Positions 1 to 64,000 of a DNA stretch of 64,000 bases are shown here, one piece after another. How positions within the stretch are numbered: position 1 is the stretch's first letter; each line of letters starts with the position of its first letter. The DNA is taken from positions 420,494-484,493 of the forward strand of contig CP070751.1 in the NCBI GenBank assembly GCA_020348445.1, read 5' to 3'. The notes below the pieces were generated by a model. The model made no database searches and had not been told where the DNA came from. It saw only the letters and a list, made by a program, of their open reading frames with translations. Both the position numbers and the translations under genes were made by a program. Source of the stretch: Thermoplasmata archaeon (GTDB taxonomy: Archaea > Thermoplasmatota > Thermoplasmata > GCA-020350865).

Positions 1-2588
1 GAATTGGTTCCATCGCCGAAATCGAAGAAGTACTGTAATGCCCCCTCTCCAGTGGACAAAGAGCCATCGAATTCCAGGACATCCCCGATTTTGACCGTGT
101 CATCCGAGACTTCAAGAACCGCAATTGGTGGGATACCAATTGTCCCATATATGAAATTGTAACCTCCAAAGGAGCCTAAGATCTCATTGCCTATTAGCAC
201 ATCCACATCTGCAACATGAAGTAACTTTATAGTTGCAGTAACCTCGGCCCTCTGCCAGATTTCTTGATAATCCCCAGTAGTATGTTCATAAACGAAAATT
301 CCCAATTCGCCAAATATCAAAAGCTCGTCTCCTCCCACTGGAATGTTCGCGCTCGCAAAGCACTCGTCTATGAAGGTTATATAATCCCCTGTGCTCCATT
401 CCCGTGTGTAAACAGTGGTTTCGTCGCCACTGTTGTTGCCGATTACCTCCAAGAGGCCTGTGAATGCCCCTTTTGTGATCATCTCCAGCTTGCCGTCGTT
501 ATCCACATCCCTTACATCCAATGCATAATTCTCTGAATCGATTGGGATCGTGTCAGTTTCAATGAATGTGGCTCCGTTGTATTCGAACAACCTCAGAAGA
601 TTTGTCCCAATATCTGAATCGTAATCCTCGCAAATTATCTCTTTATGCCCGTCATCATCCACATCTCCAACTGCCACACCCATGATCCAATTGTAAAAGA
701 AACCGCTTTCCCAGACCACAGAATATCCCGGATCATTGAACTGAATCACCCGCATTTGCCCAACAAAAGGGTCATTGTTTGGCTCGTCAAAACCTGTTCC
801 CGCCAGTACGATCTCTGGGATATCATCCTCGTCTATATCACCCACTTCAATACAAAAGGTACTGCCTGTTTCCACACGGAGTTGGCTCTCTAAAACATAA
901 TCTGGATCAGAGTACCCCACGATATAGAGATCACAAGCATAGTTTCCCCCTCTGAAGATGAAGTTACTTGTCCAGAACATACTTGTATTTCCTTCCACAA
1001 CAATTATCTCCTCTTCACCATCATCGTCTACATCTGCAACAGCGAGATGGGTGATGGTCTTGGTCGAAACCTTGATTGAATTCTCAATTACCAAGGTATC
1101 GCCAATAAGATTGGTGACAAGGACACTTCCGTTTCCCATTCCCATATAAATCTCGTTCACACCATCTTCATCCAAATCCGCGGAACTGATACTTTCTACG
1201 GCCCCTACATTAACGCTCTGGGACATGATAAAGTAAGTATCACCGTCATATGAATGCACATAGAACTTGTAATTTGTGCCGCAGAGAACCTCTTCTGTAG
1301 CTCCATCCAAATCAATATCTCCGCTTCCCATACCGTATACGAATGAGTCCAGGCCAAGGCTCTTGAAAACTTCCTGGTACTGACCTGGGAAGTAATGAAA
1401 AACAGAGATATTATTCCAGCTGCCAATTATGATAGAATCGAATTCGGCGTCGTCGATTCTCGCCACTGTAAGTGCGTATGTCGCCTCACCATCGCTTACC
1501 CATTGGGATATGTACGCAAAACTGAAGTAACTATAGACATGAATCTCTCCAAAGTAGAGGCCGATTACTATCTCCAGATCAGCATCCAAATCGGTATTAC
1601 CTATATCCATTCCAATTATCCACTCCCCAAAATCATCACTCTGCCATTCCAGGGAACCGGAACCATGGGTGTAGCCAAAGACATAGAACCTACCTCCGAA
1701 CTGGCCGCTGGGTCTGGGATTGGGGGGAATGGGATTTACAGGGGGATCATTTTGGAGGATCTCGTTCTCGTACGATGCAAACACGATCTCTTTAGCCCCG
1801 TCATCATCCACATCTCCCACCTCTACATTGAACAATCCTAGGTATCCCAGTGTGGTGGGTAAAGCAAAAGTCCATTCTTCAATATATGAAGAGCCATCCC
1901 AGGAGTAAATGAAGATATTATCATCCAGGATTTCTGTATAACTGGCTCCTGCTATTATCTCTATTGCCCCGTCCTCATCAACATCGTCGGTTGTGAGGCC
2001 GTACAAATCATTACCAAGATCAGGGCTGGTCCATTCCAGAACGTAAGTTGTTCCATTGTGACCGTAAATATTCATGAATCCCTCCTGATCTCCCACGATG
2101 ATTTCCATTGTTCCATCTAAATCAACATCATCAAGGGAAAGGCCGTAGGCAAAGGTACCAATATCGACCTTCCATTCTTCAATGTAACCTGTGTCTGATT
2201 TGCCGGTGACGTAAACAAGACCCTCGTAGTTGCTGAATACGATTTCCTGCTCTCCGTCGTTATCCACATCCGCGGATTTTATTGAGTTCATATAACCGAT
2301 TATGGATCCAAATCCGTCAAACCATTTCAAATCCAAATCGAGCTCTTCCCCTGCTCTGGTTGATCTTGCAGAAGGTTTAAACTCGGCAGGATTGGCATGC
2401 TCAACTATCGGAATGTCTTGATCGGGATCGGGTTGTAAAGATGGATTTTCAAACGTGAAATCATAGGATGCAATCTGTTGGCTGAAAAGGAACATCCCTG
2501 GATATAATGGAGAAAGGACCATCAAGGCTAGGGCAATTGGTAATGCCACATTCTTGATATTATTCAAATTAATATTTTCTTTGTTCAT
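1..2588 (-). CDS. Secreted FG-GAP repeat (beta-propeller) protein with PKD domain; runs off the left edge
   Basis: Not in the ORF track because it has no stop in the window. My translation from ATG 2588 (GGTGGA RBS upstream) gives MNKENINLNNIKNVALPIALALMVLSPLYPG..., then DVDNDGEQEIVF-type repeats. A PKD motif YFFDFGDGTN is in the same frame at bases 3-35. Confidence 0.85.
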   Translation of the reverse strand, partial: MNKENINLNNIKNVALPIALALMVLSPLYPGMFLFSQQIASYDFTFENPSLQPDPDQDIPIVEHANPAEFKPSARSTRAGEELDLDLKWFDGFGSIIGYMNSIKSADVDNDGEQEIVFSNYEGLVYVTGKSDTGYIEEWKVDIGTFAYGLSLDDVDLDGTMEIIVGDQEGFMNIYGHNGTTYVLEWTSPDLGNDLYGLTTDDVDEDGAIEIIAGASYTEILDDNIFIYSWDGSSYIEEWTFALPTTLGYLGLFNVEVGDVDDDGAKEIVFASYENEILQNDPPVNPIPPNPRPSGQFGGRFYVFGYTHGSGSLEWQSDDFGEWIIGMDIGNTDLDADLEIVIGLYFGEIHVYSYFSFAYISQWVSDGEATYALTVARIDDAEFDSIIIGSWNNISVFHYFPGQYQEVFKSLGLDSFVYGMGSGDIDLDGATEEVLCGTNYKFYVHSYDGDTYFIMSQSVNVGAVESISSADLDEDGVNEIYMGMGNGSVLVTNLIGDTLVIENSIKVSTKTITHLAVADVDDDGEEEIIVVEGNTSMFWTSNFIFRGGNYACDLYIVGYSDPDYVLESQLRVETGSTFCIEVGDIDEDDIPEIVLAGTGFDEPNNDPFVGQMRVIQFNDPGYSVVWESGFFYNWIMGVAVGDVDDDGHKEIICEDYDSDIGTNLLRLFEYNGATFIETDTIPIDSENYALDVRDVDNDGKLEMITKGAFTGLLEVIGNNSGDETTVYTREWSTGDYITFIDECFASANIPVGGDELLIFGELGIFVYEHTTGDYQEIWQRAEVTATIKLLHVADVDVLIGNEILGSFGGYNFIYGTIGIPPIAVLEVSDDTVKIGDVLEFDGSLSTGEGALQYFFDFGDGTN

Positions 2589-3007
2589 TATATCCACCGT
2601 CACGAATTTATAAAGAGCAACTTCCTAGGTTTCGCCCTTCAATTAACTTAATGTACTTAATTGTATAAAGGTTTATAGGAAGTGCAATGTGGCTCTTCGA
2701 AAATTATAGAAAAAAAACGGAAAAACTTGACCCCCAACTCCCCTCAGGAGGAAAAATTTTCGGGTCAGATAGCCGCGTTTGTGCGAGGAAGGGTCGGGAA
2801 ATTGGGGGCCAGTTAGCGTAATTTATTATGATTTCATATTTTCTATTTCTTTTTTCTATTGGTACCCACGGGATTTGCAGTGGGAAAGATTCGGGTTTGG
2901 ATAAGGTCCTGAATGCTCTCAAGTTGATCCTCGATTCTTCCTAGTCGACAGTTCATACAGTTACAGCCCTTAAGTGGTTCTGAATTGTTTTTCGTCGTAG
3001 TCTCACC

Positions 3008-3172
3008 TCATAACGCCTCTATACCAGTTGGCTGTTGTTTTGAGTAGACTCCCATGGTCCTTACCCTGCCCATGAATCGGGATAGTTTATCCCAGATTAT
3101 GGTGTCCTCTGGGATGTCCTCTACGATTGGGAGTAGGCCGTTCCATCTGATTATCATTTTACCATCTTTCAT
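3008..3172 (-). CDS. Small hypothetical protein (54 aa)
   Basis: Manual translation MKDGKMIIRWNGLLPIVEDIPEDTIIWDKLSRFMGRVRTMGVYSKQQPTGIEAL*, with purine-rich GAAGGTAAGGAAC before the ATG. No family recognised. Confidence 0.4.
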   Translation of the reverse strand: MKDGKMIIRWNGLLPIVEDIPEDTIIWDKLSRFMGRVRTMGVYSKQQPTGIEAL

Positions 3173-3291
3173 GTTCCTTACCTTCTACCCGAAACTTTGT
3201 CTTTGTTAATATGAAAGGGTAACCATACATTAAAACTTGTTGTAAATAATATGCAAAGATAGGGGAAGATAGGAGCAGAATGCCCACAAAA

Positions 3292-6200
3292 TCATAGGAT
3301 TTCTTTGCCTTTTTCTGTCAAAACTAGGTATTTGAATCTACCGCTTTTCCTCTCCATTATCAGGCCTTTGTCCACAAGTTCCCTTATTCTTTTTCTTGCC
3401 GTTGTCCTTGAGATTCTAAACCCGTCACCCACATGCTTGTAAGATGGGCTTTCACCCACCATATTTCGCTTGTTCACGAACTCCAGAAGATCGAGAAGAT
3501 CTGCTGATAATCTTTCCTCGAGTTTCTTCTCTAAAACAGAGGATTCTTTTTCGAGGAGGCTCAATTCTTGGGGATTCAATGTACCCGGATCAAGGGAGAT
3601 GATCAAGGTGGCCTTACGATCATAGAATATCTCGTTCAGATGCTGGACAAAATTCAAAGCCTCTTTGAAGCTGTTTTGGGTAACCAGATAATCGAAGCGA
3701 TCAAGAAGCACGAAGGTGGTTCTGTCTATGTTATCATCGATTATCTTCTCTAAAAGAGGAAACTCTGGTTTGACGGAGGCCTTGTCCTTGGGATTCTTTG
3801 TCATCCAGAAGATGGGAATATTCAAATCGATTTCCCTTTTTATCTTCTCGGGGTGCTCCCTTGTGATTATGAGCCCCTTGAAGTGATTCTTGTAAAGCTC
3901 GAAAACCACATCTTTTCCCCTTTCAAGCTCCTTTTCCTTTATCAGATAGGTCGAGCCTTTTTTGATCTTGTATTTCATCAACTCTTCCCTTGCGATCTCC
4001 TCTCTCTTTCTTTCCGAGATATCTGTTATCACAGCCAGAACACCCCTAAAGACCCCGTCCTTCATCTGGGGCGAAGCAGAGATCAGAACCGGAAGCTCTG
4101 TTCTGTTTTTCTTGAGTAAAACGGCCTCGAACCTGTCCTGCTCTCCCCTGAGGTTTTCTGCAAAACAGTCCCTCATACGTCTGTGAAAATCAGTAGCCAG
4201 TATGTCCTCCCAGTGATTACCTATGAGTTTCGCGCTTTTGTACCCAAGCACCTTTTCCACCTTGGGATTTATGAAGCTAACTGTACCTTCTTCATCCAGG
4301 ATCATGATGCCCTCTGCCATGGACTGCACAATGGATTCGTTGAACTCCTTTAGCTCTCTTACCTCCTCCTCGGCCTTCTTTCTCTGTGTGATGTCATGGG
4401 ATATGATTTGAACTCCTATGACATTGCCACTGGCATCTCTCATGGGATGGTAATGCGACCTATACCATCCTATTCCAGTGGGAAGCTCCACAATATCTTC
4501 ATGTTCTTCACTTCCCAGGGACTCAGCTACCCGACGAATCCTCTTCAGGCTGGTATCTGCAAGATCCCGTTGGAACATATCACTTATGTGCTTTCCTAAA
4601 AAGTCGTCGGGTACACCTCCAAGCCCCTCTGCTGCATTGTGATTCATGGCAAGGATAAAACCTTCTGGACTAAAGTAGGTGATAATATCACCTGATTGGT
4701 CGAGCAACATCCTGTATTTTTGTTCACTTTCTCGCAGTGCCTCCTCGGACCGAATTCGTTCAAATGCATTTGTAAATATTTCTGAGACCATGTGCAAAAT
4801 CGATATGATATCGTCAGGCCAGCTTCTTTTTTTTCGAATGGAATCGAAGCCAACAAATCCGTACAAGGAACTCTCAATCACGATGGGAACAGCTAAAAGT
4901 GATTTGATTTTTGTCTTCTTAAGAAATTTTTTATAGTAACTGGCATCTTTTGGAAGCTCCTCGACATTTGGGACGTCCATGGGAAACAGTTTTTTTAACC
5001 TATCTATTCCCCATGAGAAGGATTCCACATCCAGGTTCTGCAGCTGATCCTTAAGGGATTTTATACCATCAGCACACCACTCGTGGGTATTGCTGAATTT
5101 CTTGCCCTCATCATGCAATAGAAAAACAAAACTGCGATCCACATCTGCAAAACTTCCAATTTCTTTTAAGGCCATGTTAATTCCGTCGTCGATTTCCTCG
5201 GTTTTTAAGTATATGAAATGAGTGGAGAAAGTTGTGATAAGCTCCTCGAAGGCCAATCTATACCTTAGATCTTCTGTGGCCTTCTTGCGGTCTGTAATGT
5301 CCCTTGTTGTTGCAATGAAACCCTTTGGTTTTCCAAAGGCATCCTTGATTACAGCTGCACTCAGCTCACCTGTATAGGTGGTTCCATCCTTTCTTAGCAT
5401 TGTGTATTCGGCATTTTTTAAAACTCCTTGTTTTATGGTTTTTCGTAGATTTTTAAGTGCTCTGTTTTTGTCCTCTTCTGCAATGAAATCAAAGGCATTT
5501 TTACCAATCACTTCCTTGGCTTTTTTAAAACCAGAGAGTTCAAGTGTTTCGTCTGATACAAAGGTAATCTGTCCTTCCAAGTCTGTAACTGTTATGGGAT
5601 CTGGTGATGTTTTGATCAGTGACCTGTACATTTCCTCGCTCTCTTTTAATGCCTCCTCCACTTTCTTTCTCTCAGTAATATCGCGAACAATACCCTGGAT
5701 AACTTTCTTTTCGCCTATCTCAAAAAGGCTTGACGAAACCTCGGCAGGAAAGATATCACCATTTTTCTTCTTAAAATTGATTTCAAAGTTCACAAATCCT
5801 TTCTTTGATATTGTTTTGAAGGCCTTCTCTGATTTTTTTAACTCACTGGGTGGATGTAGTTTTGGTATTTTGAGTTTTAAAATCTCCTTTCTCGAATATC
5901 CAAAAATATCTAAAACCCTCTGGTTGGCATCGACAATGTTGCCTTTTACATCATGTAAAATGATGGCATCGTTGGATTGATGAAAGAGATTGCTGAATTT
6001 TTCCTCACTTTCTTTGAGCTTCTCCTCGGCTATCCTACGTTCAGAAAGGTTCCTTGAAATGCCTAAAAATGCCTTTGGTTCTCCCTTTTCGTCATAGACC
6101 AAGGATGCATTGAACTCAACTGGTATTAAACTTCCATCCTTTTTCACAAAATTGAACTCCACATTATTGACCTTCCCTTTTTCAATCATCTCACCAACAT

Positions 6201-7239
6201 TTTCCATTATCCGGGGTTGATCCTCCTGAGCCATCAAATCAAAGGCACTCATACCAATAAGTTCCTCAGGACTATCATAACCCATATCCTTGGCACCCTT
6301 GGGGTTGGTCATAATTATGTTTGTATCCAAATCTGTGAGAACTATTCCGTCGGGGGAGGTTTCCACAAGTGTGCGGTAAAGTTCCTCCCTTTCCAAAAGG
6401 GCTTTTTCAGCCTCTTTTCGCTCTGTTATATCCCTTGCAGTTGCCACAATGCTTTGAACTTTTCCTTCTTCCTTTTTTAATGATACCTGCACCTCCACAG
6501 GAATTATTTTGCCGTTTTTATGAATAAGCTCTATTTCGTACAATTTTGGTACCTTTTTTCCAGCCATCCTATCCTTGAATATTTTTGCAGAGACCTTTTT
6601 GGACTTAGGTGTTAGAAAGTCATAAAAACTGTCAGCTGTTAAAATCTCCTCCTTTGTATAGCCTGTAAAATCCTTTATATTACCACCTATAAAGGATGGA
6701 TTCATTTTGGTGTCGTACTCAACTATCACATCCCTGCTTACAGATAGCAACTCCCCTAGTCTTCTTTCATATCCTTTTATCTCTTCCTCAAGCTTTTTCT
6801 CTCTTGTGATGTTTCTTGAGTACTCAACCACACTTTTAACTTCCCCTTTGTCGTCGTATATGGGGTAAAAATAGATTTCCCAATAGAGCTCGTTTTTATG
6901 ATGATCCTCTGTTGAAAAAATCGTATGCTCGGGTTTTCCAGTCTCGAATACGTCTTTTGTGGGACAATCCTTGCATCTGGTTTTCTTGTCGCGAAAAGCC
7001 TTGTGACATTTTTTTCCTATTATTTCTTTTGGCCCCTTGTACCCATAGAAGTGTGCAAGGCTTTGATTTATATATATGATATTATAGTTTTTGTCAATAA
7101 CAGTGATCCCATCAGTTATTGCATTGAATACAGATTCAAGAAACTCCTTTGTCTCTGGCTCCTTCATTTTCGTATCCTTTTCCTTCTTCGATACCTTTTT
7201 TTTACCCTGCCCCACGGACTTTTTGGTCTTTGCCATCAT
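3292..7239 (-). CDS. Multi-sensor protein: 7 PAS + GAF + DUF835-like domain + C-terminal winged HTH
   Basis: Seven PAS/PAC units (RDITERK-type ends) and one GAF (FEELITTFSTHF...GFVGFD). DUF835-like region (TYLIKE...LIITREHP...LLDRFDYL) followed by an HTH (ISRTTARKRIRELVDKGLI). No His-kinase box. Confidence 0.88.
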   Translation of the reverse strand: MMAKTKKSVGQGKKKVSKKEKDTKMKEPETKEFLESVFNAITDGITVIDKNYNIIYINQSLAHFYGYKGPKEIIGKKCHKAFRDKKTRCKDCPTKDVFETGKPEHTIFSTEDHHKNELYWEIYFYPIYDDKGEVKSVVEYSRNITREKKLEEEIKGYERRLGELLSVSRDVIVEYDTKMNPSFIGGNIKDFTGYTKEEILTADSFYDFLTPKSKKVSAKIFKDRMAGKKVPKLYEIELIHKNGKIIPVEVQVSLKKEEGKVQSIVATARDITERKEAEKALLEREELYRTLVETSPDGIVLTDLDTNIIMTNPKGAKDMGYDSPEELIGMSAFDLMAQEDQPRIMENVGEMIEKGKVNNVEFNFVKKDGSLIPVEFNASLVYDEKGEPKAFLGISRNLSERRIAEEKLKESEEKFSNLFHQSNDAIILHDVKGNIVDANQRVLDIFGYSRKEILKLKIPKLHPPSELKKSEKAFKTISKKGFVNFEINFKKKNGDIFPAEVSSSLFEIGEKKVIQGIVRDITERKKVEEALKESEEMYRSLIKTSPDPITVTDLEGQITFVSDETLELSGFKKAKEVIGKNAFDFIAEEDKNRALKNLRKTIKQGVLKNAEYTMLRKDGTTYTGELSAAVIKDAFGKPKGFIATTRDITDRKKATEDLRYRLAFEELITTFSTHFIYLKTEEIDDGINMALKEIGSFADVDRSFVFLLHDEGKKFSNTHEWCADGIKSLKDQLQNLDVESFSWGIDRLKKLFPMDVPNVEELPKDASYYKKFLKKTKIKSLLAVPIVIESSLYGFVGFDSIRKKRSWPDDIISILHMVSEIFTNAFERIRSEEALRESEQKYRMLLDQSGDIITYFSPEGFILAMNHNAAEGLGGVPDDFLGKHISDMFQRDLADTSLKRIRRVAESLGSEEHEDIVELPTGIGWYRSHYHPMRDASGNVIGVQIISHDITQRKKAEEEVRELKEFNESIVQSMAEGIMILDEEGTVSFINPKVEKVLGYKSAKLIGNHWEDILATDFHRRMRDCFAENLRGEQDRFEAVLLKKNRTELPVLISASPQMKDGVFRGVLAVITDISERKREEIAREELMKYKIKKGSTYLIKEKELERGKDVVFELYKNHFKGLIITREHPEKIKREIDLNIPIFWMTKNPKDKASVKPEFPLLEKIIDDNIDRTTFVLLDRFDYLVTQNSFKEALNFVQHLNEIFYDRKATLIISLDPGTLNPQELSLLEKESSVLEKKLEERLSADLLDLLEFVNKRNMVGESPSYKHVGDGFRISRTTARKRIRELVDKGLIMERKSGRFKYLVLTEKGKEIL

Positions 7240-7463
7240 ATTCCCCCCAGATGATTCCTATTTATATATGGTTAGATATGGTTAACCATATACTTACACT
7301 GTCTGGCTCTTTGAATTTTAATGATAGGGTTAGGTAATATTGCACCTCTCATATATATCTTTATGGTTTTAGGATCAAAAGGAGTTTATCATGACCCCTT
7401 TTTTGCCAGTGGAAAACCTTGGTTTTGGGCCCCATATCACCAAAAATACGGGATTTTGCACTA

Positions 7464-9806
7464 TCATGCAATATAAACTATCACTATATTGATACCACTG
7501 TCATCATCTTCAACAGATAGGGTTAATGACCCAGGTCCCTCATATGTTAGGATCGTTGTATCATAAATGTCCCTTGGATTTACATCTGGGGAAGGATATG
7601 GATCAGGAGTTGGTGGATTATTTAGGTATTCCACAGAGGCAGCCTGGGAACCATAGGTGTAGGTAAGTGCCTCGTCGTCGCTTCCAGGATCTGTGATATG
7701 GGAGGTCACTTCAAAGGAATGCCCTACAAAATATGCGTTCAAATCCACCTCCCAGGGCTCCACATGATTTGGATGGTCGCTGTCCCTTTTCTTGGACTGC
7801 TGCGTGTTGAAGGTATGATGTATCCTCTCCTCGGAGCCGTCCTCAAACCTTAGTATGATCCAAACTGGGTTTCCTGCGTTGTTTTGCTTGTCTTTACCGT
7901 TGTTTGGCTGGTCACCTTCGATCTCGTCGCCAACATCTGGATAAGGATCGTAGGTCACGATGGCGGAATAGCTCTTTGACAGATCAAGGGTTGTGGGAAG
8001 TAGGGGATCCTCATAGGTAGGATTGTCATCTGGGCTGCCTGGCCATCTTTCCACTTCGAGATAGCCTGCATGATTTTCGTCCGCATAAAGTGTCAGGCCC
8101 ACATTGCTCCATTTTGAGCCCGCCACTCTCAATCCGATTTTTACATCCATTGTTACCGACTCGATTTCCACTGTTGGATCGACATTTAGGACCGTTATAT
8201 TGCATGTGTCTGTATCAGATAATCCCTGTTCGTCTGTTACAGTCAAGGTCACTATGAAAATCCCGTCATCACCATATATATGGGTGGATCTGGGCCCTGT
8301 TGCGTCAATATCATCTTGTGGGTCTCCATCTCCATTGGAATCAATTTCTGCATCAAAATCCCATTCATAGGCTCCTATGGGGCCATCAGGATCGTAACTT
8401 CCTGTTCCATCGAACTTTACCTCATCCCCTTCATATACAATCTGATTTTCACCAGCATGGGCAATTGGGGGTTTGTACCTATTCTCTAAAACATAAAGAT
8501 AATTATCATGGCAACCAAATATCACCTCTGCGAGGCCGTCCTGCTCTATATCTGCTATGCACGGCTGGCCCCATATATGACCCGTGGTCTCAAAGGTCCA
8601 TTCTATGGCTCCATCCAGGGTGCTCAGACAGTACAGATTTGGATATGCACCGCATATGACCTCGATTACACCATCCCCGTCTATATCTGCCGTGACCAAA
8701 GGCGCCTGTGACCATGTGGAATTTGGTAAGACTGTTTCCCAGAGTATGGCTCCATTTGTACCCTTGTAGGCCACAATGGTGTGGTCATTTGAGTCCCCAC
8801 CTATAATATCCTCAAGGCCGTCAGAATCAATGTCCAATAATGTTGGCGAGGTATAGAAATAGGTGTGAGCGCTGCTTCGCCAAAGCTCTGAGCCGTTGTG
8901 GTAAAGCACCACTGCATCCCCCGAAGAGCCATTCCCACCGATGGTAAAGACTATGATCTCGTCAAAGGTATCGCCGTTAACATCTGCTAAAACAGGTGTG
9001 GCTTCCACCCCATATCCCACATCCTGCTCCCATTCAAGGGCTCCTGTTTTAGCATTATATGATCTTATAATTGCATGATTGTCTATGACAATCAATTCAA
9101 GCTCTCCATCCTTGTCAAGATCGCCTATGGGTGAGGATGCCCTAACAAAATGCTCGAATTCAAAAGAGCGCCATAAAATACTCCCGTCAGGGCCGTTGAG
9201 GGCATAAAAATACTCATCCTGGCTACCTAAAAGAACATCGTTAATCCCATCATCATTTATGTCCAAAAGGAGGGGTGAAGACTGAAAGCCCCTGAAAATC
9301 CCTCCTGATACATTGCTCTCAAACCGCCATATTTTGCTACCGTCCTCACCATTGAGCACATACAGATTTGGATCCCCAGTGTTGTCGAAATAACCCCCGA
9401 ACACGATCTCGTTTTTTCCGTCTCCATCAACGTCCCCTATACTGGGCGAGTTAACGATATCCCCAAGTGCTGAGAAGTTCCAGAGTTCGCTTCCAAATCT
9501 GTCAAGGGCATAGAGATGATCATCGTTCGAGCCAAAGACAACCTCATACTCACCGTCGTTGTTGATGTCCCCAACAGTGGGTGGTGATTTAACGGCAGCG
9601 CCTGTTAAAAAGGACCATTTCACGGCTGGCTCCACGATATTGCTGGTAAGGGGTGAGTTTCCCGTGCGTTTATCATCGTACCTGTACATCAACCAGTCAT
9701 CATCATTTGCGACTCCGCTTGTGGCCGAAACCAGGGTGGATAATATCAGAATTATCGATAAATATATTACTACATGGTTTTGTGTGGACTTTTCCATTAC
9801 TTTCAT
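7464..9806 (-). CDS. Secreted FG-GAP/PQQ-like beta-propeller protein with PKD and an unnamed C-terminal domain
   Basis: Signal-like N-terminus, repeated GDxDGDGxxE(I/V) motifs and a PKD motif (YEWDFDA...TLTVTDEQG). Start moved to ATG 9806 after the GGAGGGAGG RBS. Confidence 0.85.
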   Translation of the reverse strand: MKVMEKSTQNHVVIYLSIILILSTLVSATSGVANDDDWLMYRYDDKRTGNSPLTSNIVEPAVKWSFLTGAAVKSPPTVGDINNDGEYEVVFGSNDDHLYALDRFGSELWNFSALGDIVNSPSIGDVDGDGKNEIVFGGYFDNTGDPNLYVLNGEDGSKIWRFESNVSGGIFRGFQSSPLLLDINDDGINDVLLGSQDEYFYALNGPDGSILWRSFEFEHFVRASSPIGDLDKDGELELIVIDNHAIIRSYNAKTGALEWEQDVGYGVEATPVLADVNGDTFDEIIVFTIGGNGSSGDAVVLYHNGSELWRSSAHTYFYTSPTLLDIDSDGLEDIIGGDSNDHTIVAYKGTNGAILWETVLPNSTWSQAPLVTADIDGDGVIEVICGAYPNLYCLSTLDGAIEWTFETTGHIWGQPCIADIEQDGLAEVIFGCHDNYLYVLENRYKPPIAHAGENQIVYEGDEVKFDGTGSYDPDGPIGAYEWDFDAEIDSNGDGDPQDDIDATGPRSTHIYGDDGIFIVTLTVTDEQGLSDTDTCNITVLNVDPTVEIESVTMDVKIGLRVAGSKWSNVGLTLYADENHAGYLEVERWPGSPDDNPTYEDPLLPTTLDLSKSYSAIVTYDPYPDVGDEIEGDQPNNGKDKQNNAGNPVWIILRFEDGSEERIHHTFNTQQSKKRDSDHPNHVEPWEVDLNAYFVGHSFEVTSHITDPGSDDEALTYTYGSQAASVEYLNNPPTPDPYPSPDVNPRDIYDTTILTYEGPGSLTLSVEDDDSGINIVIVYIA

Positions 9807-9962
9807 GGAGTCCTCCCTCCCTAATTTGTTGATTTTCCTTGTATTTACGGAAAATATATGGTTTTTTGGCATATAAAACGGTTTTGGAAAACTGCAGCCT
9901 TTTTAAAGAATTGTTCATGTTTTGTTCATATTACCCGAATTTGAACGTTATTACCTCGAAAT

Positions 9963-10202
9963 TCAATCTGCAGCCACCAATGTGGTTGTACCTATCACAC
10001 CCTTTACCCCTCTTATGTTCTTCATGATGATATCTCTGAGTTTTGTGGTGTCCCTCTCCTCTATTACTATCACCATATCGTACTCCCCGTAAACAAAATG
10101 TATGCTCTGTATTCCCTCGATATCCTTTAGTTTGCTGTATGCTTCGTCCTCTTCGCCCACAGCTATCTTTACCAAAACAAAATTTGAGGATTTACCGTTC
10201 AT
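9963..10202 (-). CDS. Stand-alone Lrp/AsnC ligand-binding domain protein
   Basis: 79 aa with the VYGEYDMV motif and RAM-domain pattern; no HTH. Confidence 0.85.
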   Translation of the reverse strand: MNGKSSNFVLVKIAVGEEDEAYSKLKDIEGIQSIHFVYGEYDMVIVIEERDTTKLRDIIMKNIRGVKGVIGTTTLVAAD

Positions 10203-10295
10203 GGAATGTCACCTTGCACAAATAGGCCTTAAGGTATAAAAGACTTGTCGGTTTTTTTTAATCCGATTATAAAAGATATGTCTTATAAATGGATC

Positions 10296-10625
10296 CTATG
10301 AGGCTGCAACTAGGGTCTGCACATCCACTACACCATGGATTTCCCAGATCCTCCTCATCAATGCCTGTTTGTTTAGCTTGTTTCTCTCCCTGACTATCAG
10401 CACCAGATCATATTCTCCGTAAACCTTGTGGAAACCGTTGATACCCTGGATTTCCTTGAGCTCGGCCATGCTTTTTTCCATGGTGCCGGGAAGTAGTTTA
10501 ACCAAAATGAATGACGCCGAATGTTCTTGCGGTCTGTAGGAAGGCGGGGGTGCCACGATTTTCGGTCTTAGGGTGCCTTCGGCAAATACTGGAGTTATAT
10601 CAGAATTGTCTTTGTCATGTTTCAA
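10296..10625 (-). CDS. Lrp/AsnC ligand-binding domain protein
   Basis: VYGEYDLV motif. Likely TTG start at 10625 after an AGGTGA RBS. Confidence 0.8.
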   Translation of the reverse strand: MKHDKDNSDITPVFAEGTLRPKIVAPPPSYRPQEHSASFILVKLLPGTMEKSMAELKEIQGINGFHKVYGEYDLVLIVRERNKLNKQALMRRIWEIHGVVDVQTLVAAS

Positions 10626-10687
10626 GGTATCACCTACCTTAATTATTGTAGAATAATTATAAATCCGTTTTGAACCAAAAATCAAGG

Positions 10688-11293
10688 CTAAAAATCAACA
10701 TTCATAATCATATTCAATAACAATTTATGGACTCTCGTATCATTGGTTAGCTCAGGGTGAAAAGCAGCAGCAATAAGGTTATCTTGCCTTGCCAAAACAA
10801 TCTTATCCTCAAAGGTGGCCAGGGTCTCGCATTCAGACCAAATCTTCTCTATTGCAGGTGCGCGGATGAACACAGCCTTATAGGGTGAATCAAAACCCTT
10901 GATTTCGAGTTTCGTCTCAAAGGATTCACGTTGTCTTCCAAAAGCGTTTCGTGCGACCTTCATATCCATTAAGCCAAGGAGGTTTGTATCTGTTTTATTT
11001 ACCTCCAAATCCCCCTCCTTTGCCAGAAGTATACAACCTGCACATGTACCCATAATGGGCATTTTCGCAAAGGCCTTGTCTTTGATCATCTGAGATAATC
11101 CTGATTTTTCAATGAGCCTGGATATGGTAGTGCTCTCTCCCCCGGGAATGATCAGGCCTTGCACTTCCTTCAATTCCCTCTTACCCTTCACCTGAATTGC
11201 TTCTCCTTTAACATCCATCTCTAAAAAGGCTCTTTTTACGGCCTCTATATGCTCTGATACCGCCCCCTGAAGGGCAATTACTCCCACCTTCAT
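10688..11293 (-). CDS. pdxT: Pyridoxal 5'-phosphate synthase glutaminase subunit
   Basis: ALQGAVSEH, IIPGGESTT, GTCAG (catalytic Cys), FIRAP and FHPE motifs. Confidence 0.96.
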   Translation of the reverse strand: MKVGVIALQGAVSEHIEAVKRAFLEMDVKGEAIQVKGKRELKEVQGLIIPGGESTTISRLIEKSGLSQMIKDKAFAKMPIMGTCAGCILLAKEGDLEVNKTDTNLLGLMDMKVARNAFGRQRESFETKLEIKGFDSPYKAVFIRAPAIEKIWSECETLATFEDKIVLARQDNLIAAAFHPELTNDTRVHKLLLNMIMNVDF

Positions 11294-11323
11294 TTATTCA
11301 CCATATGTATCTAAAAGAACACT

Positions 11324-12358
11324 TTAGGCTTTCTTCTCAAGATATATTAATATATCTTTGGGTTTCAGTTTAATTGCATCCATGTCCTTTGCATCAAGGA
11401 GCTTTTTATCCCTATAAACTCCCATGACCACTATGCCCTTCAGTTCTTTTGGTCCCTTCCCGATTTCCCCTTCTGTTACCACTCTTTGGCTGGATCTTAC
11501 ACCGCGCTGTGCTGTGAGCATGTCCTGAAATAAAAGCGCTAGATGCTCGTTTTGGGTTGCCGCGGCCATGAGATGTCCTCCTGCAATTGAGGGCGAGATT
11601 ATGATATCGGCGCCGCTTCTCGTAAGGAGTTTGAAATTCTCCTCTTGATTTGCCCTAGCAATTATCTTGATGTTCTTGTTCATGTCCCGTGCTGTGAGGC
11701 TTATCAGGACATTGGCATCATCTCTTGGGAAGGTAATTATGATGTGTCTTGCCTTTGTTACCGCGGCCTTTGTGAGCATGGCCTCCTTGGAAGCGTCGCC
11801 TAAAAAGCCCATAAATCCATCCTCGGCAGCTTCGCTAATTGCCTCCTGATTGTTATCTATTACTATTATCTGCTCCTTTTGATAGTTCTTTGCCACAAGC
11901 TCCTTTGCCGTGGCCTTTCCCGTGTTTCCATAGCCTGCGATGATCACGTGGTTCTCCAACTCCTTCTGAAGCTTCTTCATGCGCCTTTCCTCCATAAACT
12001 GCTGTAATACCAATTGATAGGCAGTGCCTATAAAAACGATCCAGATAATGGCCCTCATTGGTGTTGCTACAAATGAATCAAATAGCATTGCAAAAGTACT
12101 GTTGGGATGGATGTCCCCGTACCCTGTTGTGGTAATGGTGATGGCTGTAAAGTATATGACATCCACGGCATCCACCTCACCGTCTCTTGTGTCCTCCAAT
12201 CCCTCCCTATCCAACCAAAAAGCCAAGGCTATGATGCATAGTAGAATGAATATGAACAGCATTCTGTAAAGCAGGGTTTTTAATGGTGAGGTTTTATCCT
12301 TGACAAACAGTATCTTTCCTCTCAGACGCAACACCGTGTGCAGGTTATGATTTAACAT
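11324..12358 (-). CDS. Potassium channel (2TM pore + RCK/TrkA-N)
   Basis: Canonical filter TITTTGYGD, two TM helices and an RCK Rossmann motif IAGYGNTG. Confidence 0.92.
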   Translation of the reverse strand: MLNHNLHTVLRLRGKILFVKDKTSPLKTLLYRMLFIFILLCIIALAFWLDREGLEDTRDGEVDAVDVIYFTAITITTTGYGDIHPNSTFAMLFDSFVATPMRAIIWIVFIGTAYQLVLQQFMEERRMKKLQKELENHVIIAGYGNTGKATAKELVAKNYQKEQIIVIDNNQEAISEAAEDGFMGFLGDASKEAMLTKAAVTKARHIIITFPRDDANVLISLTARDMNKNIKIIARANQEENFKLLTRSGADIIISPSIAGGHLMAAATQNEHLALLFQDMLTAQRGVRSSQRVVTEGEIGKGPKELKGIVVMGVYRDKKLLDAKDMDAIKLKPKDILIYLEKKA

Positions 12359-12445
12359 GTTTTAAATGTTTTTAATGCAAAGGAGTAACTTGAAAAAGCC
12401 ATAAATTTTTAATACCCACTAGCAGTTGTCGTAACGGGCTTTGGG

Positions 12446-13513
12446 ATGCAGGACAATATCTTAAAAAGAAGGGTAGCTGTACTGATAGTAGCCATAATTG
12501 CCCTTCTGGTTTTGAGCCCCATAGGGTATATGATAATAAGAGGGACGGTCGAGGACAAACCAGCGTCGTTTATCGAGGCATTTTTCTGGACAGTGGCAAC
12601 GATAACAACCATGGGTGCTCCAAGCGAGCTGGTTCTTGCAAGTGAGGTGGGCAGGGTCTACACAGTGATCGTGGTTTTCTCGGGAATCGCAATATTCTTC
12701 ATAGGCTTTCCATTCTTCATCATAGGGCCCTGGCTTGAGGAGCAGGTGAAAAAGGCAACGTCCCCGGAGCGCATCCCCCTGCCTGAAAAGGATCATGTTA
12801 TTGTATGTGGATACACTGAAATGGGCGAGGAGGTAATAGACGATCTAGAGCTGCACAACGTCCCCTATATACTAATTGACCAGGACAAGAGCCTTGGAGA
12901 CAAACTCGTTAGAAGCAAGACCCCCTTTATAATAGGCGATGCCAGGGATGCAGATGTTCTAAAGAGGGCAAATATCGAATCATCCTTTTGTGTCGTGACT
13001 GCGGAAAACGACTCCAAGAATCCCATAATATGCCTTACAGCCAAAAGCATAAAACCCGATCTCAGAATCATAGCCAGCGTTGACGACGAGGAGCATGAGG
13101 AGGTTCTCATACGTGCAGGTGCCACAAAGGTTGTATCACCCAGGGCTTCCTCGGGAGTATTGCTGGCAAATATGGCACTCTCCCGCTTCGATGTTGATAT
13201 CAAGGGCAAGATCGCACTTTTGGAGAAGATGCATATCTGGCAGTATCCAATAAGCCATGACTCTGCATTAAAGGACAAGACCCTAAACGAGGCAGGCATC
13301 AGAAAGAAGACTGGGGCAACTGTAATCGGACTTTGGAAGAATAAGACACTGATCATAAATCCCTCCGCCAACGAAATCTTACCCGAGGGCTCAATACTTG
13401 TAACTATAGGTACCCCAGAGCAGCTCTCCAAAATCGGTGAGATCATGGTAACTGAGGAATCAAAGGCCAAGAAAAAGAAGAAAGAAGGCAAAAAATCCGG
13501 AGGTTCAGAATAA
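12446..13513 (+). CDS. Potassium-channel-like protein (2TM pore + TrkA-N + TrkA-C) with non-canonical filter
   Basis: Pore helix FFWTVATITTMGAP, VCGYTEMG RCK domain and a TrkA-C domain (KKTGATVIGL). Confidence 0.88.
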   Translation: MQDNILKRRVAVLIVAIIALLVLSPIGYMIIRGTVEDKPASFIEAFFWTVATITTMGAPSELVLASEVGRVYTVIVVFSGIAIFFIGFPFFIIGPWLEEQVKKATSPERIPLPEKDHVIVCGYTEMGEEVIDDLELHNVPYILIDQDKSLGDKLVRSKTPFIIGDARDADVLKRANIESSFCVVTAENDSKNPIICLTAKSIKPDLRIIASVDDEEHEEVLIRAGATKVVSPRASSGVLLANMALSRFDVDIKGKIALLEKMHIWQYPISHDSALKDKTLNEAGIRKKTGATVIGLWKNKTLIINPSANEILPEGSILVTIGTPEQLSKIGEIMVTEESKAKKKKKEGKKSGGSE

Positions 13514-14175
13514 TGGTCAAAGTGATAGTTTGCGGCTACGGAACAGTGGGCAGGAAGGTGGTGGAGGAGCTGAGAAAGGCAAAGGTGGACTACTGTGTAA
13601 TAGACCGTAATGGCGAGGTTTTCAAGGACGAGGTGTTCAAGTTCATAGTCGGTGACTCCATGAAAAAGAGGGTGCTTAAAGCCGCGGGAACAAGCTCAGC
13701 CGAGATGCTCATTGCCGCATGCGATACAGACGAGACAAATATATTTACAATCCTTGTAGCCAAGGGATTGAATCCAAAATTGAGGATATTTGCCCTTGGT
13801 AAAAAAAGCGAGAGCATAAAGAAGCTGTACATGGCAGGAGCAGAGGCAGTGGTCTCAAGCTCGGCAGCCGGGGGAAGGGCTATTGCAAAGCATGCGATCA
13901 TGCCCCATGTGGCAGAGTTCGTTGACAGGATAACTTTGACAAAGGATGTTCACATATCTGAACTTGTGATATCTTCAAAATCCAGGCTAGTCAATGTACA
14001 GTTGAAGAACTCCCGAATCAGGGAGAACACTGGTGTATCAATTTTGGCGATAAGAAGGGGAAAGGAGCTGATACCGAATCCTCCAAGCAACACAGTGCTG
14101 CATGCCAAGGAGACCCTGATAGTAATTGGAAACCGGGAGCAGATAAAGTTACTTTCTCGGATAACTAAGGGTTAG
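13513..14175 (+). CDS. Soluble RCK (TrkA-N/TrkA-C) regulatory subunit
   Basis: VCGYGTVG Rossmann motif and a TrkA-C domain (RENTGVSILAIRRG). Translationally coupled (TAATG) to the channel gene. Confidence 0.9.
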   Translation: MVKVIVCGYGTVGRKVVEELRKAKVDYCVIDRNGEVFKDEVFKFIVGDSMKKRVLKAAGTSSAEMLIAACDTDETNIFTILVAKGLNPKLRIFALGKKSESIKKLYMAGAEAVVSSSAAGGRAIAKHAIMPHVAEFVDRITLTKDVHISELVISSKSRLVNVQLKNSRIRENTGVSILAIRRGKELIPNPPSNTVLHAKETLIVIGNREQIKLLSRITKG

Positions 14176-15305
14176 TGGGTGATGGTATCGATTACGATGT
14201 TATCGTTGTGGGAGCAGGCCCAGCTGGACTGGTTGCCGGGGAATATGCGGCCAGAACCGGAGCCAAGGTTGTTGTAATAGACAGGAAAAGAGAAATCGGG
14301 GCCCCTGTGAGGTGTGGAGAAGGTCTTGGCACTCCAAGTTTTGACCTTCTGGGTCTTCAACCCTCTTCTGATTTTGTCTTGAATAAAGTGAACAAGGCGG
14401 TGTTATTCTCGCCTAAAGGAAGGACATTAAAAATCAGTTTTCCCTATAGGGAATTCTCCTTGTATAGTCTTGATAGATGTGCTTTCGAAAAGACGTTGGC
14501 ATCCCGTATGGAAGCACAGGGAGGAGAAACCCTATTAGACACACAAGCCACAGGGCTTTTAAGAAAAGAAGGGAAAATCTTGGGTTTGAAGACTACAAAA
14601 GGAGGGATTTTGGGGAAGGTAATCATAGGAGCAGATGGTCTCGAGTCGAGAATTGGTAGGTGGTGCAAACTTGTTAAGAGACTCAAAATGAACGAGATTT
14701 ATACTTGTGCCCAGTACACCCTTATTGATCTGGAGGGGATAGACGATCACTTCGAGATACATTTTGGCGCAAAATACGCACCCGGGGGTTATGCCTGGCT
14801 ATTTCCCAAAGGAAACAGGGAAGTGAATCTTGGGTTGGGTGTTTTAGCGTCATACAACCAAAAACCTATAGAGCTTCTTAATAAATTCAAAAAAAAGAGG
14901 GCCGAAAAAGCTCATTTTACACGATTTGTTACAGGCTGTATACCCTCCACACTGCCCCCACCTAAAACTGTGAAGGAGAATATTCTTCTTGTCGGTGATG
15001 CTGCAAGGCAAACTAACGCGGTTTCAGGGGGCGGGATTGCAAATGCGATTTTAGCCGGAAAGATAGCAGGGAAGGTGGCAGGAGAGGTATCAGTGGGGAA
15101 TAAACCCATTTCTAGTTTGGAGGAATACGAAACTTCTTGGAGAAGCCATCTGGAAAAGATCCTGATTAAAAAGTACAAGCAGAGAAGATTCCTTGAAAGC
15201 GACAAAAAAAACGAAAGGATGTTCAGCTTTATGAAGCTGGCTGCAACCCTCAAACCAATAATACCAAAAAGCGTGATAGTACGGTGGCTTACCCCTGACT
15301 TTTAA
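14175..15305 (+). CDS. Geranylgeranyl reductase family (digeranylgeranylglycerophospholipid reductase-like)
   Basis: VVGAGPAG FAD motif, PVRCGEG, APGGYAWLFP and LVGDAA motifs. Confidence 0.9.
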   Translation: MGDGIDYDVIVVGAGPAGLVAGEYAARTGAKVVVIDRKREIGAPVRCGEGLGTPSFDLLGLQPSSDFVLNKVNKAVLFSPKGRTLKISFPYREFSLYSLDRCAFEKTLASRMEAQGGETLLDTQATGLLRKEGKILGLKTTKGGILGKVIIGADGLESRIGRWCKLVKRLKMNEIYTCAQYTLIDLEGIDDHFEIHFGAKYAPGGYAWLFPKGNREVNLGLGVLASYNQKPIELLNKFKKKRAEKAHFTRFVTGCIPSTLPPPKTVKENILLVGDAARQTNAVSGGGIANAILAGKIAGKVAGEVSVGNKPISSLEEYETSWRSHLEKILIKKYKQRRFLESDKKNERMFSFMKLAATLKPIIPKSVIVRWLTPDF

Positions 15306-15844
15306 AGGGCATTTATTGTTTTCATCTCTTTTAATATCAAACGGATCTCAGGGGTTTTTATTTTTAAGTCCGCTTCTTTTATGAATTCATAAAGGTCCTT
15401 TTCAGGGGACATCTTCTGGTATTCCACAGCAGTTATCGCCATCTCAAGTTTGTCGATTTCTCTTAGTATCTTTGCTTCCTTGCTCTCCCCCTTCTCATAT
15501 TCCATCCACAGGTTGAGGATTTGTTCTTTATTGGATATATCCAGAAGTAGTTCTCTCAGACCTTCTTCTTCTTTTTCCCGCTTTTCCTCCCTTGTTATTC
15601 CGTCATGCGGAGTGATATCACCTGCCATAACCTCTGCAAGGTCATGGACAACTGCCATGCGAATTAGCTTGGAGGAATCCACATCCAAAGTGTCCCCCAG
15701 CACCATTGCCATAAAGACTGTTCTGAAGGAGTGATCTGCAACTGACTCAGGCTCTGGGATTTTGTGCCTAAGCCAGCCTGATCTGAGCAATCTCTTGAGC
15801 TTTCCCACCCTAAAAAACAATTGAGTTTGCGCTCTTTCGTTCAT
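15302..15844 (-). CDS. HD-domain phosphohydrolase (YfbR/HDDC2-like 5'-deoxynucleotidase)
   Basis: LKRLLRSGW, ESVADHSFR, VHDLAE and DKLE motifs. Confidence 0.9.
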   Translation of the reverse strand: MNERAQTQLFFRVGKLKRLLRSGWLRHKIPEPESVADHSFRTVFMAMVLGDTLDVDSSKLIRMAVVHDLAEVMAGDITPHDGITREEKREKEEEGLRELLLDISNKEQILNLWMEYEKGESKEAKILREIDKLEMAITAVEYQKMSPEKDLYEFIKEADLKIKTPEIRLILKEMKTINAL

Positions 15845-15864
15845 ATCCTCACCTCATAAAGATG

Positions 15865-16509
15865 TTATTTTAATTTAGAAAGATGTTTTAAGAAATCATC
15901 TTTTAGCTCCTGGGGAAGGAAATTCAACTTCAAGTCCGAGATTCTTGAGAAGACAAGCATTTTACATAAAAACTCCAAGGTCTCTGTTTTAAGAAGGGCG
16001 TCATCCAGACTTTTTGCCCAGCAGATTGCCCCGTGGTTTGAGAGAATTATTATGTCGCTGTTCAATGCCTTTTCAGAGACTGACTTGGCAAGTTCCATGC
16101 TCCCTGGATGATTGTACTCCACCCTGCCTATCTTCTCTATGTACGCCATTGACTCGGGAAAAAGCTTGGTATCCACTTCAAAATCTGTGCAGGATACAAG
16201 TGTTGTGAAAAACGGTTGTGAATGAAACACACAATTGGCTTCTTTTTGGATTTTGTATATCTCGGTATGCATTTTCAACTCGATGGATGGTTTTCCTTTA
16301 TCTTGTGGTTCTTCGTTCTCCAGATTCATTACCACAAAGTCATTTTCATTTAGTTTTTCAAGGTGTGCACCCGAGCCAGTGATCAAGTATGTTTGTTCAT
16401 CCAGCCTGCAACTGATGTTGCCCGAGTGACCCCATATCAGATTCTTTGTTTCTGCCTCAGATCCGAATTCTACCATGCTCTTGATCAGCATCTTTTTATT
16501 TGGTACCAT
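15865..16509 (-). CDS. Class II aldolase/adducin family protein
   Basis: SGNISCR, PSIE, LSNHGA motifs. Confidence 0.88.
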   Translation of the reverse strand: MVPNKKMLIKSMVEFGSEAETKNLIWGHSGNISCRLDEQTYLITGSGAHLEKLNENDFVVMNLENEEPQDKGKPSIELKMHTEIYKIQKEANCVFHSQPFFTTLVSCTDFEVDTKLFPESMAYIEKIGRVEYNHPGSMELAKSVSEKALNSDIIILSNHGAICWAKSLDDALLKTETLEFLCKMLVFSRISDLKLNFLPQELKDDFLKHLSKLK

Positions 16510-16590
16510 AAAAGGATAATCCCTATTACATATTATATTACTTTCTTAAGATGCACAAGATTATAAAAGAACCAAGATTTTAAAACGACG

Positions 16591-17973
16591 TTACTCTACC
16601 TGATCTATAATGTCTGAATCACTACTGTGATAAATCGTGGTAACCTTTTGGTTGATATTTATCCTCAGGCGATCTTCATTTATTATCCCTTGATATTTGG
16701 TTGGTAATGCGTCCATATAGTCCTGATATATTGAATAGAATTCACTTGCCTCGCCTGTGGTGTCCCAGGTGATTTTTAAAACAGACAGATAATCTGTGTC
16801 ATTTTTATAATAGTAATATTTATCACCACCCCAACCTTCTGCCGCATCTGCTGCATCCGATTCTGAGATGTAATTAACCAGCATAACATAGAGGGTGTAT
16901 TCCCCCATTATTTCCTCGAATACAAGGTCCATACCCTGCACATTCTTGTCAAAACTCACACTCACAGGTTCTTCCCTCTGATGATATTTTTCAATGTGCA
17001 TTATCTGCTCTGTGGAAACTGGTGGGTCATAGTACAGTTTGTTTACCTCATCCCATCCTCCGTCATCATATATTTCCTCTACAAATTCCTCACCATAGAG
17101 ATAAGGAAAATACATAAGTCTTAAAACCATCTCTGGGATATAAACGCTAGAACCAACAATCTTTGATATTTCTTTATTATACTCTCTTTTTTCGCTGGTA
17201 GATAGTGTATCTTTGTAAATATTCTCTGTCAAACTCGCATCTCCCTCGACAACTGCCTCCCTTGCAGCATCTTCTTCGCTGTCTGCTCCCTTCTCAAATG
17301 CCGTGAGATTGAAATGCTGATCCTGAAGTGCATGTGTGAACTCATGCGATAATATCACTCTGTCCATAATTGATGCATGCCCTTCTACCAACCATACCTC
17401 TTTTTCCTCTGGTTTATAGAATCCAAGTATCTGGGACGAATATGCATCTAATATTATTTGAGTCAGGTTCTCTTCGTAATCCAAAAGAAACAAGGCGTCC
17501 ATAACAAGTCTCAATTCCTCCATCTCTTCATAGTCCTCGGGTTCAAGTGATTGGATGATGTCTTGTCTTAGTTCATCTTCGGTAAGGTACATTACCGGGA
17601 CATCCTGAAGCACATCCAGTTCCCTGATCTTCGAGACATCATTGATCGTTACCATATCATTTTCGTCAGGGGGTTTATACAAAACTGTATATGCGTACAC
17701 TGCCAACACCAACATAATAACCACAAAAGCAGTGGCAATTATCGGGAAAACCTTGCGCTTCTGCTTTGGAGGAGGCGGCTTTTCTGCTGGTTGTGGGAAA
17801 TACTGGTGCTTTGCGACGGGTGGTTGTGGTTGGACTGCAGGTTGCTGAACTTGTGGAGGTAATGTATATACATTGCATCGATAGCAGTACCATTGATTGT
17901 ATTGGGGAATGTATGTAAGGGGACCATTGCAGTATTGACAGGCATTTAGTTGCATTTGTGGTGAATAATTCAT
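16591..17973 (-). CDS. Membrane-anchored HExxH metallopeptidase-like protein with N-terminal Zn ribbon
   Basis: CQYC...WYCYRC ribbon, Pro/Gln-rich linker, one TM, then HEFTHALQDQHF and VVEGDA (gluzincin-like; resembles the Hvo_1808 family). Start moved to ATG 17973. Confidence 0.8.
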   Translation of the reverse strand: MNYSPQMQLNACQYCNGPLTYIPQYNQWYCYRCNVYTLPPQVQQPAVQPQPPVAKHQYFPQPAEKPPPPKQKRKVFPIIATAFVVIMLVLAVYAYTVLYKPPDENDMVTINDVSKIRELDVLQDVPVMYLTEDELRQDIIQSLEPEDYEEMEELRLVMDALFLLDYEENLTQIILDAYSSQILGFYKPEEKEVWLVEGHASIMDRVILSHEFTHALQDQHFNLTAFEKGADSEEDAAREAVVEGDASLTENIYKDTLSTSEKREYNKEISKIVGSSVYIPEMVLRLMYFPYLYGEEFVEEIYDDGGWDEVNKLYYDPPVSTEQIMHIEKYHQREEPVSVSFDKNVQGMDLVFEEIMGEYTLYVMLVNYISESDAADAAEGWGGDKYYYYKNDTDYLSVLKITWDTTGEASEFYSIYQDYMDALPTKYQGIINEDRLRININQKVTTIYHSSDSDIIDQVE

Positions 17974-18102
17974 AATATCATCATTTTTGGTATAATAAAT
18001 TATGTATCGTTCCAATATTATATAAATGTATATCAACTTACTTATGCACGCATCCCATACGTTCATTTATGAAGTAATACAAAACAAATGAATAAGGCTA
18101 TC

Positions 18103-18131
18103 GTCGAACTATACTTCGACAGTTTTATATA
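18103..18131 (+). promoter_or_regulatory. Inverted repeat (putative operator) next to a TATA box
   Basis: GTCGAA-N6-TTCGAC at 18103-18120, then TTTATATA at 18124-18131, 24 nt before ATG 18155 (consistent with a leaderless transcript). Confidence 0.6.
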
Positions 18132-18154
18132 CGCCATCATGTATTCACATCCAC

Positions 18155-18832
18155 ATGAAAATGGAACTCAAAGAGAAGATTGCAGGGGAAATCTCCCTGT
18201 CTGAAGAGCCTGGTGTGACAATAAGGAAATGGAGAGAGGCCTTTGCCCTGAGCCAGCAGGAGCTTGCAGAGTATCTCGGTATTTCGCCGTCTGTGATATC
18301 GGACTACGAATCAGGAAGAAGAAAATCACCTGGTGTGGCAACAGTAAAAAGGATTGTGGATGCCCTAATTGAGCTCGATGAAAAGGCTGGGGGCAGGATA
18401 CTCAAACGGTACCAGTCAGAAAAACAGAACAAGGCGATTTTGAGTATGAAGGAGTTTCCGGTGCCTGTTCCCACCAAGAAGTTCGTATCGTCTATAAAAG
18501 GCAAGAACCTTTCAAAGGTTTCATTTGAAAGCGACGTTCATGGGTACACGGTAATAGACAGCCTGAGGGCCATAACATCCCTGGATTCGTCTGATTACCT
18601 TAAAATCTACGGGTGGAGCAGTCAAAGGGCCCTGATATTCACTGGTGTCAAGTACGGAAGATCACCCATGGTAGCAATCAGGGCGCACCCATTAAAACCG
18701 GCCATGGTAGTGTTTCATGAACCCGAGCGTGTGGACGACCTTGCTGTGAAGCTGGCGAACCTTGAGAGAATACCTCTTGTGGTTACTGATTTATCCATGC
18801 AGAAGCTGATTGAAAGGCTTGAGGCTCTATAA
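18155..18832 (+). CDS. XRE-family HTH transcriptional regulator (archaeal COG1709 type)
   Basis: N-terminal HTH (LSQQELAEYLGISPSVISDYESGRRK) and GRSPMVAIR motif. This family is commonly found upstream of HMG-CoA synthase. Confidence 0.9.
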   Translation: MKMELKEKIAGEISLSEEPGVTIRKWREAFALSQQELAEYLGISPSVISDYESGRRKSPGVATVKRIVDALIELDEKAGGRILKRYQSEKQNKAILSMKEFPVPVPTKKFVSSIKGKNLSKVSFESDVHGYTVIDSLRAITSLDSSDYLKIYGWSSQRALIFTGVKYGRSPMVAIRAHPLKPAMVVFHEPERVDDLAVKLANLERIPLVVTDLSMQKLIERLEAL

Positions 18833-18850
18833 TTTTTCGAGGGTGAGTAA

Positions 18851-19903
18851 ATGGAAGTTGGTATAGTGAGTTATGGTGCGTACGTACCACGATACAGGAT
18901 CAAACCCCATGAGATCGCAGCTGTATGGGGAGTTGACGGGGATGCCATGAGCAAGGGACTTGGAATTCAAAGCAAATCTGTTCCAGGTCCTGATGAGGAT
19001 GTCATTACAATCGCTGTGGAGGCAGCACGAATCGCACTTTCAAGATGTAAAATAGATACAAAAGATATAGGATCCATTTATGTGGGTTCAGAGTCCCATC
19101 CCTACGCAGTCAAACCTTCTGCTACAATTGTTGCAGAGGCAATAGGTGCAACTCCTGATTTGACAGCAGCTGATTACGAGTTCGCGTGCAAGGCAGGAAC
19201 AGCGGCAATTCAGACTTGCGCTGGGCTTGTTGGTTCCGGTTCAATTAAATATGGTGTGGCAATAGGTTCTGACACCTCTCAGGGAGCCCCTGGAGACGCA
19301 CTTGAGTACACTGCCTCAGCAGGCGGTGCCGCATTCATCATAGGATCTGAAAATGTGATAGCAAAAATCAATAGAACATGTTCTTACACAACAGATACAC
19401 CAGATTTCTGGAGACGGGAGGGCGAGAAGTACCCAAGTCACGGTGGTAGGTTCACAGGCGAACCCGCGTATTTCAAACATATAATCTCCTGTGCCGGCAA
19501 TCTTATGAAGAAGCAGGACACAAAACCCTCTGACTACAACTATGCAGTGTTTCACCAGCCCAATGGCAAGTTCCCTGTTTCAGTGGCAAAGAAATTGGGC
19601 TTTACAAAGGAGCAGATTAAAGAGGGCCTTTTGACTCCTGTCATTGGTAACACATATTCTGGTGCAGTGATGATAGGGCTTGCCGCAGTTTTGGATGTTG
19701 CCAAACCCGAGGATAGAATCCTCATGGTTGCATACGGCTCAGGTGCAGGCTCAGACAGCTTTGACATAACTGTGACAGATGAAATAGAAAAACTAAATCG
19801 CAACGGCACGCAATCTGTTTCGGCTCTAATCAAAAACCACAAGTTCGTGTCCTATGCAACCTACGCAAAGTACATGGGCAAGATACATCTGAGGGGTGCA
19901 TAA
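18851..19903 (+). CDS. hmgB: Archaeal hydroxymethylglutaryl-CoA synthase
   Basis: [20 protein letters not shown] (catalytic Cys), FHQPNGKFP and GNTYSG motifs. Confidence 0.95.
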
Positions 19904-19904
19904 T

Positions 19905-21074
19905 ATGAGGGAAGTGGCTGTGATAGGAATAGGCGAGACCAAGTTCGGGGAGCTTTGGGACAAGTCCTTTAGGGAGATAGGAATAGAGGCTGGTCTTTTG
20001 GCTATTTCTGACTCCAAGATCAAGGGCGAGGAAATTGATGCTCTATATATCGGAAACATGTCAGCTGGGAGATTCATAGACCAGGAGCATATAGCTCCCT
20101 TGGTTGCAGATTATGTGGGACTTGCTGGACAGAACCTTCCTGCAACGAGAATAGAGGGTGCAGGAGCCTCAGGCGGTTTAGCCTTGTCTTCGGCCTATAT
20201 GGCCGTGGCATCCGAGGTTCACGATATCGTGGTTGTGGGGGGTGCTGAGAAGATGACAGATGTGAGCGAGGTGTACGCCCAGGAAATCCTTGCCTCCACA
20301 GCAGATCAGGAATGGGAATCTGTTTTCGGCGCCACATTTGCAGGTCTTCATGCCATGATCGCAAAAAGACACATGCATGAGTTTGGAACAACAAGGGAGC
20401 AACTTGGTATGGTTGCAGTCAAGAACCATAAAAACGGAGCTCTTAATCCCAATGCACAGTACAGAAGGGAGATGGCCTTGGAGGTGGTTCTGCGTGCTCC
20501 TATGGTTGCAGAGCCTCTTGGACTTTTTGACTGCGCACCTTTATCTGACGGTGCAGCAGCTTTGGTTTTATGTCCCTTGGATAAGGCAAAGGAGTACACT
20601 GACAATCCAGTAAGAATCGCGAGCTGCGGTCAGGCCGGGGATTTCATGGCCCTTCATGATAGACGAGATATCTGCACCATGGATGCAACTGTAGTTGCAG
20701 GGAAGAAGGCCTTCAAGTATGCTGGCATAGGCCCATCAGATATCAATTTGGCTGAGGTGCATGACAACTACACTATTTCCGAGATACTGGCAATAGAGGA
20801 TATTGGATTCTTTAAAAAGGGTGAGGGTGGGAAGGCCACCGAAGAAGGTAAAACTGCATTGAACTCCGAGATTTCAATTAATTCATCAGGAGGCCTTAAA
20901 GCTAGAGGGCAGCCTGTGGGTGCGACAGGAGTTGCCCAGGCAGTTGAGGTGGTGAGGCAGCTTAGAGGTGAGGCAGGTGACAGGCAGGTTAAGGATGCAA
21001 GGTATGGATTGACTCATAATGTTGGAGGGACTGGCGCTTCAGTGATTGTGCACATCTTCGAGGGAGGTGTTTGA
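19905..21074 (+). CDS. Acetoacetyl-CoA thiolase (archaeal thiolase family)
   Basis: [19 protein letters not shown] and HNVGG motifs; lies between HMGS and DUF35. Confidence 0.93.
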
Positions 21075-21075
21075 A

Positions 21076-21474
21076 ATGGCCATACCACGTTTTTGGCGTG
21101 AGATCCCCAGTAGGTACAATCTCATAGGAACAGAATGTGGGAATTGCGGCAAGAGGTACTTTCCCCCAAGGATCATATGCCCTCAGTGCCACAGAAAGAG
21201 CTTTGGTAAGATGAAGAACGTGAGATTTACTGGATCAGGGGAGATTGTTACATACTCTGTTATCCACAACGCACCAAAGGCCTTTGAGATGCAGGTTCCT
21301 TATATCATAGCAATTATAGAATTTGAAGAGGGTGTGCGGGCAACTGGTCAGATCATTGACTGCGAGGTTGAGGATGTCAAAATCGGAATGAAGGTAAGTC
21401 CAGCCTTCAGAAAGATAGGGGAGGATGGAAAATCGGGTGTGATATACTACGGCTATAAATTTAAGCCCGCCTAG
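21076..21474 (+). CDS. DUF35 Zn-ribbon/OB-fold scaffold protein
   Basis: CGNC...CPQC ribbon plus OB fold. Start at ATG 21076 after a GGAGGTG RBS. Confidence 0.94.
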   Translation: MAIPRFWREIPSRYNLIGTECGNCGKRYFPPRIICPQCHRKSFGKMKNVRFTGSGEIVTYSVIHNAPKAFEMQVPYIIAIIEFEEGVRATGQIIDCEVEDVKIGMKVSPAFRKIGEDGKSGVIYYGYKFKPA

Positions 21475-21530
21475 GTCTTTTTGGTTACGTCAGCCCATCC
21501 TAAAAATAGCTTTGTATGGAAGGTGATTGC

Positions 21531-22370
21531 ATGGTAGACAAAAAAATTCCGATTTATATTGTGGATGCTTTTACAGACGAAAAATTTAAGGGGAACCCTG
21601 CTGCAGTCTGTCTTCTCAATCAACGTCTAGATGAGGGTGTGATGCAGAAAATAGCTGCTGAGATGAACCTATCTGAGACCGCATTTTTGACTTCTATCGA
21701 AGGTAAGCCAATTTCCGAATCAAAGAATTTTTCCCTTAGATGGTTCACTCCCAAGGTTGAGGTTCCTCTTTGTGGACATGCGACCCTGGCCACTTCTGCT
21801 ATACTTTTTAACGAGGTAGGATTGTCATCTGAAGAGGTATCCTATGAGACTAAAAGCGGGACTTTGACTGCAAAGAAAGTAGAGGAAGGAATACTTCTTA
21901 ACTTCCCTTCCAATGAACCAGAGCCCATCGATCCTCCAATGGAATTACTAAAGGCCATGGGAATTTCTGAGTTTGAAGATGTCGCTTTGGCAAAGAATGC
22001 CAAGAAACTTCTTGTTCATCTAAAAAACGAGGAAACTGTGAGGAATCTGCAACCAAATTTTGAAAAGATGATGCGAGCAACCACGAAGGAAAATATTATT
22101 GGTGTTATTGCCACCTCAGAAGGTTCTCCCCCCTATGATTTTGTCTCGAGGTTCTTTGCTCCGTGGGTTGGGATAAATGAAGATCCTGTGACTGGGGCGG
22201 CTCATACTGTATTAACTCCGTATTGGTCCAAGATGCTGAATAAACAGAAGATGACTGCGTACCAGGCTTCGGAGAGAGGGGGCAAGTTGATTGTAAGTCT
22301 TGATCCTGACAATAGAGTTGATTTGATTGGTGACGTTGTCATTGTTTCAAAAGGGGAACTGTATTTATGA
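21531..22370 (+). CDS. PhzF-family isomerase (DAP-epimerase fold)
   Basis: DAFT..GNPAAV, SETAF, LCGHATLA and EDPVTGAA motifs. Confidence 0.93.
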   Translation: MVDKKIPIYIVDAFTDEKFKGNPAAVCLLNQRLDEGVMQKIAAEMNLSETAFLTSIEGKPISESKNFSLRWFTPKVEVPLCGHATLATSAILFNEVGLSSEEVSYETKSGTLTAKKVEEGILLNFPSNEPEPIDPPMELLKAMGISEFEDVALAKNAKKLLVHLKNEETVRNLQPNFEKMMRATTKENIIGVIATSEGSPPYDFVSRFFAPWVGINEDPVTGAAHTVLTPYWSKMLNKQKMTAYQASERGGKLIVSLDPDNRVDLIGDVVIVSKGELYL

Positions 22371-23254
22371 GAAATACGGGGGAAATGAATAGAAACCAAA
22401 TACAGAAGAAGTTGATTATAAAAAAACCTGAGAATTCTGAACTCATAGATACTGCAAAATTCTATTTAAGGGCTTTTGGAGCAACTGATATGTCAAAGGC
22501 AGAGAAATTAATCGATTTTTGGAAATTATTTATTGAAAATAAGATTTGTCATTTTATTATAGCCAAGCACAAAGAAAAAGCAGTTGGCTGCGGTGCCTTG
22601 GTAACATACCCTGATATGGCTTGGGTTGCATGGATGGCCACTGATATTGATTTTCAGAAAAAAGGTATTGGAAATGTGATAATGAAGAATTTGATGGATT
22701 ATGCCCATGAAATGGGGATAAAAACCTTGAAACTGGATGCAACAGAAATCGGAGAAAAACTGTATTCAAAATTCGAATTTAGAAATGAGTACCAGGTTAT
22801 ATGGTATGAAATTAATTATCCACGCAAATCAAATGATCAAAGAGGAATGGAAATTACAGTGATGGATGAAATTCCAGAATGGTGTTTAAAATTAGACAAG
22901 GAAGCCTTTGGAGATGACAGGAGCCAGCTTTTACAACTATTATTAAAGAATGGCGGAAAAGTATTATCTATTGAAAATGAAGGATATGGAATTCTGTGGA
23001 AAAACAGAATCGGCCCGGTGATAGCTGAAAATATGGAATGTGCAATTGCTATCGTAAGGCATGCGTCCGAAATGGGAGCTGAGAAAATATATATCCCTTT
23101 GCACAAAGAACTACCTAATAAATTTATTATAGATTTTAATAAAAAAAGGATGGGAAATACCCAAATTCCCTGTTGCACAAGGATGACATACGGGGAGATA
23201 ATAAAAGAAAACACAAAGAACGTATATGCTTCATTCATTGCTGCTACAGGATAA
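22367..23254 (+). CDS. GNAT-family N-acetyltransferase
   Basis: Acetyl-CoA motif FQKKGIG and LDATEIGEKLYSKFEF; C-terminal YitH-like half. Confidence 0.85.
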   Translation: MRNTGEMNRNQIQKKLIIKKPENSELIDTAKFYLRAFGATDMSKAEKLIDFWKLFIENKICHFIIAKHKEKAVGCGALVTYPDMAWVAWMATDIDFQKKGIGNVIMKNLMDYAHEMGIKTLKLDATEIGEKLYSKFEFRNEYQVIWYEINYPRKSNDQRGMEITVMDEIPEWCLKLDKEAFGDDRSQLLQLLLKNGGKVLSIENEGYGILWKNRIGPVIAENMECAIAIVRHASEMGAEKIYIPLHKELPNKFIIDFNKKRMGNTQIPCCTRMTYGEIIKENTKNVYASFIAATG

Positions 23255-23293
23255 TATAAAATTAGAAAAATCAAATATGTTCTTACACAGTTA

Positions 23294-24622
23294 TTATTCC
23301 TTCAAGCTGCACTCTTTGATTATCCTCTTTATTTTTTCAATCACATCCTGCGGATCCTTCCCCAGTATCCTTATCATGGCTTCCTTCCCAATGCCACCTT
23401 CATCATAGATGATATCCGGCACTTTACCTTGTTGTTTTATCGCGATCTCGGTTCCCCATTCCATAGTCGTTGTTGTTCCTGGTTCCTCTTTCCTATCAAA
23501 GGTCCCGATTTCAAAATCCAAAGAAGAACACCCTTCGATAATCTCCTGATCATATCTTATATTCATAGCACTCCTTTTATCAGGCTCGAACTTCATTGCA
23601 GTCAATATGATTCTTGCGATGTGTTTTGAGGCCCCAAATTTCAATCCCCCCAAATGATCAATACCCTCTCCAACTCTAACCAGCCTTCCCTCCAAGGCAC
23701 AAACCTCATCCAAAGAAGAAGCCTGGGGCAGTGCATAACCAATGTTTATTCCAACCTCTGGCACGTAGAAAACTGGAAGCATATCCTGAACTTCGTAAAC
23801 TGCCTTCTGCAATGCCTCCATCACCCCAAGTTCCTCAGGTGAAAACGAAGGTTGGGGAACAATACCTGCCACCTCAACTCCCTTTCCTATGGCATATCCA
23901 TGCTCTATGATATCAACAATGTGGAACTTGGCTTCAGAAACAGCTTCCTCGATTTTTTTTCCCTTGGCAATTAATGCGGTAATTAATGCAGAGAAAGTGC
24001 ATCCAGTACCATGAAGTTCTCTTGGATAGCTCTTTGACATATATATTCTCGTTTCATTTCCATCATAGAGAACATCGGCTGCTAAAAGACCAGCCAAATG
24101 CCCGCCTTTTAAAAGTACATATTTACAACCACTGGCATGGATTTTTTTTGCCGCATCTTTCATATCATCAAATGATTTGATTTGTTCACCTAAAAGGGCC
24201 TCGGCCTCGGGAATATTGGGTGTGACCAATGTGGCCTTTGGCATGAGTTCATTTTTTAGGGCCTCGACAAAACCTGAATCATGTAGGCTCCCTCCCACAG
24301 TTGCCTTCATCACTGGATCCACTATAAGGGGAAAATCAAAGGCCTCTAATTTCTCTGCCACAAGTTCCACCACATTTGGTGAGTACAGCATGCCGGTCTT
24401 GCAGGCCGAGATTTTTATATCCTCCAAGACAGCATCCAGCTGTCCCTCTACTGCAGTCTGGGGAACTGCATTTATCTGGTACAATTTCTGGGTATTTTGG
24501 GCAGTGACACAAGTAATAACACTGCACCCGTGCACACCCATATAGGAGAATGCTCTAAGGTCGGCTTGAATTCCTGCCCCTCCAGAAGGATCAGATGCTG
24601 CGATTGTCAAGGCAGATTTCAT
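23294..24622 (-). CDS. thiD: Bifunctional HMP/HMP-P kinase - thiamine phosphate synthase (ThiD-ThiN fusion)
   Basis: SDPSGGAGIQADL, TPNIPEA and HGTGCTFS motifs; ThiN domain (VPEVGINI...FGASKHIARII...YDEGGIGKEAM). Confidence 0.95.
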   Translation of the reverse strand: MKSALTIAASDPSGGAGIQADLRAFSYMGVHGCSVITCVTAQNTQKLYQINAVPQTAVEGQLDAVLEDIKISACKTGMLYSPNVVELVAEKLEAFDFPLIVDPVMKATVGGSLHDSGFVEALKNELMPKATLVTPNIPEAEALLGEQIKSFDDMKDAAKKIHASGCKYVLLKGGHLAGLLAADVLYDGNETRIYMSKSYPRELHGTGCTFSALITALIAKGKKIEEAVSEAKFHIVDIIEHGYAIGKGVEVAGIVPQPSFSPEELGVMEALQKAVYEVQDMLPVFYVPEVGINIGYALPQASSLDEVCALEGRLVRVGEGIDHLGGLKFGASKHIARIILTAMKFEPDKRSAMNIRYDQEIIEGCSSLDFEIGTFDRKEEPGTTTTMEWGTEIAIKQQGKVPDIIYDEGGIGKEAMIRILGKDPQDVIEKIKRIIKECSLKE

Positions 24623-24785
24623 GGGTAGGAAATGGAGATTGTAGATAAAAAGGTTTTATGTAAAAGTGGTAAATCTTTAAGATATTCTGTATTTTAAAAT
24701 TCTCTAGTATTACCCGCTTCCGAGAAGTTCCTGAGCCGCGAATATGTCTAACTTCACCTTGAGATCAGGGATTTCGATTCCATCT

Positions 24786-27368
24786 TCAACTCAAAGTAAT
24801 ATCAATCATCACATCCACAGCTCCGCCGTCATCGTCAGTCACAGTCAATTTGAAAGTATAACTTCCAGCTATTGAGTATGTATGGGTTCTTGCATCAGTT
24901 GCTGTGAAAGGGTATGTCCCCCATGGACTTTGTATTGGATCAGGATTCGAACCATCGTTGTAAACAGTGTGAATATCAATCCCTCCAACCCCAAAATCCC
25001 AGGAGAATGTAAGATCGTCAGTACCTTGATCTGATGCTGTTGCTTCGTATGTTATCTCATGATCCACGAAGTATTGATTTGCACCGAAACTCCATTCCCA
25101 GGTCTCAGGGTGCTTGACATTGCAGGTGTGATGCAGACGTTCATCTTTCCCGTCTTCAAAGTCAATGATCACCCAAACTGGAGTTGCTCCGTTCGGCTGG
25201 CCATTAATAGGATCGTCCTTGGGTGTGTATAATACTGTTATTTTTATGTATTGTGTCACATCGCATTTTATGTTATAAATAGTCTCACTCTGGTCGTCTG
25301 GACTTCCTGGATATCTCGTAACTTCTGTATTTCCAATTATTGCATCATTTGCGTAAATGACCATCTCTACGTTGTGCCATTTTTCCCCTGCTGCCCGAAG
25401 TGTGAAGTCGACAAGGATATAGGCCTCTACCTTCTCAATAGTGGGAGCTACATTATCCACAATGACATATGTGATGTATTCTGCAACTGCACCATCATCA
25501 TCAGTCACAGTGAGGGTTACTGAGTAATTACCATTGTCACCATATTCATGGGAAACCGAGTCTGTTGCAATAAATGGGTAGGTTCCTCCAATGGCACTTG
25601 GGTAGGGATCGGGGCTCGCTCCATCATTAAAGAAAATATTTGTTATGGTGGGTCCATATTCAAATTCCCATTTGAAAGTCAGATCATCACTTCCCGGGTC
25701 TGTAGAATCTGTGGTAATATCCACAAGATAGGGTTCGTTTCCGAAGAATGGGCCGAACTTTATGATCGTTGGCGCCACATTGTAGACTGAGACTGTTGTA
25801 TTTTCGGAATCTGTAAAAACACCATCTGTTACCTCCAAAATTACATCTCCGAAATAATTATCGCTCCATGTATAATTTTCAAAAGGACTTGAAGACCAAT
25901 TTGTGTCCCAAATCCCATCGTTATCGAAGTCCCATCTGTACTGCAAGGGATCTCCATCAGGGTCATATGAAAGGGAAGCATCAAAAGATATTGCTGATCC
26001 CTCAAATCCACTATATGGGCCATTTGCATTTGCTACAGGTTGTTTAAAGAGCCAACCGTTTGGATATATAAATGGATAAAAGTCATAATCAGTGGTTGGA
26101 TGCGGTATCAACGTATCACCGATACCATCTCCTGCTATTGCATGTTTACCAGTTCCACTTCCATTATCTACACCAGTATAATTAGACCAATAGTTACCCT
26201 CTAATAATCCAGGGTGGTGCCAAAAATTGGCATATGGATTATAATCCTCGGCTTGAATGGTATTATCAATAATATTGTTGTGATAAATGGTGTTGTTGGA
26301 TGATCTTATAATATAAAAGCCGTAATCGTAATCCGAAACAGTATTTCCTTTAACGATATTGAGATTAGAAGATTGGTAAAGACCTATACCCAGCCAGCAC
26401 GAGTATTTCGAACCTGATAGGATGTTATCTTCGATAATGTTGTATGAAGATCCCCAAAGGTTAAGGGCCCATCGACCATTGGAAGATAAATTGTTGTTTA
26501 TTATTCTGTTGTTTGATGAACTACGAAGGCCGAGTCCATCTATACCACTTGCATCGTTGTTTGTTATGGTATTATTTGAGGAGTGGGAAAGTGAGATACC
26601 GACCTCATTTCTTAAAAAGTTGCTCGTTACATTGTTCCCACTGGAATACGAGAGAACGATACCAAATCCCTTATTTGATATGGCGTTGGTACCTGTGACG
26701 TGATTCCCACGGGAATCATTAAGTAAGATACCAATCCATTCATTCGATGATGCCAAGTTATTGACTATTAGGTTGTTATCTGACGAGTACAGAGATAATC
26801 CATTACCTTGATATGAGCCGTAAATTCCATTGTTTGATAAATTATTATTTGTTATTTTGTTGTTAGAAGATGACCAAAGAAAGATACCATCTGCACCGTT
26901 TCTGAAGACCTTATTACCCTCTATTTTGTTGTTTGAAGAATAGAGTGTGATACCATTAGATCCATTGAATACAGAAAAACCTGTTACATTCACTGAATTT
27001 GCTTTAATGAAGACAACATTCCCAGCTCCACCACCATCTATGATGGTTGTTTCCCTATCCTCACCTTCCATGTTTAGAGCCTTATCTATTTCCACATTTT
27101 CATAATATTTGCCTGCATATACATGCACTGTCCCCCCTCCTGCAACAGCATCCACACCATCTTGAATAATATCAAAATGGTCTACTCCCCAACCTGGAGT
27201 TGACGGATTAAAGTCATCATCAACCCATACTTCTGTGGGTGAACTTGTGGGATTGTTTATTAGGTCCATTCCATCTCCGGAATTTATCGATGCAGCTAAT
27301 GCAAAAACGCTAATCATAATCATTAGACACAACCATATACATAACACCCTTGGTTTCATGTATTTCAT
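24786..27368 (-). CDS. Secreted NosD-type parallel beta-helix protein with PKD domains and an unnamed C-terminal domain
   Basis: Signal peptide, IQDGVD..AGGGTVHVYAGKY.E, Asn-rich SNN repeats, GNYWS and PKD motifs. Confidence 0.88.
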   Translation of the reverse strand: MKYMKPRVLCIWLCLMIMISVFALAASINSGDGMDLINNPTSSPTEVWVDDDFNPSTPGWGVDHFDIIQDGVDAVAGGGTVHVYAGKYYENVEIDKALNMEGEDRETTIIDGGGAGNVVFIKANSVNVTGFSVFNGSNGITLYSSNNKIEGNKVFRNGADGIFLWSSSNNKITNNNLSNNGIYGSYQGNGLSLYSSDNNLIVNNLASSNEWIGILLNDSRGNHVTGTNAISNKGFGIVLSYSSGNNVTSNFLRNEVGISLSHSSNNTITNNDASGIDGLGLRSSSNNRIINNNLSSNGRWALNLWGSSYNIIEDNILSGSKYSCWLGIGLYQSSNLNIVKGNTVSDYDYGFYIIRSSNNTIYHNNIIDNTIQAEDYNPYANFWHHPGLLEGNYWSNYTGVDNGSGTGKHAIAGDGIGDTLIPHPTTDYDFYPFIYPNGWLFKQPVANANGPYSGFEGSAISFDASLSYDPDGDPLQYRWDFDNDGIWDTNWSSSPFENYTWSDNYFGDVILEVTDGVFTDSENTTVSVYNVAPTIIKFGPFFGNEPYLVDITTDSTDPGSDDLTFKWEFEYGPTITNIFFNDGASPDPYPSAIGGTYPFIATDSVSHEYGDNGNYSVTLTVTDDDGAVAEYITYVIVDNVAPTIEKVEAYILVDFTLRAAGEKWHNVEMVIYANDAIIGNTEVTRYPGSPDDQSETIYNIKCDVTQYIKITVLYTPKDDPINGQPNGATPVWVIIDFEDGKDERLHHTCNVKHPETWEWSFGANQYFVDHEITYEATASDQGTDDLTFSWDFGVGGIDIHTVYNDGSNPDPIQSPWGTYPFTATDARTHTYSIAGSYTFKLTVTDDDGGAVDVMIDITLS

Positions 27369-27614
27369 TCTCCCTTATTTTTTTATTTTATGGTTCAGCC
27401 AAAGGAACGGTCAATAAAAGACGATAATACCCTCTACCCTAGTTCAAGGCTTTCGAAATACGAGCCCTCGTCTTCTCTTTCCACCCTTTTCCAAGGCCTC
27501 CCTCCAGTTGAGCATGAATCGGTTTCTGGATATAAAATTCTTTGCATTTTATTATATTATTTTGTTATAAAATTCAATATCTATTAACCTTTAATTATAT
27601 CAATTGGAAACGAA

Positions 27615-28490
27615 TTAAAATATTAGATGGTTTAAGATGCCCGCCTTTTCCTTATTCAGTTTGGTGCAAATGACTTCCTCTCTCCCTCCGATTGCCGAGA
27701 TAATATCCTCCCTCTTCTCAACCTCAGCCAAAATCACAGTTGCCGGCCCTGTCCCAGAAATCCCAGCAGTCACAGCACCAGCCTCAATCGCCTTCTTCGC
27801 AACTTCTGTATCCAATCCCATGGCCTCTCCATAAGCCATGCCGTTCATTCGAATCGCGGATATGTAATCACCTTTCATTGCCAGGTCATGGGCCTCAGCC
27901 AGAGTCCCCCTGATCCTCTTCAGTCTTTGAATATCCACCTCGGATTTCCTGATCTTCATCTTGGGAACATGGATTATAACCTCATAGTCCTCATCAAAGG
28001 GATACTGGTTCAATATCTCCCTTATGATATTATCCGTGACCACCACATTACCAAAATAAGTAGCGCAAGCATCGTCGAAAGCTCCCGTGAGTGTGACCTT
28101 GGCCAAAAGGGAAGCATTGATCCCCATATTGATTACTTCCATATCAGAATATTCCTTTCCAAGAGCCGCAAATGCCGCAAGCACGATGGCATTGGAAGCC
28201 GCACTCGAGCTTTTCAGTCCCCTCGATATAGGGATATCAGAAGTTGTGATTATCCTGGCTCCGTATTCTAATTCCAATTCAAATTTTTTCAGAACCTCCA
28301 AGACACAATGCTTTGCTAGGTCTGTATTTTCGCCTTCGTCCCCCCGAATCTCCACCTCGAAAATACCAGGCTCATTTGTAAGTTCCACTTTCGCCTCGGT
28401 CTTTAGTGCGACTCCAAAGGCCCCACCTTTACCCAAAGCAATGCCGTTTATTATGGTAGCAGCACCGTGACAGTACGCACTAGCTTCCAA
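27615..28490 (-). CDS. aroK: Archaeal (GHMP-family) shikimate kinase
   Basis: GAATIINGIA, PISRGLKSSSAAS, TGAFDDA and GISGTGPA motifs. Confidence 0.95.
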   Translation of the reverse strand: MEASAYCHGAATIINGIALGKGGAFGVALKTEAKVELTNEPGIFEVEIRGDEGENTDLAKHCVLEVLKKFELELEYGARIITTSDIPISRGLKSSSAASNAIVLAAFAALGKEYSDMEVINMGINASLLAKVTLTGAFDDACATYFGNVVVTDNIIREILNQYPFDEDYEVIIHVPKMKIRKSEVDIQRLKRIRGTLAEAHDLAMKGDYISAIRMNGMAYGEAMGLDTEVAKKAIEAGAVTAGISGTGPATVILAEVEKREDIISAIGGREEVICTKLNKEKAGILNHLIF

Positions 28491-28502
28491 TACTTTTCCT
28501 CC

Positions 28503-29363
28503 TTATTTTTCAGTATCCAGTGCATCAAGAACCACTTTTTGCATAACATCGATAGGAGCAGATTCGCAAGTCCACTTCTCAAAGGCCATTACACCCTGAT
28601 AAATGAACATCTCATAACCATATATCACCTTAGCCCCGCTCTTTTGGGCTGCCAAAACAAGTTCAGTATTTTTAGGTGAATAGACCATGTCAAATACGAT
28701 TATGTCCTTTCTCAGTAGCTCTGGTGATATAGGACTGCCTTGAGGACCTCCTTTCATTCCCACAGGCGTGCAGTTTATGATCATGTCAACATCTTCGATT
28801 ATCTCCTCGATATCATCCAAAATGTTCACTTTGATTGTACCTTGGGATTTGAACTTTGTTGCCAATTCCCTTGCCCTTTCAAAGGTTCGGTTCGCAATGA
28901 CTACATCCTTTCCCATCCTGGCCAAAGGCAATGCAATTGCCCTTGCAGCACCCCCGGCACCGAGAATCAATATTGTCATGTGATGCTCAAGATCTATTTT
29001 ATTTCTTCTAATTGCCTCGACTGCAGCAGGTGAATCTGTGTTGTAACCCGTGAGCTTTCCTTCATCATTTACGATGGTGTTCACTGCCCCAAGATCCTCT
29101 GCCAATTCATCCACATCATCCAGATGCTCCATGACCTTGATTTTAAAGGGGAGGGTCACAGAAAGTCCCCGAAAATTCCTTTTCTTAAGGTTTTTCATGG
29201 TATTGGCAAGTTCGCTTTCCTCGATTTCAAAGGAATCGTAAACGTAATCAAGACCTAACTTTTTAAATGCGGCATTATGCATTTTCGGGGAGAGAGTGTG
29301 TTTTAAAGGTTTGCCTATTATTCCGCATATGCGTTTTTTGGAATTACTATCATTGCGTTTCAT
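28503..29363 (-). CDS. aroE: Shikimate dehydrogenase
   Basis: HTLSPKMHN, SVTLPFK, GAVNT, YNTD and GAGGAA motifs. Confidence 0.96.
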   Translation of the reverse strand: MKRNDSNSKKRICGIIGKPLKHTLSPKMHNAAFKKLGLDYVYDSFEIEESELANTMKNLKKRNFRGLSVTLPFKIKVMEHLDDVDELAEDLGAVNTIVNDEGKLTGYNTDSPAAVEAIRRNKIDLEHHMTILILGAGGAARAIALPLARMGKDVVIANRTFERARELATKFKSQGTIKVNILDDIEEIIEDVDMIINCTPVGMKGGPQGSPISPELLRKDIIVFDMVYSPKNTELVLAAQKSGAKVIYGYEMFIYQGVMAFEKWTCESAPIDVMQKVVLDALDTEK

Positions 29364-29393
29364 GTTGTTTCACCTGAGATCTCCCACCTCAAT

Positions 29394-30101
29394 TCATAGG
29401 TTTTCAAGGGCATCCCATAATTCCAAAAGCGTCCTTATATCAACCTGCCCGTCTTCCACCTTCTTCTCGGGGTCCACTGCGGCATATACCATCTCACATC
29501 CAATTAACGGGGCCAAAACCCTTGTAAATTGCCCATAGGACCCCATTCCCATGACAGTGTATTTGTGATTCAAATCCTTGGCTGTTTTTCCACCCTTGGT
29601 CACATTTAGCACATCTTCGAAATTGTTGCTAGTTAAAACCACCTTGGCTATATCCCCTTCAGTTTCCTTGCATTGTTTTATCAGGGCAAAAATCTCGGAC
29701 CATGACGGTGTCTTAAAAAAATCATGATAGGAGATAATGGTTTTTATTTCCTCTTTTTTGGCCAAGGCAATCAACGGATCCCTCAAATTCCCCTCCATTT
29801 TCAATTCCAAATCAATGTAATCAAAGCCTGTCGTTATCGCCTCTTCAAGCAAAGCTGTCCTTTTCTCCTCATCCTCCTTGTAATCGCCGCCATCCCAATA
29901 GGGGCGGATCGTTAAAATTAGGGGCAAGCCAGTGTCCTTCTTTATTTCAGATAATCGGTTCAATATAGAAGAAGAAATTGGCTCTTTTAACTTATCCAGT
30001 CTCAGCTCAATTAGATTTGCACCAAGGGATTTGCATAAATCAGCTTGTGAGACTAAATCAGTTACGCTTTGTTCAGCCAATGAAACACATACCAAAGTCA
30101 T
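29394..30101 (-). CDS. aroD: Type I 3-dehydroquinate dehydratase
   Basis: IELRLD, ILTIR..WDGG, ISYHDF and IAKVV motifs. Start moved to ATG 30101. Confidence 0.93.
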   Translation of the reverse strand: MTLVCVSLAEQSVTDLVSQADLCKSLGANLIELRLDKLKEPISSSILNRLSEIKKDTGLPLILTIRPYWDGGDYKEDEEKRTALLEEAITTGFDYIDLELKMEGNLRDPLIALAKKEEIKTIISYHDFFKTPSWSEIFALIKQCKETEGDIAKVVLTSNNFEDVLNVTKGGKTAKDLNHKYTVMGMGSYGQFTRVLAPLIGCEMVYAAVDPEKKVEDGQVDIRTLLELWDALENL

Positions 30102-30114
30102 GCTCTCACGTTTT

Positions 30115-31155
30115 TTATTTCTCTTGGATGCTCTCATCCACCTTCGTCCCGAAATGCCTTCCCTTATCATCCATCCATACAAGTACAGAGTCGCCTTCAT
30201 TCAGATCCACTATGGAAACAGGCTTTTCTTGGGAAATCAATCGTATAGTCTCGGCATTCTGGAGTATTATATTGAACGTTCTGCCTTCATATTCAGCTTC
30301 CAGGAAAACCATGGGCCTTTTCTCGATCTTCACCCTTCCGAGAATCACAGGCCTTGTGCTTCCCTGGCTGTCAATGACAAGGACCTCGTCCCCGGACTTT
30401 AAATCGGACAGGTACTTTGTCTTTTCATTGGGGGCTAGAATATAAGAGTGAACAGGTCCAGCATTGACCCTAAAGGGCCTTGTGTCCGCAAACTCTGATT
30501 CAACAGATTCTGAGTGGACCAGGAACATGCCATTGGACTGCGAGCCTATTAGCATACCCTCGCCAACGTTCAACATAGAACACGTATCAATGCAGACCCT
30601 GTCCCCCATTCCCAGGGGTTTTAACTTGGTAATCCTGGCAGATACAAGGGAAAGGGAGCCTTTTTCAAATTCATCCATAAATCTCCGAAGGTTGTTTATC
30701 CTATTAAAATCCACGGTAGATAAAACAACACCATCCACTCCAACCTCCAAAGTCTCGAAAAACAATTTTGCATCCTCTACATTATTCACCTTAACAAGGA
30801 GTTTGGATTTCGAATTTTGAAATGCGGCAATAAGGTTTTCAACTGGTATAACCTTCCAGTTTTCGGCAGAAACAAGAACATAATCCATCTTCCCTTCCAG
30901 GGCTTTGGCCCTCTCCTCATCGGTTTTATCTTGGATCTCGATGTGTTCCCCCTGTCCATCATCCATCTTGATTTTCCCCTCTGAAAGAGAAATCAAATTG
31001 AACTTTCCCAGTTTTTGGAATATCTCCTGATCCTCCTCTCTCACAATTATATCTGTGAAATTGTTTATCAGTGCAGTTATGGCTATTTTCTTTCTAATTT
31101 CCTGCTTTTTGTGAACGTCCGAGTCTATCCATATGATTTTTTTCAACGTTTTCAC
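30115..31155 (-). CDS. aroB': 3-dehydroquinate synthase II (archaeal, oxidative deaminating)
   Basis: GDRVCIDTCS, RPFRVNAG, GRVKIEKRP, LQNAET and RHFG motifs. Confidence 0.95.
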   Translation of the reverse strand: MKTLKKIIWIDSDVHKKQEIRKKIAITALINNFTDIIVREEDQEIFQKLGKFNLISLSEGKIKMDDGQGEHIEIQDKTDEERAKALEGKMDYVLVSAENWKVIPVENLIAAFQNSKSKLLVKVNNVEDAKLFFETLEVGVDGVVLSTVDFNRINNLRRFMDEFEKGSLSLVSARITKLKPLGMGDRVCIDTCSMLNVGEGMLIGSQSNGMFLVHSESVESEFADTRPFRVNAGPVHSYILAPNEKTKYLSDLKSGDEVLVIDSQGSTRPVILGRVKIEKRPMVFLEAEYEGRTFNIILQNAETIRLISQEKPVSIVDLNEGDSVLVWMDDKGRHFGTKVDESIQEK

Positions 31156-31952
31156 CCTGTGATTTCCTTGTATGCATCATCAACTTCGGCGTCCTGGCAG
31201 ATGATTTTCACCAATGCCCGGGTCATTCCAATTATATTGTCATGCTGAAATATGTTCCTGCCAATGGAGATACCAGCGGCCCCTGCCTTGATTGCGTCGT
31301 GTACCATGGTAAGCACATCCATGTCAGAGTCGGTCTTGGGTCCCCCGGCAATGATAACAGGAACAGGGCATCCTGAGATGACCTCCTTGAAGGTATCAAT
31401 ACTTCCCGTGTAATTTGTCTTAATCACATCAGCACCCAACTCAGCACCAAGTCTGGCCACATGTTTTACCAACTCAACATCAAAAGGGTTCTTTACCCCG
31501 GGCCCTCTCGGATACATCATTGCCAAAAGGGGAATCTGCCATCTATTGCACTGACCAGATATGAATCCCAGATCCTGCAGCATCTCAGGTTCTGTCTCTG
31601 CTCCCACATTCACGTGAATTGAAACAGTATCTGCACCCATTAATAGAGCCTCCTCCACCTCAGCAACCAATACCTTGGCATTTGGATCAGGGCTCATTTT
31701 AGTACTTGCAGAAAGATGAAGTATGAATCCAATATCAACTTGGGCTTTTTCAAGTCCAAATAAAGCATTGCCTTTATGAAGAACCACGGCAGTTGCACCC
31801 CCTTCTGCCACCTTTTTTATGGTATCCTCCATATCAACGATACCCTTTATAGGGCCTGAAGATACACCGTGATCCATTGGTACTATCACAAATCGTCCTG
31901 TTTTTTTGTCCTGAATCCTTCGCAGACGGATATTCTTTCCAAGGTCTGTCAT
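31152..31952 (-). CDS. aroA': 2-amino-3,7-dideoxy-D-threo-hept-6-ulosonate (ADH) synthase
   Basis: DhnA-type class I aldolase (PMDHG, MMYPRG, GADVIKTNY, GRNIFQ), directly upstream of DHQ synthase II. Confidence 0.92.
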   Translation of the reverse strand: MTDLGKNIRLRRIQDKKTGRFVIVPMDHGVSSGPIKGIVDMEDTIKKVAEGGATAVVLHKGNALFGLEKAQVDIGFILHLSASTKMSPDPNAKVLVAEVEEALLMGADTVSIHVNVGAETEPEMLQDLGFISGQCNRWQIPLLAMMYPRGPGVKNPFDVELVKHVARLGAELGADVIKTNYTGSIDTFKEVISGCPVPVIIAGGPKTDSDMDVLTMVHDAIKAGAAGISIGRNIFQHDNIIGMTRALVKIICQDAEVDDAYKEITG

Positions 31953-31983
31953 ATTCTATCACCAACCTTCCTGCTAAATAAAT

Positions 31984-32919
31984 TCACAGCACTCCCGCAA
32001 TAAACGAAAGTGTCAAAACAATGGTGAACGTCAAAATATAACCCTTGTGCAATTTTCTTGCCTTCGCTTTTGTATATCTTTTATATATGGAGCGGCAGAG
32101 ATTGAAGCATATGAAGTTCCATACAAACACAACTGTTAAAATGAGTATTTGTAGTATGATATGGGTTTGATAGACAGAAAAATAGGGGATGGCCCAGATA
32201 ACCAAACCGGGAAAAGAGAACGCAAAAGAAGTGGCAGCGGCAGCCTTGGGCCCGAAACGAACAGGTGTTGTATTTTTTCCACCTGCTTTGTCATTTTCAA
32301 GGTCCCTTAAATCCTTTGCCAGGGTTTCGGCAATGGCCATAAAGAGCATCAAGGCTATAAGGAAGTACAGCCCGTTAAATACGTTAACAAGAGCTATGTT
32401 CTCATACCGTATAAGATATGCAGCTATCGCAAAATAATAAAGCAGTCCAAATCCCACCCAGAACAGCTGGGAGATTATGGGGCGGCCGTCCATCTTAAGT
32501 GGCTTCATGGCATATTGATAGGACAGTAATATCAACAAGAAGGCAGAAAGGAATATCAAGATATCGAGGTAGAATGCCAAAATCAATCCAATAGAATACA
32601 ATATGATGGCTTGATTCCTGGCAGCTTTCTTTGAAACAACACCAGTGCACAAGGGCCTTTTCTTTCTCGATGCCTCTGAACTTCTGCAATCTGAATTAAA
32701 GTCCCCAAGGTCGTTCATGGTACAGGCTCCTGCATCTGCAATCACGGCAGTCATAATAAATAGTATAAAATGGGGATTTGGAGCATGTTGGGCAATGATG
32801 GCATAAAAACCCATTGAAGCAAAAACATCGAGCCATACAAGTTGCTGCGGCCTAGTTAAAATGAAATGGCCCTTTAGCTTCTGGCCCAATGTGAACTTCT
32901 TTTTTTCCAATTTCTTCAC
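31984..32919 (-). CDS. UbiA-superfamily prenyltransferase
   Basis: Multi-TM protein with Asp-rich motifs NDLGDFNSD and KDLRDLEND..G..T.PV, plus KRPL.TG. Confidence 0.9.
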   Translation of the reverse strand: MKKLEKKKFTLGQKLKGHFILTRPQQLVWLDVFASMGFYAIIAQHAPNPHFILFIMTAVIADAGACTMNDLGDFNSDCRSSEASRKKRPLCTGVVSKKAARNQAIILYSIGLILAFYLDILIFLSAFLLILLSYQYAMKPLKMDGRPIISQLFWVGFGLLYYFAIAAYLIRYENIALVNVFNGLYFLIALMLFMAIAETLAKDLRDLENDKAGGKNTTPVRFGPKAAAATSFAFSFPGLVIWAIPYFSVYQTHIILQILILTVVFVWNFICFNLCRSIYKRYTKAKARKLHKGYILTFTIVLTLSFIAGVL

Positions 32920-34238
32920 GCGCCTTCAACTACCTCGGATTTACCAGATACCGCATCAACAACCCTGGAAAGGGGTTTTCCCGGTCGAATCTCGCTGTAA
33001 TTGTACAAACTCCCGGGAGGAACCAGCATAACCTCCACGTTCTCCTTTAACACAGATTCGAAGTTGGATTTGATCTCGTTCTTCAGATTTGGATATTGAT
33101 CCCTGTCCCTGTGCTCGGCAATTATCTGCGTGCGGCCTTTCATTACCTTGATCTTGTACCAGACACCGTTTAATTTTGATTTGTAAAGCATCTCCTCCAG
33201 CTCAATTGGGAAGAACTTCTTTTTACCAATTGATAACTCAGTGCGCTTTCGTCCCAGGATCTTCATTGTGGGAAGGGGAAGACCGCAGGGACACTGGTCC
33301 TTTTCTATGATAATCACATCCCCTGTTTCGTACCTGAGAATGGGCATGGCCTCCCGCCATGTTGGGGTGACAACTGACTTTGCCCTCTCCCCAGGCGCAG
33401 CCTCAGTGCCGTCATCATGATATATCTCAGTGAACATGACAAAGGACGGCAGGTGCAGCACGTTATTTTCGCAGGGTATCGCCGCTCCGATTTCGTTTTG
33501 TCCAAGAAGTGATAGGAATTTTGCACCGTACAGATCGCCAAGAACCTTTCCCCTGGAATTTGCACAGGGCTCTGCCCCTGAGACAATCAATTTGATGCCT
33601 ATGCTTTTTGGATCAACACCCTGGTCCATGAGAATGTTGGCATAGGAGAAGGCATCAGTTGCTGCGGCACCCAAAATCGTGGGTCTGAGCCTCTTCAGGG
33701 CATCAGCCACCTCAAGGGGAGGGTACATGTTGTTTCGTGTACCCATGGGAATTATGGTAACCCCTGCTTTCTGATTTATGAGATCGGCAGAACGTCCTGC
33801 AAGGGTTCGGGTGTAGGGATAACATAATGCAACCCTATCCTCGGGGGACATTAACTTCTGAAACACAGGAAGGCATATTGCTAGGTCAATGGACCTCTCA
33901 AGCTCGTCTTTGGTAACCCAGATGGGAACATGTCCTCCTGTTGTACCTGAGGTCTGGGAGTAAATCAGGCATTTTTGCCCTGGCGTAACTGCCAGCATAT
34001 CAGTGGGGTCAATTTCCACAAGTTCGGATCTTTTAGTAAGGGGAACCTTTTCCTTGAAATCTTTGATGCTCTTGATATCCCTTCCCTTAACGCCAGCAAC
34101 TGTCAATTTCCTGGAATAGAATTTACTTTTATAGGCGTAGTCCACGGCCTTTTTTAGACGTTTTAAGACCGAGCTCTCCTTATCTGCCATCTTGATTATA
34201 CCAGGAAACTTCTGCAACATCTTTGCCTTAAAACCCAT
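32916..34238 (-). CDS. Phenylacetate-CoA ligase (PaaK)/F390-synthetase family adenylating enzyme
   Basis: SQTSGTTG P-loop, GAEP, PILRYETGD and ILGRK motifs. Confidence 0.88.
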   Translation of the reverse strand: MGFKAKMLQKFPGIIKMADKESSVLKRLKKAVDYAYKSKFYSRKLTVAGVKGRDIKSIKDFKEKVPLTKRSELVEIDPTDMLAVTPGQKCLIYSQTSGTTGGHVPIWVTKDELERSIDLAICLPVFQKLMSPEDRVALCYPYTRTLAGRSADLINQKAGVTIIPMGTRNNMYPPLEVADALKRLRPTILGAAATDAFSYANILMDQGVDPKSIGIKLIVSGAEPCANSRGKVLGDLYGAKFLSLLGQNEIGAAIPCENNVLHLPSFVMFTEIYHDDGTEAAPGERAKSVVTPTWREAMPILRYETGDVIIIEKDQCPCGLPLPTMKILGRKRTELSIGKKKFFPIELEEMLYKSKLNGVWYKIKVMKGRTQIIAEHRDRDQYPNLKNEIKSNFESVLKENVEVMLVPPGSLYNYSEIRPGKPLSRVVDAVSGKSEVVEGA

Positions 34239-34248
34239 AACATACCTC

Positions 34249-35325
34249 CTATGCTCTCCTATTCATAAAATCGTACCGCAATCGATCTTTACGGGGAATT
34301 ATTGAATCCTGGGGAACGTACCCTGACAACATCAGATGATCTGCGCAAACAATTGCAGATACTGCCTCTGCCACAACAAGAACCCTGGGTGTATAGTTCG
34401 CATCGAACCTGCCCTCAGTTGCCATTTTCGTGTTCTTCATGGTCCTTAAATCCACGCTCTTTTGGGCTATTAAAATCGATGGTGTGGGCTTCACCGCAAA
34501 CCTGAACACCACAGGTGGTCCATAGGTGATTCCCCCGAGAACCCCACCAGCGCGGTTTGAGCTTGTGGTGACAGAGCCTCCTTGTGTTACAATGGGATCA
34601 TTGAATTCCGAAGCTCTCATGCGTGCAGAATCTAGCCCGTCTCCCAACTCGAAGGTCTTTATTCCAGGTATATTCAGTATGGCGTGCCCCAAATCGGCCT
34701 GGAATCTGTTGAATGCCGGAGCGCCCAGGCCCGAGGGAAGATTTTGAATCTGAATCTCAATTATCCCCCCTGTTGTGTCGCTGTCCCTCTTGGATTGCTC
34801 AGCCAACTTTTCAATGATTTGTTCTAAATTGTTATTATCCACCTTTACTCCGCCAAGCTCAAGCATAGTGCTTTTTATTGCTATCTTCTTGAGAAGACAA
34901 ATTCTCTTGGCAACTGCACCAGCTGCAATAGTCGATACCCAGGTCCTTCCGCTGGCCCTGGATCCCCCTCTCCAGTCGATATGACCGTACTTCATCCTGT
35001 ACGTCAAATCGGCATGCCCTGGCCTTGGAGTGTGCATTATCTTTTTGTACTTTTCGCTCTCCACGTTCGAGTTCCTGACTATAATTGAAATCGGAGTTCC
35101 GATGGTGTAGCCCTCGAAGACACCGCTTAAAATCTGGAAGTTGTTCTCCTCGACACGTCTTGTCAGAAGGGGATAAGGGACATCTCTGTCAAGCTCACTT
35201 TTTATATGCTGGCGAGAAAGTCTTATTCCTGCTGGGCATCCGTCGATTACACAGCCAATTGCATCTCCGTGGGATTCTCCCCAGGTTGTGACCCTGAAGA
35301 TGTTTCCCAAAGTGTTTCCTGCCAA
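34249..35325 (-). CDS. aroC: Chorismate synthase homolog (divergent)
   Basis: MAGNTLG..FRVTTWGESHG, RPGHAD, SNRAGGVLGGI and KPTPS motifs. Several signature residues are changed (see findings). Confidence 0.85.
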   Translation of the reverse strand: MAGNTLGNIFRVTTWGESHGDAIGCVIDGCPAGIRLSRQHIKSELDRDVPYPLLTRRVEENNFQILSGVFEGYTIGTPISIIVRNSNVESEKYKKIMHTPRPGHADLTYRMKYGHIDWRGGSRASGRTWVSTIAAGAVAKRICLLKKIAIKSTMLELGGVKVDNNNLEQIIEKLAEQSKRDSDTTGGIIEIQIQNLPSGLGAPAFNRFQADLGHAILNIPGIKTFELGDGLDSARMRASEFNDPIVTQGGSVTTSSNRAGGVLGGITYGPPVVFRFAVKPTPSILIAQKSVDLRTMKNTKMATEGRFDANYTPRVLVVAEAVSAIVCADHLMLSGYVPQDSIIPRKDRLRYDFMNRRA

Positions 35326-35344
35326 TACCCCTCACCTCGTTCTG

Positions 35345-36289
35345 CTACTGGACGAAAACCAATTTTCTTTTGGATGAGGGGTCGTCAGCCAGTTCGCGAA
35401 CAAAAAACTTGCCTTTTGAGCTCAATTCAAATAACATAACAAATAATATGGGAAATATCGAGGCTAAAAAGAATCCTGTGGAAAACTGCCATGCAGTGTA
35501 TATGGAATCAAAAAGTGCCAATGTCATTAGGATCAATATAAAAGGAATATAGGCGACAACTCCAATCAATACTTTTAATTCAATGCCATTTGTGGGATTT
35601 TTCTTGGCTCGAATCATATTGACTATTGTGATTCCTGATATGGCCCCAAATCCCAGAAGAAAACCTCCGAGGATTATCATCACCTGATGTTCAAAATCAT
35701 ACGGAAACTGATAGACATAACTGTTGAGCATCTGAATGGATATTACCCCGAACAATATTGGTAAAATGCTCCCTTTGATCATTCGGGTTCTGTATCTGTA
35801 ATTCGAGAACCGCTCTTTCTGTTTGTCAAAGAGACTTTCCTCTTGGGCTTCGGTTCCAGTCAGCTCATCGAGATCTGACAGATAATCCTCCATTTCCTGC
35901 TCCTCGGTTTGTGTAAGTACCCCTTCTGCCACCTCGGCTTCAGCTTCTTCATAGGGCTCCTTGATCTCTTCGGCAACCTCTGTCCCCTCAGGTGCAGCAG
36001 CTCCTTCCTCCTCTGTAATTTCCAAATAGAAGTTGCATGTATAGCAGTAGTATCTGTTATATTGCTGTATATATGCGGCCTTTTGATTGCATTTGGGGCA
36101 TAAATATTCGGCTGTTTCTTTTATTTCAGGTTCTGGTTGTGCTTCCCTTTCCTCCTCTTTTTCCCCAGGCTCTTTTGACGTCACATACTTGTTGCAGGAG
36201 AAGCAGTAGTATCTGTTGTTTTCCTTGATAAAAGTGGCCCTTCTGTCACAAGAGGGACATTTAATCTGAACATCTTCTTCCAAAGACAT
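35345..36289 (-). CDS. Membrane protein with two N-terminal Zn ribbons and an acidic linker
   Basis: CPSC...YYCFSC and CPKC...YYCYTC motifs, Glu-rich stretch and about 4 TM helices. Ends 20 bp before aroC. Confidence 0.8.
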   Translation of the reverse strand: MSLEEDVQIKCPSCDRRATFIKENNRYYCFSCNKYVTSKEPGEKEEEREAQPEPEIKETAEYLCPKCNQKAAYIQQYNRYYCYTCNFYLEITEEEGAAAPEGTEVAEEIKEPYEEAEAEVAEGVLTQTEEQEMEDYLSDLDELTGTEAQEESLFDKQKERFSNYRYRTRMIKGSILPILFGVISIQMLNSYVYQFPYDFEHQVMIILGGFLLGFGAISGITIVNMIRAKKNPTNGIELKVLIGVVAYIPFILILMTLALFDSIYTAWQFSTGFFLASIFPILFVMLFELSSKGKFFVRELADDPSSKRKLVFVQ

Positions 36290-36451
36290 ACCACTGACCT
36301 CTTCAATACAATAATTTATTTACCATCTCCGCAAGCACTATTTCGAGTTATAAGAAGATATCCTGCCTAATTAATTTTTTGTTATTATTTTCAGAGTTTT
36401 AATTTAATCGACGAAATGAGGGGTATTTATGGGCTTTTCTGGTATTTTTTC

Positions 36452-38338
36452 TCAAAAAACCTCTACAAGGGACCTTCTTCCCACTGGAATCATAAGAAGG
36501 TCAGCTGCGATTATAAGGCCAGATACCGCAACAATTAGAGTGGGTATCTCAGGCAAGCCCCGCTTTGTGGGGGGTGTAAGTCCTGGAATCAGATCAATTC
36601 CCTGGGGCAGATATCTCTGATCTCTGTTGTAATTGATAAACACCATAACAGGGTGTTTTGATTTGACCTTCACTGTAGAGCCCAAGGTTATGTTCTCCCA
36701 GTCCAAATGGATCTCCTCGCTGTCCCCATCATCAACTGCTATTCGGGGAGTGGAATCCAGGGCATAATAGTTGTGGGGGTCCCTCGTGGTCCATTCAGGG
36801 GGCTGTTTGAACTGGGTATCTTCGATCATCATGTCCATGTAGTAGTAGCTGCTTTCCGAGAAATCAAAGGTGACAGACTCATGGACGTCCATTTTGGCAG
36901 AGTACGGTTTGATAAGCATATCGAAGTCCACTTCTACATCATTGTTCCCCTCTCTGAGGTTCACGACAGTGAGATATGCCTGGCTCCAGATTGGAATCTC
37001 GAATTCTGTTGATGCAGGATAGGGCACCCAGCCGTGAGGATAGAATTCAGTGATTTTTTTGTAGACAGTGAAGTATTCTTCCCCAGACATGCTTCTCCTA
37101 TTATCTTCCCTCAAATACCATGTACTGTTGGCGAATGTGTAGACCAGTATGGGATCGCTTGACCTTAGATGCGCCCATTCATATGAGGAATATTCCCGTA
37201 ATTTGTAGGCAACCTTGAAATCGAACAGTCTGAGCTCACCCGGATTTAAATATCCTTTGAACGTGCCTTGATTGCCGTTTTTGTCCTTTAAATCGATTGT
37301 TGCCCCAGTGGGAGCCGAAATAAGTATTTTACCGAAACAAGGGAATAGAAAGTCTTTTCCGTCTTTTCCAAAAACCTGGACAAATCCCTGATCCGACTGT
37401 ATGCCCGCAACTATGGACACAGGTTTGTCGGCACTGATTAGAACCAGGTCATCGTCGAATCCGTACTGCTCAAATATGGGATTACGGGTATAATCCCAGC
37501 CTTCGAACCTGTCAAGGATGAGAGTGGCATCGTCGTTTTTGTCAGAATAATCCCATACATTGACAGTTGTATCTGCCTCCAGGGCTGAAATCCAGCAATC
37601 TCCCGTAATTCTGGTAAATATCTTTTTTCCGTAGGCAGAGTAAATGCCCTCCCATCCATCCCAGTAGTAATCCACGATATAATCATAGCCTCTGTCATCC
37701 ATGGTTCCCATTGGAAATAATTTATGGTGCATTACTGAGATGGGATAGTTGCTTGTAACCTTGACAATCCCGGAGATCATTCGAAAGCCCTGGCCAACCA
37801 TCCAAGTGTTTATCTGAATCTGTCTTGTTTCGTACTCTCCCAAATGAATGGTCTTTGTGAGATTTTCAGGTTTTTGAATCTGATCCAACCAAACTATTTC
37901 TGCGCCATCACCCAGTACCCATTTTCCACATACCCCCAAATCACAATCGAATATTGTATCATTTATTGCGGTGCCGTTGAGCCATTCAATACGGATTTTT
38001 GCACCGTTCTCATAGGAAAAAAATTGAATGTTGCTGAAATTTGCCATGGGGTAGCTTCTATAGGTTGTATCTTCATATCCTGCCCACCATGTATATATTC
38101 GATCCTGCATCAAGACAGTGGGGGGTGGAACATAGAATATAAAGTAATCGTTCACAAATGTTGTAATGTCCGAGGAGTGATAGTCAGTATGTTCTACTTG
38201 CTCAGATGTCACCCTCATAAAATCGGAAACTGCGGTGTCCATGGATTGTCTGTGTAAAAAGATATCGCTCATGGGCAGGAAGATAAGACCCACAATACAT
38301 ATTATCAATAATATGGGTTTTATAGCTCTAAGGAACAT
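36452..38338 (-). CDS. Membrane-anchored surface protein with IgGFc-binding-like beta repeats
   Basis: N-terminal signal/TM, recurrent (I/V)xSxxP(I/V)xV motifs and a C-terminal TM. Confidence 0.7.
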   Translation of the reverse strand: MFLRAIKPILLIICIVGLIFLPMSDIFLHRQSMDTAVSDFMRVTSEQVEHTDYHSSDITTFVNDYFIFYVPPPTVLMQDRIYTWWAGYEDTTYRSYPMANFSNIQFFSYENGAKIRIEWLNGTAINDTIFDCDLGVCGKWVLGDGAEIVWLDQIQKPENLTKTIHLGEYETRQIQINTWMVGQGFRMISGIVKVTSNYPISVMHHKLFPMGTMDDRGYDYIVDYYWDGWEGIYSAYGKKIFTRITGDCWISALEADTTVNVWDYSDKNDDATLILDRFEGWDYTRNPIFEQYGFDDDLVLISADKPVSIVAGIQSDQGFVQVFGKDGKDFLFPCFGKILISAPTGATIDLKDKNGNQGTFKGYLNPGELRLFDFKVAYKLREYSSYEWAHLRSSDPILVYTFANSTWYLREDNRRSMSGEEYFTVYKKITEFYPHGWVPYPASTEFEIPIWSQAYLTVVNLREGNNDVEVDFDMLIKPYSAKMDVHESVTFDFSESSYYYMDMMIEDTQFKQPPEWTTRDPHNYYALDSTPRIAVDDGDSEEIHLDWENITLGSTVKVKSKHPVMVFINYNRDQRYLPQGIDLIPGLTPPTKRGLPEIPTLIVAVSGLIIAADLLMIPVGRRSLVEVF

Positions 38339-38366
38339 CCTGCTCTTCCTCCGTTGTATTATATTC

Positions 38367-40847
38367 TTACTTACTAAGGGTTTTTAGGAACTTCCCCTTT
38401 CCAGTGAAGGAGAGGGTTCCAACTATTCCTTTTCCTCCAGCAGCTACGGTTCCAATATCAGTTGCCATAAGTACAGCCAGAACCGGCGGCAGTAGCCAGA
38501 AAGGATCTCCTGTCGTGGTTCTCTGGGTCGTGGGTATTATGCTCAATGGGATGTCCATGTCCTGGGGCTCACACGAGTAATCCCTTGCATATCTCACCAT
38601 GAGCATCACATCCTTATCGGCATGAATATGCATCATCTGGATCACGGATTCAAGCTCGTCCTGATTATCAGGCTCAACATCGTCCCTTTCATCACCATTG
38701 TAGTCCTCGTTATCATCCACAACGATTCTGTAGATTTCGTATGCATCAAGGGTGGCACCGGATGGTTGATTGTCAAGCCACGTTCCGTCCCAGCCGACTG
38801 AGGTATCATCCTCCAAGGCTATGATATACACGATGCATTGATGGTGGATCGCCAGATCCCATTTTTGCTCTGCCGGGTAGAAGTCGAATCCCTCTTTGAA
38901 GGTGGATATCTGTGTTTCGTCGAAAGCGTTGTCATCATTTGCCATCCAGAGCTCCACGCGAATTGGCCAATCCGAGATGATTCTGACCCATTTTACCTCG
39001 GCAATGTAATTGTTGGAGAAGGGGCCTGAGCACATGGATGATATTGTCACCTGCTCCCCAGGTTCAACTGTAAACTCATCATCGCCCTCGGAGGTATCGT
39101 CGAAATCAAGCTCGACATGCGCCTCCTTTTCAAGTCCTGTTATTGTAATTGCAGCCGACATTGGTACATAGTATCTTGAGCCAAGGAATCCGTAGACCTG
39201 TGTGTGAAAATTGTTGTCCCATATTCCGCCGTATATGGTAACAGGTTTTTCAGCCTTCACAACCACCCAATCGGCCTCGAAATTTCCAGAATCCACAGCC
39301 CTTTTTATGTAATCGCTTTCCATAATTTCTTTGGCGGCTTGAGGATCCTCCCAATCAACATCCCAGTCAGGCTGATAACCAAAATATTGATAGTTGTTAT
39401 CCAGTTCATTGTTGTCTCCTGCATCATCACCACCACACATCGTGTCCACGACAAAAGTGCTTGCCCACTGGAAATTCTCCCAATCATTTAACGTGATTTC
39501 TCGGGAGTCATCACCATCTGATTTATCTATTATTGTTATGTGGTTATCATCGTCGTAACTTGCTATCATGAGGTCACGGTGCACAAAACCAAAGAACTCG
39601 TCACCGTAAAAGGACCATATCGCATCGTCGGATAGGCCATTTGCAAACCATTCTGTGTTCACACCGTGGGCCACCTCATCGTCTCCATCGACCTCGTCGT
39701 TCGGGTCGCAGTCGTCTGCAAGATCGGGTATCCCATTGTCGTTCTTGTCGATGTACCCGTCAGTTACCGTCATCTTCTGAACAGTGACGCGTCCTGAAGA
39801 TTCAACCTTGATGACCCCGTCCCACATCCACCAGTCCCGAGTAGTGTAGTTAAGGATTCCCTGGTATTTATTAAGGGTTCCGGTCCACAGGATATGGTTT
39901 TCAACATACTCCAGATCAGGTGAGTTCAGGGGTCTTCTTGCAGGGTCGTACAAGTCTATTCTCCATTTTGAACGATCAAGGGTACGCCATTCACGGTCAG
40001 CGCGGTCGTTTTCATCGTCGTTGTCATCCTCCCAACAATCCTCGTCAATCCAATTATAAAATGGTTCTGGATCGTCATCAGGGTAACTGTTTGGATTGTT
40101 GGGATTTGTACCCTCATACAGCTCCTGCCCGTCACAGTAGCCGTCCCCATCAGAGTCAACTGAGTCACCGTCATTATCATCTTCTATTCCGCCAGTATCC
40201 TCATCAATTAATCCATCGTCATCATTATCACGGCCATCAGCACGATCCTCATTATTACTCCCGTCGTCATCATCATCACGGGGATCTTCATTTACTCGAC
40301 CATCCCTATCCCTATCTGGATTACCATCACCCCGATATATTCCACCCCACCAGCCGTGGATGGTATTTGCCGGGTACTCGTCTTTGAAGGCCTGGGTAAA
40401 TATGTGGCCCTTTAGCATTGTGACAGTGATACGATTGTTGTTATCGTAACTACCTATGGCAATTGCACCTTCATCAGAAATCCAGGAATCTCCATAAAAT
40501 GTGATTCCGCACCTCTCTTCGTCATTGGTCTGCCCGTTGTTGTCATCTTGATTATGACCATTGTAAATTCCCCATGGACAATTCTGTTCGTTGTCTTCCT
40601 GTTCATATATTGCATCAATGGGACTCCAGTAGAATATGAATTCCTTGTTTACAAAGGGGGTGTAGGCACTTGTTTTCACATCCTGGGTGATCTCCTCGAT
40701 TATTCCTTTATCATGTGTGACCACATGTGTCGAGGGTAAAAGCAGTGTTCCGAACAGCATCAGCATTATTGCCAAGACTGTAAAATAACCCAGTATTATT
40801 TCTTTAGCCTTCGGTCTATTATTTGCATTGGATTTTGCCGATTTCAT
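38367..40847 (-). CDS. Paralogous membrane-anchored surface protein with an Asp-rich Ca-binding (TSP3-like) insertion
   Basis: Same architecture as the neighbouring gene, plus DNDDDGLIDED and DSDGDGYCDGQE..GTNP motifs. Confidence 0.72.
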   Translation of the reverse strand: MKSAKSNANNRPKAKEIILGYFTVLAIMLMLFGTLLLPSTHVVTHDKGIIEEITQDVKTSAYTPFVNKEFIFYWSPIDAIYEQEDNEQNCPWGIYNGHNQDDNNGQTNDEERCGITFYGDSWISDEGAIAIGSYDNNNRITVTMLKGHIFTQAFKDEYPANTIHGWWGGIYRGDGNPDRDRDGRVNEDPRDDDDDGSNNEDRADGRDNDDDGLIDEDTGGIEDDNDGDSVDSDGDGYCDGQELYEGTNPNNPNSYPDDDPEPFYNWIDEDCWEDDNDDENDRADREWRTLDRSKWRIDLYDPARRPLNSPDLEYVENHILWTGTLNKYQGILNYTTRDWWMWDGVIKVESSGRVTVQKMTVTDGYIDKNDNGIPDLADDCDPNDEVDGDDEVAHGVNTEWFANGLSDDAIWSFYGDEFFGFVHRDLMIASYDDDNHITIIDKSDGDDSREITLNDWENFQWASTFVVDTMCGGDDAGDNNELDNNYQYFGYQPDWDVDWEDPQAAKEIMESDYIKRAVDSGNFEADWVVVKAEKPVTIYGGIWDNNFHTQVYGFLGSRYYVPMSAAITITGLEKEAHVELDFDDTSEGDDEFTVEPGEQVTISSMCSGPFSNNYIAEVKWVRIISDWPIRVELWMANDDNAFDETQISTFKEGFDFYPAEQKWDLAIHHQCIVYIIALEDDTSVGWDGTWLDNQPSGATLDAYEIYRIVVDDNEDYNGDERDDVEPDNQDELESVIQMMHIHADKDVMLMVRYARDYSCEPQDMDIPLSIIPTTQRTTTGDPFWLLPPVLAVLMATDIGTVAAGGKGIVGTLSFTGKGKFLKTLSK

Positions 40848-41057
40848 CTCTTCACCCCAGCTTTATCCTGATTTGCCAATTCCCTACCAATCCCCTTATC
40901 AATAAATTGGCACCACTGGGTACTATGTGTAACAGGATTGATAAATGTTTCCATTCTGTTTTTCTCCTTGATTCTATTTACATCCTACTGGGGTTTTGAA
41001 TACCGATATCAATGTTAATTGGAATCAGATATCATCGTTGATTATGCAAAATGAAAT

Positions 41058-41960
41058 TCAGGTCTCCTTTTTACCTGTAATTGTATAGCCAAAGACCGTG
41101 CTCACCGACAGTGCGTTGGACTTGCATTCCCTTGCGCAGCGGCCGCATTTGACACAATCCAGCTTGCTTTTTAAATCGTCCTCTGTGGGATCCAGGCCCA
41201 TGGGGCAGACTTTTTTACACCTCTCGCATTGGGTGCACCATTTGAAATCGTACCTTCGCTTTATGGATGAGAACGGATTCAAAAGCGAGAAAACGGCTCC
41301 CAGTGGACAGAAGTACCTGCACCATGCTCGGCCGTGTGTGAAATAGCTGAACGTGAAGTAAAATGCGAACAAGGCCAGATGATATATGAGCCAAAAGGCG
41401 CTGACGGTCTGCCAGGTCAGCCAGTACGGCACCACCCCCAACAAAGCTCCGAAACACAGGTACCTGCACCAGAAAATGGAGGCTGTGAGGACGGCCAATA
41501 TAACGACACCTACGAGGTAGATGTACTTCCACAATCTCAACCAATCAGGTGGTCTATATTTATGGGTACAAACCTTGTTGCAGGTGTCAAGGATAAGACC
41601 AAAGGGACACAGCCAACCGCAGATCGCCCTGCCCAATGCAGTGCCAAAACCAAGTACAACTCCAAATACATAAAAAGGCAACCGGAAGTTAATAACATAC
41701 TGCTGCAGCATACCCACAGGACAGCCCAGCCACGCGAGCTCGCAGGCCTGGCAGTTGAGTGTGCACGTGATTCCACTCGTTCTCGGAATTGGTGCATGCC
41801 ACCCACCGGGTAGCTTCCTGAAGATACCGAGTCTGTGAAATCCAAAACTAAGTACCTGGCTTACCAAACGGAACTTCGGGCCTCCCAGTAGTATGACAAT
41901 CATCATAACCACTATGATTATGATCATACTTCCAAGGATTAACGGAAATTCTCCTGCCAT
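41058..41960 (-). CDS. Membrane 4Fe-4S binding protein (NapH/CcoG-like polyferredoxin)
   Basis: CGWLCPFG and WCRYFCPLG motifs, and two CxxCxxCxxxC ferredoxin motifs. Confidence 0.9.
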   Translation of the reverse strand: MAGEFPLILGSMIIIIVVMMIVILLGGPKFRLVSQVLSFGFHRLGIFRKLPGGWHAPIPRTSGITCTLNCQACELAWLGCPVGMLQQYVINFRLPFYVFGVVLGFGTALGRAICGWLCPFGLILDTCNKVCTHKYRPPDWLRLWKYIYLVGVVILAVLTASIFWCRYLCFGALLGVVPYWLTWQTVSAFWLIYHLALFAFYFTFSYFTHGRAWCRYFCPLGAVFSLLNPFSSIKRRYDFKWCTQCERCKKVCPMGLDPTEDDLKSKLDCVKCGRCARECKSNALSVSTVFGYTITGKKET

Positions 41961-42064
41961 CTTCGCTCCCCACCGAGTTCTTATATCGTGACTTCTTTAC
42001 ACCACCTTCAATATGATCAATTTACACAAACTAACTTTTCTAACACACATTAATTGCCACATTG

Positions 42065-42274
42065 TTAGTACCCAATGGATCTAGCCCAATCGTAATTGGC
42101 AAATTCTCTAACAAACCAGTCATCACCCACCTGAAATGCCAGAAAAAGCAGTAAAAATGCAATGACGTACAATATCAGCCTCATTCGCCCGATAAACTCG
42201 GGTTTCACACTAAAATCAACGATTCTTTGTTTCAGGGATTTTTTCTCCCTTTTTACTTTCCCATTTCTTCTCAT
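42065..42274 (-). CDS. Small single-pass membrane protein
   Basis: Basic N-terminus plus one TM. ATG 42274 follows GGAGG. Lies upstream of the 4Fe-4S gene. Confidence 0.55.
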   Translation of the reverse strand: MRRNGKVKREKKSLKQRIVDFSVKPEFIGRMRLILYVIAFLLLFLAFQVGDDWFVREFANYDWARSIGY

Positions 42275-42504
42275 CTCGCTTCCTCCGTTCACTCTTTTAT
42301 ACCCTTATTTTGCCTCCAACACGTACGGATGCACCAGGTTTTTTATGGAATTTGGAATGCCAAATCCATCATTTCTATAATCTACGGAATCTGGTTGGGT
42401 ATCCTGACACCCCATATAAACAGGTACATATTTATTTAGATTTCTCTTTAATTATCGGTAACCGATATAAATTACTTCGACGATAAAAGAACCCAAAATG
42501 AACG

Positions 42505-43875
42505 TTATTTCTCACAAAAGGTCTGGTGTATCGCTGAGATCGTCTTTTTTAAATCAATTCTTTTAATTATGAAATGTGAAGCCACTGACGAAGCTCCTGC
42601 CGAGATCATCTCCACATTGACTCCAGCTTTGGAGACAGCAGAGAATATCTTACCTGCCAGTCCTCTATTTTCCCGTGAGCCTTCACCCACAACACATACA
42701 AGTGCTATATCGCTTAGATGGTCTATATGTTCAATTACACCGCCCTGGACTCCATTTAGGGCTTCATTGCAAATTGAAAGGTCATTTTTATGGATTAAAA
42801 GGCTGAGCTGGGTATGGGATGTTGAAACTGAATAGATATTTATATTGGAGTCACCCAGGGTGCTTGTAACTTCCTTTAACACTCCTGGCCTGTATCCTGC
42901 ACCAGCACCCGATACCTTTATTTCTATTAGGTCTTTTGAATACACCACACTTTTTATGACTTTTTCCGTCTTAAATCCCGTTTTTTCTATGGTGGTACCG
43001 TCTTTGTTAGGTTTCAATATATTTTTGATGACAATGGGTATATCCTTCTCTCTTGCAGGTTGTACAGTCCTGGGATGCAAAAGTCCTATTCCAAAATAGG
43101 CAAGCTCCGCAGCCTCATCATAGGAGAGCCTTTGGATGGTATGGGCATTTTCAATGATACTTGGATTGGCGCTCATGAATCCATCCACATCCTTCCAAAG
43201 CTCCAGTATGTCAGCATTCAATGCATTAGCGATAACGGCAGCACTGTAGTCTGAGCCGTTTTTTCCGAATGTGGTGGTCCTCCCTTTTGAATCGCAGCCA
43301 AAAAATCCAGTGATCACTGGGATGGTACCCTTTTGAATACCGGGAAGGATGTTCTTTTTAAGATTCTCTTTGGTCTTAATAAGATCCGCGGTGGCATTTA
43401 AGAAAATCCCGTCCGTCACAACACCCGCCAAATCCGCCTCATAGGCCTTGGCCTTGACATTCTTTGAGAGCAGCATACCTTCCATGATATAGGCACTTGC
43501 GCGCTCCCCAAAGCTGAGTATTAGGTCCTTTGTGCGGGGCGTGAGTTCCTCTGTATAGACAACACCGTATAATAGCCGCTCCAATCTTAAAATGTGCTTG
43601 TTTAGGGTCTCGAGGATATCCTTTAAGACCGTTTTATCTGAAATGGTTTTCTTGACCATGAAAGTGTGTCTTTTCCATATCTTTTTTATGAATTCATCCA
43701 CTTCATGCCTTTTAATTCTGGATTGTGCGATAAATTCCCTGATTTCGTTTGTCTGGCCAGAAAGAGCCGATACCACCACGACCTTTTTTCCCTTCTCTTT
43801 TTGGATGATATTTCCGACATCCTTCATCATCTTGGGGTCCTTTATGGTGGCGCCACCGAATTTCATGACCTTCAT
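42505..43875 (-). CDS. lysC: Aspartate kinase
   Basis: MKFGG, VVVSA, SFGE, TTFGKNGSDYSA and KDVDG motifs, plus two ACT domains. Confidence 0.95.
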   Translation of the reverse strand: MKVMKFGGATIKDPKMMKDVGNIIQKEKGKKVVVVSALSGQTNEIREFIAQSRIKRHEVDEFIKKIWKRHTFMVKKTISDKTVLKDILETLNKHILRLERLLYGVVYTEELTPRTKDLILSFGERASAYIMEGMLLSKNVKAKAYEADLAGVVTDGIFLNATADLIKTKENLKKNILPGIQKGTIPVITGFFGCDSKGRTTTFGKNGSDYSAAVIANALNADILELWKDVDGFMSANPSIIENAHTIQRLSYDEAAELAYFGIGLLHPRTVQPAREKDIPIVIKNILKPNKDGTTIEKTGFKTEKVIKSVVYSKDLIEIKVSGAGAGYRPGVLKEVTSTLGDSNINIYSVSTSHTQLSLLIHKNDLSICNEALNGVQGGVIEHIDHLSDIALVCVVGEGSRENRGLAGKIFSAVSKAGVNVEMISAGASSVASHFIIKRIDLKKTISAIHQTFCEK

Positions 43876-43952
43876 AGGTACACCTTTTCTGTTGCCGTAT
43901 TCTCATCTTCTGTCATCCATTATTATACTAATTACAATATCTTATCAATGAA

Positions 43953-45074
43953 TTAAATGTAACCCTCCATTTCAGCCAGCTCTGCATTCATTATGGAGCA
44001 TCCAGCAGCCCCTCTTACTGTATTATGTATTAAAAGGTAGAACCGTATTTTGCCATGGATCCTTTTTATTCGGCCGATTGTGACGGCCATACCCCTTGCC
44101 CTTTCAGGCTCTCCATTGTAAACATCAAATATTGGTTGGGGCCTGCTTTCATCTTCGGTTACGATAATGGGCCTTTTTGGTGACGTAGGAGTTTTATTAT
44201 CAAGACCTTCATAACCAGATAGAGCTCTTTTTACCTCCTCTTCTGAAACATCTTCCTTAAAATCCACCAAAACGGACTCAAGATGTCCGTCTCTTACAGG
44301 AACCCGTGCACAGCTTGCATATACATTGATAGGTGAATGTTCTATCCCAGAATCTGTCAATTTACCCAGTATCTTCCTGCATTCCACCTCGATTTTCTCC
44401 TCCTCGGATTGAATATATGGAACTATATTTCCCGTAATGTCCAGGGAGGGCACACCAGGATATCCAGCTCCCGAGAGGGCCTGGTAGGTGGTAACGACCA
44501 CGCTCTTTATTCCAAAGGCCTCATGAAGCGGTTTTAAGGCCGTGGCAAGGCCTGTTACAGAGCAGTTGGCATTGGTCACCACATACCCGGATTTTGTCTT
44601 CTTTTGATGCTCCACAAGAGCCAGATGATCTGGATTGATATCGGCGATAAGCAGGGGAACATAATCTGCCATACGATTGGCACTGGCATTTGAGAAAACG
44701 AAAAAACCCAAAGATGCCAGATCCATTTCCACATCCTTGGCTATTTTAGGCGGCAGGGCGCTGAATATCAGTTTTATTTCCTTATCCTTGAAGGTTTTAG
44801 GATGGATTTGCTCCACATTCATCTCGCCTATTCCCTCGGGCATTATTTCCTTTAATCTCCAGCTTGCTATATCCCTATAAATATGACCCTGGGATTTTCC
44901 TGAAGCTACCACAACTCGCAAATCGAACCACGGATGGCCCCAAAGAAGCGCAACAAATCTTTGTCCCACGGCTCCTGTGGCTCCAATTACCGCAACTGGG
45001 ATTTTATCCAGATTCTCACGACCCTGACATTCACGATATATAGAATATTTTCTTTTTTTCATTCCAGATAGCAT
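43953..45074 (-). CDS. asd: Aspartate-semialdehyde dehydrogenase (archaeal type); true start probably about 20 codons downstream
   Basis: GATGAVGQRF, NANCS, QALSGAG, SCARVPVRDGH and HNTVRGAAG motifs. Confidence 0.95.
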   Translation of the reverse strand: MLSGMKKRKYSIYRECQGRENLDKIPVAVIGATGAVGQRFVALLWGHPWFDLRVVVASGKSQGHIYRDIASWRLKEIMPEGIGEMNVEQIHPKTFKDKEIKLIFSALPPKIAKDVEMDLASLGFFVFSNASANRMADYVPLLIADINPDHLALVEHQKKTKSGYVVTNANCSVTGLATALKPLHEAFGIKSVVVTTYQALSGAGYPGVPSLDITGNIVPYIQSEEEKIEVECRKILGKLTDSGIEHSPINVYASCARVPVRDGHLESVLVDFKEDVSEEEVKRALSGYEGLDNKTPTSPKRPIIVTEDESRPQPIFDVYNGEPERARGMAVTIGRIKRIHGKIRFYLLIHNTVRGAAGCSIMNAELAEMEGYI

Positions 45075-45199
45075 CTTTTATTAAATAAACTTTTTACTGA
45101 AAATATCGGGTCGTGAAAATGGGGTGATTTATAATAAATATATCAATTATATAACTTCCTCTATGTAACGAATCGATATTTAGAGAAAATAGGGTGGTA

Positions 45200-45370
45200 T
45201 TTTTTCATGGCGCCCCACCCAAGGCGCTCGGTAGTAAGGGGAGCTTGACGATGAAAGGACAGTTGAGTTCCTTAGTGTTGGAGATGAAGAGAATCATGGA
45301 TATCTGATGTTTCAGATTTTTATCAGCTTGCCCTTTCTTCAACACCTCCCCTTAGGGCTCAAGCCCTTGG
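45200..45370 (-). ncRNA. Conserved structured leader-like element, copy 1 (no RBS part)
   Basis: On the - strand: 5' hairpin GGGC-TTGA-GCCC, GGGGAGGTGT box, then GAGCGCC-TTGGGTG-GGGCGC hairpin. BRE/TATA (CGAAAA-TTTTATATA) lies about 25 nt upstream. Confidence 0.6.
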
Positions 45371-45607
45371 TACTTAATTGTCTTGCCAGATATATAAAAT
45401 TTTCGAATCAATTTTATTTATTAATATTAACTTATTAACATTATCTTAACTTTTATTTAAATCGAAACAAAATAATAAAATATCCAGATGATAAAAATAA
45501 TTGAATTTGCCCCGATTTTGCCGAAAATCCCCTCTAATCTCTTGATTTTCTTTAAAAAATATAAAAAAAGGAAGAAGGTTTAGGGTGGACATTAGCGTTC
45601 CAATAGT

Positions 45608-47521
45608 TCAATGTATTATTCTCACTGTGTCGGATCCTTCAAAAGACATGCCGCCAATAAGCTGTCCCGTGACCTTGAATTCAGCAGGTCTTCCGTAGCC
45701 TCCTCCTACTACCAGATCCTCAAGATCACCGCGGTCGAACTTCACATTCAAAGAGTCCCCTGTCAGTGTTGGATTTTCGGCCGGAATAATACTCTCCAGA
45801 TACATTGTTGCTGGATCAATATCTGCCTCATCATAACCATCTGGCAGCTTGATTATGCACGAGACCCATTTGCCATTGCTCTTGAGATTCAATGTCTCTG
45901 GGTGGATCTCTATATCTGCGGGAATCAATTTTATCAATTGGGTCAGATAAGCCTTTGCACCCCACAATTGCAGGGTCTGGGTCCAGTAGGCCCTAACGCC
46001 TGTTAAGTTGGTACCTGGTTTGACCCACACTCCAAAGTGCACCCACTCGCAGTGCTCAATGGGATGGTCCGGGTCCTTCCATATGATTTCTGTACCTTTT
46101 CCGCTGGGAAGCCAGGTGATATGCGGTGGAGTTCCCCATCCGCCGTATAAAGTGGGTCCCCAAGTCTTGTTCACCCAGTAATAGCTGGGAGCCTTTCCCT
46201 TCCAGTACCATTTATCTATGTCCGATGGCTGCACCCCGAATAGCTCCAACTCGAAATTATCGACTTTCTCATGGTAGTCGTTGTGTACGTCGAAGTTAAC
46301 CAACTGGCCGACTATGGTCGGAGTGCTATTGGCCTCTATTATGGCTTCATTGACAAAATGGCCCTCGATGATATTGGGAGTGGATCCAAATGCCACAGTG
46401 TAGCGAACCAAAACAGCTCTATCGCCTGGATTGGTGGGAATATCATACTCCAAAACATCACCGGCTTCCATTATGGCTGGGTCCCTGATTCCATCTCCAT
46501 CCATGTCCACATCTATCTCTTCCCAAGGTAACATCTCTGTCCCATCCCATGTGAGGTCATCCAACGGGATTTCGTCCTGAAGGACCACGAAGTCACGGAG
46601 AAGTGCCGCGGGCTCTGGGTGCGGTTCGCCGGCCGGGGGTTCTGGCTCGTATACAATAAAATCTGTTACTCCTCCGGAAAATTGTCTCCAGAACTGAATT
46701 GGTGCTGGAATGCGCTTTACCTTCTTCTCCAGTCTGAGGGCAACACCGAAATGGATCCACTCGCATGGCTGAACAGGATGACCCGGGTCTATCCATTCTA
46801 TCTCTATGCCACCTGGTATAGTGTTAATCTGCGGTGGTGCGCCCCAACCCCCATACCATACTGTTCCAAGGGATGTGTTGTACCGGGTAGGTGGACCTGC
46901 TGGATCGTAGACATAGAGAATATCGTCTGGTTCTATATTGCCGTAAAGCTCCAGCTCGAAGTTGTCAATGGGTTCGTGATAGTCGTTGTGAACGTCGAAG
47001 TTCGAAAGGGAGCCCCTAATGGCTGGGGGACTTCCTCTCTCGAGTATGGCCTCGTTGATGAAATGTGCCTCGATCACATCGGGAGAAGATTCCCACGCCA
47101 CTGAGTATCGAACTAAAACTGCATTGTCGTTATCGGTAATGGGTATTGTTACCCTTATTTCTCCGTTTAAGGGTATTAATGCGCCTGGGTATGGATCTAT
47201 CTCAACCCAATGTTGTCGCAGTATTTCTGGGTCCTGTATTGTGAGATGGTTTAGTGGAATTGCCATATCTGCCACAGCATACTCGCGCTGAACATATACT
47301 CCATCATCAGTTCCTGGTGGATCGAAGAATATGATGTCCTCAACACCGATTACAGCTTCCCCTGTTGGATCTGTAGGGTCCCTTACGATTCGCCACTTCT
47401 GCCACGGGACCGGGATCTTTTTCACTTTCTTTACATCATAATCTCCCGCTGTGGGAGTCACGAATAGCGCCATTGCTACCAATGCTAAACAAAGCAACAC
47501 GCTTATCGCTTTTCCTCGCAT
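45608..47521 (-). CDS. Secreted protein with a tandem-duplicated ~235-aa unknown domain and a TLNLKSxGKW-type C-terminal domain
   Basis: Signal peptide; two copies of AVLVRY...HFxNEAI...NFDVHNDYHE..DNFELEL...YGGWG.PP...CEW.HFGV. Strong RBS. Confidence 0.85.
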   Translation of the reverse strand: MRGKAISVLLCLALVAMALFVTPTAGDYDVKKVKKIPVPWQKWRIVRDPTDPTGEAVIGVEDIIFFDPPGTDDGVYVQREYAVADMAIPLNHLTIQDPEILRQHWVEIDPYPGALIPLNGEIRVTIPITDNDNAVLVRYSVAWESSPDVIEAHFINEAILERGSPPAIRGSLSNFDVHNDYHEPIDNFELELYGNIEPDDILYVYDPAGPPTRYNTSLGTVWYGGWGAPPQINTIPGGIEIEWIDPGHPVQPCEWIHFGVALRLEKKVKRIPAPIQFWRQFSGGVTDFIVYEPEPPAGEPHPEPAALLRDFVVLQDEIPLDDLTWDGTEMLPWEEIDVDMDGDGIRDPAIMEAGDVLEYDIPTNPGDRAVLVRYTVAFGSTPNIIEGHFVNEAIIEANSTPTIVGQLVNFDVHNDYHEKVDNFELELFGVQPSDIDKWYWKGKAPSYYWVNKTWGPTLYGGWGTPPHITWLPSGKGTEIIWKDPDHPIEHCEWVHFGVWVKPGTNLTGVRAYWTQTLQLWGAKAYLTQLIKLIPADIEIHPETLNLKSNGKWVSCIIKLPDGYDEADIDPATMYLESIIPAENPTLTGDSLNVKFDRGDLEDLVVGGGYGRPAEFKVTGQLIGGMSFEGSDTVRIIH

Positions 47522-47527
47522 CTGTTT

Positions 47528-47730
47528 TCACCTCCTCCCTGCGAAGGGATTATTGGTTTTTTTTGTCATTGCGCCCCACCTCGGCGCTCAATATTGGGGG
47601 ATTGTTATTTAAGAACCCTTTTGTTAAGTTATTAAGAGATATTCTAAAAATCACTGATATCCTGGCTATGAGATTAACTTCACAAGTTCTCTTTCTCTCT
47701 GACACCTCCCCCCAAAGGCATTTGCCTTGG
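47528..47730 (-). ncRNA. Conserved structured 5' leader, copy 2
   Basis: 5' hairpin CCAAGGCA-AA-TGCCTTTGG, GGGGGGAGGTGTCAGAGAGA, GAGCGCCGAGGTGGGGCGC (47571-47589), then AAAACCAATAATCCC..GGGAGGAGGTGA before ATG 47521. Confidence 0.7.
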
Positions 47731-48246
47731 CAGTTGATTGCAATGAAAATACTTAATATTTTCGTATATATATAAATTAAAAATTATATTAACAATCTCG
47801 CATTTGTATTACACTTTTACATTCTTTTTTGTTACAACTTTGCAATACAGCGCCTTATCTATGGTAAACACTTTAATGAAAAATCGATAATGCGTTCTTT
47901 GGGGGAGATGTAAATTGGGAGAGCGAATTATAAGTTGGGATTAAAGGAACCAAACCAACATATTCAAACTCTCGAAATCTATATCAAAGCCCTGGGATAT
48001 TTTTCCACCCCCCCCAAAGTTTTTCCACGCGAAGATTTGTATGGAATAGAAATATATAAAAGTTGCGAAGAGGCAATATGATATTGTTATTTTTTTCTTT
48101 TATATTTAACTATATATTAAATCAACTCTTTAAAATAAAAATGCCAGACCTGAAAATTTATAACAAAATAGTTGAAGATATGATAACCAGTTTTAAGGCT
48201 TCTAAATAAAAAAAGAAAAAAGTGAAAGATGCGTGGGTTGGGCTTA

Positions 48247-49326
48247 TCATTTGACTCTAAAGGCATTGCTTTCCCCCTCGAATTCTGTACCATCAACGAA
48301 CTTTCCTGTGATTTTTATGTTGTATACACCTGGTGGAAAGACGTCTTCCATTTCGCTGCGATCGAACTTGACCATTCGTTCAAGTATACCGTCATTGTCT
48401 TCATCCTTGATGTAACCGTCCTCTGACTTCACGAACCCGTATTTCTCATTTAATTCCGGCGGAATCGATTTTTCCATGAGGATCGTTTTTGGATTTATAT
48501 CTCTGACAGATAATGTGTCATTGATTTCGATATAGACGGTGACCCAATTTCCGCGCACACCTCCAGTTTTAAGGATGTTCAGTGTTGGAGGATTTATTTC
48601 TACACCAATAACAGTAACAGGAGGTACCTCTTTGGTGATGATCCCAAATCCCATATCCAGCGAATCGCCAGTCTCGGGGTCCCTCAGTTCCTCCCATGTT
48701 ATCGAATTGGGATCTCCGCCGGCCCAGTATCCCCAGACCGCATCATCCTCCCATTGAACATTAGAGGTCTTCCAGCCCCAAATGCCACCGGTGGCCGTTA
48801 CCTGAATGTCAAGCCAATAGATAGTTCCCAATTCCTGATAGTAGGCATCACCATCAGGGATGGTAACTTGATATTCGTACCAAAATTCATGATCATCCAA
48901 GTTCCATACATCATTATGGGGATCAAGCCAATTCTGCGTTGAATTAATTTGTGGTAGTATGTAGTCTGGCAGTGCGTTGTAGGACCACAGCTCATCACCC
49001 GGTTTACTGAAAAGAGGGCCAGGGCCATCCGGATCAGGGATATTTTCGTGAAGGCTCAGATGCACGTTCGTGATAATACCTATTTGATCCTCTTCCCATG
49101 ATCCCCAAAAACGAATTCCTACAATCAATCCGCTCTTGTTGCAAGGAAAGTCATCTGCCAAGATTGCAGGCCAGGTGGCGTTCACGTCCCAGCCACCTGG
49201 ATTCGGCGACTGTAAATACATGGGTTCAACCAAGGGATCGCCGCTCACAGTTCTCATTTCTGGTAAAACTGCACAGGTACCAATCAACAAAACACAGACC
49301 AAAATTCCAACTATTTCCTCTCTCAT
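48247..49326 (-). CDS. Secreted protein (ADDF...FWGSW jelly-roll-like domain + TLN-type C-terminal domain)
   Basis: Signal-like N-terminus; LADDFPC...IRFWGSW and YWLDI motifs. C-terminus is similar to that of the 45608-47521 product. Confidence 0.82.
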   Translation of the reverse strand: MREEIVGILVCVLLIGTCAVLPEMRTVSGDPLVEPMYLQSPNPGGWDVNATWPAILADDFPCNKSGLIVGIRFWGSWEEDQIGIITNVHLSLHENIPDPDGPGPLFSKPGDELWSYNALPDYILPQINSTQNWLDPHNDVWNLDDHEFWYEYQVTIPDGDAYYQELGTIYWLDIQVTATGGIWGWKTSNVQWEDDAVWGYWAGGDPNSITWEELRDPETGDSLDMGFGIITKEVPPVTVIGVEINPPTLNILKTGGVRGNWVTVYIEINDTLSVRDINPKTILMEKSIPPELNEKYGFVKSEDGYIKDEDNDGILERMVKFDRSEMEDVFPPGVYNIKITGKFVDGTEFEGESNAFRVK

Positions 49327-49333
49327 TTTTTTA

Positions 49334-49595
49334 TCACCTCCTCCCTGGCTTTGGGATTATTGGTTTTTTGACACATCGCTGTGCTCATCTTTCACACAGC
49401 AAATGCCGCGATTTGCCCGTGCAAATCCTGCCATAGCGCCCCACCTCGGCGCTCATTAATGGGAAGGCTGATTAAAAAAGAGCAAATTGTTCTTAAAATT
49501 GGAGATATGATCATTTATATTGTAAATATCTGGATTGTTTGATTAGAACCATCTGCTCCAATTCTCTCTGACACCTCCCCCCTAGTTTCTAGGAT
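49334..49595 (-). ncRNA. Conserved structured 5' leader, copy 3 (with ~60-nt insertion)
   Basis: 5' hairpin CCTAG-AAA-CTAGG, GGGGGGAGGTGTCAGAGAGA, GAGCGCCGAGGTGGGGCGC (49436-49454), AAAACCAATAATCCC..GGGAGGAGGTGA. TATA-like TTTATAT about 20-25 nt upstream. Confidence 0.7.
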
Positions 49596-49688
49596 GCAAA
49601 AGGAAATTGCGATATAAATACTTAAATCTTATGTAATTGAATAAAATGTTTTAAACAATGTGCCAATAGAAAAGTATTTATTTCAAAC

Positions 49689-52600
49689 ATGGTTTATGAG
49701 GTTTGGGGGAGTAATACGATAGTGGCAAGGGACGTTACTCAAAGGATCATATATACTTCAATCCTAGCACTGGTACTTACAATCTGCATTCTCATACCTA
49801 GCCCAATACCCGCCGATTTTGAATACAGGGCAGATTACCCAACAGGCAACGGACCCCATGCAGCACGCCTTGCAGATTTGGACGATGACGATGATTTGGA
49901 TATCGTTACCTCAGATTACTATGCAGACAAGGTCTCGGTGCTGTTAAATGATGGCGAGGGAATATTTTCCAAGGAGAGTGAATATGTAACAGGTGACGGC
50001 CCCAGATCGTTTTTTCTTGCCGATGTGGATAACGATTTTGATGAGGATATCGTCACAGCCAATTATATTGATGATACAGTATCGGTCTTAAAAAACCATG
50101 GAAATGGCGCCTTCGCTCCAAAGGTAGATTATGATGCGGGTGCCGGCCCCTTCTACATTTTCTTGGCTGATGTCGGTGAGGATGCAAACAATGATTTGGA
50201 TATTATCACGGCAGATGATCAGGACGATCGAGTCTCGGTTCTGGAAAACGACGGCAGCGGAGCTTTTTCCAATAGAAACAGCTATCAGGTGGGATCCAGA
50301 CCAAAGGGTGTGTTTTGTGCCGATCTAAACGACGATGGCAAAAGCGACATAGCATGTGCCAATTGGGCAGATTACACTGTCTCGATTCTTTTTAACAAAG
50401 GGGACGGCACATTTAAAAGTGAGATAAATTACGACACCGGCAGGGGCCCGCGTTCGATTTTTCTTGCGGATGTAAATGGGGATGAATATCCCGATCTTGT
50501 CACTGCAAATCAGTACGACAACACCACCTCGATCTTGATTAACAATGGGGACGAAACCTTCAAATCCAAGGTCGATTACACTGTGGGTACCAATCCATTA
50601 TCAATTCTTTTAAGCGACATAGACTATGACAATGATAACGACATCTTGACAACGAATCTACATGACAACACGATATCAGTTCTGAAAAATGATGGACAGG
50701 GGAATTTCCAGTCAAGAATCGATTACAGTACGGACCGTGGCCCATATTCTGTCGTCTTGGGAGATGTAAACGGTGATGATGAAGTGGATCTTGTCACAGC
50801 CAATAACTATGCCGACACAGTTTCAGTACGCTATTCCCACTTCCCCTCATCGATTATGGTAACACAACCTGATGGAGCAAATGACATTACCGACACTTCC
50901 TATATGATAACGTGGGAGGATTGCTATCCATACGGCGAGGCAACAATAACACTTTACTGGGATGATAATGGAAATGGTCTTGATGGAACCGAAATTGCAG
51001 GCAGTCTTTCCGAAGATGACGATGGTATTGGAGGAAGATATTATTGGAACATCTCAAACATGCCTGAAGGTGATTATTGGATCTATGCAAAAATTGATGA
51101 TGGAGTATATGAGCCCAGCTATGATTACTCCCCAGGTCCGCTCACCATTGACTACTCCCAATCATCCAACTCGCCTCCAACATTTCAAATAATCGAGCCC
51201 GATGGAAACGGAGATTTCGCAGATATCGAGTTCACAATAATGTGGATGGATTCAGATCCCGATGATGACGCTGCAATTTCCCTTTACTATGATACAGATA
51301 ATATTGGCTTCGACGGTACCCTGATCGTGCAAGGGCTAGGTGAGGATGCTGACGGCACTTCTGGTTTTTACACGTGGAACACCACAAATATGACTGAAAG
51401 CAGGTACTATGTATACGGTATTTGTAACGACGGTGTAAATGATCCAGTTATGCATTACAGCTCCTTTTCCCTATTGATCAATCATACATCTTTTGAAAAT
51501 GATCCTCCTTCAATGGAATTCTTGGAGCCGGATGGGGTTGATGATAATGCACATTTAGAGTTTCTAATCGCATGGACAGACTCGGATTCTGATGATGACG
51601 CACAAATTTCCCTTTATTATGACACAGATTCTGTAGGTTATGACGGTGTTTTGATTGCCAGTGGGATTTCCGAGAATGCTGACGGAGGTTTGGGCTACTA
51701 TTCATGGGACACCACAGATATTCCCGAGGGTAGGTACTTTATCCTTGGCATCTGTAACGATGGAATTAACGATCAAGTGGAGCAGTACAGCCTGCACCAG
51801 GTGATAGTCAATCACACACCCAAAAACGACCCGCCTGATATCGAGATTCTGGAACCCGATGGAGTTGATGATAATGCCCATATCGAGTATCTTATCACAT
51901 GGGTTGATTCAGATTCAAATGATGATGCAAAGATTTCACTTTTTTACGACACTGATTCCTCGGGCAAGGATGGAGTATTGATAGCGAGCGATTTAAGCGA
52001 AGATGAACAAGGCGGAACTGGTGGATATTTTTGGGACACCACATCCATTTCAGAGGGTGAATATTGGATCTATGCCAAGATCGAAGATGGCTCTTTTGAG
52101 GTAAAATATAATTACAGTCTCGGTCCTCTTACCGTCGATCATCTGGCCACATCGAATAATCCTCCTTCATTTCAAATTATAGAGCCGGATGGAGATATGG
52201 ATTTTGCAGATTTCGAATTCACAATCATTTGGCAAGACTCAGACCCTGACGACGACGCTACAATTTCTCTGTATTACGATATAGATGATGACGGTTATGA
52301 TGGTGCCCAAATCGTATCAGGGCTGGGTGAGGATGCTGATGGCAAATCTGGAATATATACGTGGATAACAGTCAAAATTCCAGAGGGGAAATACTACCTA
52401 TATGGTGTTTGTGATGATGGCACAAATGACGCTGTGAGGCATTACAGCAGCTTTCCAGTTACAATAGAGCATGGGCCTTCAGAGGACAACAATCTTGATC
52501 CGCAAAGGAACTATTCACCAAAAATTCTGATAGTTGAGCCAGATGGTAAAAACGATTGGGCAAATACCGAGTACATGATAACATGGATAGATGCAGATTC

Positions 52601-53561
52601 AGATGACGATGCATCGATTTCACTATATTATGACTCAGATTCCTCGGGCTACAACGGCATTTTAATCGCGGATCGCATAGGCGAAGATGAGTATGGCAAT
52701 TCCGGAATCTACATTTGGGACACCACCTCCATCCCTGAGGGTTCGTACCATGTTTATGGGGTAATCGAGGATGGTACGGATTTTTCCAGGGATTACAGCC
52801 AGGGGAAAATCACAATTAACAGAACACTAACGTTCAATACCGCCCCAAAAATATTGATCCTCACTCCAGAAAAGGGCATCGTTTTTGTGGATTACAACTT
52901 CACAATAAAATGGATCGACAGCGATCCTGATGATAGTGCAACCATATCGCTGTATTATGACACTAACCAAAACGGTTATGACGGGACTTTGATAGTCTCA
53001 GGATTGTCCGAAGACGATAAGGGCGATTCTTTTCTCTGGGACGTAAAGGATCTACCCGAGGGAGAATATTACATATATGCTGTAATTCAGGATCAAGAAA
53101 ACGATCCCGTGTACGATTACAGCGATGGGAAGGTAAAAATACATCATCCCCAACCTGAAGGGAAGGAGAAAGAACCAGAAGAGCAAATAAATCCAAATCT
53201 CCTGGCACTCATGATTCTGATGGTGCTCATCATCATATCATTGCTTCTTCTCATACTGAAAAAAAGAAGAGAGGCAGAAGGAGATGAGGAAGAAGAGGAA
53301 GAGGACTTCGAAGATTCGGAAGGGGGAGAACGAAAACCCTCTTCCGAAGAGGATATTGATGAGGATGAAATAGACGAAGATCTGCTTCCCGCGACAGAGG
53401 ATACCAAAAAGGAGGCACCACGACCTGAGGAAGATGCCAATGATGAAATAGTTAAGGATCTGCCTCCCGCGCCAAAGGAAACAGAAAAGGAGGTTCCACA
53501 ACCTGAGGAAATAGCCGATGATGAAATAGACGAGGATCTGCTTCCTACACCAGAAGAATAG
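49689..53561 (+). CDS. Large surface protein: FG-GAP propeller + seven ~110-aa Ig-like repeats + TM + acidic tail
   Basis: DxD.D.D.DIVT.N repeats and seven EPDG...W.DSD.DDDA.ISLYYD repeats, followed by a TM and Glu/Asp-rich tail. The start may be GTG 49722. Confidence 0.88.
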   Translation: MVYEVWGSNTIVARDVTQRIIYTSILALVLTICILIPSPIPADFEYRADYPTGNGPHAARLADLDDDDDLDIVTSDYYADKVSVLLNDGEGIFSKESEYVTGDGPRSFFLADVDNDFDEDIVTANYIDDTVSVLKNHGNGAFAPKVDYDAGAGPFYIFLADVGEDANNDLDIITADDQDDRVSVLENDGSGAFSNRNSYQVGSRPKGVFCADLNDDGKSDIACANWADYTVSILFNKGDGTFKSEINYDTGRGPRSIFLADVNGDEYPDLVTANQYDNTTSILINNGDETFKSKVDYTVGTNPLSILLSDIDYDNDNDILTTNLHDNTISVLKNDGQGNFQSRIDYSTDRGPYSVVLGDVNGDDEVDLVTANNYADTVSVRYSHFPSSIMVTQPDGANDITDTSYMITWEDCYPYGEATITLYWDDNGNGLDGTEIAGSLSEDDDGIGGRYYWNISNMPEGDYWIYAKIDDGVYEPSYDYSPGPLTIDYSQSSNSPPTFQIIEPDGNGDFADIEFTIMWMDSDPDDDAAISLYYDTDNIGFDGTLIVQGLGEDADGTSGFYTWNTTNMTESRYYVYGICNDGVNDPVMHYSSFSLLINHTSFENDPPSMEFLEPDGVDDNAHLEFLIAWTDSDSDDDAQISLYYDTDSVGYDGVLIASGISENADGGLGYYSWDTTDIPEGRYFILGICNDGINDQVEQYSLHQVIVNHTPKNDPPDIEILEPDGVDDNAHIEYLITWVDSDSNDDAKISLFYDTDSSGKDGVLIASDLSEDEQGGTGGYFWDTTSISEGEYWIYAKIEDGSFEVKYNYSLGPLTVDHLATSNNPPSFQIIEPDGDMDFADFEFTIIWQDSDPDDDATISLYYDIDDDGYDGAQIVSGLGEDADGKSGIYTWITVKIPEGKYYLYGVCDDGTNDAVRHYSSFPVTIEHGPSEDNNLDPQRNYSPKILIVEPDGKNDWANTEYMITWIDADSDDDASISLYYDSDSSGYNGILIADRIGEDEYGNSGIYIWDTTSIPEGSYHVYGVIEDGTDFSRDYSQGKITINRTLTFNTAPKILILTPEKGIVFVDYNFTIKWIDSDPDDSATISLYYDTNQNGYDGTLIVSGLSEDDKGDSFLWDVKDLPEGEYYIYAVIQDQENDPVYDYSDGKVKIHHPQPEGKEKEPEEQINPNLLALMILMVLIIISLLLLILKKRREAEGDEEEEEEDFEDSEGGERKPSSEEDIDEDEIDEDLLPATEDTKKEAPRPEEDANDEIVKDLPPAPKETEKEVPQPEEIADDEIDEDLLPTPEE
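53364..53558 (+). repeat. 78-bp (26-aa) tandem repeat, about 2.5 copies, in the cytoplasmic acidic tail
   Basis: GATGAAATAG..GATCTGC begins at 53364, 53442 and 53520. Confidence 0.85.
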
Positions 53562-53654
53562 AAGAAATTGGGGTCCTCTAAGGTTTTATCGGGTTTTTAT
53601 TCCTTTAAATCGTATTTTTCTCACATCTATTATTCCAATAAAAAAATGTGCGAA

Positions 53655-53686
53655 GGCCAAGTCAAAAAATAAAAAAAGGGGAGAGA
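53655..53686 (-). terminator. U-rich archaeal terminator-like tract after the tail-tube gene
   Basis: On the - strand, CTCTCTCCCCTTTTTTTATTTTTT follows the stop codon. Confidence 0.5.
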
Positions 53687-53689
53687 GAC

Positions 53690-54196
53690 TCAGGCCCTCT
53701 CGATAAGTTCGGTTTGTATCACGATCACCTCGACAGCTACACCGCTTGGGTTCGAATCCAACGGTTCAATATAATAAGCTGAAGGCCAACATCCATGGGC
53801 GTTGTACCTTGCCTTCTCGGTGTGTCCGTGGTCCATAAACACGATGGACATGGATTTCTTATCTACAGGGTAATCGAGATTGGATTCGTACCACAGCCAG
53901 AGCTCGTCGTTGTCTATCAATCCCCGCCTCAGGATTATGGGGCCGTAATGGGCATTCCCAGGCATTAGGGTGACCCTGTTTGGATCAGTTCCGTCCCTGT
54001 ATTCGATGACCTCCATCTTTCCGCAAACTCCTTCCACACTCATGTACGATGCCGAGGCTATACCATCTATCTCAACCACGAAGTTCGAGCTGGGCAGGGG
54101 CTCAGGTTTTCCACCTGCGGGTGCAAGAGCAATTGTGCTGGATCCGATGATAAACGCCAGGACACCGAATATCGCGAATAATATCCTCCTGCTCAT
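53690..54196 (-). CDS. Phage T4 gp19/eCIS (Afp1-like) tail-tube protein with N-terminal export signal peptide
   Basis: F.VEIDG...F/Y..V.G, IEYRDG, MPG...YG.I.LRRG, LW.W, KK..SI...D, WP and VAVE.I..Q.E motifs match the gp19 tube consensus as I recall it. N-terminus MSRRILFAIFGVLAFIIGSSTIALA. ATG 54196 follows AGGAGGTGA. Confidence 0.88.
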   Translation of the reverse strand: MSRRILFAIFGVLAFIIGSSTIALAPAGGKPEPLPSSNFVVEIDGIASASYMSVEGVCGKMEVIEYRDGTDPNRVTLMPGNAHYGPIILRRGLIDNDELWLWYESNLDYPVDKKSMSIVFMDHGHTEKARYNAHGCWPSAYYIEPLDSNPSGVAVEVIVIQTELIERA

Positions 54197-54199
54197 GAT

Positions 54200-54360
54200 T
54201 TCACCTCCTCCCATGTTTGGGGAACTGGGTATTTCTTATGCGCCCCTCCTCGGCGCATTCTTCTTTAAAAAATTGAAGAGGATAATTCTTATTTATCAGT
54301 AAAAAATGTCATAATACGGGTTCTGCTTATTTTATATCATCACCTCCCAGAGCTCTGGCC
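54200..54360 (-). ncRNA. Conserved structured 5' leader, copy 4 (shorter)
   Basis: 5' hairpin CCAGAGCTCTGG, GGGAGGTGA, TGCGCCGAGGAGGGGCGCA (54240-54257), then AAATACCCAGTTCCCC..GGGAGGAGGTGA before ATG 54196. Confidence 0.62.
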
Positions 54361-54552
54361 ATATAGTATTTTGGTTTTATTAAGATTTTGTGATAATATC
54401 TATACAATATCAAATCAAATCTGTGTCTTTGCCCAATACCTTATAATTGAACTTAGCCATATGAAATATCTTTTAGGTGAATGTTTACTAATAAATCAAA
54501 AGTTTTATTACCTGAGAGCAACTTATATAAATGAGTCTTTGGGGCGACGTGT

Positions 54553-57500
54553 ATGAGGATATCGACGATTATAGTATCTCTGATACTGGTCTTTATAGCA
54601 TACAATATCACCACAGCAAATACTACTTCCGGCCCCTCACCCCTGGACACAGAGCAGGTATCATTCATGAATGTCACATATGATGTGGGTTTGCAGGGTG
54701 TGGGAGGCCAATTCCTTGCCTGGGGAGACTACAACAACGACGGAAATCAAGATATCCTCGTAAACGGACGCAGGCTCTTTAAAAATAACGGAGACCCTGA
54801 CTATAACTTCACAGAGGTCACGGGTCAGGTTGGAATCTCAGGGGGAAGCTACGGAACCTGGGCAGACTGGAACAACGACGGTTACTTGGATTTCTTTTGT
54901 GCAGGCTCAGACAAACTCTATAAGAACAACGGACCACCTGATTATGATTTCTCAGATGTCACGGGCTCCTCTGGAATCATGCAGGAAAGCCATTCCACCG
55001 GCTGTGGATGGGGCGATTACGACAATGACGGTGATGTGGACCTATTCAAAATCAGGGGAGAGGACTGGGATGCTGGAATATATTTCCCTAACTCTTTCTG
55101 GAGGAACAACGGTGATGGCACCTTTACAAATGTAACTGTAGATGCCGGGGTGGACGAATATTCGGATCCAAAGTACTCAAGAGGAGTGGCCTGGGCAGAT
55201 TACAACGATGACGGCTGGCTTGATATATATATCTCCAACTATCGTCAGCTGGACAATTACCTTTATGAGAACAATGGCGACGGCACGTTCACGGACGTAG
55301 CCCCCGAAAAAGGAGTGGCAGATGCTCCATCACATGAGACCGGAAATCCAGATCCATTTGGAAAAGCTGGACATAGTGTAGGTGCAGTTTGGGGCGACTT
55401 TGATAACGACGGTTACCTAGATCTTTGGGTAACTAACCTCAACCACAAGGATTCTGTACGTACAAGTGATGACTCATTGCTTTATAGAAACAGCGGCCCT
55501 CCTGACTTTACTTTCACTAACATGCGAGGCTCATCAGGTATTCCCATTAAACCAATTATTGAAAATCCTCTCACTCGCCAAGATGAACTCTTTGTGGGAT
55601 GCGCCTGGGGAGATTATGACATGGACGGTGATTTGGACCTATACCTTCCCCAGATTTACGATATCAGTTATGCCTACTCCTTCCTGTACATGAACAACGG
55701 TGATGGTACCTTCACTGATGTGACAACAGAGGCCAACGTTAGGGTTTGGGACACATATGCCGGTTGCTGGTGCGATTACGACAACGACGGGGATTTGGAT
55801 CTCATCACATCGGGCAGGGATTCAGGGGGTAACGCAGACCCGCATTTTGTTCACCTCTTCAGAAATGAAATTACCCTGGAAAATTGGCTGCACTTGAACC
55901 TCAAGGGGGATGGTTTTTACACGAACACAGCAGCAATAGGGGCCAGGGTCACTGTGACAACAGATTTGGGGGACAGCCAGGTCAAGGAGGTCTCGGGAGG
56001 AGGCGGCCCCCACGGTCATCAGAACTCACTTGTGCAGGAGTTCGGCCTGGGCGCATATTCCGGGACAGTGGATGTAGAGATCAGATGGTCTGACGGCAGC
56101 ATCCAGATAATAGAAGATGTTATCACCAATAAACTGTTAAATATCACGGAATCAAAAGGTGACCTAATTGTAACTGAGATATCCATTGATGAAGATCATC
56201 CCATCACAGGCGATAATGTTCTGATCTCGGCCACAGTGAAGAACATCGGACCCACGCACATAAACACAGCCGAGGTAAAGATCTATTTGGATGAGATAGA
56301 CGATGCCAACCAGATACCCCCCACAAGGACAATTACTAACATCCCATCCGATTCTGAAACCACAACATCCATTCCATGGGACACCGAATGGGTATCTGGA
56401 TCGCATACCCTTTATGCAAGGGCAGAAATAATTGATCCACCATATTCGGGTCCAACAAGTGCAAAAAGCTTGATTATCTTCATAAGGGCTCAAAATGAGC
56501 TTCCCGTGGCAAATCTCAGCGCGGATCCATCATCCACAGACAAGGGGGGATCTGTTTCCTTTGATGCAGAAAACTCAACTGATGATACGCAGGTTACAGA
56601 ATATTTCTTCGACTTTGGTGACGGAGAGGCCAGCGGATGGATTACAGAGACGAAAATAGACCACATCTATTATAATGGCGGGGATTACACTGCATCCCTT
56701 ACGGTAAGGGATGAGGACGAGGGAGAAAGCATAAACACAGAAGAGTTGACGATCGAGGTTTATGCAAAACCCAAGGCAGTCCTTACAGCAAATATAACAG
56801 AGATATACAAGGGCGAGAGCATCACTTTCAATGGTTCCCAATCTACTGATGAGGGGGGTACTGTAGAGGAATTCAATTTCGATTTCGGCGACGGTGAAAG
56901 TTCTGGTTGGATTACCCAATCATCTGTTTCGCACCAGTACAATTCTGCAGGGCAATTTTCCGCATCCCTTGTTGTGAGAGACAACCACGGCAATACCAGT
57001 GATAATCCGGAAATTGTAACAATCGACATTAATGCAAAACCCCATGCCGTTCTTCTGGCTAACACGACCTCGATTGTTATAAGTGATTCAGTGATGCTCG
57101 ATGCATCGGAATCCTCGGATGATGACGGCTCTGTCAAGTGGTTTTATTTTGTCTTTGGCGACGGTGATAAATCCGGCTGGGTAATAGATGACAAGATTAA
57201 CCATTCTTACAACAGAGAGGGATTCTTCACGGCCTCCCTTACTGTACGGGACGATGAAGATGATGAGAGCGAAAACACTGCCGAGATAATCATAACTGTT
57301 ACTGGACTACCCAACAAGCCACCCACAGCCACCATCGATTATATCGATCCAAATCCTGCTTTATCAGGTATGGAAATCACCTTTCGCGGAAGTGGTCGGG
57401 ATGAGGACGGTAATATTGCAGGATACCAATGGAATTCTGATATCGAAGGTCTTCTCAGCAGCTCTTGGTCCTTCTCCACCTCGGTGCTCTCTGTCGGTAC

Positions 57501-58068
57501 CCATATGATATCATTCAAGGTGCAGGATGACGATTTGACGTGGTCTACCGAGGCAACTGAAATCCTTATTGTCAAGGACACGAACCAAAAACCCACAGTT
57601 GAGATCATATCTCCCGATGATGGCGAGAGGGTATCTGGAATTTTAACGATAAGCGGCACTGCAACTGATTTGGACGGCGAAGTGGTGGAGGTTCAAATCA
57701 GGATCGACGATGGGGCCTGGGAGTCTGCACAGGGCACCTCAGACTGGAGCTTTCAATTGGATACCAATTTATATTCCAAGGGAGAGCATATTATTACTGT
57801 TCGGGCCAGTGATGGAGAGGAAAACTCAGAGGAAATTTCTTTTTCCATTGTGATATTTCAAAAAGGAGAGGATGGTGATGAGGATCCGCCCGCCTTTTTA
57901 ATAATAGGACTGGTGGTCATCGTAATTTTGGTAGTTTTAGTGCTATCTTTTGCTTTGGGCATGCCCCCCAAGAAGAAAGAAGAGCATCCCCTGTTCAAAC
58001 CCGTAAAGCAATATCCCCAGAATGTGCAACCTCCCCCGAAGCAGCCTGGAAACAGATGGAACTGGTAA
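54553..58068 (+). CDS. CRTAC1/ASPIC-UnbV-type FG-GAP protein with CARDB, PKD and Ig-like domains and C-terminal TM
   Basis: WGDYDNDGD.D repeats, NWL...L.G...NTAAIGARVTV (ASPIC/UnbV), three DFGDG PKD units, TM and Pro-rich tail. Confidence 0.9.
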   Translation: MRISTIIVSLILVFIAYNITTANTTSGPSPLDTEQVSFMNVTYDVGLQGVGGQFLAWGDYNNDGNQDILVNGRRLFKNNGDPDYNFTEVTGQVGISGGSYGTWADWNNDGYLDFFCAGSDKLYKNNGPPDYDFSDVTGSSGIMQESHSTGCGWGDYDNDGDVDLFKIRGEDWDAGIYFPNSFWRNNGDGTFTNVTVDAGVDEYSDPKYSRGVAWADYNDDGWLDIYISNYRQLDNYLYENNGDGTFTDVAPEKGVADAPSHETGNPDPFGKAGHSVGAVWGDFDNDGYLDLWVTNLNHKDSVRTSDDSLLYRNSGPPDFTFTNMRGSSGIPIKPIIENPLTRQDELFVGCAWGDYDMDGDLDLYLPQIYDISYAYSFLYMNNGDGTFTDVTTEANVRVWDTYAGCWCDYDNDGDLDLITSGRDSGGNADPHFVHLFRNEITLENWLHLNLKGDGFYTNTAAIGARVTVTTDLGDSQVKEVSGGGGPHGHQNSLVQEFGLGAYSGTVDVEIRWSDGSIQIIEDVITNKLLNITESKGDLIVTEISIDEDHPITGDNVLISATVKNIGPTHINTAEVKIYLDEIDDANQIPPTRTITNIPSDSETTTSIPWDTEWVSGSHTLYARAEIIDPPYSGPTSAKSLIIFIRAQNELPVANLSADPSSTDKGGSVSFDAENSTDDTQVTEYFFDFGDGEASGWITETKIDHIYYNGGDYTASLTVRDEDEGESINTEELTIEVYAKPKAVLTANITEIYKGESITFNGSQSTDEGGTVEEFNFDFGDGESSGWITQSSVSHQYNSAGQFSASLVVRDNHGNTSDNPEIVTIDINAKPHAVLLANTTSIVISDSVMLDASESSDDDGSVKWFYFVFGDGDKSGWVIDDKINHSYNREGFFTASLTVRDDEDDESENTAEIIITVTGLPNKPPTATIDYIDPNPALSGMEITFRGSGRDEDGNIAGYQWNSDIEGLLSSSWSFSTSVLSVGTHMISFKVQDDDLTWSTEATEILIVKDTNQKPTVEIISPDDGERVSGILTISGTATDLDGEVVEVQIRIDDGAWESAQGTSDWSFQLDTNLYSKGEHIITVRASDGEENSEEISFSIVIFQKGEDGDEDPPAFLIIGLVVIVILVVLVLSFALGMPPKKKEEHPLFKPVKQYPQNVQPPPKQPGNRWNW

Positions 58069-58271
58069 TATATATATAAAAGTGGACTCGAACAACAAAT
58101 GAGCACCGAAAAGTAATTATATAATAATAGTTTTCAAGTATTAGAATAAAGATGAAAATTAGAAAGAACAATGCCTTTTGGAAAACTCCAAATATCGGTA
58201 CCACGACCTTTTTAATTTTACACTCTTTATTAAAAAATCAGAAGCCTGAGTTTCTGAGGAGGTGAAAATAA

Positions 58272-58463
58272 ATGGAAGGAACCGTAAAATGGTACAGCGA
58301 TATGAAGTCGTACGGATTTATACAGGTCGAAGACGGTAAAGATGTATTTGTCCATCGAAATGCCCTACCTGAAGGAACCATCCTACGCGAAGGTGACTCG
58401 GTGGAATTCGATATCGAACAAACCCCCAAGGGTCCACAAGCAATCAATGTTAAGAAGAAATAG
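58272..58463 (+). CDS. cspA: Cold-shock protein
   Basis: GTVKWY, YGFI, DVFVH and KGPQA motifs; GGAGGTGA RBS; T-rich tract downstream. Confidence 0.95.
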   Translation: MEGTVKWYSDMKSYGFIQVEDGKDVFVHRNALPEGTILREGDSVEFDIEQTPKGPQAINVKKK

Positions 58464-58565
58464 TCTGTTTTTGTTCATAGTACCTTTTTTTTCTATTTAT
58501 TTTTCCATTCATATCAGAAGATCCAACAAAAGATATATATTATTACCATCAATGTGCTTGATATC

Positions 58566-59462
58566 ATGAGATACGATTATCCAGTTTACCGGCCTCCATC
58601 AGAGGCTTTTTCCCTTATCATCCAGACCACCTTGGGCTGCCCACACAACAAGTGCAGGTTCTGTTTCATGTACAAGGACAAGAGGTTCAAGATACGAAGT
58701 GTGGACGATATCAAAGAGGATATAATTTCTGCCAAGATGTCGTACGGGGACTCTGTGCGCACGATTTTTTTAGCTGACGGTAACTCCATCATCATGAAAA
58801 CACCCCAGCTGGTTGAGATACTGGATTTCTGCTACGCCATGTTCCCGAATCTCGAGAGAGTCACAAGCTACGGGGCCGCCAAGTTCGTCCTTGGAACAAA
58901 GACCACAGAGGAACTAAAGGAACTAAAAAAGGCAGGACTCACCAGGATACATATGGGCCTAGAAAGCGGTGACGATGAGGTTCTTTTGAGAATCAGAAAA
59001 GGATCAAATTCCCAGGAGATGATCGAGGCCAGTAGAACGATCAAAGAGGCGGGTATGGAATTATCACAGTACGTCCTATTGGGAATCGCGGGTAAAAATG
59101 ACTGGGAAAGGCATGCAAAAAACACTGCAAAGGTACTGTCAGAGATGAACCCGGATTTTATAAGGGTGAGAACGCTGATACTAAGACCGCCAGCTCCTCT
59201 TTTCGAAGACGAGAAGAATGGAGACTTTGTTCCATGTGAACCCGAGGAGGTTCTAAACGAGACTGCAACCATAATCGAAAACTTGAATGCAACCAGCCAG
59301 TTCGCATCAGATCATGTCTCCAACTACGCGAACATCAATGGAAAGCTCCCCGAGGAAAAGAATAGAATGCTCTTGGAGCTTGCCAATGTGAGAAAAAGAA
59401 TACGAAATGACCCTGATTTTAAAGCTTGGCTTGAGGATCCCGCGAGGTGCGCAAATCTATAA
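58566..59462 (+). CDS. Radical SAM protein
   Basis: YRPPSEA.SL, CPHNKCRFC (CxxxCxxC), FLADGN and GLESG motifs. Confidence 0.92.
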   Translation: MRYDYPVYRPPSEAFSLIIQTTLGCPHNKCRFCFMYKDKRFKIRSVDDIKEDIISAKMSYGDSVRTIFLADGNSIIMKTPQLVEILDFCYAMFPNLERVTSYGAAKFVLGTKTTEELKELKKAGLTRIHMGLESGDDEVLLRIRKGSNSQEMIEASRTIKEAGMELSQYVLLGIAGKNDWERHAKNTAKVLSEMNPDFIRVRTLILRPPAPLFEDEKNGDFVPCEPEEVLNETATIIENLNATSQFASDHVSNYANINGKLPEEKNRMLLELANVRKRIRNDPDFKAWLEDPARCANL

Positions 59463-60899
59463 TTTCTCGAGAACAAGAAGCAGGTAATCCCAGAAATTGG
59501 AGACAGATGAAATTCCCAACCTCTCGTCAGGGCTGTGTGGAAACTCGATATCGGGACCTATTGAAATCATGTCCATACCAGGGAAGTGCTCCCCGATAAT
59601 TCCTGTTTCCAGTCCTGCGTGTATCGCCTTGATCTTGGGCTCCTCCCCGAATTTCTCCTTGTAGGTGTCCTTTGCTAGAGCTAAGAGCTCGGAGTCCATG
59701 TTCGGTTTCCATGAAGGATAGGCATCGCTTATAGTGGCCTTTGCACCTGCAAGCTGTGCTGTGGCCACAATCTGGCTTTGCACGGCCTCGATTGCCGAGT
59801 TCATGGAGGATCTCGTGTTGCAGCCGATTATTATGTCATTGTTCTGCATGTTCACTGTGGCAAGGTTCGTGGACGTGTCCACAAGATCTGGAATGTGGGG
59901 ATTGAATGCCAGGTATCCATGGGGAAGGGCCAGCAAAAGGGAAATAAGATTTGATGAATCATTCTGGGAATAACCCTCTGAACCTTCAAAAGGCGAGTGT
60001 GCTATCTCGATTTTATCCTCGATTCCCTCGTACTCATCCCTAAGTTCACCCTCTATTTTCTTAATAATTTCCTTGGCAGCCTCTGCATTCTCCAAAAGTA
60101 CCTTGGCAGCAGCCTCCCTTGGAATGGCGTTTCTCTTGCTTCCTCCAGAAAATTCAACAAGCATAACCTTTTGATGGTTTGCTATCCCAAAAAGAGCCCT
60201 TGCCAGGCATTTGATGGCATTGGCCCTGCCGAGGTGTATGTCAACTCCTGAGTGTCCTCCCTTTAAACCCTTGACCATGATCTCCGTGCCACTTAGGCCT
60301 ACAACCTGGGATTTGTCTTCCATAGAAAGACTTATTGTTGTATCTCCTCCGCCTGCACAGCCTATTGTGATGGTATCCAGATCCTCGCTGTCAGCGTTAA
60401 TCAGTTTTCTGGATTTTAGGAATTCACCAGTTAGCTTTGAGGCCCCGGTAAGTCCTGTCTCCTCGTCAACTGTGAAGAGCAGCTCAAGCGGTGGATGCTT
60501 TAGGTCCTTTGCCTCAGCCGCTGCAAGCATCATGGCGCATCCTATTCCATTATCCGAGCCTAATGTAGTTCCCTGGGCCATTATGAAGTTATCCTTTCGC
60601 CTCAGAAGAATCGGGTCCTTTGCAAAATCAAAACTCACATCCGCGTTCTTCTCGCAGACCATGTCAAGGTGTCCTTGAAGACAAACGCTTGGGTGATCCT
60701 CATATCCAGGTGATGCGGATTTTAGGATAACCACATTACCTGCCCCGTCCTTTTTTGCTTCAAGGCCGAGATTCTTGGCGGTCTGCATCACATACTCCAC
60801 TACCTGAGCCTCGTTCTTGGAACACCTGGGTATCTTTCTTATCTGATCAAAATAATTCCAAACCAATTCGGGCTCAAGGCCCTTTAATGCTTCGTCCAT
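59457..60899 (-). CDS. pepD: Aminoacyl-histidine dipeptidase (M20C)
   Basis: QGHLDMV, TLGSDNGIG, TVDEETG, GLKGGHSG, HAGLETG and PHSPDER motifs. Confidence 0.95.
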   Translation of the reverse strand: MDEALKGLEPELVWNYFDQIRKIPRCSKNEAQVVEYVMQTAKNLGLEAKKDGAGNVVILKSASPGYEDHPSVCLQGHLDMVCEKNADVSFDFAKDPILLRRKDNFIMAQGTTLGSDNGIGCAMMLAAAEAKDLKHPPLELLFTVDEETGLTGASKLTGEFLKSRKLINADSEDLDTITIGCAGGGDTTISLSMEDKSQVVGLSGTEIMVKGLKGGHSGVDIHLGRANAIKCLARALFGIANHQKVMLVEFSGGSKRNAIPREAAAKVLLENAEAAKEIIKKIEGELRDEYEGIEDKIEIAHSPFEGSEGYSQNDSSNLISLLLALPHGYLAFNPHIPDLVDTSTNLATVNMQNNDIIIGCNTRSSMNSAIEAVQSQIVATAQLAGAKATISDAYPSWKPNMDSELLALAKDTYKEKFGEEPKIKAIHAGLETGIIGEHFPGMDMISIGPDIEFPHSPDERLGISSVSNFWDYLLLVLEKL

Positions 60900-61091
60900 A
60901 TCTTTCACTCCCAACTAAACAATTATGCAGTCACTATCATTTCAATTGCCGCATGTTGATTATATTTAACAGAGTTGCAAATCCCCGTAACGTGATAATC
61001 TTATATAAGCTTATAAACAAAATATAATAAAAAAAACAGGCTCTATCAACCATCTCTTTCAAATAATCCTTACCTAGCAAAAAGAGTTATT

Positions 61092-62411
61092 CTACAAGCA
61101 ACTAACTTCAATGATACCATCGTTGGGGAAGTATCTTACGCTCCGACCCATTCTCTTTGCCTCCACCAAATCCGCGGAAATCAAATCTTGGATATGATAG
61201 TGAATAGTGGAGGAAGCAACACCCAAAGAGGAGGCTATATCAGTTTGGGACATTCCTGGGGATTCTTTTATTCTCTCGATAATAAGTTTTTGGATCTCCT
61301 TCAAATGGTTGGCATTGGATGGAAGCCGCATTTCAGAGGGGTAAAATCGCCTGTAAATCCCGTCCCTTTTGGACTTTATTACGCCCTCCCTCTCAAGAAC
61401 ATGGAGATGGTAGGCAAAGGAGCCATTGGATATGTCAAGGGCTTTTTTTATGGAGTTGTAGTGATCCCCTGGGTTAGCTAATATGTACCCGTGTATCTTT
61501 CCTCTAGTATAATGATCCAATATCTCCTCCTTGTTCAACTTTGTATAAAGGGGTAGGACAAAGCTGAGGAACTTGTACTTGCCGATCTCTGTGCCGCCTA
61601 TTGCGGCAAAAATCCCAATTGTTCCACATGCGCAGGCTGCCACTGTCGTGTTCCACCAGTTGCTTTCTTCCACAGATGGATGAATTGAGATCTCCAACTC
61701 CGCTATATTGCTCAGGAATTCATTATTTGAAGCCTGAAGCAGAACTGTCCTGCTTTCGCGGTTCTCATTGTTATTTATTTTCGGTGCTTTGATCTTAATA
61801 TAGAACTTCGCAATCTCGCCCGCTCTGATACTGATATTCTGTGAAGGTAACATTAAAGTCAAATTTAAATCTCCCTGATAGATGATATCAAGGTTAACGT
61901 TGTCCAGGTTTTGATTGGCTTTTACCGATATGGGAATAATCCTTTCTATTTCTTCCTCGATTGTGGCATAACCGGTCTCTAATTCGAGAGCCGATGTTCC
62001 AATATAGAATACGGCGGTTGTTTTTGCCTCATTATTTCCTAAATTGGCATCAGCAGGTTTTACGTCTTCGATACTGACGAGGATATTATATGCACCATAA
62101 TTAGGTTGCCAATTAACTGATGCAAGGGTTGTAGATTTCTCGTAAACAACGATTTTATCCTCGCCTATGAGATTTTTTTCATAACCCTCGTAAAACCTCA
62201 CAACTGCGGTGGTTTGTGAACCTGTGTTGTGGATTTGAGCATATATGGTGATCTCCTCTTCAGTTACAGGATTCAACTTTGAAAAATAGATATCATCCTC
62301 AAATACACTTAAATCTGGATCATCAAAGCTGTGCACGTTTGAAAGAAGAAGCAGGACAAGAAAAAATAAAAAGAAGATGGCGAATGCTTTCTTTGTACTG
62401 CATAATGGCAA
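61092..62411 (-). CDS. Membrane-anchored transcription regulator: extracellular CARDB/Ig-like domains, TM, cytoplasmic double winged-HTH
   Basis: Signal-like N-terminus and CARDB (N.NNEA); TM; LDHYTRGKI.GYI..NPG.HY...HL..LE and IKESPGMSQTDIA HTH pair. TTG start 9 nt after AGGAGG. Confidence 0.85.
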   Translation of the reverse strand: MPLCSTKKAFAIFFLFFLVLLLLSNVHSFDDPDLSVFEDDIYFSKLNPVTEEEITIYAQIHNTGSQTTAVVRFYEGYEKNLIGEDKIVVYEKSTTLASVNWQPNYGAYNILVSIEDVKPADANLGNNEAKTTAVFYIGTSALELETGYATIEEEIERIIPISVKANQNLDNVNLDIIYQGDLNLTLMLPSQNISIRAGEIAKFYIKIKAPKINNNENRESRTVLLQASNNEFLSNIAELEISIHPSVEESNWWNTTVAACACGTIGIFAAIGGTEIGKYKFLSFVLPLYTKLNKEEILDHYTRGKIHGYILANPGDHYNSIKKALDISNGSFAYHLHVLEREGVIKSKRDGIYRRFYPSEMRLPSNANHLKEIQKLIIERIKESPGMSQTDIASSLGVASSTIHYHIQDLISADLVEAKRMGRSVRYFPNDGIIEVSCL

Positions 62412-64000
62412 CTAGAAGATCCTCCTTTTTATTAGTATGGCAAGAATGGATGCAATGGTTAAGGTTCCCGCCGCTGATACAACCTCTACCTCTGATATCA
62501 TTGGATTTTCCTTTATCTTGTCTATTATTATGACATCAACATATTCAAGGTTGCTCTCAGTCTCGTCGCCGACGGCTTTCAATTTTATGGTGATACCCTT
62601 GGACTCAACCTCATCAGAAGACTCAGGGTCCTTTATTACCAGGTAAAATCTAACGATCTTCCCATCTGGTACATCCTGGACTATGGGTATGATTTCTATA
62701 TCCAGTCCGCCATCATCGATAAGCTCAATGTGCACATTGTGTACATCCCCATAGTACGCTGCAACCTCAACAGGTACCACCCTTTCGCTTTCCTCATTGA
62801 AGGTGGCTATGTTGATCAAACCCGCTGTAAGTATCAAGACGGGATTCCTCACTTTTTTTGGCCAAGGGGCAGGTATTTCAGGTTCTGGAGGTTGCCAAGG
62901 ATTATTCTCTTTTTCAGATATCTCGATGATAACGGAGTTCTTATTGGTTCCATCATTATTATCGCAAACAGTCAAGGTGACACAAAAGGCGCCAGGTGAG
63001 GTAAAGATATGTGAAGCTGTTATGCCACTGTGATAGGATCCATCTCCGAAATCCCATTCATAGGACACTATGTAACCGTCTGGATCGTACGATGAATTAC
63101 CTGCGAACTGTACTTGTTCACCCATAAAGTAGGTTTCAGATTCTTCTTCAATATAAACAATGGGCAGCATATTTGTCACGAACACGATACATGTTTCGGT
63201 ATCGGTAGCACCTTCATCATCCACTACAAATAAAGTTACGATATAGGTTCTGTGTTCGGAGTAGGAATGGGTTACCATCATACCCTTGGCAGTGAATCCG
63301 TCTCCAAAGTCCCATTCGTAGCTCACTATGGTTCCGTCGAGGTCAAAAGAGCCATTGCCATTGAATATGAGCTCTTCATATGGATGTGCAAATCTGTCTG
63401 ATCCTGCATCTGCAACCGGCGACCAATTATCTTCTTGGAGCTTTCGCACGATTACCATGACTGTATCGCAATCAGTGGCTCCGTCATCATCTGTCACAGT
63501 TAAGGAAACAGTATAATTTCCAGGATAATGGTAGACATGCTTAACAGTAACACCACCTTTAGAAATTCCATCCCCGAAGTTCCAGTGATAGGTAACTATG
63601 TATCCATCTGGATCATACGAGCAATTGCCCGAGAACCAGGCCTCTTCTCCAACGTACACAATTTGAACAGGTGGTTCTGCCATTGCAACTGGGGGAAGAT
63701 TCTCAGGTGGTGGATCCCCCTCCTCAACTATTACAATGACCTCATGAGAATCAGTTGCACCGTCATCGTCTGTTACAGTCAATGTAACAGTATAATTTCC
63801 GGGATAATTGTAGATATGAGTTACCCACTCTCCGTTTCCTGAGGTTCCGTCTCCAAAGTCCCAGTGATAGGAAACAATGTATCCATCTGGATCATACGAG
63901 CAATTGCCTGAGAACCAAGCCTCTTCTCCGACATATATCATTTGAATGGGGGGTTCTGCCATTGCAACAGGAGGCTGATTCTGCGGTGGGCCCTCCTCTT
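62412..64000 (-). CDS. Multi-PKD surface protein with C-terminal TM; 5' end lies beyond the right edge
   Basis: Four WDFGDG/WNFGDG PKD units. The frame is open to base 64000 (EEGPPQNQPPVAMA). C-terminal TM + KRR. Confidence 0.88.
   Translation of the reverse strand, partial: EEGPPQNQPPVAMAEPPIQMIYVGEEAWFSGNCSYDPDGYIVSYHWDFGDGTSGNGEWVTHIYNYPGNYTVTLTVTDDDGATDSHEVIVIVEEGDPPPENLPPVAMAEPPVQIVYVGEEAWFSGNCSYDPDGYIVTYHWNFGDGISKGGVTVKHVYHYPGNYTVSLTVTDDDGATDCDTVMVIVRKLQEDNWSPVADAGSDRFAHPYEELIFNGNGSFDLDGTIVSYEWDFGDGFTAKGMMVTHSYSEHRTYIVTLFVVDDEGATDTETCIVFVTNMLPIVYIEEESETYFMGEQVQFAGNSSYDPDGYIVSYEWDFGDGSYHSGITASHIFTSPGAFCVTLTVCDNNDGTNKNSVIIEISEKENNPWQPPEPEIPAPWPKKVRNPVLILTAGLINIATFNEESERVVPVEVAAYYGDVHNVHIELIDDGGLDIEIIPIVQDVPDGKIVRFYLVIKDPESSDEVESKGITIKLKAVGDETESNLEYVDVIIIDKIKENPMISEVEVVSAAGTLTIASILAILIKRRIF
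63582..63968 (-). repeat. Recent 279-bp intragenic PKD duplication
   Basis: 63582-63689 and 63861-63968 are near-identical at DNA level (TGTATCCATCTGGATCATACGAGCAATTGCC...). Confidence 0.85.

What the first reader, a model, noticed from the sequence alone, without database searches (positions are those of the whole stretch)
27615..35325. Shikimate operon without EPSP synthase but with an aryl-CoA-ligase-family gene and a UbiA prenyltransferase inside it
Seen: a tightly packed - strand run aroC-like > PaaK-family ligase > UbiA > aroA' > aroB' > aroD > aroE > aroK (gaps of about 10-30 bp or overlaps). It has no EPSP synthase and no trp/phe/tyr genes. Known: aroA'/aroB'/aroD/aroE/aroK yield shikimate-3-phosphate, and EPSP synthase is needed before canonical AroC. 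UbiA enzymes prenylate aromatic acids or glycerol ethers; PaaK-family enzymes adenylate or CoA-activate aryl acids. Inference: the operon may feed a prenylated aromatic (a quinone-like membrane redox carrier or similar) rather than aromatic amino acids, possibly by a shortcut that skips EPSP.
Basis: partly seen in the sequence, partly recalled or inferred. Interest (0 to 1): 0.78.

Follow-up and report, generated by a model that had tools for sequence, protein, structure and literature searches.

The report
Shikimate operon bypassing chorismate
An uncultured sediment archaeon keeps a complete shikimate operon that has no EPSP synthase and no enzyme that uses chorismate. It carries instead an altered chorismate-synthase paralogue, an acid-activating ligase and a membrane prenyltransferase, so it most likely makes an undescribed prenylated ring compound rather than aromatic amino acids.

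Summary
On the minus strand, 27615-35325 encodes AroC-like, PaaK-like ligase, UbiA, AroA', AroB', AroD, AroE and archaeal AroK, tightly packed. The block extends upstream to a Zn-ribbon membrane protein, two surface proteins, a NapH-like Fe-S membrane protein, aspartate kinase and asd.

- **EPSP synthase:** not found in 15 of the 17 genomes searched that carry the ligase (14 Thermoplasmatota, 3 Asgard).
- **The two exceptions:** each holds a second, canonical aroC next to aroA and chorismate mutase.
- **Chorismate consumers:** CM appears only in those two genomes, MqnA in 0 of 17, and TrpE/PabB/MenF-type enzymes in 1 of 13.
- **AroC2:** the ligase-linked AroC forms its own clade (SH-like support 0.999). 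It has lost an otherwise invariant arginine (R48D) and a neighbouring loop arginine, but keeps the catalytic and phosphate-binding residues.
- **Ligase and UbiA:** each is a sharply bounded subfamily, and the UbiA is not the genome's DGGGP synthase.
- **Recurrence:** AroC2, NapH-like and ligase cassettes recur in unrelated low- and high-GC contigs.

The most likely reading is a chorismate-independent exit from shikimate-3-phosphate to a prenylated membrane compound. The chemistry is inferred, not shown.

Earlier agents of this scan reached the same reading on other genomes. No paper describing it was found.

The parts
43953..45074 (-). Aspartate-semialdehyde dehydrogenase (asd); supplies a substrate of AroA'
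   Evidence: PF01118 and PF02774. Next to the cluster in other lineages as well.
42505..43875 (-). Aspartate kinase with ACT domains
   Evidence: PF00696 154 bits plus ACT domains. Syntenic in L036, L041, L042 and L047.
41058..41960 (-). NapH-like membrane Fe-S protein: Fer4_5, two CX3CP motifs, two C-terminal 4Fe-4S motifs, about 4 TM helices
   Evidence: PF12801; motifs and TM segments read from the sequence. It is 60-86% identical in all Thermoplasmatota clusters. Homologues sit between the AroC2-like gene and the ligase in L078 and L081.
38367..40847 (-). 826-aa acidic surface protein with N- and C-terminal TM segments and a TSP3 repeat; paralogue of the next gene
   Evidence: Syntenic across Thermoplasmatota clusters. 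Its relevance to the pathway is unknown.
36452..38338 (-). 628-aa surface protein with N- and C-terminal TM segments and an IgGFc-binding/DUF5719-like beta fold
   Evidence: No Pfam hit; TM segments; Atlas structural neighbours at TM 0.5-0.54. Syntenic.
35345..36289 (-). Membrane protein with two N-terminal Zn ribbons, an acidic linker and a conserved 4-TM C-terminal domain; lies 19 nt upstream of aroC2
   Evidence: PF14369; TM scan and sequence. The C-terminal domain is conserved directly upstream of aroC2 in 11 loci. No functional lead came from the Atlas.
34249..35325 (-). AroC2: chorismate-synthase paralogue with an altered substrate pocket
   Evidence: PF01264 361 bits. Signature F15W, R48D, a 2-aa loop deletion, D61N, T129W and H307F against canonical AroC. 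Distinct clade with support 0.999. Always adjacent to the ligase.
32916..34238 (-). PaaK-family adenylate-forming ligase of a sharply bounded subfamily
   Evidence: Orthologues score 990 down to 342 bits, then the scores drop to 128 bits. ANL motifs and the A10 lysine are invariant. Nearest solved structures are PaaK-type ligases, AjiA1 and NatL2.
31984..32919 (-). UbiA-superfamily prenyltransferase of its own subfamily, about 8 TM helices
   Evidence: PF01040 96.6 bits. All NCBIfam equivalogs fall far below their cut-offs. NDLGDFNSD motif. Bounded subfamily. It is not the genome's DGGGPS.
31152..31952 (-). AroA' (2-amino-3,7-dideoxy-D-threo-hept-6-ulosonate synthase)
   Evidence: TIGR01949 358 bits, cut-off 299.
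30115..31155 (-). AroB' (3-dehydroquinate synthase II)
   Evidence: PF01959 427 bits; NF002627 383 bits, cut-off 392.
29394..30101 (-). AroD (type I 3-dehydroquinate dehydratase); start revised to the ATG at 30101
   Evidence: TIGR01093 173 bits, cut-off 139. Start codon analysis.
28503..29363 (-). AroE (shikimate dehydrogenase)
   Evidence: TIGR00507 285 bits, cut-off 200.
27615..28490 (-). Archaeal GHMP-type shikimate kinase
   Evidence: TIGR01920 246 bits, cut-off 127.

Best explanation
The operon encodes a chorismate-independent exit from the shikimate pathway.

Shown by homology: AroA', AroB', AroD, AroE and AroK, fed by aspartate kinase and asd, make shikimate-3-phosphate (S3P).

Inferred: there is no EPSP synthase, so the AroC paralogue (AroC2) acts on S3P itself or on a carboxyl-activated derivative. 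It keeps the flavin-dependent machinery and the phosphate-binding arginines, but has lost two arginines of the pocket that neutralises EPSP's extra carboxylate. It would remove the 3-phosphate, giving a dihydroxy-cyclohexadiene carboxylate that can aromatise to a hydroxybenzoate.

The invariably adjacent PaaK-type ligase adenylates the ring carboxylate, forming a CoA thioester or another conjugate. The UbiA enzyme attaches an isoprenoid chain, so the end product is a membrane-bound prenylated ring compound, such as a redox carrier or an unusual lipid.

The NapH-like Fe-S membrane protein probably delivers electrons to AroC2's flavin. It could either keep the flavin reduced or make the step net-reductive.

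The order of the AroC2, ligase and UbiA steps and the identity of the product are not established.
For: 1. No EPSP synthase. PF00275 is absent from G000 and its congeners (tblastn). It is also absent from 9 of 11 further ligase-bearing Thermoplasmatota and from all 3 ligase-bearing Asgard genomes. In contrast, all 10 related genomes that have a canonical aroC also have aroA, usually adjacent.
2. Two modules. The two ligase-bearing genomes that do have aroA (G325, G214) carry two aroC genes. The higher-scoring copy lies next to aroA and chorismate mutase; the lower-scoring copy lies next to the ligase.
3. No chorismate consumers.
   - CM_2: only in those two genomes, of 17 searched.
   - MqnA: 0 of 17.
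   - Chorismate-binding enzymes: 1 of 13.
   - IGPS and PDH: 0 of 5.
   - PDT: 0 of 5.
4. AroC2 pocket. R48D is invariant; canonical AroC has R in 137 of the 150 nearest library representatives. The next loop arginine is deleted, D61N is present, and aromatic residues are gained. GESHG, PGHAD, RFD and the arginines equivalent to the phosphate binders R129/R354 of PbCS are kept (alignment; PMC11633415).
5. AroC2 is a clade of its own, with support 0.999. The Hod/Hermod ligase-linked AroC lies outside it but also lacks R48 and has N61.
6. Linkage. aroC and the ligase are adjacent in every one of about 20 loci, in either order. UbiA is in the cluster in both Thermoplasmatota and Hod/Hermodarchaeota.
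7. AroC2-like, NapH-like and PaaK-like cassettes occur in unrelated contigs. One sits in a host that reads TGA as glycine, and the cassette itself lacks TGA codons.
8. The ligase and the UbiA each form a sharply bounded subfamily. The ligase is adenylation-competent and is related to ligases that activate hydroxy- and aminobenzoates.
Against: - No biochemical data exist, and the substrate of AroC2 is inferred only from what is missing.
- All the genomes are MAGs at 72-94% estimated completeness, although three are chromosome-level.
- One congener (G001) has an orphan TrpE/TrpG-like pair, which would normally need chorismate.
- The UbiA's nearest relatives are DGGGPS- and ChlG-like O-prenylating enzymes rather than 4-hydroxybenzoate prenyltransferases, so the acceptor may not be an aromatic carbon.
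- UbiA is missing next to the ligase in the Promethearchaeota locus, in G214 and in the non-archaeal cassettes.
- I assigned which EPSP group the lost arginines bind partly from memory of structure 1QXO. It was not verified here.
Confidence: 0.62

Rival explanations
1. Non-orthologous displacement. Chorismate is still made: an unrecognised enzyme (the ligase, the Zn-ribbon membrane protein or another gene) replaces EPSP synthase, AroC2 is a normal chorismate synthase, and the ligase and UbiA use a chorismate-derived acid such as 4-hydroxybenzoate.
For: AroC2 scores above the chorismate-synthase equivalog cut-offs and keeps the catalytic residues. G001 has a TrpE/TrpG-like pair and G005 has PabB-PabA-PabC without a detectable aroA.
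Against: No chorismate mutase, MqnA, IGPS, PDH or PDT is found in the genomes that have only AroC2. G325 and G214 keep a canonical aroA-aroC-CM set alongside AroC2 and the ligase, so the two modules are not redundant. The invariant arginine is replaced by aspartate. Adenylate-forming enzymes have no known way of making an enol ether (established knowledge of the ANL superfamily).
Confidence: 0.12
2. Net-reductive alicyclic route. The ligase first makes the CoA thioester of shikimate or S3P. AroC2, supplied with electrons by the NapH-like Fe-S protein, reductively removes the phosphate to give a dihydroxy-cyclohexenyl-CoA. The UbiA then O-prenylates a ring hydroxyl in the manner of DGGGPS. The product would be a non-aromatic ring lipid.
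For: A NapH-like Fe-S protein is linked to AroC2 and the ligase in distant lineages. The UbiA is nearest to O-prenylating DGGGPS- and ChlG-type enzymes. A ligase is always paired with AroC2. Cyclohexanecarboxyl-CoA is known to derive from shikimate through CoA thioesters (established knowledge of the ansatrienin and omega-cyclohexyl fatty acid pathways).
Against: The Asgard genomes have only weak NapH-like homologues, none near the cluster. Canonical chorismate synthase needs reduced flavin even without net redox, so an electron donor does not prove net reduction. There is no direct evidence for the order of steps.
Confidence: 0.18
3. Ordinary aromatic amino acid operon in incomplete MAGs. aroA and the downstream genes lie on unassembled contigs, and the ligase and UbiA are unrelated passengers, for example an arylacetate-CoA ligase for amino-acid salvage and a lipid prenyltransferase.
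For: G000 is only 81.7% complete. PaaK-type ligases can serve aryl-acid salvage in archaea (established knowledge of the indolepyruvate oxidoreductase route in Methanococcus).
Against: The same absences recur in 15 genomes, including chromosome-level MAGs and four genomes at 90-93% completeness. In relatives aroA is adjacent to aroC, a position filled here by other genes. AroC2, the ligase and the UbiA are each distinct, co-distributed subfamilies.
Confidence: 0.04

Closest known systems
Archaeal shikimate pathway with AroA'/AroB' entry (Methanocaldococcus/Methanococcus type) ending in EPSP synthase and chorismate synthase
   Same: AroA', AroB', AroD, AroE and the GHMP shikimate kinase all score at or near the equivalog cut-offs. 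asd and aspartate kinase lie nearby and supply aspartate semialdehyde.
   Different: There is no EPSP synthase and no chorismate-consuming enzyme. The chorismate synthase is a divergent paralogue lacking an invariant arginine. A ligase, a UbiA and a NapH-like protein are embedded in the cluster.
Chorismate synthase AroC (EC 4.2.3.5; PF01264; structures 1QXO, 5Z9A, 1UM0)
   Same: Same fold family, about 45% identical to the Pseudomonas enzyme. Both catalytic histidines, the aspartate and the phosphate-binding arginines are conserved.
   Different: It forms a separate clade. It carries R48D, a deletion of the next loop arginine, D61N, T129W and H307F. It occurs without EPSP synthase and coexists with a canonical AroC in two genomes.
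Ubiquinone head-group route: chorismate to 4-hydroxybenzoate (UbiC), then UbiA prenylation
   Same: A shikimate-derived ring acid combined with a UbiA-superfamily prenyltransferase.
   Different: No chorismate, no UbiC and no MqnA. The UbiA is not a 4-hydroxybenzoate prenyltransferase orthologue (29 bits against a cut-off of 275). A carboxylate ligase is added.
PaaK-type aryl-acid ligases (PaaK, AjiA1, NatL2, BagE/FevW)
   Same: The same two-domain adenylate-forming family with conserved ANL motifs. Several members activate hydroxy- or aminobenzoates derived from the same aldolase/DHQS-II chemistry.
   Different: About 30% identity at most, far below every equivalog cut-off. It is its own subfamily and is always adjacent to AroC2.
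Chorismatase (FkbO/Hyg5) and shikimate-derived cyclohexanecarboxyl-CoA pathways
   Same: These are routes to 3,4-dihydroxycyclohexadiene carboxylate, hydroxybenzoates or alicyclic CoA esters from the shikimate pathway.
   Different: Those routes start from chorismate or shikimate and use unrelated enzymes. None uses an AroC paralogue, a NapH-like protein or a UbiA.

Membership tests
Chorismate synthase (AroC, TIGR00033/PF01264) | Profile score above the curated cut-off | tested here: met
   TIGR00033 338 bits (cut-off 212); NF003793 355 (cut-off 321); PF01264 361.
Chorismate synthase (AroC, TIGR00033/PF01264) | Catalytic His (GESHG), His (PGHAD) and Asp (R-x-D) conserved | tested here: met
   Invariant in all 13 AroC2 sequences.
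Chorismate synthase (AroC, TIGR00033/PF01264) | Invariant arginine of the RR(R/K)PG substrate loop (window position 48) and the following loop arginine | tested here: not met
   Asp in all AroC2 sequences and Gly in Hod/Hermod. Arg is present in 12 of 12 canonical relatives and in 137 of the 150 nearest library representatives. A 2-aa deletion removes the next arginine.
Chorismate synthase (AroC, TIGR00033/PF01264) | Substrate supply: EPSP synthase in the same genome | tested here: not met
   PF00275 is absent from G000 and from 15 of 17 ligase-bearing genomes.
Chorismate synthase (AroC, TIGR00033/PF01264) | Converts EPSP to chorismate | not testable with these tools
   Needs an enzyme assay.
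Phenylacetate-CoA ligase PaaK | Equivalog profile score above the cut-off | tested here: not met
   NF041878 117 bits (cut-off 700); TIGR02155 100 (cut-off 646).
Phenylacetate-CoA ligase PaaK | ANL adenylation motifs (TSGTT loop, TGD, C-terminal catalytic Lys) | tested here: met
   T96 S97 G98, T305 D307 and K421 are invariant across 13 orthologues.
DGGGP synthase (archaeal lipid UbiA) | Equivalog profile score; the genome's best DGGGPS match | tested here: not met
   65 and 59 bits (cut-offs 296 and 353). A different gene (L002:1423-2259) scores 245 bits.
4-hydroxybenzoate polyprenyltransferase UbiA / MenA | Equivalog profile score | tested here: not met
   TIGR01474 29 bits (cut-off 275). 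MenA models score 20-33 bits.
UbiA prenyltransferase superfamily | PF01040 above the cut-off, first Asp-rich motif, multiple TM helices | tested here: met
   96.6 bits (cut-off 34.2); NDLGDFNSD at residue 68; about 8 hydrophobic segments.
NapH-type membrane ferredoxin | Fer4_5 domain, two CX3CP motifs, two C-terminal 4Fe-4S motifs, TM helices | tested here: met
   PF12801 46.6 bits. The motifs CGWLCP and CRYFCP, two CxxCxxC(x)3C motifs and 4 hydrophobic segments are read from the sequence. Quinol oxidation is not testable here.

The most novel reading that the evidence does not exclude
AroC2 catalyses a reaction new to the chorismate-synthase family: flavin-dependent removal of the 3-phosphate from shikimate-3-phosphate or its ligase-activated form, possibly net-reductive through the NapH-like Fe-S protein. 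This would open a chorismate-independent branch of the shikimate pathway. In anaerobic Thermoplasmatota and Asgard archaea the branch would end in a previously unknown prenylated membrane compound, either an electron carrier or a ring-bearing lipid.
Probability: 0.45. Interest if true: 0.88.

Novelty: new variant of a known kind. Interest (0 to 1): 0.78.

Why it matters
Chorismate is taught as the single branch point of the shikimate pathway, and EPSP synthase (the glyphosate target) as indispensable to it. Here a complete, self-supplied shikimate pathway persists in organisms that cannot use chorismate, joined to a modified chorismate synthase, a ligase and a prenyltransferase.

If the inferred chemistry holds, it would have three consequences:
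- It adds a second exit from the pathway and a new reaction for a well-studied flavoenzyme family.
- It points to an unknown membrane compound in sediment archaea, including relatives of the eukaryotic ancestor, whose electron carriers and lipids are poorly known.
- Automated annotation of 'chorismate synthase' in these genomes wrongly implies aromatic amino acid prototrophy.

The genes are few and soluble enough for direct testing in vitro.

Tried and rejected
- **Complex prediction on AroC2 plus ligase** (alignments A2, A1): score 0.00, no verdict. This is neither for nor against binding.
- **Literature searches**: no paper describes an AroC-ligase-UbiA system, and none reports S3P turnover by chorismate synthase. 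I also found no open text stating which arginine of 1QXO binds the enolpyruvyl carboxylate. PMC11633415 gives only R46/R103/R362 for the carboxylates and R129/R354 for the phosphate.
- **Protein Atlas on the Zn-ribbon/4-TM protein**: no usable lead. On the 628-aa protein it gave only generic surface beta-sandwich folds.
- **Rfam scan of the window**: no RNA family.
- **The genome search on the Promethearchaeota records L033 and L035**: not possible, because those records are not held.
- **Sampling 151 Asgard genomes**: only two carry the ligase, too few for a second contingency test, so aroA and aroC were not counted there.
- **Rejected idea, the UbiA as housekeeping DGGGPS**: a better candidate lies elsewhere in the genome.
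- **Rejected idea, the two large upstream proteins as multihaem or redox proteins**: they have no CxxCH motif and are acidic surface proteins.

Full report
**Observation.**
- AroC-like, 34249-35325.
- PaaK/F390-synthetase-like ligase, 32916-34238.
- UbiA, 31984-32919.
- AroA', 31152-31952.
- AroB', 30115-31155.
- AroD, 29394-30200. The likely start is the ATG at 30101, 14 nt past the aroB' stop.
- AroE, 28503-29363.
- Archaeal GHMP shikimate kinase, 27615-28490.

The five pathway enzymes score at or near the NCBIfam equivalog cut-offs. The ligase and the UbiA score far below every curated equivalog. Junctions are 4-nt overlaps or gaps of 10-31 nt.

The window lies in a MAG of 354 contigs joined by 100-N spacers: 5.16 Mb, 41.5% GC, 81.7% complete. 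Records of close relatives name it Methanomassiliicoccales/Thermoplasmata.

**Is EPSP synthase really missing?** PF00275 finds no candidate in this genome. tblastn with six Thermoplasmatota EPSP synthases finds nothing below E = 0.2.

Incompleteness alone cannot explain the absence.
- Among 30 relatives, the 10 genomes with a canonical aroC all have aroA, mostly adjacent. Three genomes of this genus, plus G005, have aroC without aroA.
- A phylum-wide scan found 11 more genomes with the ligase. All 11 have an aroC directly beside the ligase, and 9 lack PF00275.
- Three Asgard genomes with the ligase (Hermod-, Hod- and Heimdallarchaeota; the last is chromosome-level) also lack PF00275.

**Two modules, not one.** The two ligase-bearing genomes that do have aroA (G325, G214) carry two aroC genes.
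- The higher-scoring copy (447 and 386 bits) sits next to aroA.
- The lower-scoring copy (343 and 357 bits) sits next to the ligase.
- Chorismate mutase occurs in exactly these two of 17 ligase-bearing genomes, immediately beside the canonical aroC-aroA pair.
- In G325 the two clusters share single copies of the upstream genes: aroD and aroE lie with the canonical pair, and aroA', aroB' and aroK lie with the ligase cluster.

So aroA-aroC-CM is the chorismate module, and AroC2-ligase-UbiA is something else.

**No consumers of chorismate.**

| Enzyme family | Found in |
|---|---|
| Chorismate-binding (TrpE/PabB/MenF) | 1 of 13 ligase-bearing genomes tested |
| IGPS and prephenate dehydrogenase | 0 of the 5 best genomes (89-93% complete) |
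| Prephenate dehydratase | 0 of 5 |
| MqnA | 0 of 17 |

The one exception is G001, which has an orphan TrpE/TrpG-like pair with no other trp genes nearby. It remains unexplained.

**AroC2 is a distinct paralogue with an altered pocket.** I compared 13 ligase-linked sequences with 12 canonical Thermoplasmatota sequences. The invariant differences, in window numbering, are:
- F15W.
- R48D.
- A 2-residue deletion that removes the next loop arginine.
- D61N and D87N.
- G122S.
- T129W.
- H307F.
- P309A.
- I311Y/F.

GESHG, PGHAD and R-F-D are kept. So are the arginines that align with R103, R129, R354 and R362 of the Paracoccidioides enzyme. In that enzyme R129 and R354 hold the 3-phosphate, and R46, R103 and R362 hold the two carboxylates (PMC11633415; mapping through the alignment).

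The pocket therefore still fits a phosphorylated ring acid but has lost positive charge. That is what would be expected if the enolpyruvyl carboxylate is absent. Which group the lost arginines contact is my inference, not a result.

In a search of 1.84 billion representative proteins, 137 of the 150 nearest AroC homologues have R48 and D61. The sequences with D/K48 plus N61, together with one that has F48 and D61 (P0198), form one clade with SH-like support 0.999 and no canonical members. The ligase-linked AroC of Hod- and Hermodarchaeota falls outside that clade, yet it also lacks R48 (Gly) and has N61.

**Linkage and distribution.** The ligase family has a sharp edge. About 98 clusters score from 990 down to 342 bits, and then the scores drop to 128 bits for ordinary PaaK. 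The UbiA subfamily is bounded in the same way.

Gene order in Thermoplasmatota from at least five families is: NapH-like protein, two surface proteins, Zn-ribbon/4-TM protein, aroC2, ligase, UbiA, (aroA', aroB', aroD, aroE), aroK. Aspartate kinase and asd lie close by.

In Hod- and Hermodarchaeota the order differs: aroB'-aroD-aroA'-UbiA, then ligase-aroC, with aroK and aroE on the opposite strand. In a Promethearchaeota contig aroC and the ligase are adjacent without a UbiA.

Members of the AroC2 clade from unrelated contigs show further arrangements:
- AroC2-like, NapH-like and PaaK-like genes together: L078 (64% GC) and L081 (22% GC).
- AroC2-like and PaaK-like genes only: L079.

In L081 the neighbouring genes read TGA as an amino acid at glycine-like frequency, whereas the three-gene cassette has no TGA at all. 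It looks like a recently transferred unit.

The core is therefore AroC2 plus the ligase, often with the NapH-like protein. The UbiA is the archaeal addition.

The system is rare:
- 12 of 401 sampled Thermoplasmatota.
- 2 of 151 sampled Asgard.
- 16 loci in 185,579 species genomes by the pattern scan.

**The parts.**
- *Ligase.* It keeps the ANL motifs and the catalytic lysine. Its nearest solved relatives are PaaK-type ligases and the benzoate-type activators AjiA1 and NatL2.
- *UbiA.* It has the Asp-rich motif and about eight TM segments. It scores 65 bits on the DGGGPS model, while another gene of the genome scores 245, so it is not the lipid enzyme. Even so, its nearest solved relative by sequence is a DGGGPS (36 bits). 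The acceptor atom (a ring carbon, a hydroxyl or a carboxylate) is therefore open.
- *NapH-like protein.* It has Fer4_5, two CX3CP motifs and two ferredoxin motifs. The Asgard genomes have only weak homologues elsewhere.
- *The 826- and 628-aa proteins.* They are acidic, anchored at both ends and free of haem motifs, with surface beta-sandwich folds. Their conserved position is unexplained.

**Interpretation.** The best-supported reading is a chorismate-independent branch from shikimate-3-phosphate. AroC2 removes the phosphate from S3P or from a ligase-activated form, the ligase activates the ring carboxylate, and the UbiA adds an isoprenoid. The product would be a membrane compound.

Rivals considered:
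- A hidden replacement for EPSP synthase. This is disfavoured by the missing consumers and by the coexistence of the two modules.
- A net-reductive alicyclic variant driven by the Fe-S protein. This remains open.
- MAG incompleteness. This is disfavoured by the recurrence of the same absences.

The predicted-complex job for AroC2 and the ligase gave no verdict.

Literature searches found no description of this system. Earlier agents of this scan reached the same reading on an Asgard genome and on other Thermoplasmatota genomes. I tested their main claims independently here.

Noticed in passing
L081:8001-11453 (NCBI GCA_003940745.1 contig, 22% GC): The neighbouring genes carry 4.9% in-frame TGA and almost no GGN, so the host seems to read TGA as glycine. 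The AroC2-like, Fer4_5 and PaaK-like cassette has 0 TGA in 1155 codons and 8% GGN. It looks like a recent transfer from a standard-code organism.
   Followed up: partly
G000:C1:1208000-1212800 (L086:3182-7949), outside the window: Three UbiA-family genes lie around a B12-binding radical SAM gene. One is 42% identical to the operon's UbiA. The genome has 18 UbiA-family matches in all, an unusual expansion.
   Followed up: partly
L031:7923-10009 (G001, same genus): An orphan TrpE/PabB-like plus TrpG-like pair lies between an alpha/beta hydrolase and an XPB helicase, with no other trp genes nearby. The genome has no EPSP synthase, so the pair's substrate is unclear.
   Followed up: partly
window 24786-27368 (-): An 860-aa NosD/beta-helix/PKD surface protein lies just downstream of the operon. 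It has at least nine paralogues at 42-52% identity elsewhere in the genome.
   Followed up: no
G000:C1:361233-362018, outside the window: Five tandem copies of a Zn-ribbon unit resemble the N-terminus of the operon's Zn-ribbon membrane protein.
   Followed up: no
L066:6325-7488 (-) (Hodarchaeota): An IS605 OrfB/TnpB (Cas12f-like) gene sits between the UbiA and the ligase of the Asgard version of the cluster.
   Followed up: no
L080:2673-4111: An AroC2-clade gene is preceded by a 94-aa double treble-clef zinc-finger protein. This echoes the Zn-ribbon protein upstream of aroC2 in the window.
   Followed up: no
L033:9023-11338 (Promethearchaeota): The most distant ligase orthologue (42% identity) is paired with an NAD-synthase-family (PP-loop ATPase) gene instead of aroC.
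   Followed up: no

What the first reader, a model, noticed from the sequence alone, without database searches (positions are those of the whole stretch)
34249..35325. Chorismate synthase homolog with substituted signature residues
Seen: GESHG, RPGHAD and the C-terminal R-x-D are kept. However, canonical LDRRRPG reads LDRDVPY, RSSARET reads RASGRTW, the downstream RVAAG reads TIAAG, and GRHD reads GRFD. From my recollection of AroC structures, the Arg replaced by Asp here (S. pneumoniae R39 equivalent) contacts the enolpyruvyl carboxylate, while the phosphate-binding His/Arg appear retained. Inference: the enzyme may act on a substrate lacking the enolpyruvyl group, for example FMN-dependent 1,4-elimination on shikimate-3-phosphate giving a dihydro-dihydroxybenzoate or hydroxybenzoate precursor for the adjacent ligase and prenyltransferase.
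Basis: partly seen in the sequence, partly recalled or inferred. Interest (0 to 1): 0.72.

Follow-up and report, generated by a model that had tools for sequence, protein, structure and literature searches.

The report
Chorismate-synthase paralogue that bypasses EPSP
This archaeal gene looks like chorismate synthase but belongs to a separate, undescribed sister family that occurs without the enzyme making the normal substrate, so it probably opens a new branch of the shikimate pathway from shikimate-3-phosphate to a membrane-bound aromatic compound.

Summary
Window 34249-35325 (minus strand, 358 aa) encodes a full-length chorismate-synthase-fold protein. It keeps the catalytic and phosphate-binding residues but reads LDRDVPY and GRFD.

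Only some of the listed substitutions are diagnostic. RASGRTW and TIAAG vary in ordinary archaeal enzymes too. Four positions separate a monophyletic subfamily ("AroC*") from 100 canonical sequences:
- D48, where canonical enzymes have an invariant Arg (S. pneumoniae R39, an EPSP-carboxylate ligand)
- N61, where canonical enzymes have an invariant Asp
- F307, canonical His
- N310, canonical Cys/Thr

The closed 5.16-Mb Thermoplasmatota genome has no EPSP synthase, chorismate mutase, TrpE/PabB/MenF-type enzyme, prephenate dehydratase or dehydrogenase, UbiC or MqnA.

In a 401-genome phylum sample plus two congeners, 11 genomes carry only AroC*; none has AroA or chorismate mutase. The two genomes with both AroC* and a canonical AroC have an adjacent aroA-aroC-CM set.

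Methanothrix, Bacillota, Methanosarcinales and Riflebacteria carry AroC* beside a canonical AroC.

AroC* travels with a NapH-like membrane ferredoxin and a PaaK-like ligase. These two partners are sometimes fused to each other. In Thermoplasmatota the trio sits in a 14-gene cluster with UbiA and a private shikimate-3-phosphate supply.

Best reading: an FMN-dependent phospholyase acting on shikimate-3-phosphate or a close derivative, not on EPSP. No biochemistry exists.

The parts
34249..35325 (-). AroC* : chorismate-synthase-fold FMN enzyme of the D48/N61/F307/N310 subfamily
   Evidence: PF01264 361 bits. AF2 pLDDT 96.5, and Foldseek top hits are chorismate synthases with TM 0.82-0.84. Subfamily positions. 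Monophyly.
32916..34238 (-). PaaK/BagE/F390-synthetase-like adenylate-forming ligase, a constant partner of AroC*
   Evidence: NCBIfam BagE_FevW 119 bits and PaaK 117 bits, all below cut-off. Homologue next to AroC* in Thermoplasmatota, Methanothrix, Methanosarcinales, Bacillota, Planctomycetales and others.
31984..32919 (-). UbiA-family prenyltransferase, closest to PRK12884/DGGGP-synthase-like models rather than 4-HB octaprenyltransferase
   Evidence: PF01040 96.6 bits; NF009523 96.5 bits, TIGR01474 29 bits. Adjacent to the ligase in five Thermoplasmatota families.
31152..31952 (-). ADH synthase (archaeal AroA')
   Evidence: TIGR01949 358 bits against cut-off 299.
30115..31155 (-). 3-dehydroquinate synthase II (AroB')
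   Evidence: PF01959 427 bits.
29394..30200 (-). type I 3-dehydroquinate dehydratase (AroD)
   Evidence: TIGR01093 173 bits against cut-off 139.
28503..29363 (-). shikimate dehydrogenase (AroE)
   Evidence: NF001319 289 bits against cut-off 252.
27615..28490 (-). archaeal GHMP-type shikimate kinase, which makes shikimate-3-phosphate
   Evidence: TIGR01920 246 bits against cut-off 127.
35345..36289 (-). p314: two N-terminal zinc ribbons, an acidic linker and 4 TM helices; lies 19 nt upstream of AroC*
   Evidence: Sequence and hydropathy. Conserved upstream of AroC* in Thermoplasmatota. No family hit.
36452..38338 (-). p628: N-terminal TM, large ectodomain and C-terminal TM; function unknown
38367..40847 (-). 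p826: N-terminal TM, large ectodomain (one TSP3 repeat hit) and C-terminal TM; function unknown
41058..41960 (-). NapH/MauN-like membrane polyferredoxin (Fer4_5, 4 TM, 20 Cys), a constant partner of AroC*
   Evidence: TIGR02163 82.7 bits and PF12801. Next to AroC* in many phyla and fused to the ligase in L045 and L070.
42505..43875 (-). aspartate kinase
   Evidence: PF00696 plus ACT domains. Within the conserved cluster.
43953..45074 (-). aspartate-semialdehyde dehydrogenase, which supplies the ADH-synthase substrate
   Evidence: PF01118/PF02774. Within the conserved cluster.

Best explanation
The gene encodes a neofunctionalised paralogue of chorismate synthase (AroC*). It keeps the flavin-dependent machinery for 1,4-elimination of an allylic 3-phosphate. 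That machinery comprises the two catalytic His, the two Ser, the phosphate-binding Arg pair and the Asp next to flavin N5. It has lost the invariant Arg that binds one of the two EPSP carboxylates (replaced by Asp48) and has recast three neighbouring active-site positions (N61, F307, N310). In this archaeon a private archaeal-type shikimate pathway (aspartate kinase, ASA dehydrogenase, ADH synthase, DHQS-II, AroD, AroE, shikimate kinase) delivers shikimate-3-phosphate. With no EPSP synthase present, AroC* takes shikimate-3-phosphate, or a close derivative without the enolpyruvyl carboxylate, and eliminates phosphate. The expected product is 3,4-dihydroxycyclohexa-1,5-diene-1-carboxylate, which can aromatise to a hydroxybenzoate. 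The PaaK/BagE-like ligase then activates the ring carboxylate. The NapH-like membrane ferredoxin supplies or removes electrons, either reducing the FMN or carrying out a net redox step. The UbiA enzyme adds a prenyl chain, giving a membrane-bound compound. Shown: the subfamily, its residues, the gene content and the synteny. Inferred: substrate, product, order of steps and the role of each partner.
For: (1) Subfamily. 17 D48 sequences form one clade (support 0.997) that excludes 100 canonical sequences. Position 48 is D against R in 100/100, position 61 is N against D in 100/100, 307 is F against H in 98%, and 310 is N against C/T/I. D48 is invariant in 22 diverse members.
(2) D48 corresponds to fungal R46 and S. 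pneumoniae R39. In the P. brasiliensis enzyme, R46, R103 and R362 hold the EPSP carboxylates, and R129 and R354 hold the 3-phosphate (PMC11633415). AroC* keeps the equivalents of R103, R362, R129, R354, both His, both Ser and the Asp.
(3) The own genome is one 5.16-Mb contig. It has one PF01264 copy and no PF00275, PF00425, PF01817, PF00800, PF02153, PF04345 or PF02621. tblastn with relatives' AroA finds nothing below E = 0.3.
(4) Same class: 28 of 28 genomes with a full-length canonical AroC have AroA.
(5) Phylum: 11 AroC*-only genomes in three families have no AroA, CM_2 or PDT; IGPS, searched in seven of the eleven, was not found. The two genomes with AroC* plus a canonical AroC have aroA, aroC and CM_2 side by side elsewhere.
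(6) AroC* coexists with canonical AroC and AroA in Riflebacteria, Methanothrix, Bacillota and Methanosarcinales.
(7) The trio of AroC*, NapH-like protein and ligase is conserved across archaea and bacteria, with ferredoxin-ligase fusions. A 14-gene cluster including shikimate kinase but never aroA is conserved in five Thermoplasmatota families.
Against: There is no enzymology.
- The protein passes NCBIfam's chorismate-synthase equivalog thresholds.
- One closed genome of the same genus (G001), which has AroC* only and no AroA, has a lone TrpE/PabB-like plus glutamine-amidotransferase pair. This hints that a chorismate-like compound may exist there.
- A fragmented Planctomycetales MAG shows only AroC* together with PF00275 genes.
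- The UbiA is not of the 4-hydroxybenzoate type, so ring C-prenylation is uncertain.
- In most non-Thermoplasmatota genomes the trio is not next to any shikimate gene.
Confidence: 0.55

Rival explanations
1. It is an ordinary chorismate synthase (EPSP to chorismate) with lineage-specific drift. EPSP would be made by an unrecognised, non-homologous enolpyruvyl transferase, and chorismate would feed an unrecognised route to the prenylated product.
For: Full-length PF01264 match, with the NCBIfam aroC equivalog cut-offs passed. All catalytic and phosphate ligands are kept. G001 has a TrpE/PabB-like plus GATase pair. A Planctomycetales MAG has only AroC* with AroA.
Against: AroA and chorismate mutase track the canonical AroC and never AroC* in 13 Thermoplasmatota genomes, two of the AroC*-only ones closed. 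AroC* is a second copy beside canonical AroC in at least six genomes. There is a charge reversal at an Arg that is invariant in 100 of 100 canonical enzymes and binds an EPSP carboxylate. The own genome has no known chorismate consumer.
Confidence: 0.12
2. AroC* acts on a shikimate-3-phosphate derivative first modified by a partner enzyme. One option is C1-carboxylate activation or esterification by the ligase. Another is an ether or ester placed on the 5-OH (prenyl from UbiA, or acyl from the BagE-like ligase). The true substrate would then be a pseudo-EPSP carrying a neutral or cationic group that Asp48 recognises.
For: The ligase is the constant neighbour and is sometimes fused to the ferredoxin. 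Its best model hit is the ester-forming BagE/FevW. The UbiA is closest to O-prenylating DGGGP-synthase-like models. An Asp would suit a hydroxyl or amino group.
Against: UbiA is absent from the module outside Thermoplasmatota. Two carboxylate-binding Arg (R101, R314) are retained, which fits a substrate that still has one free carboxylate, as shikimate-3-phosphate does. There is no direct evidence for any such intermediate.
Confidence: 0.23
3. AroC* has left shikimate chemistry altogether and serves as a flavin-dependent redox or lyase subunit of a membrane complex (NapH-like protein, ligase and surface proteins) acting on an unrelated phosphorylated or carboxylated substrate. The shikimate genes would be neighbours in Thermoplasmatota for another reason.
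For: In Methanothrix, Bacillota and several bacteria the trio stands without shikimate genes. Bacterial clusters add Peripla_BP_6, FG-GAP/ASPIC and Reg_prop proteins. The Thermoplasmatota clusters include two large surface proteins.
Against: All residues that hold the 3-phosphate and the ring region are kept. In five Thermoplasmatota families the trio is interleaved with a complete pathway to shikimate-3-phosphate, which has no other use in those genomes.
Confidence: 0.1

Closest known systems
Chorismate synthase AroC (EC 4.2.3.5; PF01264, TIGR00033; structures 1QXO, 1UM0, 7RCA)
   Same: Same fold (TM 0.82-0.84) at 25-33% structural-alignment identity. Same catalytic His pair, Ser pair, phosphate-binding Arg pair and flavin-N5 Asp. 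The likely chemistry is the same: reduced-FMN-dependent 1,4-elimination of a 3-phosphate.
   Different: The invariant Arg48/Asp61 pair is replaced by Asp48/Asn61, and His307 and Cys310 by Phe and Asn. It forms a separate clade. It occurs without EPSP synthase or chorismate users, or as a second copy beside a canonical AroC. Its constant neighbours are a NapH-like ferredoxin and a PaaK-like ligase, not aroA.
Chorismatases FkbO/RapK/Hyg5 and XanB2 (my own knowledge, not tested here)
   Same: They make 3,4-dihydroxycyclohexa-1,5-dienecarboxylate or 3-/4-hydroxybenzoate as precursors of secondary metabolites, and a CoA-ligase-type domain then activates the ring acid. The proposed product of AroC* and the role of its ligase would be the same.
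   Different: They are unrelated in sequence and fold, start from chorismate by hydrolysing the enolpyruvyl ether, and need no flavin. AroC* would reach the same skeleton one step earlier, from shikimate-3-phosphate, without ever making EPSP or chorismate.
GriI/GriH and BagB/BagC/BagE (3-amino-4-hydroxybenzoate route with an ester-forming PaaK-like synthetase)
   Same: The combination is the same: a DhnA-type aldolase, a DHQS-II-like enzyme and a PaaK-like ligase acting on a benzoate. Weak NCBIfam hits to BagB, BagC and BagE.
   Different: Here the aldolase and DHQS-II score as true ADH synthase and DHQS-II (above or near the equivalog cut-offs). They are followed by AroD, AroE and shikimate kinase, so the ring goes through shikimate-3-phosphate and not directly to 3,4-AHBA.
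NapH/MauN membrane quinol-dehydrogenase ferredoxins
   Same: The partner protein has the Fer4_5 membrane topology and a two-cluster domain (TIGR02163, 83 bits).
   Different: It scores below cut-off, has no NapG/NapC/NapA context, and is fused to an adenylate-forming enzyme in some genomes.

Membership tests
Chorismate synthase (functional AroC, EC 4.2.3.5) | Chorismate-synthase fold and a full-length PF01264/TIGR00033 match | tested here: met
   PF01264 361 bits over positions 1-327 of 327; TIGR00033 338 bits against cut-off 212. AF2 model matches 7RCA, 1UM0 and 1QXO with TM 0.82-0.84.
Chorismate synthase (functional AroC, EC 4.2.3.5) | Catalytic and phosphate-binding residues: His of GESHG, His of RPGHAD, the Ser pair, Arg of RxSxR, and Arg and Asp of GRxD | tested here: met
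   H19, S18, R101, H104, R123, S125, R127, R306 and D308 are present and conserved.
Chorismate synthase (functional AroC, EC 4.2.3.5) | The invariant EPSP-carboxylate Arg (S. pneumoniae R39, fungal R46) and its invariant Asp partner (S. pneumoniae D54) | tested here: not met
   Asp48 and Asn61 here. Arg and Asp in 100 of 100 canonical sequences. Residue mapping through. Ligand role from PMC11633415.
Chorismate synthase (functional AroC, EC 4.2.3.5) | Pathway context: EPSP synthase upstream and chorismate-using enzymes downstream in the same genome | tested here: not met
   No PF00275, PF00425, PF01817, PF00800, PF02153, PF04345 or PF02621 in the closed genome. tblastn negative. The same holds in 10 further AroC*-only genomes for AroA and CM_2.
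Chorismate synthase (functional AroC, EC 4.2.3.5) | Conversion of EPSP to chorismate | not testable with these tools
   Needs an anaerobic enzyme assay with reduced FMN.
AroC* subfamily (proposed here) | D48, N61, F/H307 and N310 signature, plus membership of the clade | tested here: met
   (signature DNFN or DNHN in 111 of 121 nearest 90%-identity clusters).
AroC* subfamily (proposed here) | Neighbourhood with a NapH-like Fer4_5 protein and a PaaK-like ligase | tested here: met
   Ligase adjacent at 32916-34238 and ferredoxin at 41058-41960. The same trio is found in L040, L041, L044, L045, L047, L053, L055, L068 and L070.
4-hydroxybenzoate polyprenyltransferase (UbiA sensu stricto), for the neighbouring prenyltransferase | Match to the UbiA/4-HB equivalog models | tested here: not met
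   TIGR01474 29 bits against cut-off 275. The best hit is PRK12884, 96.5 bits against cut-off 269.

The most novel reading that the evidence does not exclude
AroC*, the NapH-like membrane ferredoxin and the PaaK-like ligase form an undescribed three-protein module. It is spread among anaerobic archaea and bacteria and defines a new exit from the shikimate pathway at shikimate-3-phosphate. In some Thermoplasmatota the whole shikimate pathway has been retained solely to feed it. The product would be a new prenylated, membrane-bound redox-active or structural aromatic or alicyclic compound linked to cell-surface proteins.
Probability: 0.4. Interest if true: 0.88.

Novelty: new variant of a known kind. 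Interest (0 to 1): 0.78.

Why it matters
Chorismate synthase is treated as a single-function enzyme, and databases name every member "chorismate synthase". This subfamily passes the curated thresholds, so these genes are currently annotated as aroC and pathway reconstructions read them as evidence of aromatic amino-acid synthesis.

Two things would follow if AroC* takes shikimate-3-phosphate. First, the shikimate pathway would have a previously unknown branch point one step before EPSP. Second, it would explain why some archaea keep six shikimate genes while lacking EPSP synthase and every chorismate user.

The constant partnership with a membrane ferredoxin and an adenylating enzyme, in organisms as different as Methanothrix, Bacillota, Planctomycetes and Thermoplasmatota, points to an unknown and widespread metabolite. 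It also gives a directly testable enzymology problem: one Arg-to-Asp switch that may re-aim a unique flavoenzyme.

Tried and rejected
- Literature: five full-text searches looked for the residue contacts of EPSP in 1QXO, for any described chorismate-synthase paralogue, and for links to methanophenazine or Thermoplasmata. Only PMC11633415 gave usable ligand information. No paper describing this subfamily was found in the library, which lacks most subscription journals.
- Model coordinates: they are not exposed to the script box. I therefore could not superpose the AF2 model on 1QXO, measure distances between positions 48, 61, 307 and 310, or dock ligands.
- The search for related loci: the subfamily alignment yielded patterns too general (D[WY]RGGSRAS and similar), and most of the 80 loci were canonical AroC. 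They were reused as the canonical comparison set.
- UbiD search: uninformative, because UbiD-family enzymes also serve the archaeal mevalonate pathway (my own knowledge).
- Protein Atlas on the ligase: returned only generic PaaK-like clusters.
- Loop residue: I considered the loss of the loop basic residue (S. pneumoniae R45 equivalent) as a family marker and rejected it. Bacterial AroC* often keep a Lys or Arg there.
- Phenazine route: the nearby PhzF-like gene (21516-22370) was considered as part of a phenazine-like route. It is not part of the conserved cluster, so this stays speculative.

Full report
**What is there.** Window 34249-35325 holds a 358-codon ORF on the minus strand with a TTG start. 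It matches Pfam Chorismate_synt over the whole model (361 bits) and exceeds both NCBIfam aroC equivalog cut-offs. An AlphaFold2 model built on 123 homologues has mean pLDDT 96.5. Its best structural matches are solved chorismate synthases, including the S. pneumoniae FMN-EPSP complex 1QXO, with TM 0.82-0.84.

**The operon.** The gene is the first of eight tightly packed minus-strand genes:
- AroC-like
- a PaaK/BagE/F390-synthetase-like ligase
- a UbiA-family prenyltransferase
- ADH synthase
- DHQS-II
- AroD
- AroE
- archaeal shikimate kinase

Upstream on the same strand lie three proteins without family assignment. One is a double zinc-ribbon protein with 4 TM helices. The other two are large surface proteins with N- and C-terminal TM anchors. 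Beyond them lie a NapH/MauN-like membrane polyferredoxin, aspartate kinase and aspartate-semialdehyde dehydrogenase.

**Which substitutions matter.** I aligned this protein with 17 relatives that share the Asp and with 100 canonical AroC sequences from archaea and bacteria. Exactly four positions are fixed one way in the variant group and another way in the canonical group:
- Position 48: Asp against Arg in 100 of 100.
- Position 61: Asn against Asp in 100 of 100.
- Position 307: Phe against His in 98%.
- Position 310: Asn against Cys/Thr/Ile.

Canonical archaeal enzymes from AroA-containing genomes read RASGRTT, RFSGRIT or GQFSGRLT at the same place.

The variant sequences form one clade with support 0.997 and a long stem, and no canonical sequence falls inside it. 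Asp48 is invariant in 22 members that are only 46-76% identical to the query. Of the 121 nearest 90%-identity clusters in the big protein collection, 111 carry the D-N-(F/H)-N signature. Of the 150 nearest 50%-identity representatives only about eight do, so the family is real but small beside canonical AroC.

**Residue mapping.** The tool-printed alignment of 1QXO to a Riflebacteria canonical AroC, combined with my alignment of that protein to the query, places Asp48 at S. pneumoniae Arg39 and Asn61 at Asp54. The alignment to the fungal structure 7RCA places Asp48 at fungal Arg46.

A paper that models the P. brasiliensis enzyme on 1QXO states two things. The two EPSP carboxylates are held by R46, R103 and R362, and the 3-phosphate by R129 and R354 (PMC11633415). 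AroC* keeps the equivalents of R103 (R101), R362 (R314), R129 (R127) and R354 (R306). It also keeps both catalytic His, both Ser and the Asp of GRxD.

So the phosphate-elimination machinery is intact, and one of three carboxylate-binding arginines has been turned into an acid. That fits a substrate with one carboxylate fewer than EPSP. I could not verify which of the two carboxylates Arg39 touches. F307 and N310 flank R306, D308 and R314 in the same active-site loop, which follows from the sequence itself.

**Genome context.** The window lies in a single 5.16-Mb contig. That genome has one PF01264 gene and lacks all of the following:
- EPSP synthase
- TrpE/PabB/MenF-type enzymes
- AroQ chorismate mutase
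- prephenate dehydratase and prephenate dehydrogenase
- UbiC
- MqnA

tblastn with AroA proteins of class relatives and of a bacterium finds nothing below E = 0.3. CheckM-type completeness is given as 82%. But the assembly is one contig, and a second closed genome of the genus shows the same absence of AroA.

**Comparative profile.** Among 60 relatives, all 28 genomes with a full-length canonical AroC also have AroA, mostly adjacent. The three genomes of the own genus with AroC* have none.

A profile of the subfamily, run over 401 Thermoplasmatota genomes, gives bimodal scores. Eleven genomes score at 531 bits or more, and everything else scores 393 bits or less. With the two congeners this makes 13 AroC* genomes in five families.

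Eleven of these have AroC* as their only family member. None has AroA, CM_2 or PDT, and IGPS was not found in the seven of them searched for it. The other two (G201, closed; G079) also have a canonical AroC. In both, aroA, that aroC and a chorismate mutase sit side by side at a different locus. EPSP and chorismate metabolism therefore follow the canonical gene and ignore AroC*.

Outside the phylum, AroC* coexists with a canonical AroC and AroA in:
- a Riflebacteria genome
- a Methanothrix chromosome
- a Bacillota MAG
- a Methanosarcinales MAG

**Partners.** A homologue of the ligase and a homologue of the NapH-like ferredoxin lie next to AroC* in:
- three Thermoplasmatota lineages
- an unnamed bacterium
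- a "proteobacterium" MAG
- Planctomycetales
- Methanothrix
- Methanosarcinales
- Bacillota

In two of these cases the ferredoxin and the ligase are one polypeptide. In Methanothrix and Bacillota the flanking genes are unrelated, so the trio is a self-contained module. Riflebacteria and a Promethearchaeota MAG have AroC* alone within 10 kb.

In Thermoplasmatota the trio is embedded in a 14-gene cluster that is conserved in five families, in part in the fifth:
- ASA dehydrogenase
- aspartate kinase
- the ferredoxin
- p826
- p628
- p314
- AroC*
- the ligase
- UbiA
- ADH synthase
- DHQS-II
- AroD
- AroE
- shikimate kinase

This cluster never contains aroA. In G201 it carries its own copies of shikimate genes even though a canonical aroA-aroC-CM set exists elsewhere.

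**Interpretation.** The simplest reading is that AroC* takes shikimate-3-phosphate, the product of the last conserved pathway gene. It would then perform the family's 1,4-elimination of phosphate, giving 3,4-dihydroxycyclohexa-1,5-diene-1-carboxylate.

That is the compound chorismatases of the FkbO type make from chorismate (my own knowledge), and it can aromatise to 3- or 4-hydroxybenzoate. The BagE/PaaK-like ligase would activate the ring acid. The ferredoxin would keep the FMN reduced or carry out a net redox step. In Thermoplasmatota, UbiA would add the lipid tail.

The steps after phosphate elimination are inference. The UbiA is closer to DGGGP-synthase-like models than to 4-hydroxybenzoate prenyltransferases, so O-prenylation is as likely as C-prenylation.

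**Caveats.**
- There is no biochemistry.
- G001, a closed genome with AroC* only, has a lone TrpE/PabB-like plus amidotransferase pair without other Trp genes. It may act on the AroC* product, be a relic, or indicate a chorismate-like compound.
- A fragmented Planctomycetales MAG shows only AroC* together with PF00275 genes.
- A sub-clade reads GNHD instead of GRFD, which shows some plasticity at the phosphate site.

**Novelty.** Sources name these proteins "chorismate synthase", NCBIfam has no separate model, and no paper in the searchable library describes a paralogous family or the module. An earlier first-reader note of this scan (e1-5722197) flagged the same operon as lacking EPSP synthase. 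I confirmed that independently.

Noticed in passing
window 35345-40847 and 41058-41960: Three proteins with no family assignment are conserved with the AroC* cluster in five Thermoplasmatota families, together with a NapH-like ferredoxin. They are p314 (double zinc ribbon plus 4 TM), p628 and p826 (surface proteins with N- and C-terminal TM anchors). This suggests a membrane or cell-surface complex tied to the pathway product.
   Followed up: partly
L045 17762-20188 and L070 11040-13454: The NapH-like Fer4_5 membrane ferredoxin and the PaaK-like ligase are fused into one roughly 800-aa protein in a bacterium and in a Bacillota MAG, directly beside or near AroC*.
   Followed up: partly
L044 13454-21016; L045 8925-17826; L053; L072: Bacterial AroC* clusters add several Peripla_BP_6 proteins, FG-GAP/UnbV_ASPIC proteins and a Reg_prop-like protein. 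This parallels the unknown surface proteins in the archaeal cluster.
   Followed up: no
L145 9923-12009 (G001, same genus): A lone TrpE/PabB-like gene (Anth_synt_I_N plus Chorismate_bind) with a class-I glutamine amidotransferase sits in a closed genome that has no AroA, no canonical AroC and no IGPS. Its substrate is unexplained.
   Followed up: partly
proteins P0035-P0047 (about 62-66% identical to the query): A sub-clade of AroC* reads GNHD instead of GRFD. The Arg equivalent to the phosphate ligand R337/R354 is replaced by Asn, and the next residue is His.
   Followed up: no
window 21516-22370 (+): A PhzF-family isomerase gene lies 5 kb from the cluster. PhzF acts on a dihydro-hydroxyanthranilate of the same ring type as the proposed AroC* product, but the gene is not part of the conserved cluster.
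   Followed up: partly
window 23294-24622 (-): A fused ThiD (phosphomethylpyrimidine kinase) and ThiN (thiamine-phosphate synthase) gene. This is ordinary for archaea.
   Followed up: no
window 29394-31155 (-): As listed, the AroD ORF overlaps the end of the DHQS-II ORF by 86 nt. The true AroD start is probably a downstream codon, since the Pfam match begins at residue 38.
   Followed up: no

What the first reader, a model, noticed from the sequence alone, without database searches (positions are those of the whole stretch)
45200..54360. Four copies of a conserved non-coding structured leader, linking the tube gene with two other secreted-protein genes
Seen on the - strand at 45200-45370, 47528-47730, 49334-49595 and 54200-54360, always in the same order: (i) a TATA-like box about 25 nt upstream; (ii) a 5' hairpin whose sequence differs but whose pairing is kept (GGGC/GCCC, CCAAGGCA/TGCCTTTGG, CCTAG/CTAGG, CCAGA/TCTGG); (iii) a GGG(G)AGGTG box; (iv) a variable spacer (box to hairpin 117, 117, 121 and 86 nt); (v) a GCGCC-(GAGGTG-like loop)-GGGCGC hairpin; (vi) in three copies, an A-rich/CCC..GGG segment fused to a GGAGGAGGTGA RBS. 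Pyrimidine tracts in the spacer (CTCCCC, TCCCCC, CCTTCCC, CCTCTT) could pair with box iii. It does not match the riboswitch classes I recall (TPP, cobalamin, SAM, fluoride, c-di-GMP, c-di-AMP). Inference: an undescribed archaeal cis-regulatory RNA or regulon leader, possibly ligand- or protein-controlled, with several SD-like motifs.
Basis: partly seen in the sequence, partly recalled or inferred. Interest (0 to 1): 0.85.

Follow-up and report, generated by a model that had tools for sequence, protein, structure and literature searches.

The report
Pseudoknot mRNA leader of Thermoplasmatota archaea
The four repeats are copies of an apparently undescribed, about 45-base RNA pseudoknot that sits just ahead of a very strong ribosome-binding site in the mRNA leaders of about 30 genes in this archaeon and many genes in related uncultured archaea, mostly genes for exported proteins; it probably controls their translation, but what acts on it is unknown.

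Summary

- **Conserved core:** elements (v) and (vi) together form an H-type pseudoknot. It is a 5-bp stem (GCGCC/GGCGC) with loop GAGG-N-GG, an A-rich linker, and a tail CC-N' that pairs with N-G-G of the loop.
- **Evidence for the fold:** loop base N and tail base N' covary (U-A, C-G, A-U, U·G, and a frequent A·C). The other two knot pairs and three stem pairs also show compensatory changes.
- **Downstream:** a small variable hairpin and an unusually long Shine-Dalgarno sequence follow.
- **Distribution:** about 30 copies in this genome; 24 of 151 sampled genomes of the class; a few genomes of other classes of the phylum; metagenome contigs.
- **Not known:** no Rfam 15 match, and no paper found by sequence.
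- **Downstream genes:** about 70% have signal peptides. The rest are small cytosolic proteins.
- **Kink-turn flanks:** present in about a quarter of copies.
- **Function:** inferred, not shown.

This scan has noted other leaders before archaeal secreted-protein genes on other DNA. Whether they belong to this family was not established.

The parts
47571..47587 (-). Copy 2, stem P1 (GCGCC/GGCGC) with loop GAGGUGG. The loop bases U-G-G at 47576-47578 are strand S2a of the pseudoknot. Kink-turn-like flanks: GA at 47588-47589 and AAUGA at 47566-47570.
   Evidence: 43.3 bits, E 4e-9; flank statistics.
47550..47562 (-). Copy 2, A-rich linker end and tail. CCA at 47554-47556 is strand S2b, pairing with U-G-G of the loop.
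47519..47548 (-). Copy 2, hairpin P3 (CCC..GGG), Shine-Dalgarno GGAGGAGGUGA and the ATG of the 637-aa signal-peptide protein (gene 45608-47521).
47594..47776 (-). Copy 2, local 5' domain: TATA 47765-47776, 5' hairpin 47712-47730, G-box 47691-47713, spacer, pyrimidine tract 47594-47603.
   Evidence: Not found in congeners.
49436..49452 (-). Copy 3, stem P1 with loop GAGGUGG (S2a at 49441-49443). Flanks are GA and UAUGG, an imperfect kink-turn signature.
49370..49430 (-). Copy 3, structured insert (P2, two hairpins) inside pseudoknot loop 3.
49324..49369 (-). Copy 3, A-rich tail with CCA (S2b 49361-49363), hairpin P3, Shine-Dalgarno sequence and the ATG of the 359-aa DUF7901 signal-peptide protein (gene 48247-49326).
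49461..49620 (-). Copy 3, local 5' domain: TATA 49611-49620, hairpin 49581-49593, G-box 49560-49582, pyrimidine tract 49461-49468.
   Evidence: (z = -2.96).
54240..54256 (-). Copy 4, stem P1 with loop GAGGAGG (S2a at 54245-54247). No kink-turn flanks.
   Evidence: 46.5 bits, E 5e-10.
54194..54236 (-). Copy 4, tail AGAAAUACCC (S2b 54227-54229), hairpin P3 (CCCC..GGG), Shine-Dalgarno GGAGGAGGUGA and the true ATG (54194-54196) of the secreted T4 gp19-like tube protein (gene 53690-54196).
54275..54358 (-). Copy 4, local 5' domain: hairpin 54347-54358, G-box 54338-54348, pyrimidine tract 54275-54281.
   Evidence: (z = +0.75, not more stable than shuffles).
45192..45399 (-). Copy 1, a divergent orphan copy: TATA 45390-45399, hairpin 45355-45366, G-box 45343-45353, pyrimidine tract 45236-45243, P1 45210-45227 with an 8-nt loop (S2a 45215-45217), flanks GA/CAUGA, tail with CCA (S2b 45195-45197). 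It has no P3 and no Shine-Dalgarno sequence. The next gene (asd, 43953-45074) has its own TATA-like box.
   Evidence: z = -4.4; 13 bits.

Best explanation
The element is a conserved H-type RNA pseudoknot in the 5' untranslated leader. It acts in cis on translation initiation of a dispersed set of genes, most of which encode exported proteins.

**Anatomy, shown by covariation**
- S1: a 5-bp stem, GCGCC/GGCGC.
- L1: GAGG.
- S2: three loop bases N-G-G pair with a downstream C-C-N'.
- L3: a linker of 10 to 13 nt ending in AAAUA, which can carry an inserted hairpin or a kink-turn.
- A variable hairpin, P3, then brings the knot next to an exceptionally long Shine-Dalgarno sequence.

**Mechanism, inferred**
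- The tail (U)ACC(N') is complementary both to the loop and to the GGUG/GGG part of the ribosome-binding site.
- When the knot forms, the tail is captured and the ribosome-binding site stays open.
- When the knot is unfolded or displaced, the tail and the P3 5' arm partly mask the site.
- Anything that stabilises or melts the knot would therefore tune the whole gene set together. Candidates are L7Ae at the kink-turn variants, another protein, a small ligand, ions or temperature.

**Portability**
The module appears to be portable. In this genome it sits on a tube gene for which no homologue was found in 60 relatives.
For: **Shown: the motif is real and not catalogued**
- The 17-mer occurs 29 times in the genome against 0 for the reversed control.
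- A covariance model gives 30 hits in the own genome.
- It matches 24 of 151 sampled genomes of the class, in 11 of 29 families.
- It matches 4 genomes elsewhere in the phylum.
- About 26 plausible instances were found among 80 metagenome loci.
- No Rfam family matches.

**Shown: the stem S1**
- 97.9% of cells are paired, and three pairs change on both sides.
- Further variants are GCUCC/GGAGC, GUCCC/GGGAC, GGGCC/GGCCC and ACUCC/GGAGU.
- G·U pairs occur only as read on the gene's strand.

**Shown: the knot helix S2**
- Loop base N10 against tail base N', after correcting three mis-parsed rows: U-A 42, A·C 41, C-G 8, U·G 2 and A-U 1.
- Two more A-U copies in the own genome were read by eye.
- Only 3 rows show other mismatches.
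- 0 of 500 shuffles reach the observed covariation.
- G11-C becomes A-U in L028.
- G12-C becomes U-A in three copies of G231, which belongs to another class.
- Related ATP-cone genes (38% identical) carry U-A in one lineage and C-G in others.

**Shown: fit to a classical H-type knot**
- The two invariant S1 pairs are the ones next to the junction, where the conserved AAAUA of L3 would lie.
- L1 and L3 are 93-100% conserved.

**Shown: other features**
- P3 shows many compensatory variants.
- The Shine-Dalgarno match to the 16S 3' end is 8 nt or longer in 14 of 32 leader genes, against 2.4% of background ORFs.

**Inferred support for the mechanism**
- The predicted cost of opening the ribosome-binding site is 2.7 kcal/mol (median), whether the leader is free or only S1 is locked.
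- It falls to 0.9 kcal/mol when the tail is sequestered as the knot would do.
- Without the knot, the main predicted partner of the site is the L3/tail segment.
Against: - No transcript data could be obtained. The transcription start, and even transcription of the leader, are therefore inferred from TATA-like boxes.
- The predicted masking of the ribosome-binding site is weak (about 2 kcal/mol) and rests on nearest-neighbour energies without knot terms.
- The ribosome-binding site is not part of the knot, unlike in known pseudoknot riboswitches.
- Conservation of L1 and L3 across a phylum is more than a passive tail trap seems to need. It points to a bound partner that I cannot name.
- The frequent A·C at the third knot pair is not a standard pair. 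It may mean that G9 pairs with N' and the A is bulged out, or that a ligand or protein contacts this position.
- The sequences are related, and most were found with a model built from the family. Conservation figures and shuffle tests therefore overstate independence.
- Two homologues of the ATP-cone gene lack the element.
Confidence: 0.45

Rival explanations
1. It is a ligand-sensing riboswitch aptamer. The small pseudoknot binds a metabolite, ion or signalling nucleotide, perhaps at the variable N10/N' position, and sets the expression of a surface-protein and stress-protein regulon.
For: - Its size and topology resemble preQ1-I, preQ1-II and SAM-II aptamers: an H-type knot, an A-rich loop 3, and tolerance of a hairpin inserted in loop 3.
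- The loops are near-invariant across a phylum.
- There are many copies per genome in front of diverse genes. From my own knowledge, c-di-GMP riboswitches are distributed this way.
- The non-standard A·C is kept in 41 copies.
Against: - The downstream genes share no metabolic theme.
- The ribosome-binding site is not in the knot, and no conserved alternative helix (expression platform) was found.
- No Rfam aptamer matches.
- Ligand binding cannot be tested with these tools.
Confidence: 0.2
2. It is chiefly a protein operator. L7Ae (at a kink-turn built on stem P1) or another RNA-binding protein binds the hairpin and controls translation or mRNA fate, as L7Ae does on its own mRNA.
For: - 5' GA and 3' N-R-U-G-A flank P1 together in 21 of 26 cases, against 10 of 70 without the 3' motif (Fisher 2e-9).
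- These variants occur in several families and in another class.
- The stem sequence is conserved beyond what pairing requires.
Against: - About three quarters of the copies, including copy 4 and effectively copy 3 of the window, lack the kink-turn signature but keep the knot.
- The non-canonical helix beyond the G·A pairs is hardly paired.
- The ribosome-binding site lies outside the stem-loop, so the published occlusion mechanism does not apply directly.
- The loop bases pair with the tail, so they are not free for a loop-reading protein.
Confidence: 0.2
3. It is a constitutive stability or processing element: a compact knot that protects the mRNA of abundant proteins from nucleases, or marks a processing site, with no switching.
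For: - It is linked with very strong ribosome-binding sites and with genes likely to be highly expressed.
- It is portable onto a tube gene for which no homologue was found in 60 relatives.
- No expression platform was found.
Against: - The knot is internal, 35 to 200 nt from the predicted 5' end, and not at the end, where a 5'-exonuclease block would be expected.
- Hairpin P3 keeps the knot in a fixed relation to the ribosome-binding site, which points to translation.
Confidence: 0.1
4. It is a DNA-level feature: a palindromic operator for a transcription factor, a small mobile repeat (MITE/REP-like), or a small upstream ORF started from the SD-like loop.
For: - GCGCC-N7-GGCGC is an inverted repeat.
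- The copies cluster in islands.
- In kink-turn variants an AUG follows the loop at Shine-Dalgarno spacing.
Against: - The stem has G·U pairs only on the sense strand.
- The covariation with a strand-specific tail 10 to 80 nt away cannot be a DNA property.
- Every copy with an identifiable gene is upstream of it and co-oriented.
- Related ATP-cone genes in different classes share it.
- Most copies have no AUG after the hairpin, and the reading frames and lengths are not conserved.
Confidence: 0.03

Closest known systems
H-type pseudoknot translational riboswitches (preQ1-I RF00522, preQ1-II, SAM-II)
   Same: - A small H-type pseudoknot of about 40 nt in a leader just upstream of the ribosome-binding site.
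- An A-rich loop 3 that would run along the minor groove of stem 1.
- Loop 3 tolerates an inserted hairpin.
- The loop nucleotides are highly conserved.
   Different: - No sequence or profile similarity (Rfam negative).
- The 3' strand of S2 is a C-rich tail, not the ribosome-binding site.
- There is no link to queuosine or SAM genes.
- No ligand is known.
- It is archaeal, and there are dozens of copies per genome before unrelated genes.
L7Ae-responsive kink-turn stem-loops in archaeal 5' UTRs (Daume et al. 2017, PMC5539422; Huang, Ashraf and Lilley 2019, PMC6298567)
   Same: - It lies in an archaeal leader next to the Shine-Dalgarno sequence.
- About a quarter of the copies (copies 1 and 2 in the window) have GA / stem-loop / N-A-U-G-A. 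That is a C helix capped by a loop, a 3-nt bulge and tandem G·A pairs, as drawn for l7ae leaders.
   Different: - The kink-turn is optional; the invariant core is the pseudoknot.
- The ribosome-binding site is not inside the stem-loop.
- The target genes are exported and small cytosolic proteins, not l7ae.
Anti-SD / SD-masking leaders, and decoy pairing in translational control
   Same: A pyrimidine segment complementary to the ribosome-binding site lies upstream of it, and its availability is set by a competing structure.
   Different: - The competitor here is a loop that resembles the ribosome-binding site itself, and it captures the tail in a pseudoknot.
- The predicted masking is weak and untested.
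c-di-GMP-I (GEMM) riboswitch regulons (from my own knowledge)
   Same: Many copies per genome, in front of secreted and surface protein genes of unrelated families.
   Different: A different fold and size, bacterial, with a known ligand. The resemblance is in distribution only.

Membership tests
Any Rfam 15 family (including preQ1-I RF00522, SAM-II, the sRNA162 family RF02792, box C/D sRNAs) | A match to the family covariance model at or above its gathering score. | tested here: not met
   There were 0 matches at gathering score in the whole window. At E up to 10 in 45000-54600, only five chance-level snoRNA/miRNA matches of 16-20 bits appeared, against cut-offs of 39-106.
H-type pseudoknot riboswitches (preQ1-I/II, SAM-II type) | An H-type pseudoknot in which hairpin-loop bases pair with a 3' tail. 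| tested here: met
   All three S2 pairs show covariation. 0 of 500 shuffles reach the observed score.
H-type pseudoknot riboswitches (preQ1-I/II, SAM-II type) | The ribosome-binding site forms part of the knot, so that ligand binding hides it. | tested here: not met
   The 3' strand of S2 is CC-N'. The Shine-Dalgarno sequence lies 5 to 30 nt further downstream.
H-type pseudoknot riboswitches (preQ1-I/II, SAM-II type) | Specific binding of a small ligand, and association with genes of that ligand's pathway. | not testable with these tools
   Binding cannot be tested. The downstream genes share no pathway.
L7Ae-binding kink-turn leader stem-loops | A C helix, a 3-nt bulge and tandem G·A / A·G pairs (5' GA before the stem, N-N-N-G-A after it). 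| tested here: inconclusive
   The feature is met in copies 1 and 2 and in 21 of 96 family members. The two halves co-occur strongly. It is not met in copy 4 or in most members, and copy 3 has UAUGG.
L7Ae-binding kink-turn leader stem-loops | [quoted passage not shown] | tested here: not met
   The Shine-Dalgarno sequence lies outside P1 and its flanks. The published layout is described.
L7Ae-binding kink-turn leader stem-loops | Binding by L7Ae. | not testable with these tools
   No RNA-protein tool was available.
MITE/REP-like mobile repeats | Copies scattered without regard to gene starts and orientation. | tested here: not met
   Apart from orphan copy 1 and a few genome hits with no clear ORF, the copies lie upstream of an ORF, are co-oriented with it and are followed by a Shine-Dalgarno sequence.

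The most novel reading that the evidence does not exclude
The knot is the aptamer of a new, archaea-specific riboswitch class (or the docking site of an unknown global RNA-binding regulator). Its recognition pocket lies at the variable N10/N' position next to the invariant GAGG loop. It co-ordinates a secretome and stress regulon across uncultured Thermoplasmatota, with kink-turn variants that add L7Ae as a second input.
Probability: 0.2. Interest if true: 0.9.

Novelty: new variant of a known kind. Interest (0 to 1): 0.68.

Why it matters
Very few cis-regulatory RNAs are known in archaea, and almost none govern many unrelated genes at once.

This is a compact motif with strong covariation support. 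It has dozens of copies per genome, is spread over a phylum of uncultured sediment and soil archaea, and is attached mainly to exported proteins with unusually strong ribosome-binding sites.

If it is a switch, it defines a post-transcriptional regulon and a handle on how these organisms control their cell surface.

If it is a constitutive module, it is a natural, portable high-expression leader for archaea.

Either way, the small size (about 45 nt) and the clear compensatory variants make it directly testable in vitro.

Tried and rejected
- **G-box as a search key.** The pattern was as frequent as its reversed control, so it is uninformative.
- **DNA search with the whole copy 2 leader in four congeners.** Only the knot region matched, so the 5' domain could not be tested by covariation.
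- **Upstream ORF reading** (SD-like loop followed by AUG). Rejected. The AUG exists only in kink-turn variants, and the frames and lengths are not conserved.
- **'Loop is a Shine-Dalgarno mimic for the ribosome'.** Weakened. The GAGGCGG variants lose complementarity to the 16S 3' end but keep pairing with the tail.
- **Palindromic DNA operator, MITE, terminator.** Rejected; see the rival explanations.
- **Weak Rfam snoRNA matches**. Chance level.
- **The look-up of encoding contigs for the tube protein.** Nothing on record.
- **Tube-protein homologues in 60 relatives.** None found with this query.
- **ATP-cone homologues L171 and L172.** They lack the element, so the link to that gene family is not universal.
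- **Literature.** Searches by sequence words and by topic found no description of the motif.

Full report
**Observation**

- The hairpin GCGCC-GAGGTGG-GGCGC is exact at 47571-47587 and 49436-49452.
- It has one change (GAGGAGG) at 54240-54256. None would be expected in shuffles of the window.
- The copy at 45210-45227 has an 8-nt loop and matches the family model only weakly (13 bits).

Copies 2, 3 and 4 end in a CCC..GGG hairpin fused to GGAGGAGGTGA and an ATG. The three genes they precede are:
- a 637-aa protein with no Pfam family;
- a 359-aa DUF7901 protein;
- a 168-aa T4 gp19-like tube protein.

All three have N-terminal signal peptides. Copy 1 lacks that end. It is followed about 120 nt later by asd, which has its own TATA-like box, so copy 1 is an orphan.

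**How common it is**

The window lies in a 5.16-Mb, 41.5% G+C genome. Earlier notes of this scan, and the names of related records, place it among uncultured Thermoplasmata.

*In this genome.* The 17-mer with up to two mismatches occurs 29 times, against 0 for the reversed control. A covariance model built from 25 short-linker copies (A3, R1) finds 30 sites.

*In the class.* The model finds sites in 24 of 151 sampled genomes at E <= 0.001.
- Families with hits: f1 3/4, f5 1/1, f7 1/1, f13 1/2, f15 4/4, f20 4/4, f21 2/2, f22 3/3, f9 2/8, f4 1/16, f25 1/4.
- Well-sampled families with no hit: f6 0/16, f8 0/10, f11 0/15, f16 0/17, f18 0/12.

*Beyond the class.* Four further genomes of other classes of the phylum carry it, one of them with 11 copies.

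*In metagenomes.* I scanned with a pattern that left the outer stem and the covarying bases free. Of the 80 loci returned, 28 had a fully paired stem. About 26 of those have the full leader with a ribosome-binding site. The rest are obvious chance hits in coding DNA.

*Not catalogued.* Rfam 15 has no match at gathering score in the window and nothing meaningful at E up to 10. Searches of papers by sequence words and by topic found no description.

**The structure**

*Stem P1.* The hits aligned to the model (A4, 97 rows) show P1 paired in 97.9% of cells, with changes on both sides in three pairs. Further stems seen in this genome and in metagenomes are GCUCC/GGAGC, GUCCC/GGGAC, GGGCC/GGCCC and ACUCC/GGAGU. 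G·U pairs occur only as read on the gene's strand, which argues for RNA.

*The knot, the main new result.* The variable loop base (GAGG-N-GG) tracks the base that follows the conserved tail ..AAAUACC:
- U goes with A (ACCAAU).
- C goes with G (ACCGAU).
- A goes with C (ACCCAA), or with U in three long-linker copies.
- Two copies have U·G.

After correcting three rows that my regular expression mis-parsed, the counts are U-A 42, A·C 41, C-G 8, U·G 2 and A-U 1, with three other mismatches. Two more A-U copies in the own genome were read by eye.

Counted as a pseudoknot, the structure exceeds all 500 shuffles and all slid controls. The other two knot pairs also change together. G11-C becomes A-U in L028. 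G12-C becomes U-A in three copies of G231, which belongs to another class.

A 154-aa ATP-cone protein gene carries the leader with U-A in one lineage. Its homologues (38% identical) carry it with C-G in four other MAGs. The change therefore happened while the leader stayed on the same gene family.

*Overall fold.* The fold is a classical H-type pseudoknot:
- S1 of 5 bp;
- L1 GAGG;
- S2 of 3 bp, stacked directly on S1;
- L3 of 10-13 nt ending in AAAUA.

The two invariant S1 pairs (C4-G14, C5-G13) are the ones next to the junction, where the conserved adenines of L3 would lie in the minor groove. L1 and L3 are 93-100% conserved among the hits. Model-based collection inflates this figure.

L3 tolerates a large inserted hairpin with a purine-rich 5' arm. 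Copy 3 and several others show this.

The A·C may mean that G9 pairs with the C while the A is bulged out. That is an inference.

**Between the knot and the start codon**

A hairpin, P3, of 3-6 bp follows in most copies and shows many compensatory variants: CCUGC/GCAGG, CCCGC/GCGGG, CUCGC/GCGGG, CCCUG/CAGGG, UCUCU/AGAGA and CCUA/UAGG. Its 3' arm abuts the Shine-Dalgarno core.

Where P3 is absent, the tail lies 5-9 nt from the Shine-Dalgarno sequence. So P3 keeps the knot next to the ribosome-binding site.

The 16S rRNA ends in GGAUCACCUCCU. The leader genes match it over 8 nt or more in 14 of 32 cases, against 2.4% of long background ORFs.

**The 5' half**

- A DNA search with the whole copy 2 leader found only the knot region in four congeners.
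- The G-box pattern is no more frequent than its reversed control.
- In other lineages the TATA-like box lies anywhere from about 60 to about 200 nt upstream of P1.
- A purine-rich box near the predicted 5' end recurs, and so does a pyrimidine tract just before P1.
- These two pair in the minimum-energy folds of copies 1-3.
- Only two of the four 5' domains fold better than shuffles (z = -4.4, +0.3, -3.0, +0.75).

**Kink-turn variant**

In 26 copies P1 is followed by N-R-U-G-A. In 21 of these it is preceded by GA, against 10 of 70 copies without the 3' motif (Fisher 2e-9, sequences not independent).

This is the signature of a kink-turn whose C helix is P1, with a GAU-type bulge. It is the layout drawn for L7Ae-regulated l7ae leaders (PMC6298567; PMC5539422).

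It occurs in several families, in another class and in metagenomes. Copies 1 and 2 of the window have it. Copy 4 lacks it, and copy 3 has an imperfect version. It is an optional add-on, not the core.

**Genes served**

Of 93 downstream ORFs, 63 pass a simple signal-peptide test. Several of the failures are start codons that my script mis-called.

The clear exceptions are small cytosolic proteins: SnoaL/NTF2-like (7), ATP-cone, GYD, YdhR, an ABM-like protein and one Hsp20. Most exported proteins have no Pfam family.

The tube gene has no homologue in 60 relatives with this query, and only one 33%-identical paralogue in its own genome. The leader has therefore been joined to a gene not found in those relatives, so the module seems to be portable.

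The copies cluster in islands.

**Mechanism**

The tail (U)ACC(N') is complementary both to the loop (N)GG and to the GGUG/GGG part of the ribosome-binding site. I computed partition functions for 75 leaders. The median predicted cost of opening the ribosome-binding site was:
- 2.66 kcal/mol with no constraint;
- 2.69 kcal/mol with P1 locked;
- 0.87 kcal/mol when the tail and loop bases are withheld, as the knot would do.

Without the knot, the main predicted partner of the site is the L3/tail segment.

I therefore favour a model in which knot formation captures an anti-SD-like tail and keeps a very strong ribosome-binding site open. Any factor that stabilises or melts the knot would then tune the whole gene set. 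The effect is modest and wholly computational.

The strong conservation of L1 and L3 suggests a bound partner: a ligand, L7Ae or another protein, or the ribosome itself. I cannot identify it. The rival explanations are given with odds in their own section.

**Known or new**

No Rfam family and no paper found describes this motif.
- In kind, it is closest to small H-type pseudoknot riboswitches. It differs in sequence and gene context, and the ribosome-binding site lies outside the knot.
- In a subset of copies, it is also close to L7Ae kink-turn leaders.

Earlier notes of this scan report leaders before archaeal secreted-protein genes on other DNA: e1-1532622, e1-2522756, e1-5424459, e1-4918947 and e1-1389077. 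No sequence look-alike of this motif was on record, so I could not establish whether any of them is the same family.

I rate it as a new family within a known kind of element.

Noticed in passing
window 53690-54214 (-): This is a stand-alone T4 gp19-like tail-tube protein (PF06841, E 1.6e-29) that carries an N-terminal signal peptide. No homologue was found in 60 relatives with this query, and there is one 33%-identical paralogue at genome position 595011-595445. The ORF list starts it at an ATG inside the Shine-Dalgarno sequence; the likely start is 54194-54196.
   Followed up: partly
window 47900-48061 (-): A fifth, decayed copy consisting of the 5' domain only lies between the DUF7901 gene and copy 2. 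It has a TATA box (48052-48061), a run GGGGGGGGTGG about 35 nt downstream and a CATCTCCCCC tract near 47900. No P1 hairpin or knot follows.
   Followed up: no
genome positions 755943, 1481183, 1484935, 2240954, 2244555, 2248416, 2401285, 3174797, 3179775, 3859747, 3863338, 4774078: About 12 paralogous genes encode small (155-171 aa) exported proteins with no Pfam family (the one scanned, L010, had none). Each is behind a roughly 200-nt leader that ends in the knot. In this subfamily AUGAUA lies 5' of P1 instead of 3' of it.
   Followed up: partly
L161, L163, L165 (genome G231, another class): Upstream of the knot, these leaders carry extra copies of the P1 5' half plus loop (GCGCCAAGGUGUGG...). 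These run into a different hairpin followed by CCUACCUCAUCGC. They may be tandem or alternative pairings.
   Followed up: no
L065, L076, L090, L095, L097, L099 (G120, G029, G048, G039): A 154-aa ATP-cone protein behind the C-G variant of the leader is 81-91% identical across MAGs assigned to two different families, and G120 has three copies. This could reflect recent transfer, or binning or assembly redundancy.
   Followed up: no
window 49689-53561 (+) and 54553-58068 (+): Two very large FG-GAP / PKD / Ig-like surface proteins (1290 and 1171 aa) are encoded on the opposite strand between the leader-bearing genes. They have no copy of the leader.
   Followed up: no

What the first reader, a model, noticed from the sequence alone, without database searches (positions are those of the whole stretch)
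53690..54196. Orphan phage/eCIS tail-tube (gp19-like) gene with an export signal peptide: candidate domesticated extracellular nanotube
Seen: a 168-aa ORF whose mature part fits the T4 gp19/Afp1 tube consensus. It starts with a signal peptide (SRR-ILF, hydrophobic core, ALA cleavage-like site; twin-arginine-like). It has its own leader, RBS and U-rich terminator. The window has no sheath, baseplate, spike, tape-measure, AAA ATPase, capsid or integrase gene. Known: tube proteins of phages, eCIS and T6SS (Hcp) assemble in the cytoplasm, lack signal peptides and normally sit in structural gene clusters. Inference: a tube subunit repurposed for Sec/Tat export that may polymerise outside the cell as a filament, conduit or scaffold. 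It lies between two large FG-GAP surface proteins.
Basis: partly seen in the sequence, partly recalled or inferred. Interest (0 to 1): 0.88.

Follow-up and report, generated by a model that had tools for sequence, protein, structure and literature searches.

The report
Exported solitary phage-tail-tube protein, archaeal
A lone archaeal gene encodes the inner-tube building block of phage-tail-like injection machines. It carries a conserved export signal, and the genome has no sheath or baseplate, so the tube module seems to be re-used outside the cell for a purpose still unknown.

Summary
Window 53690-54196 (-) encodes a 168-aa protein. Residues ~33-167 are a PF06841/TIGR02241 tail-tube domain. 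The AF2 model (pLDDT 90.8) matches Pvc1, Afp1, AlgoCIS and Streptomyces tube proteins at TM 0.82-0.88. Residues 1-25 form a Sec-type signal peptide (n-region, hydrophobic core, ALA|P). It is kept in all 43 full-length relatives at 50-82% identity.

The twin arginine is not conserved (5 of 45), so the Tat reading is not supported. The complete 5.16-Mb genome has no sheath, gp25, Baseplate_J or VgrG-type hub gene. It has only a second, signal-less tube gene beside a Pvc16_N gene 120 kb away.

The tube gene carries a 5' leader hairpin found 23 times in the genome. In 22 of those cases it precedes a signal-peptide gene, which independently supports export. Four copies of the mature domain are predicted to pack side by side like ring subunits (0.56 against 0.02 for the best control). 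This pass may come from likeness to solved tubes.

About 50 of the top 150 family representatives elsewhere also carry export signals. This scan has found such exported orphan tube proteins before on other DNA, and I found no paper that describes them. The function is unknown, and polymerisation outside the cell is untested.

The parts
53690..54196 (-). Complete coding sequence of the exported tube protein (168 aa plus stop)
54122..54196 (-). Signal peptide, residues 1-25: n-region MSRR, h-region ILFAIFGVLAFII, c-region GSSTIALA. Likely cleavage before P26.
   Evidence: Conserved in 43 full-length relatives. R3, A25 and P26 are among the least variable N-terminal positions. AF2 models a helix at residues 3-18.
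53693..54121 (-). Mature tube domain, residues 26-168 (143 aa), the same length as canonical CIS tube proteins (141-149 aa)
   Evidence: PF06841 over residues 36-163. Foldseek to 7adz, 6j0b, 6rao, 7b5h and 9gts at TM 0.82-0.88. phmmer against PDB.
54201..54208 (-). Shine-Dalgarno box GGAGGTGA, 4 nt before the ATG
   Evidence: Sequence. The same box is read as 'MGGGE' in over-extended homolog calls P0011 and P0031.
54240..54256 (-). 5' leader hairpin GCGCC-GAGGAGG-GGCGC, shared with other secreted-protein genes
53671..53701 (-). Terminator-like hairpin overlapping the stop codon, followed by CCCTTTTTTT

Best explanation
The gene encodes a stand-alone tail-tube subunit of the contractile-injection-system type (PF06841/TIGR02241). 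It is made with a Sec-type signal peptide, so the tube domain ends up on the outer face of the archaeal membrane. Most likely the signal is cleaved after ALA25, leaving a 143-aa mature protein. Less likely, the protein stays tethered by an uncleaved signal anchor. Outside the cell the subunits most likely self-associate laterally into Hcp/Cis1-like rings and possibly stack into short tubes, without sheath, baseplate or spike. The assembly would serve as a surface or matrix component. Shown here: the fold, the conserved signal, the solitary gene, the absence of machine genes and the shared 'secretome' leader. Inferred: actual export, cleavage and ring formation. Unknown: the cellular role.
For: Fold and family: PF06841 at 103 bits and TIGR02241 at 101.8 bits. 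AF2 pLDDT is 90.8 and Foldseek E-values are 1e-11 to 1e-10 with TM 0.82-0.88 to Alg1, Pvc1, Afp1, All3324 and Streptomyces CIS tubes.

Signal: the n/h/c N-terminus is kept in all 43 full-length relatives down to 50% identity. No alternative in-frame start exists before the domain.

Genome-internal support for export: the leader hairpin upstream of the gene occurs 23 times in the genome and 0 times for the reversed control. In 22 cases it precedes an ORF with a signal-like N-terminus, against a base rate of 23-33%. The hairpin is also upstream of tube orthologs in four other genomes or contigs.

Cleavage: leader-bearing paralogs end their signal with GSAVA followed by Q, G, D, A or P, so Pro at +1 seems tolerated in this organism.

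Wider family: about 50 of the top 150 50%-identity representatives carry signals, including lipobox types. One is fused to a Kazal domain, which is an extracellular module.

Solitary status: the own genome has no sheath, gp25, Baseplate_J or Phage_GPD gene. Five other genomes of the class with the exported type have no sheath or Pvc16_N gene. No neighbour is conserved.

Self-association: four copies of residues 26-168 score ipSAE 0.56 against 0.02 for the best of 3 controls. The runs agree in at least 95% of contacts and the partner pLDDT is at least 76. In the tool's calibration this mark was reached by 20 of 30 proteins solved as pairs of one chain and by 1 of 23 solved as single chains. The contacts are lateral, with residues 139-155 against 51-61 and 72-79. 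Solved tube rings exist, so the pass may come from memory.
Against: No experimental or transcript evidence exists for this gene. No signal-peptide predictor could be run. Pro at +1 of the AxA site blocks signal peptidase I in bacteria and eukaryotes (textbook knowledge), so cleavage is uncertain. The 21-residue hydrophobic span could instead be a membrane anchor. Canonical tubes need a baseplate hub, an adaptor and a tape measure to nucleate and set length, and none is present. The score against the CIS1 equivalog model is far below its cut-off (53 against 220). Predicted interface residues are not more conserved than the rest of the domain (p=0.2). The gene is missing from three genomes of the same genus, so it is accessory.
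Confidence: 0.6

Rival explanations
1. The N-terminal segment is an uncleaved signal anchor. The tube-fold domain is displayed on the outer membrane face as a tethered monomer or as a ring held by six transmembrane helices. It acts as a surface scaffold or pore-like collar rather than a free filament.
For: The hydrophobic span I5-A25 is 21 residues long, which is transmembrane-helix length. The A-P that follows is nearly invariant, and Pro at +1 is unfavourable for signal peptidase I. AF2 models residues 3-18 as a helix with pLDDT 83-86. Only about 7 residues link the span to the conserved N-arm.
Against: A polar G-S-S break splits the span into a 13-residue core and an AxA c-region, which is a typical signal-peptide layout. 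Secreted paralog families in the same genome show GSAVA followed by P. Bacterial relatives have plainly cleavable or lipobox signals.
Confidence: 0.25
2. The gene is a decaying remnant of a lost prophage tail or eCIS. The hydrophobic N-terminus is incidental and the protein has no present function.
For: The tube gene is solitary and patchily distributed: 9 of 401 genomes of the class, and absent from three genomes of the same genus. Its composition is atypical. GC is 0.51 and GC3 is 0.59, both in the top 1% of long ORFs in a 0.42-GC genome.
Against: There are 45 intact relatives at 50-82% identity in different genomic contexts. The signal, RBS and leader hairpin are all conserved. The fold is predicted with high confidence. 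Signal-bearing forms cluster on the tree: 17 changes against 48 expected.
Confidence: 0.05
3. The protein is a Tat substrate. The tube protein folds, and perhaps forms hexamers, in the cytoplasm and is exported folded through TatC.
For: This copy has S-R-R-I-L-F followed by an uncharged stretch, and the genome encodes TatC.
Against: RR is present in only 5 of 45 relatives. Most have RK, RN, RS or TK. The F-L-K part of the motif is absent.
Confidence: 0.07
4. It works in the cytoplasm together with the second tube gene and its Pvc16_N neighbour as parts of a minimal tube-plus-cap system.
For: A second PF06841 gene (151 bits) sits next to a Pvc16_N gene at G000:C1:594425-595479.
Against: The paralog lacks any signal and is only 31% identical. 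The two loci are 120 kb apart. Other genomes with the exported type have no Pvc16_N gene. The positive-inside rule puts this domain outside the membrane.
Confidence: 0.03

Closest known systems
Cis1-type inner-tube proteins of extracellular, thylakoid-anchored and cytoplasmic contractile injection systems: Pvc1 (6j0b), Afp1 (6rao), AlgoCIS Alg1 (7adz), Anabaena All3324 (7b5h) and the Streptomyces CIS tube (8bl4, 9gts)
   Same: Same fold (TM 0.82-0.88, rmsd about 2 A over 140 residues). Same domain length after signal removal (143 aa). Conserved N-arm and the W102 helix. 23-26% identity. Predicted lateral ring-type contacts.
   Different: It carries a Sec-type signal peptide. It is not encoded with sheath, baseplate, spike, tape measure or ATPase genes. 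It falls far below the CIS1 and CIS5 equivalog cut-offs (53 against 220 and 52 against 260).
T4 gp19 and other myophage tail-tube proteins (5w5f, 5iv5)
   Same: Same Pfam family (PF06841) and fold (TM 0.62-0.69).
   Different: A more distant structural match. No phage genes lie nearby. The protein is exported.
Hcp (TssD) of type VI secretion
   Same: Related tube fold (TM 0.5-0.7 to 6bdc, 8gra and 7yw0). Hcp forms stand-alone hexameric rings and is found outside cells.
   Different: Hcp has no signal peptide and leaves the cell by sheath contraction. There is no Pfam Hcp match here.
Exported orphan tube-fold proteins noted earlier in this scan on other genomes (e1-1575566, e1-5243788, e1-5222042, e1-736979, e1-3013118)
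   Same: A solitary PF06841 gene with an export signal and no machine genes. The group is large, found in several phyla, and apparently has no published description.
   Different: This one belongs to an archaeal (Thermoplasmata-class) clade with a conserved A-x-A-P junction. It carries a leader hairpin shared with the organism's other secreted-protein genes.

Membership tests
PF06841 / TIGR02241 tail-tube superfamily | Profile HMM score above the curated cut-off | tested here: met
   PF06841 at 103 bits against 28.2. TIGR02241 at 101.8 bits against 62.4.
PF06841 / TIGR02241 tail-tube superfamily | Tube fold: a beta-sandwich with one helix and a long beta-hairpin | tested here: met
   AF2 pLDDT 90.8. 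Foldseek TM 0.82-0.88 to solved CIS tubes.
CIS1 inner-tube protein of a contractile injection system (NF053769 equivalog) | Equivalog HMM score above the cut-off | tested here: not met
   53.4 bits against a cut-off of 220. CIS5 scores 52 against 260.
CIS1 inner-tube protein of a contractile injection system (NF053769 equivalog) | Encoded with sheath, baseplate (gp25, Baseplate_J) and spike-hub genes | tested here: not met
   The 5.16-Mb single-contig genome has no PF04984, PF04965, PF04865 or PF05954 match. The marker-based completeness figure is 82%.
CIS1 inner-tube protein of a contractile injection system (NF053769 equivalog) | Cytoplasmic assembly, with no export signal | tested here: not met
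   A conserved N-terminal signal is present.
Sec (SPase I) signal-peptide proteins | Basic n-region, hydrophobic h-region, and a polar c-region with small residues at -3 and -1 | tested here: met
   MSRR / ILFAIFGVLAFII / GSSTIALA, conserved in 43 relatives. Read from the sequence only.
Sec (SPase I) signal-peptide proteins | Call by a trained predictor (SignalP, DeepTMHMM) and demonstrated cleavage | not testable with these tools
   No predictor is available. Pro at +1 leaves cleavage open.
Tat substrates | Conserved twin arginine in the S/T-R-R-x-F-L-K motif | tested here: not met
   RR is present in 5 of 45 relatives. TatC is present in the genome.
T6SS Hcp | Match to the Hcp/TssD profile and a T6SS gene context | tested here: not met
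   Only PF06841 matches. No sheath or hub gene is found.

The most novel reading that the evidence does not exclude
Exported tube subunits self-assemble outside the cytoplasm, with no sheath, baseplate or tape measure, into a new kind of extracellular or membrane-anchored protein nanotube or ring. This would be a domesticated phage-tail part serving as a conduit, collar or matrix filament in archaea and many bacteria.
Probability: 0.25. Interest if true: 0.85.

Novelty: new variant of a known kind. Interest (0 to 1): 0.6.

Why it matters
Tail-tube proteins are textbook cytoplasmic parts of phage tails, tailocins, eCIS and T6SS. A large, conserved set of tube proteins with export signals and no accompanying machine would mean the tube module has a second, unstudied life at the cell envelope. 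This archaeal clade shows that the re-use crosses the domain boundary. It is a small, soluble 143-aa target, so the question can be tested directly by expressing it and looking for rings or tubes. The shared leader hairpin also marks a candidate regulon of secreted proteins in an uncultured sediment archaeon.

Tried and rejected
Expression: no RNA holder is listed for the stretch. Only sediment-metagenome DNA runs hold it.

Taxonomic spread through genome contigs: alignment A2 was too diverse to give search patterns. The A1 patterns gave 24 pattern hits but no confirmed relative.

Interface conservation: predicted interface residues are no more conserved than the rest of the domain (mean entropy 1.08 against 0.91, p=0.21). 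This is uninformative because the non-interface set includes the buried core.

Literature: five full-text searches found no description of signal-bearing PF06841 proteins. The nearest items are a secretome study listing a Phage_T4_gp19 protein among abundant extracellular proteins (10.1101/2024.11.06.622250) and highly transcribed gp19 genes linked to sheath genes in Myxococcota (PMC11937823).

Rfam: no family matches the leader.

Leader-bearing genes: Pfam on 19 of them showed no other injection-system part. The hits were C-type lectin, DUF7901 and FG-GAP/PKD, and most proteins had no match.

Other rejections: P0099, a 1236-aa hit with 7 stretches, has no PF06841 match and was dropped. The Tat route was rejected (see rivals). 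A functional link to the FG-GAP neighbours was rejected because it is not conserved beyond close relatives.

Full report
THE OBSERVATION. The ORF lies on the minus strand at 53690-54196 and encodes 168 aa. The start is well defined. GGAGGTGA (54201-54208) lies 4 nt before the ATG at 54196. The alternative ATG at 54214 only reads through that box as MGGGE. The same artefact appears in the homolog calls P0011 and P0031, which shows that the box is conserved at the DNA level. No other in-frame start precedes the tube domain, so the hydrophobic N-terminus must be translated. A hairpin overlapping the stop codon is followed by CCCTTTTTTT. Pfam gives PF06841 Phage_T4_gp19 at 103 bits (cut-off 28.2) over residues 36-163. 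NCBIfam gives TIGR02241 at 101.8 bits (cut-off 62.4).

FOLD. An AlphaFold2 model built on 144 aligned sequences has mean pLDDT 90.8. It shows a helix at residues 3-18, a linker, and then the tube fold. Foldseek against the PDB returns inner-tube and tube-adaptor chains of AlgoCIS, PVC, Afp, the Anabaena thylakoid-anchored CIS and the Streptomyces CIS. E-values are 1e-11 to 1e-10, target-normalised TM is 0.82-0.88 and rmsd is about 2 A. T4 gp19, siphophage tubes and Hcp follow further down. phmmer against PDB sequences finds the same proteins at 1e-10 to 1e-6. After removal of residues 1-25 the protein is 143 aa, the length of canonical Cis1 proteins. Its N-arm (GGKPEPLPSSNF) aligns with theirs.

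THE SIGNAL. The N-terminus has a basic n-region (MSRR), a 13-residue hydrophobic core, a polar G-S-S break and an A-L-A motif followed by P. A search of 5.8 billion proteins gave 45 relatives at 50-82% identity. One is named 'phage tail protein [Thermoplasmata archaeon]'. All 43 full-length relatives keep this N-terminus. R3, A25 and P26 are among its least variable positions. The twin arginine is not kept: 5 of 45 have RR and the others have RK, RN, RS or TK. The family is therefore a Sec family and not a Tat family, although TatC is present in the genome.

Whether the signal is cleaved is open. Pro at +1 blocks signal peptidase I in bacteria and eukaryotes (textbook knowledge). However, a paralogous family of small secreted proteins in this same genome ends its signal with GSAVA followed by Q, G, D, A or P. 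This suggests that Pro is tolerated there. By the positive-inside rule, the domain faces outward either way.

INDEPENDENT SUPPORT FOR EXPORT. The 5' leader of the tube gene holds a hairpin, GCGCC-GAGGAGG-GGCGC, at 54240-54256 on the minus strand. The hairpin also lies upstream of two neighbouring signal-peptide genes, encoding a DUF7901 protein and a 637-aa protein. A variant lies upstream of asd. Genome-wide the 17-mer (at most 1 mismatch) occurs 23 times, against 0 for the reversed control. In 22 of the 23 cases an ORF with a K/R n-region and a hydrophobic core starts 25-220 nt downstream. The same crude criterion is met by 23-33% of ORFs of 200 aa or more. The hairpin is also present upstream of tube orthologs in four other genomes or contigs, including two other families of the class. 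It matches no Rfam family. The tube gene therefore carries the mark of this organism's secreted-protein genes. None of the other leader-bearing genes encodes an injection-system part.

SOLITARY STATUS. The genome is one 5.16-Mb contig, with marker completeness 82%. It has no match to Phage_sheath_1, GPW_gp25, Baseplate_J, Phage_GPD or CIS_tube. It does hold a second PF06841 gene (151 bits, no signal, 31% identical). That gene lies next to a Pvc16_N gene, 120 kb away among sugar-nucleotide and housekeeping genes.

In 401 genomes of the class, PF06841 is found in 9. Three genomes of the same genus lack it. Five of the carriers have the exported type, and none of these five has a sheath or Pvc16_N gene. 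Neighbours differ between homologs. FG-GAP proteins flank the gene only in close relatives. The gene's GC (0.51) and GC3 (0.59) lie in the top 1% of long ORFs in a 0.42-GC genome. Together with the patchy distribution, this fits an accessory and possibly transferred gene.

WIDER FAMILY. An exhaustive search of 1.84 billion representatives gave 2310 hits. Of the best 150, about 50 carry a hydrophobic N-terminal signal. These include lipobox forms, tandem tube-tube proteins, a gp19-CIS_tube fusion and a fusion to a Kazal domain. On a FastTree of 144 rows the signal label needs 17 changes, against 48 for shuffled labels. The query sits in a 23-row all-signal clade with support 97. The sample is biased towards signal-bearing hits, and the tree rests on only 136 columns. 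Earlier notes of this scan describe the same class of exported orphan tube proteins on other genomes. I reached the same picture independently here. Five literature searches found no description of it.

MECHANISM. Four copies of residues 26-168 were folded together. The score was 0.56 against 0.02 for the best of three controls. The runs agree in at least 95% of contacts and the partner pLDDT is at least 76. In the tool's calibration the mark was reached by 20 of 30 proteins solved as pairs of one chain and by 1 of 23 solved as single chains. The contacts are lateral: strand and loop 139-155 of one copy pack against 51-61 and 72-79 of the next, as between ring neighbours. Because tube rings have been solved, the pass may reflect likeness rather than a retained interface.

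My best reading has three steps: Sec export, probable cleavage, and self-association into rings and perhaps short tubes at the cell surface. The role is unknown. Export is supported by several lines of evidence. Ring formation is inferred, and tube formation is speculative. Canonical tubes need a hub, an adaptor and a tape measure to nucleate, and none is present here.

VERDICT. The protein is a member of the tube superfamily but fails every test for a CIS1 machine component. It is a new variant of a known kind. It is an archaeal member of a large, apparently undescribed group of exported tube proteins that this scan has met before.

Noticed in passing
window 54240-54256 (-); also upstream of 45608-47521 (-) and 48247-49326 (-); 23 sites in G000: A 17-nt leader hairpin, GCGCC-GAGG(T/A)GG-GGCGC, has a loop that resembles a Shine-Dalgarno box. 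It precedes 22 signal-peptide genes genome-wide and also tube orthologs in other genomes. It matches no Rfam family. It is a candidate regulatory or ribosome-standby element of a secretome regulon.
   Followed up: partly
G000:C1:594425-595479 (L004:2327-3479, - strand), 120 kb beyond the window: A second, signal-less PF06841 tube gene (151 bits) lies directly beside a Pvc16_N (cap/terminator-like) gene. The pair sits among sugar-nucleotide, ICMT-like and radical-SAM genes, with no sheath or baseplate. It is a minimal tube-plus-cap pair of unknown role.
   Followed up: partly
L021, L022, L025, L027, L029, L030 (G000 sites near 3.17, 3.18, 4.77, 3.86 and 2.24 Mb): A family of six paralogous secreted proteins of about 158-171 aa. 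Their signal ends in GSAVA, and each has the leader hairpin. None has a Pfam match.
   Followed up: no
window 53690-54196: The tube gene's GC (0.51) and GC3 (0.59) are in the top 1% of long ORFs in a 0.42-GC genome. This points to possible horizontal acquisition or strong codon bias.
   Followed up: partly
L010:462-1493 (-), genome G273: In another genome of the class, a signal-less gp19 gene lies next to a protein with a weak CIS_tube match (E=2e-4) fused to TPR repeats.
   Followed up: no
P0158, P0116, P0048, P0084 (metagenomic representatives): Signal-bearing multi-domain relatives: DUF5667 + gp19 + Kazal inhibitor domain, gp19 + CIS_tube fusion, and tandem gp19-gp19 proteins.
   Followed up: partly
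L003:314-12277 (-) and L004:11325-17486 (-): Two giant ORFs of 3987 aa and 2053 aa lie near the second tube locus. They were not examined.
   Followed up: no
L014:1483-1941 (-), genome G075 (P0063): This ortholog is called with a truncated signal (MATVVIAP...), although the leader hairpin lies 111 nt upstream. The cause is probably a mis-called or non-canonical start.
   Followed up: no
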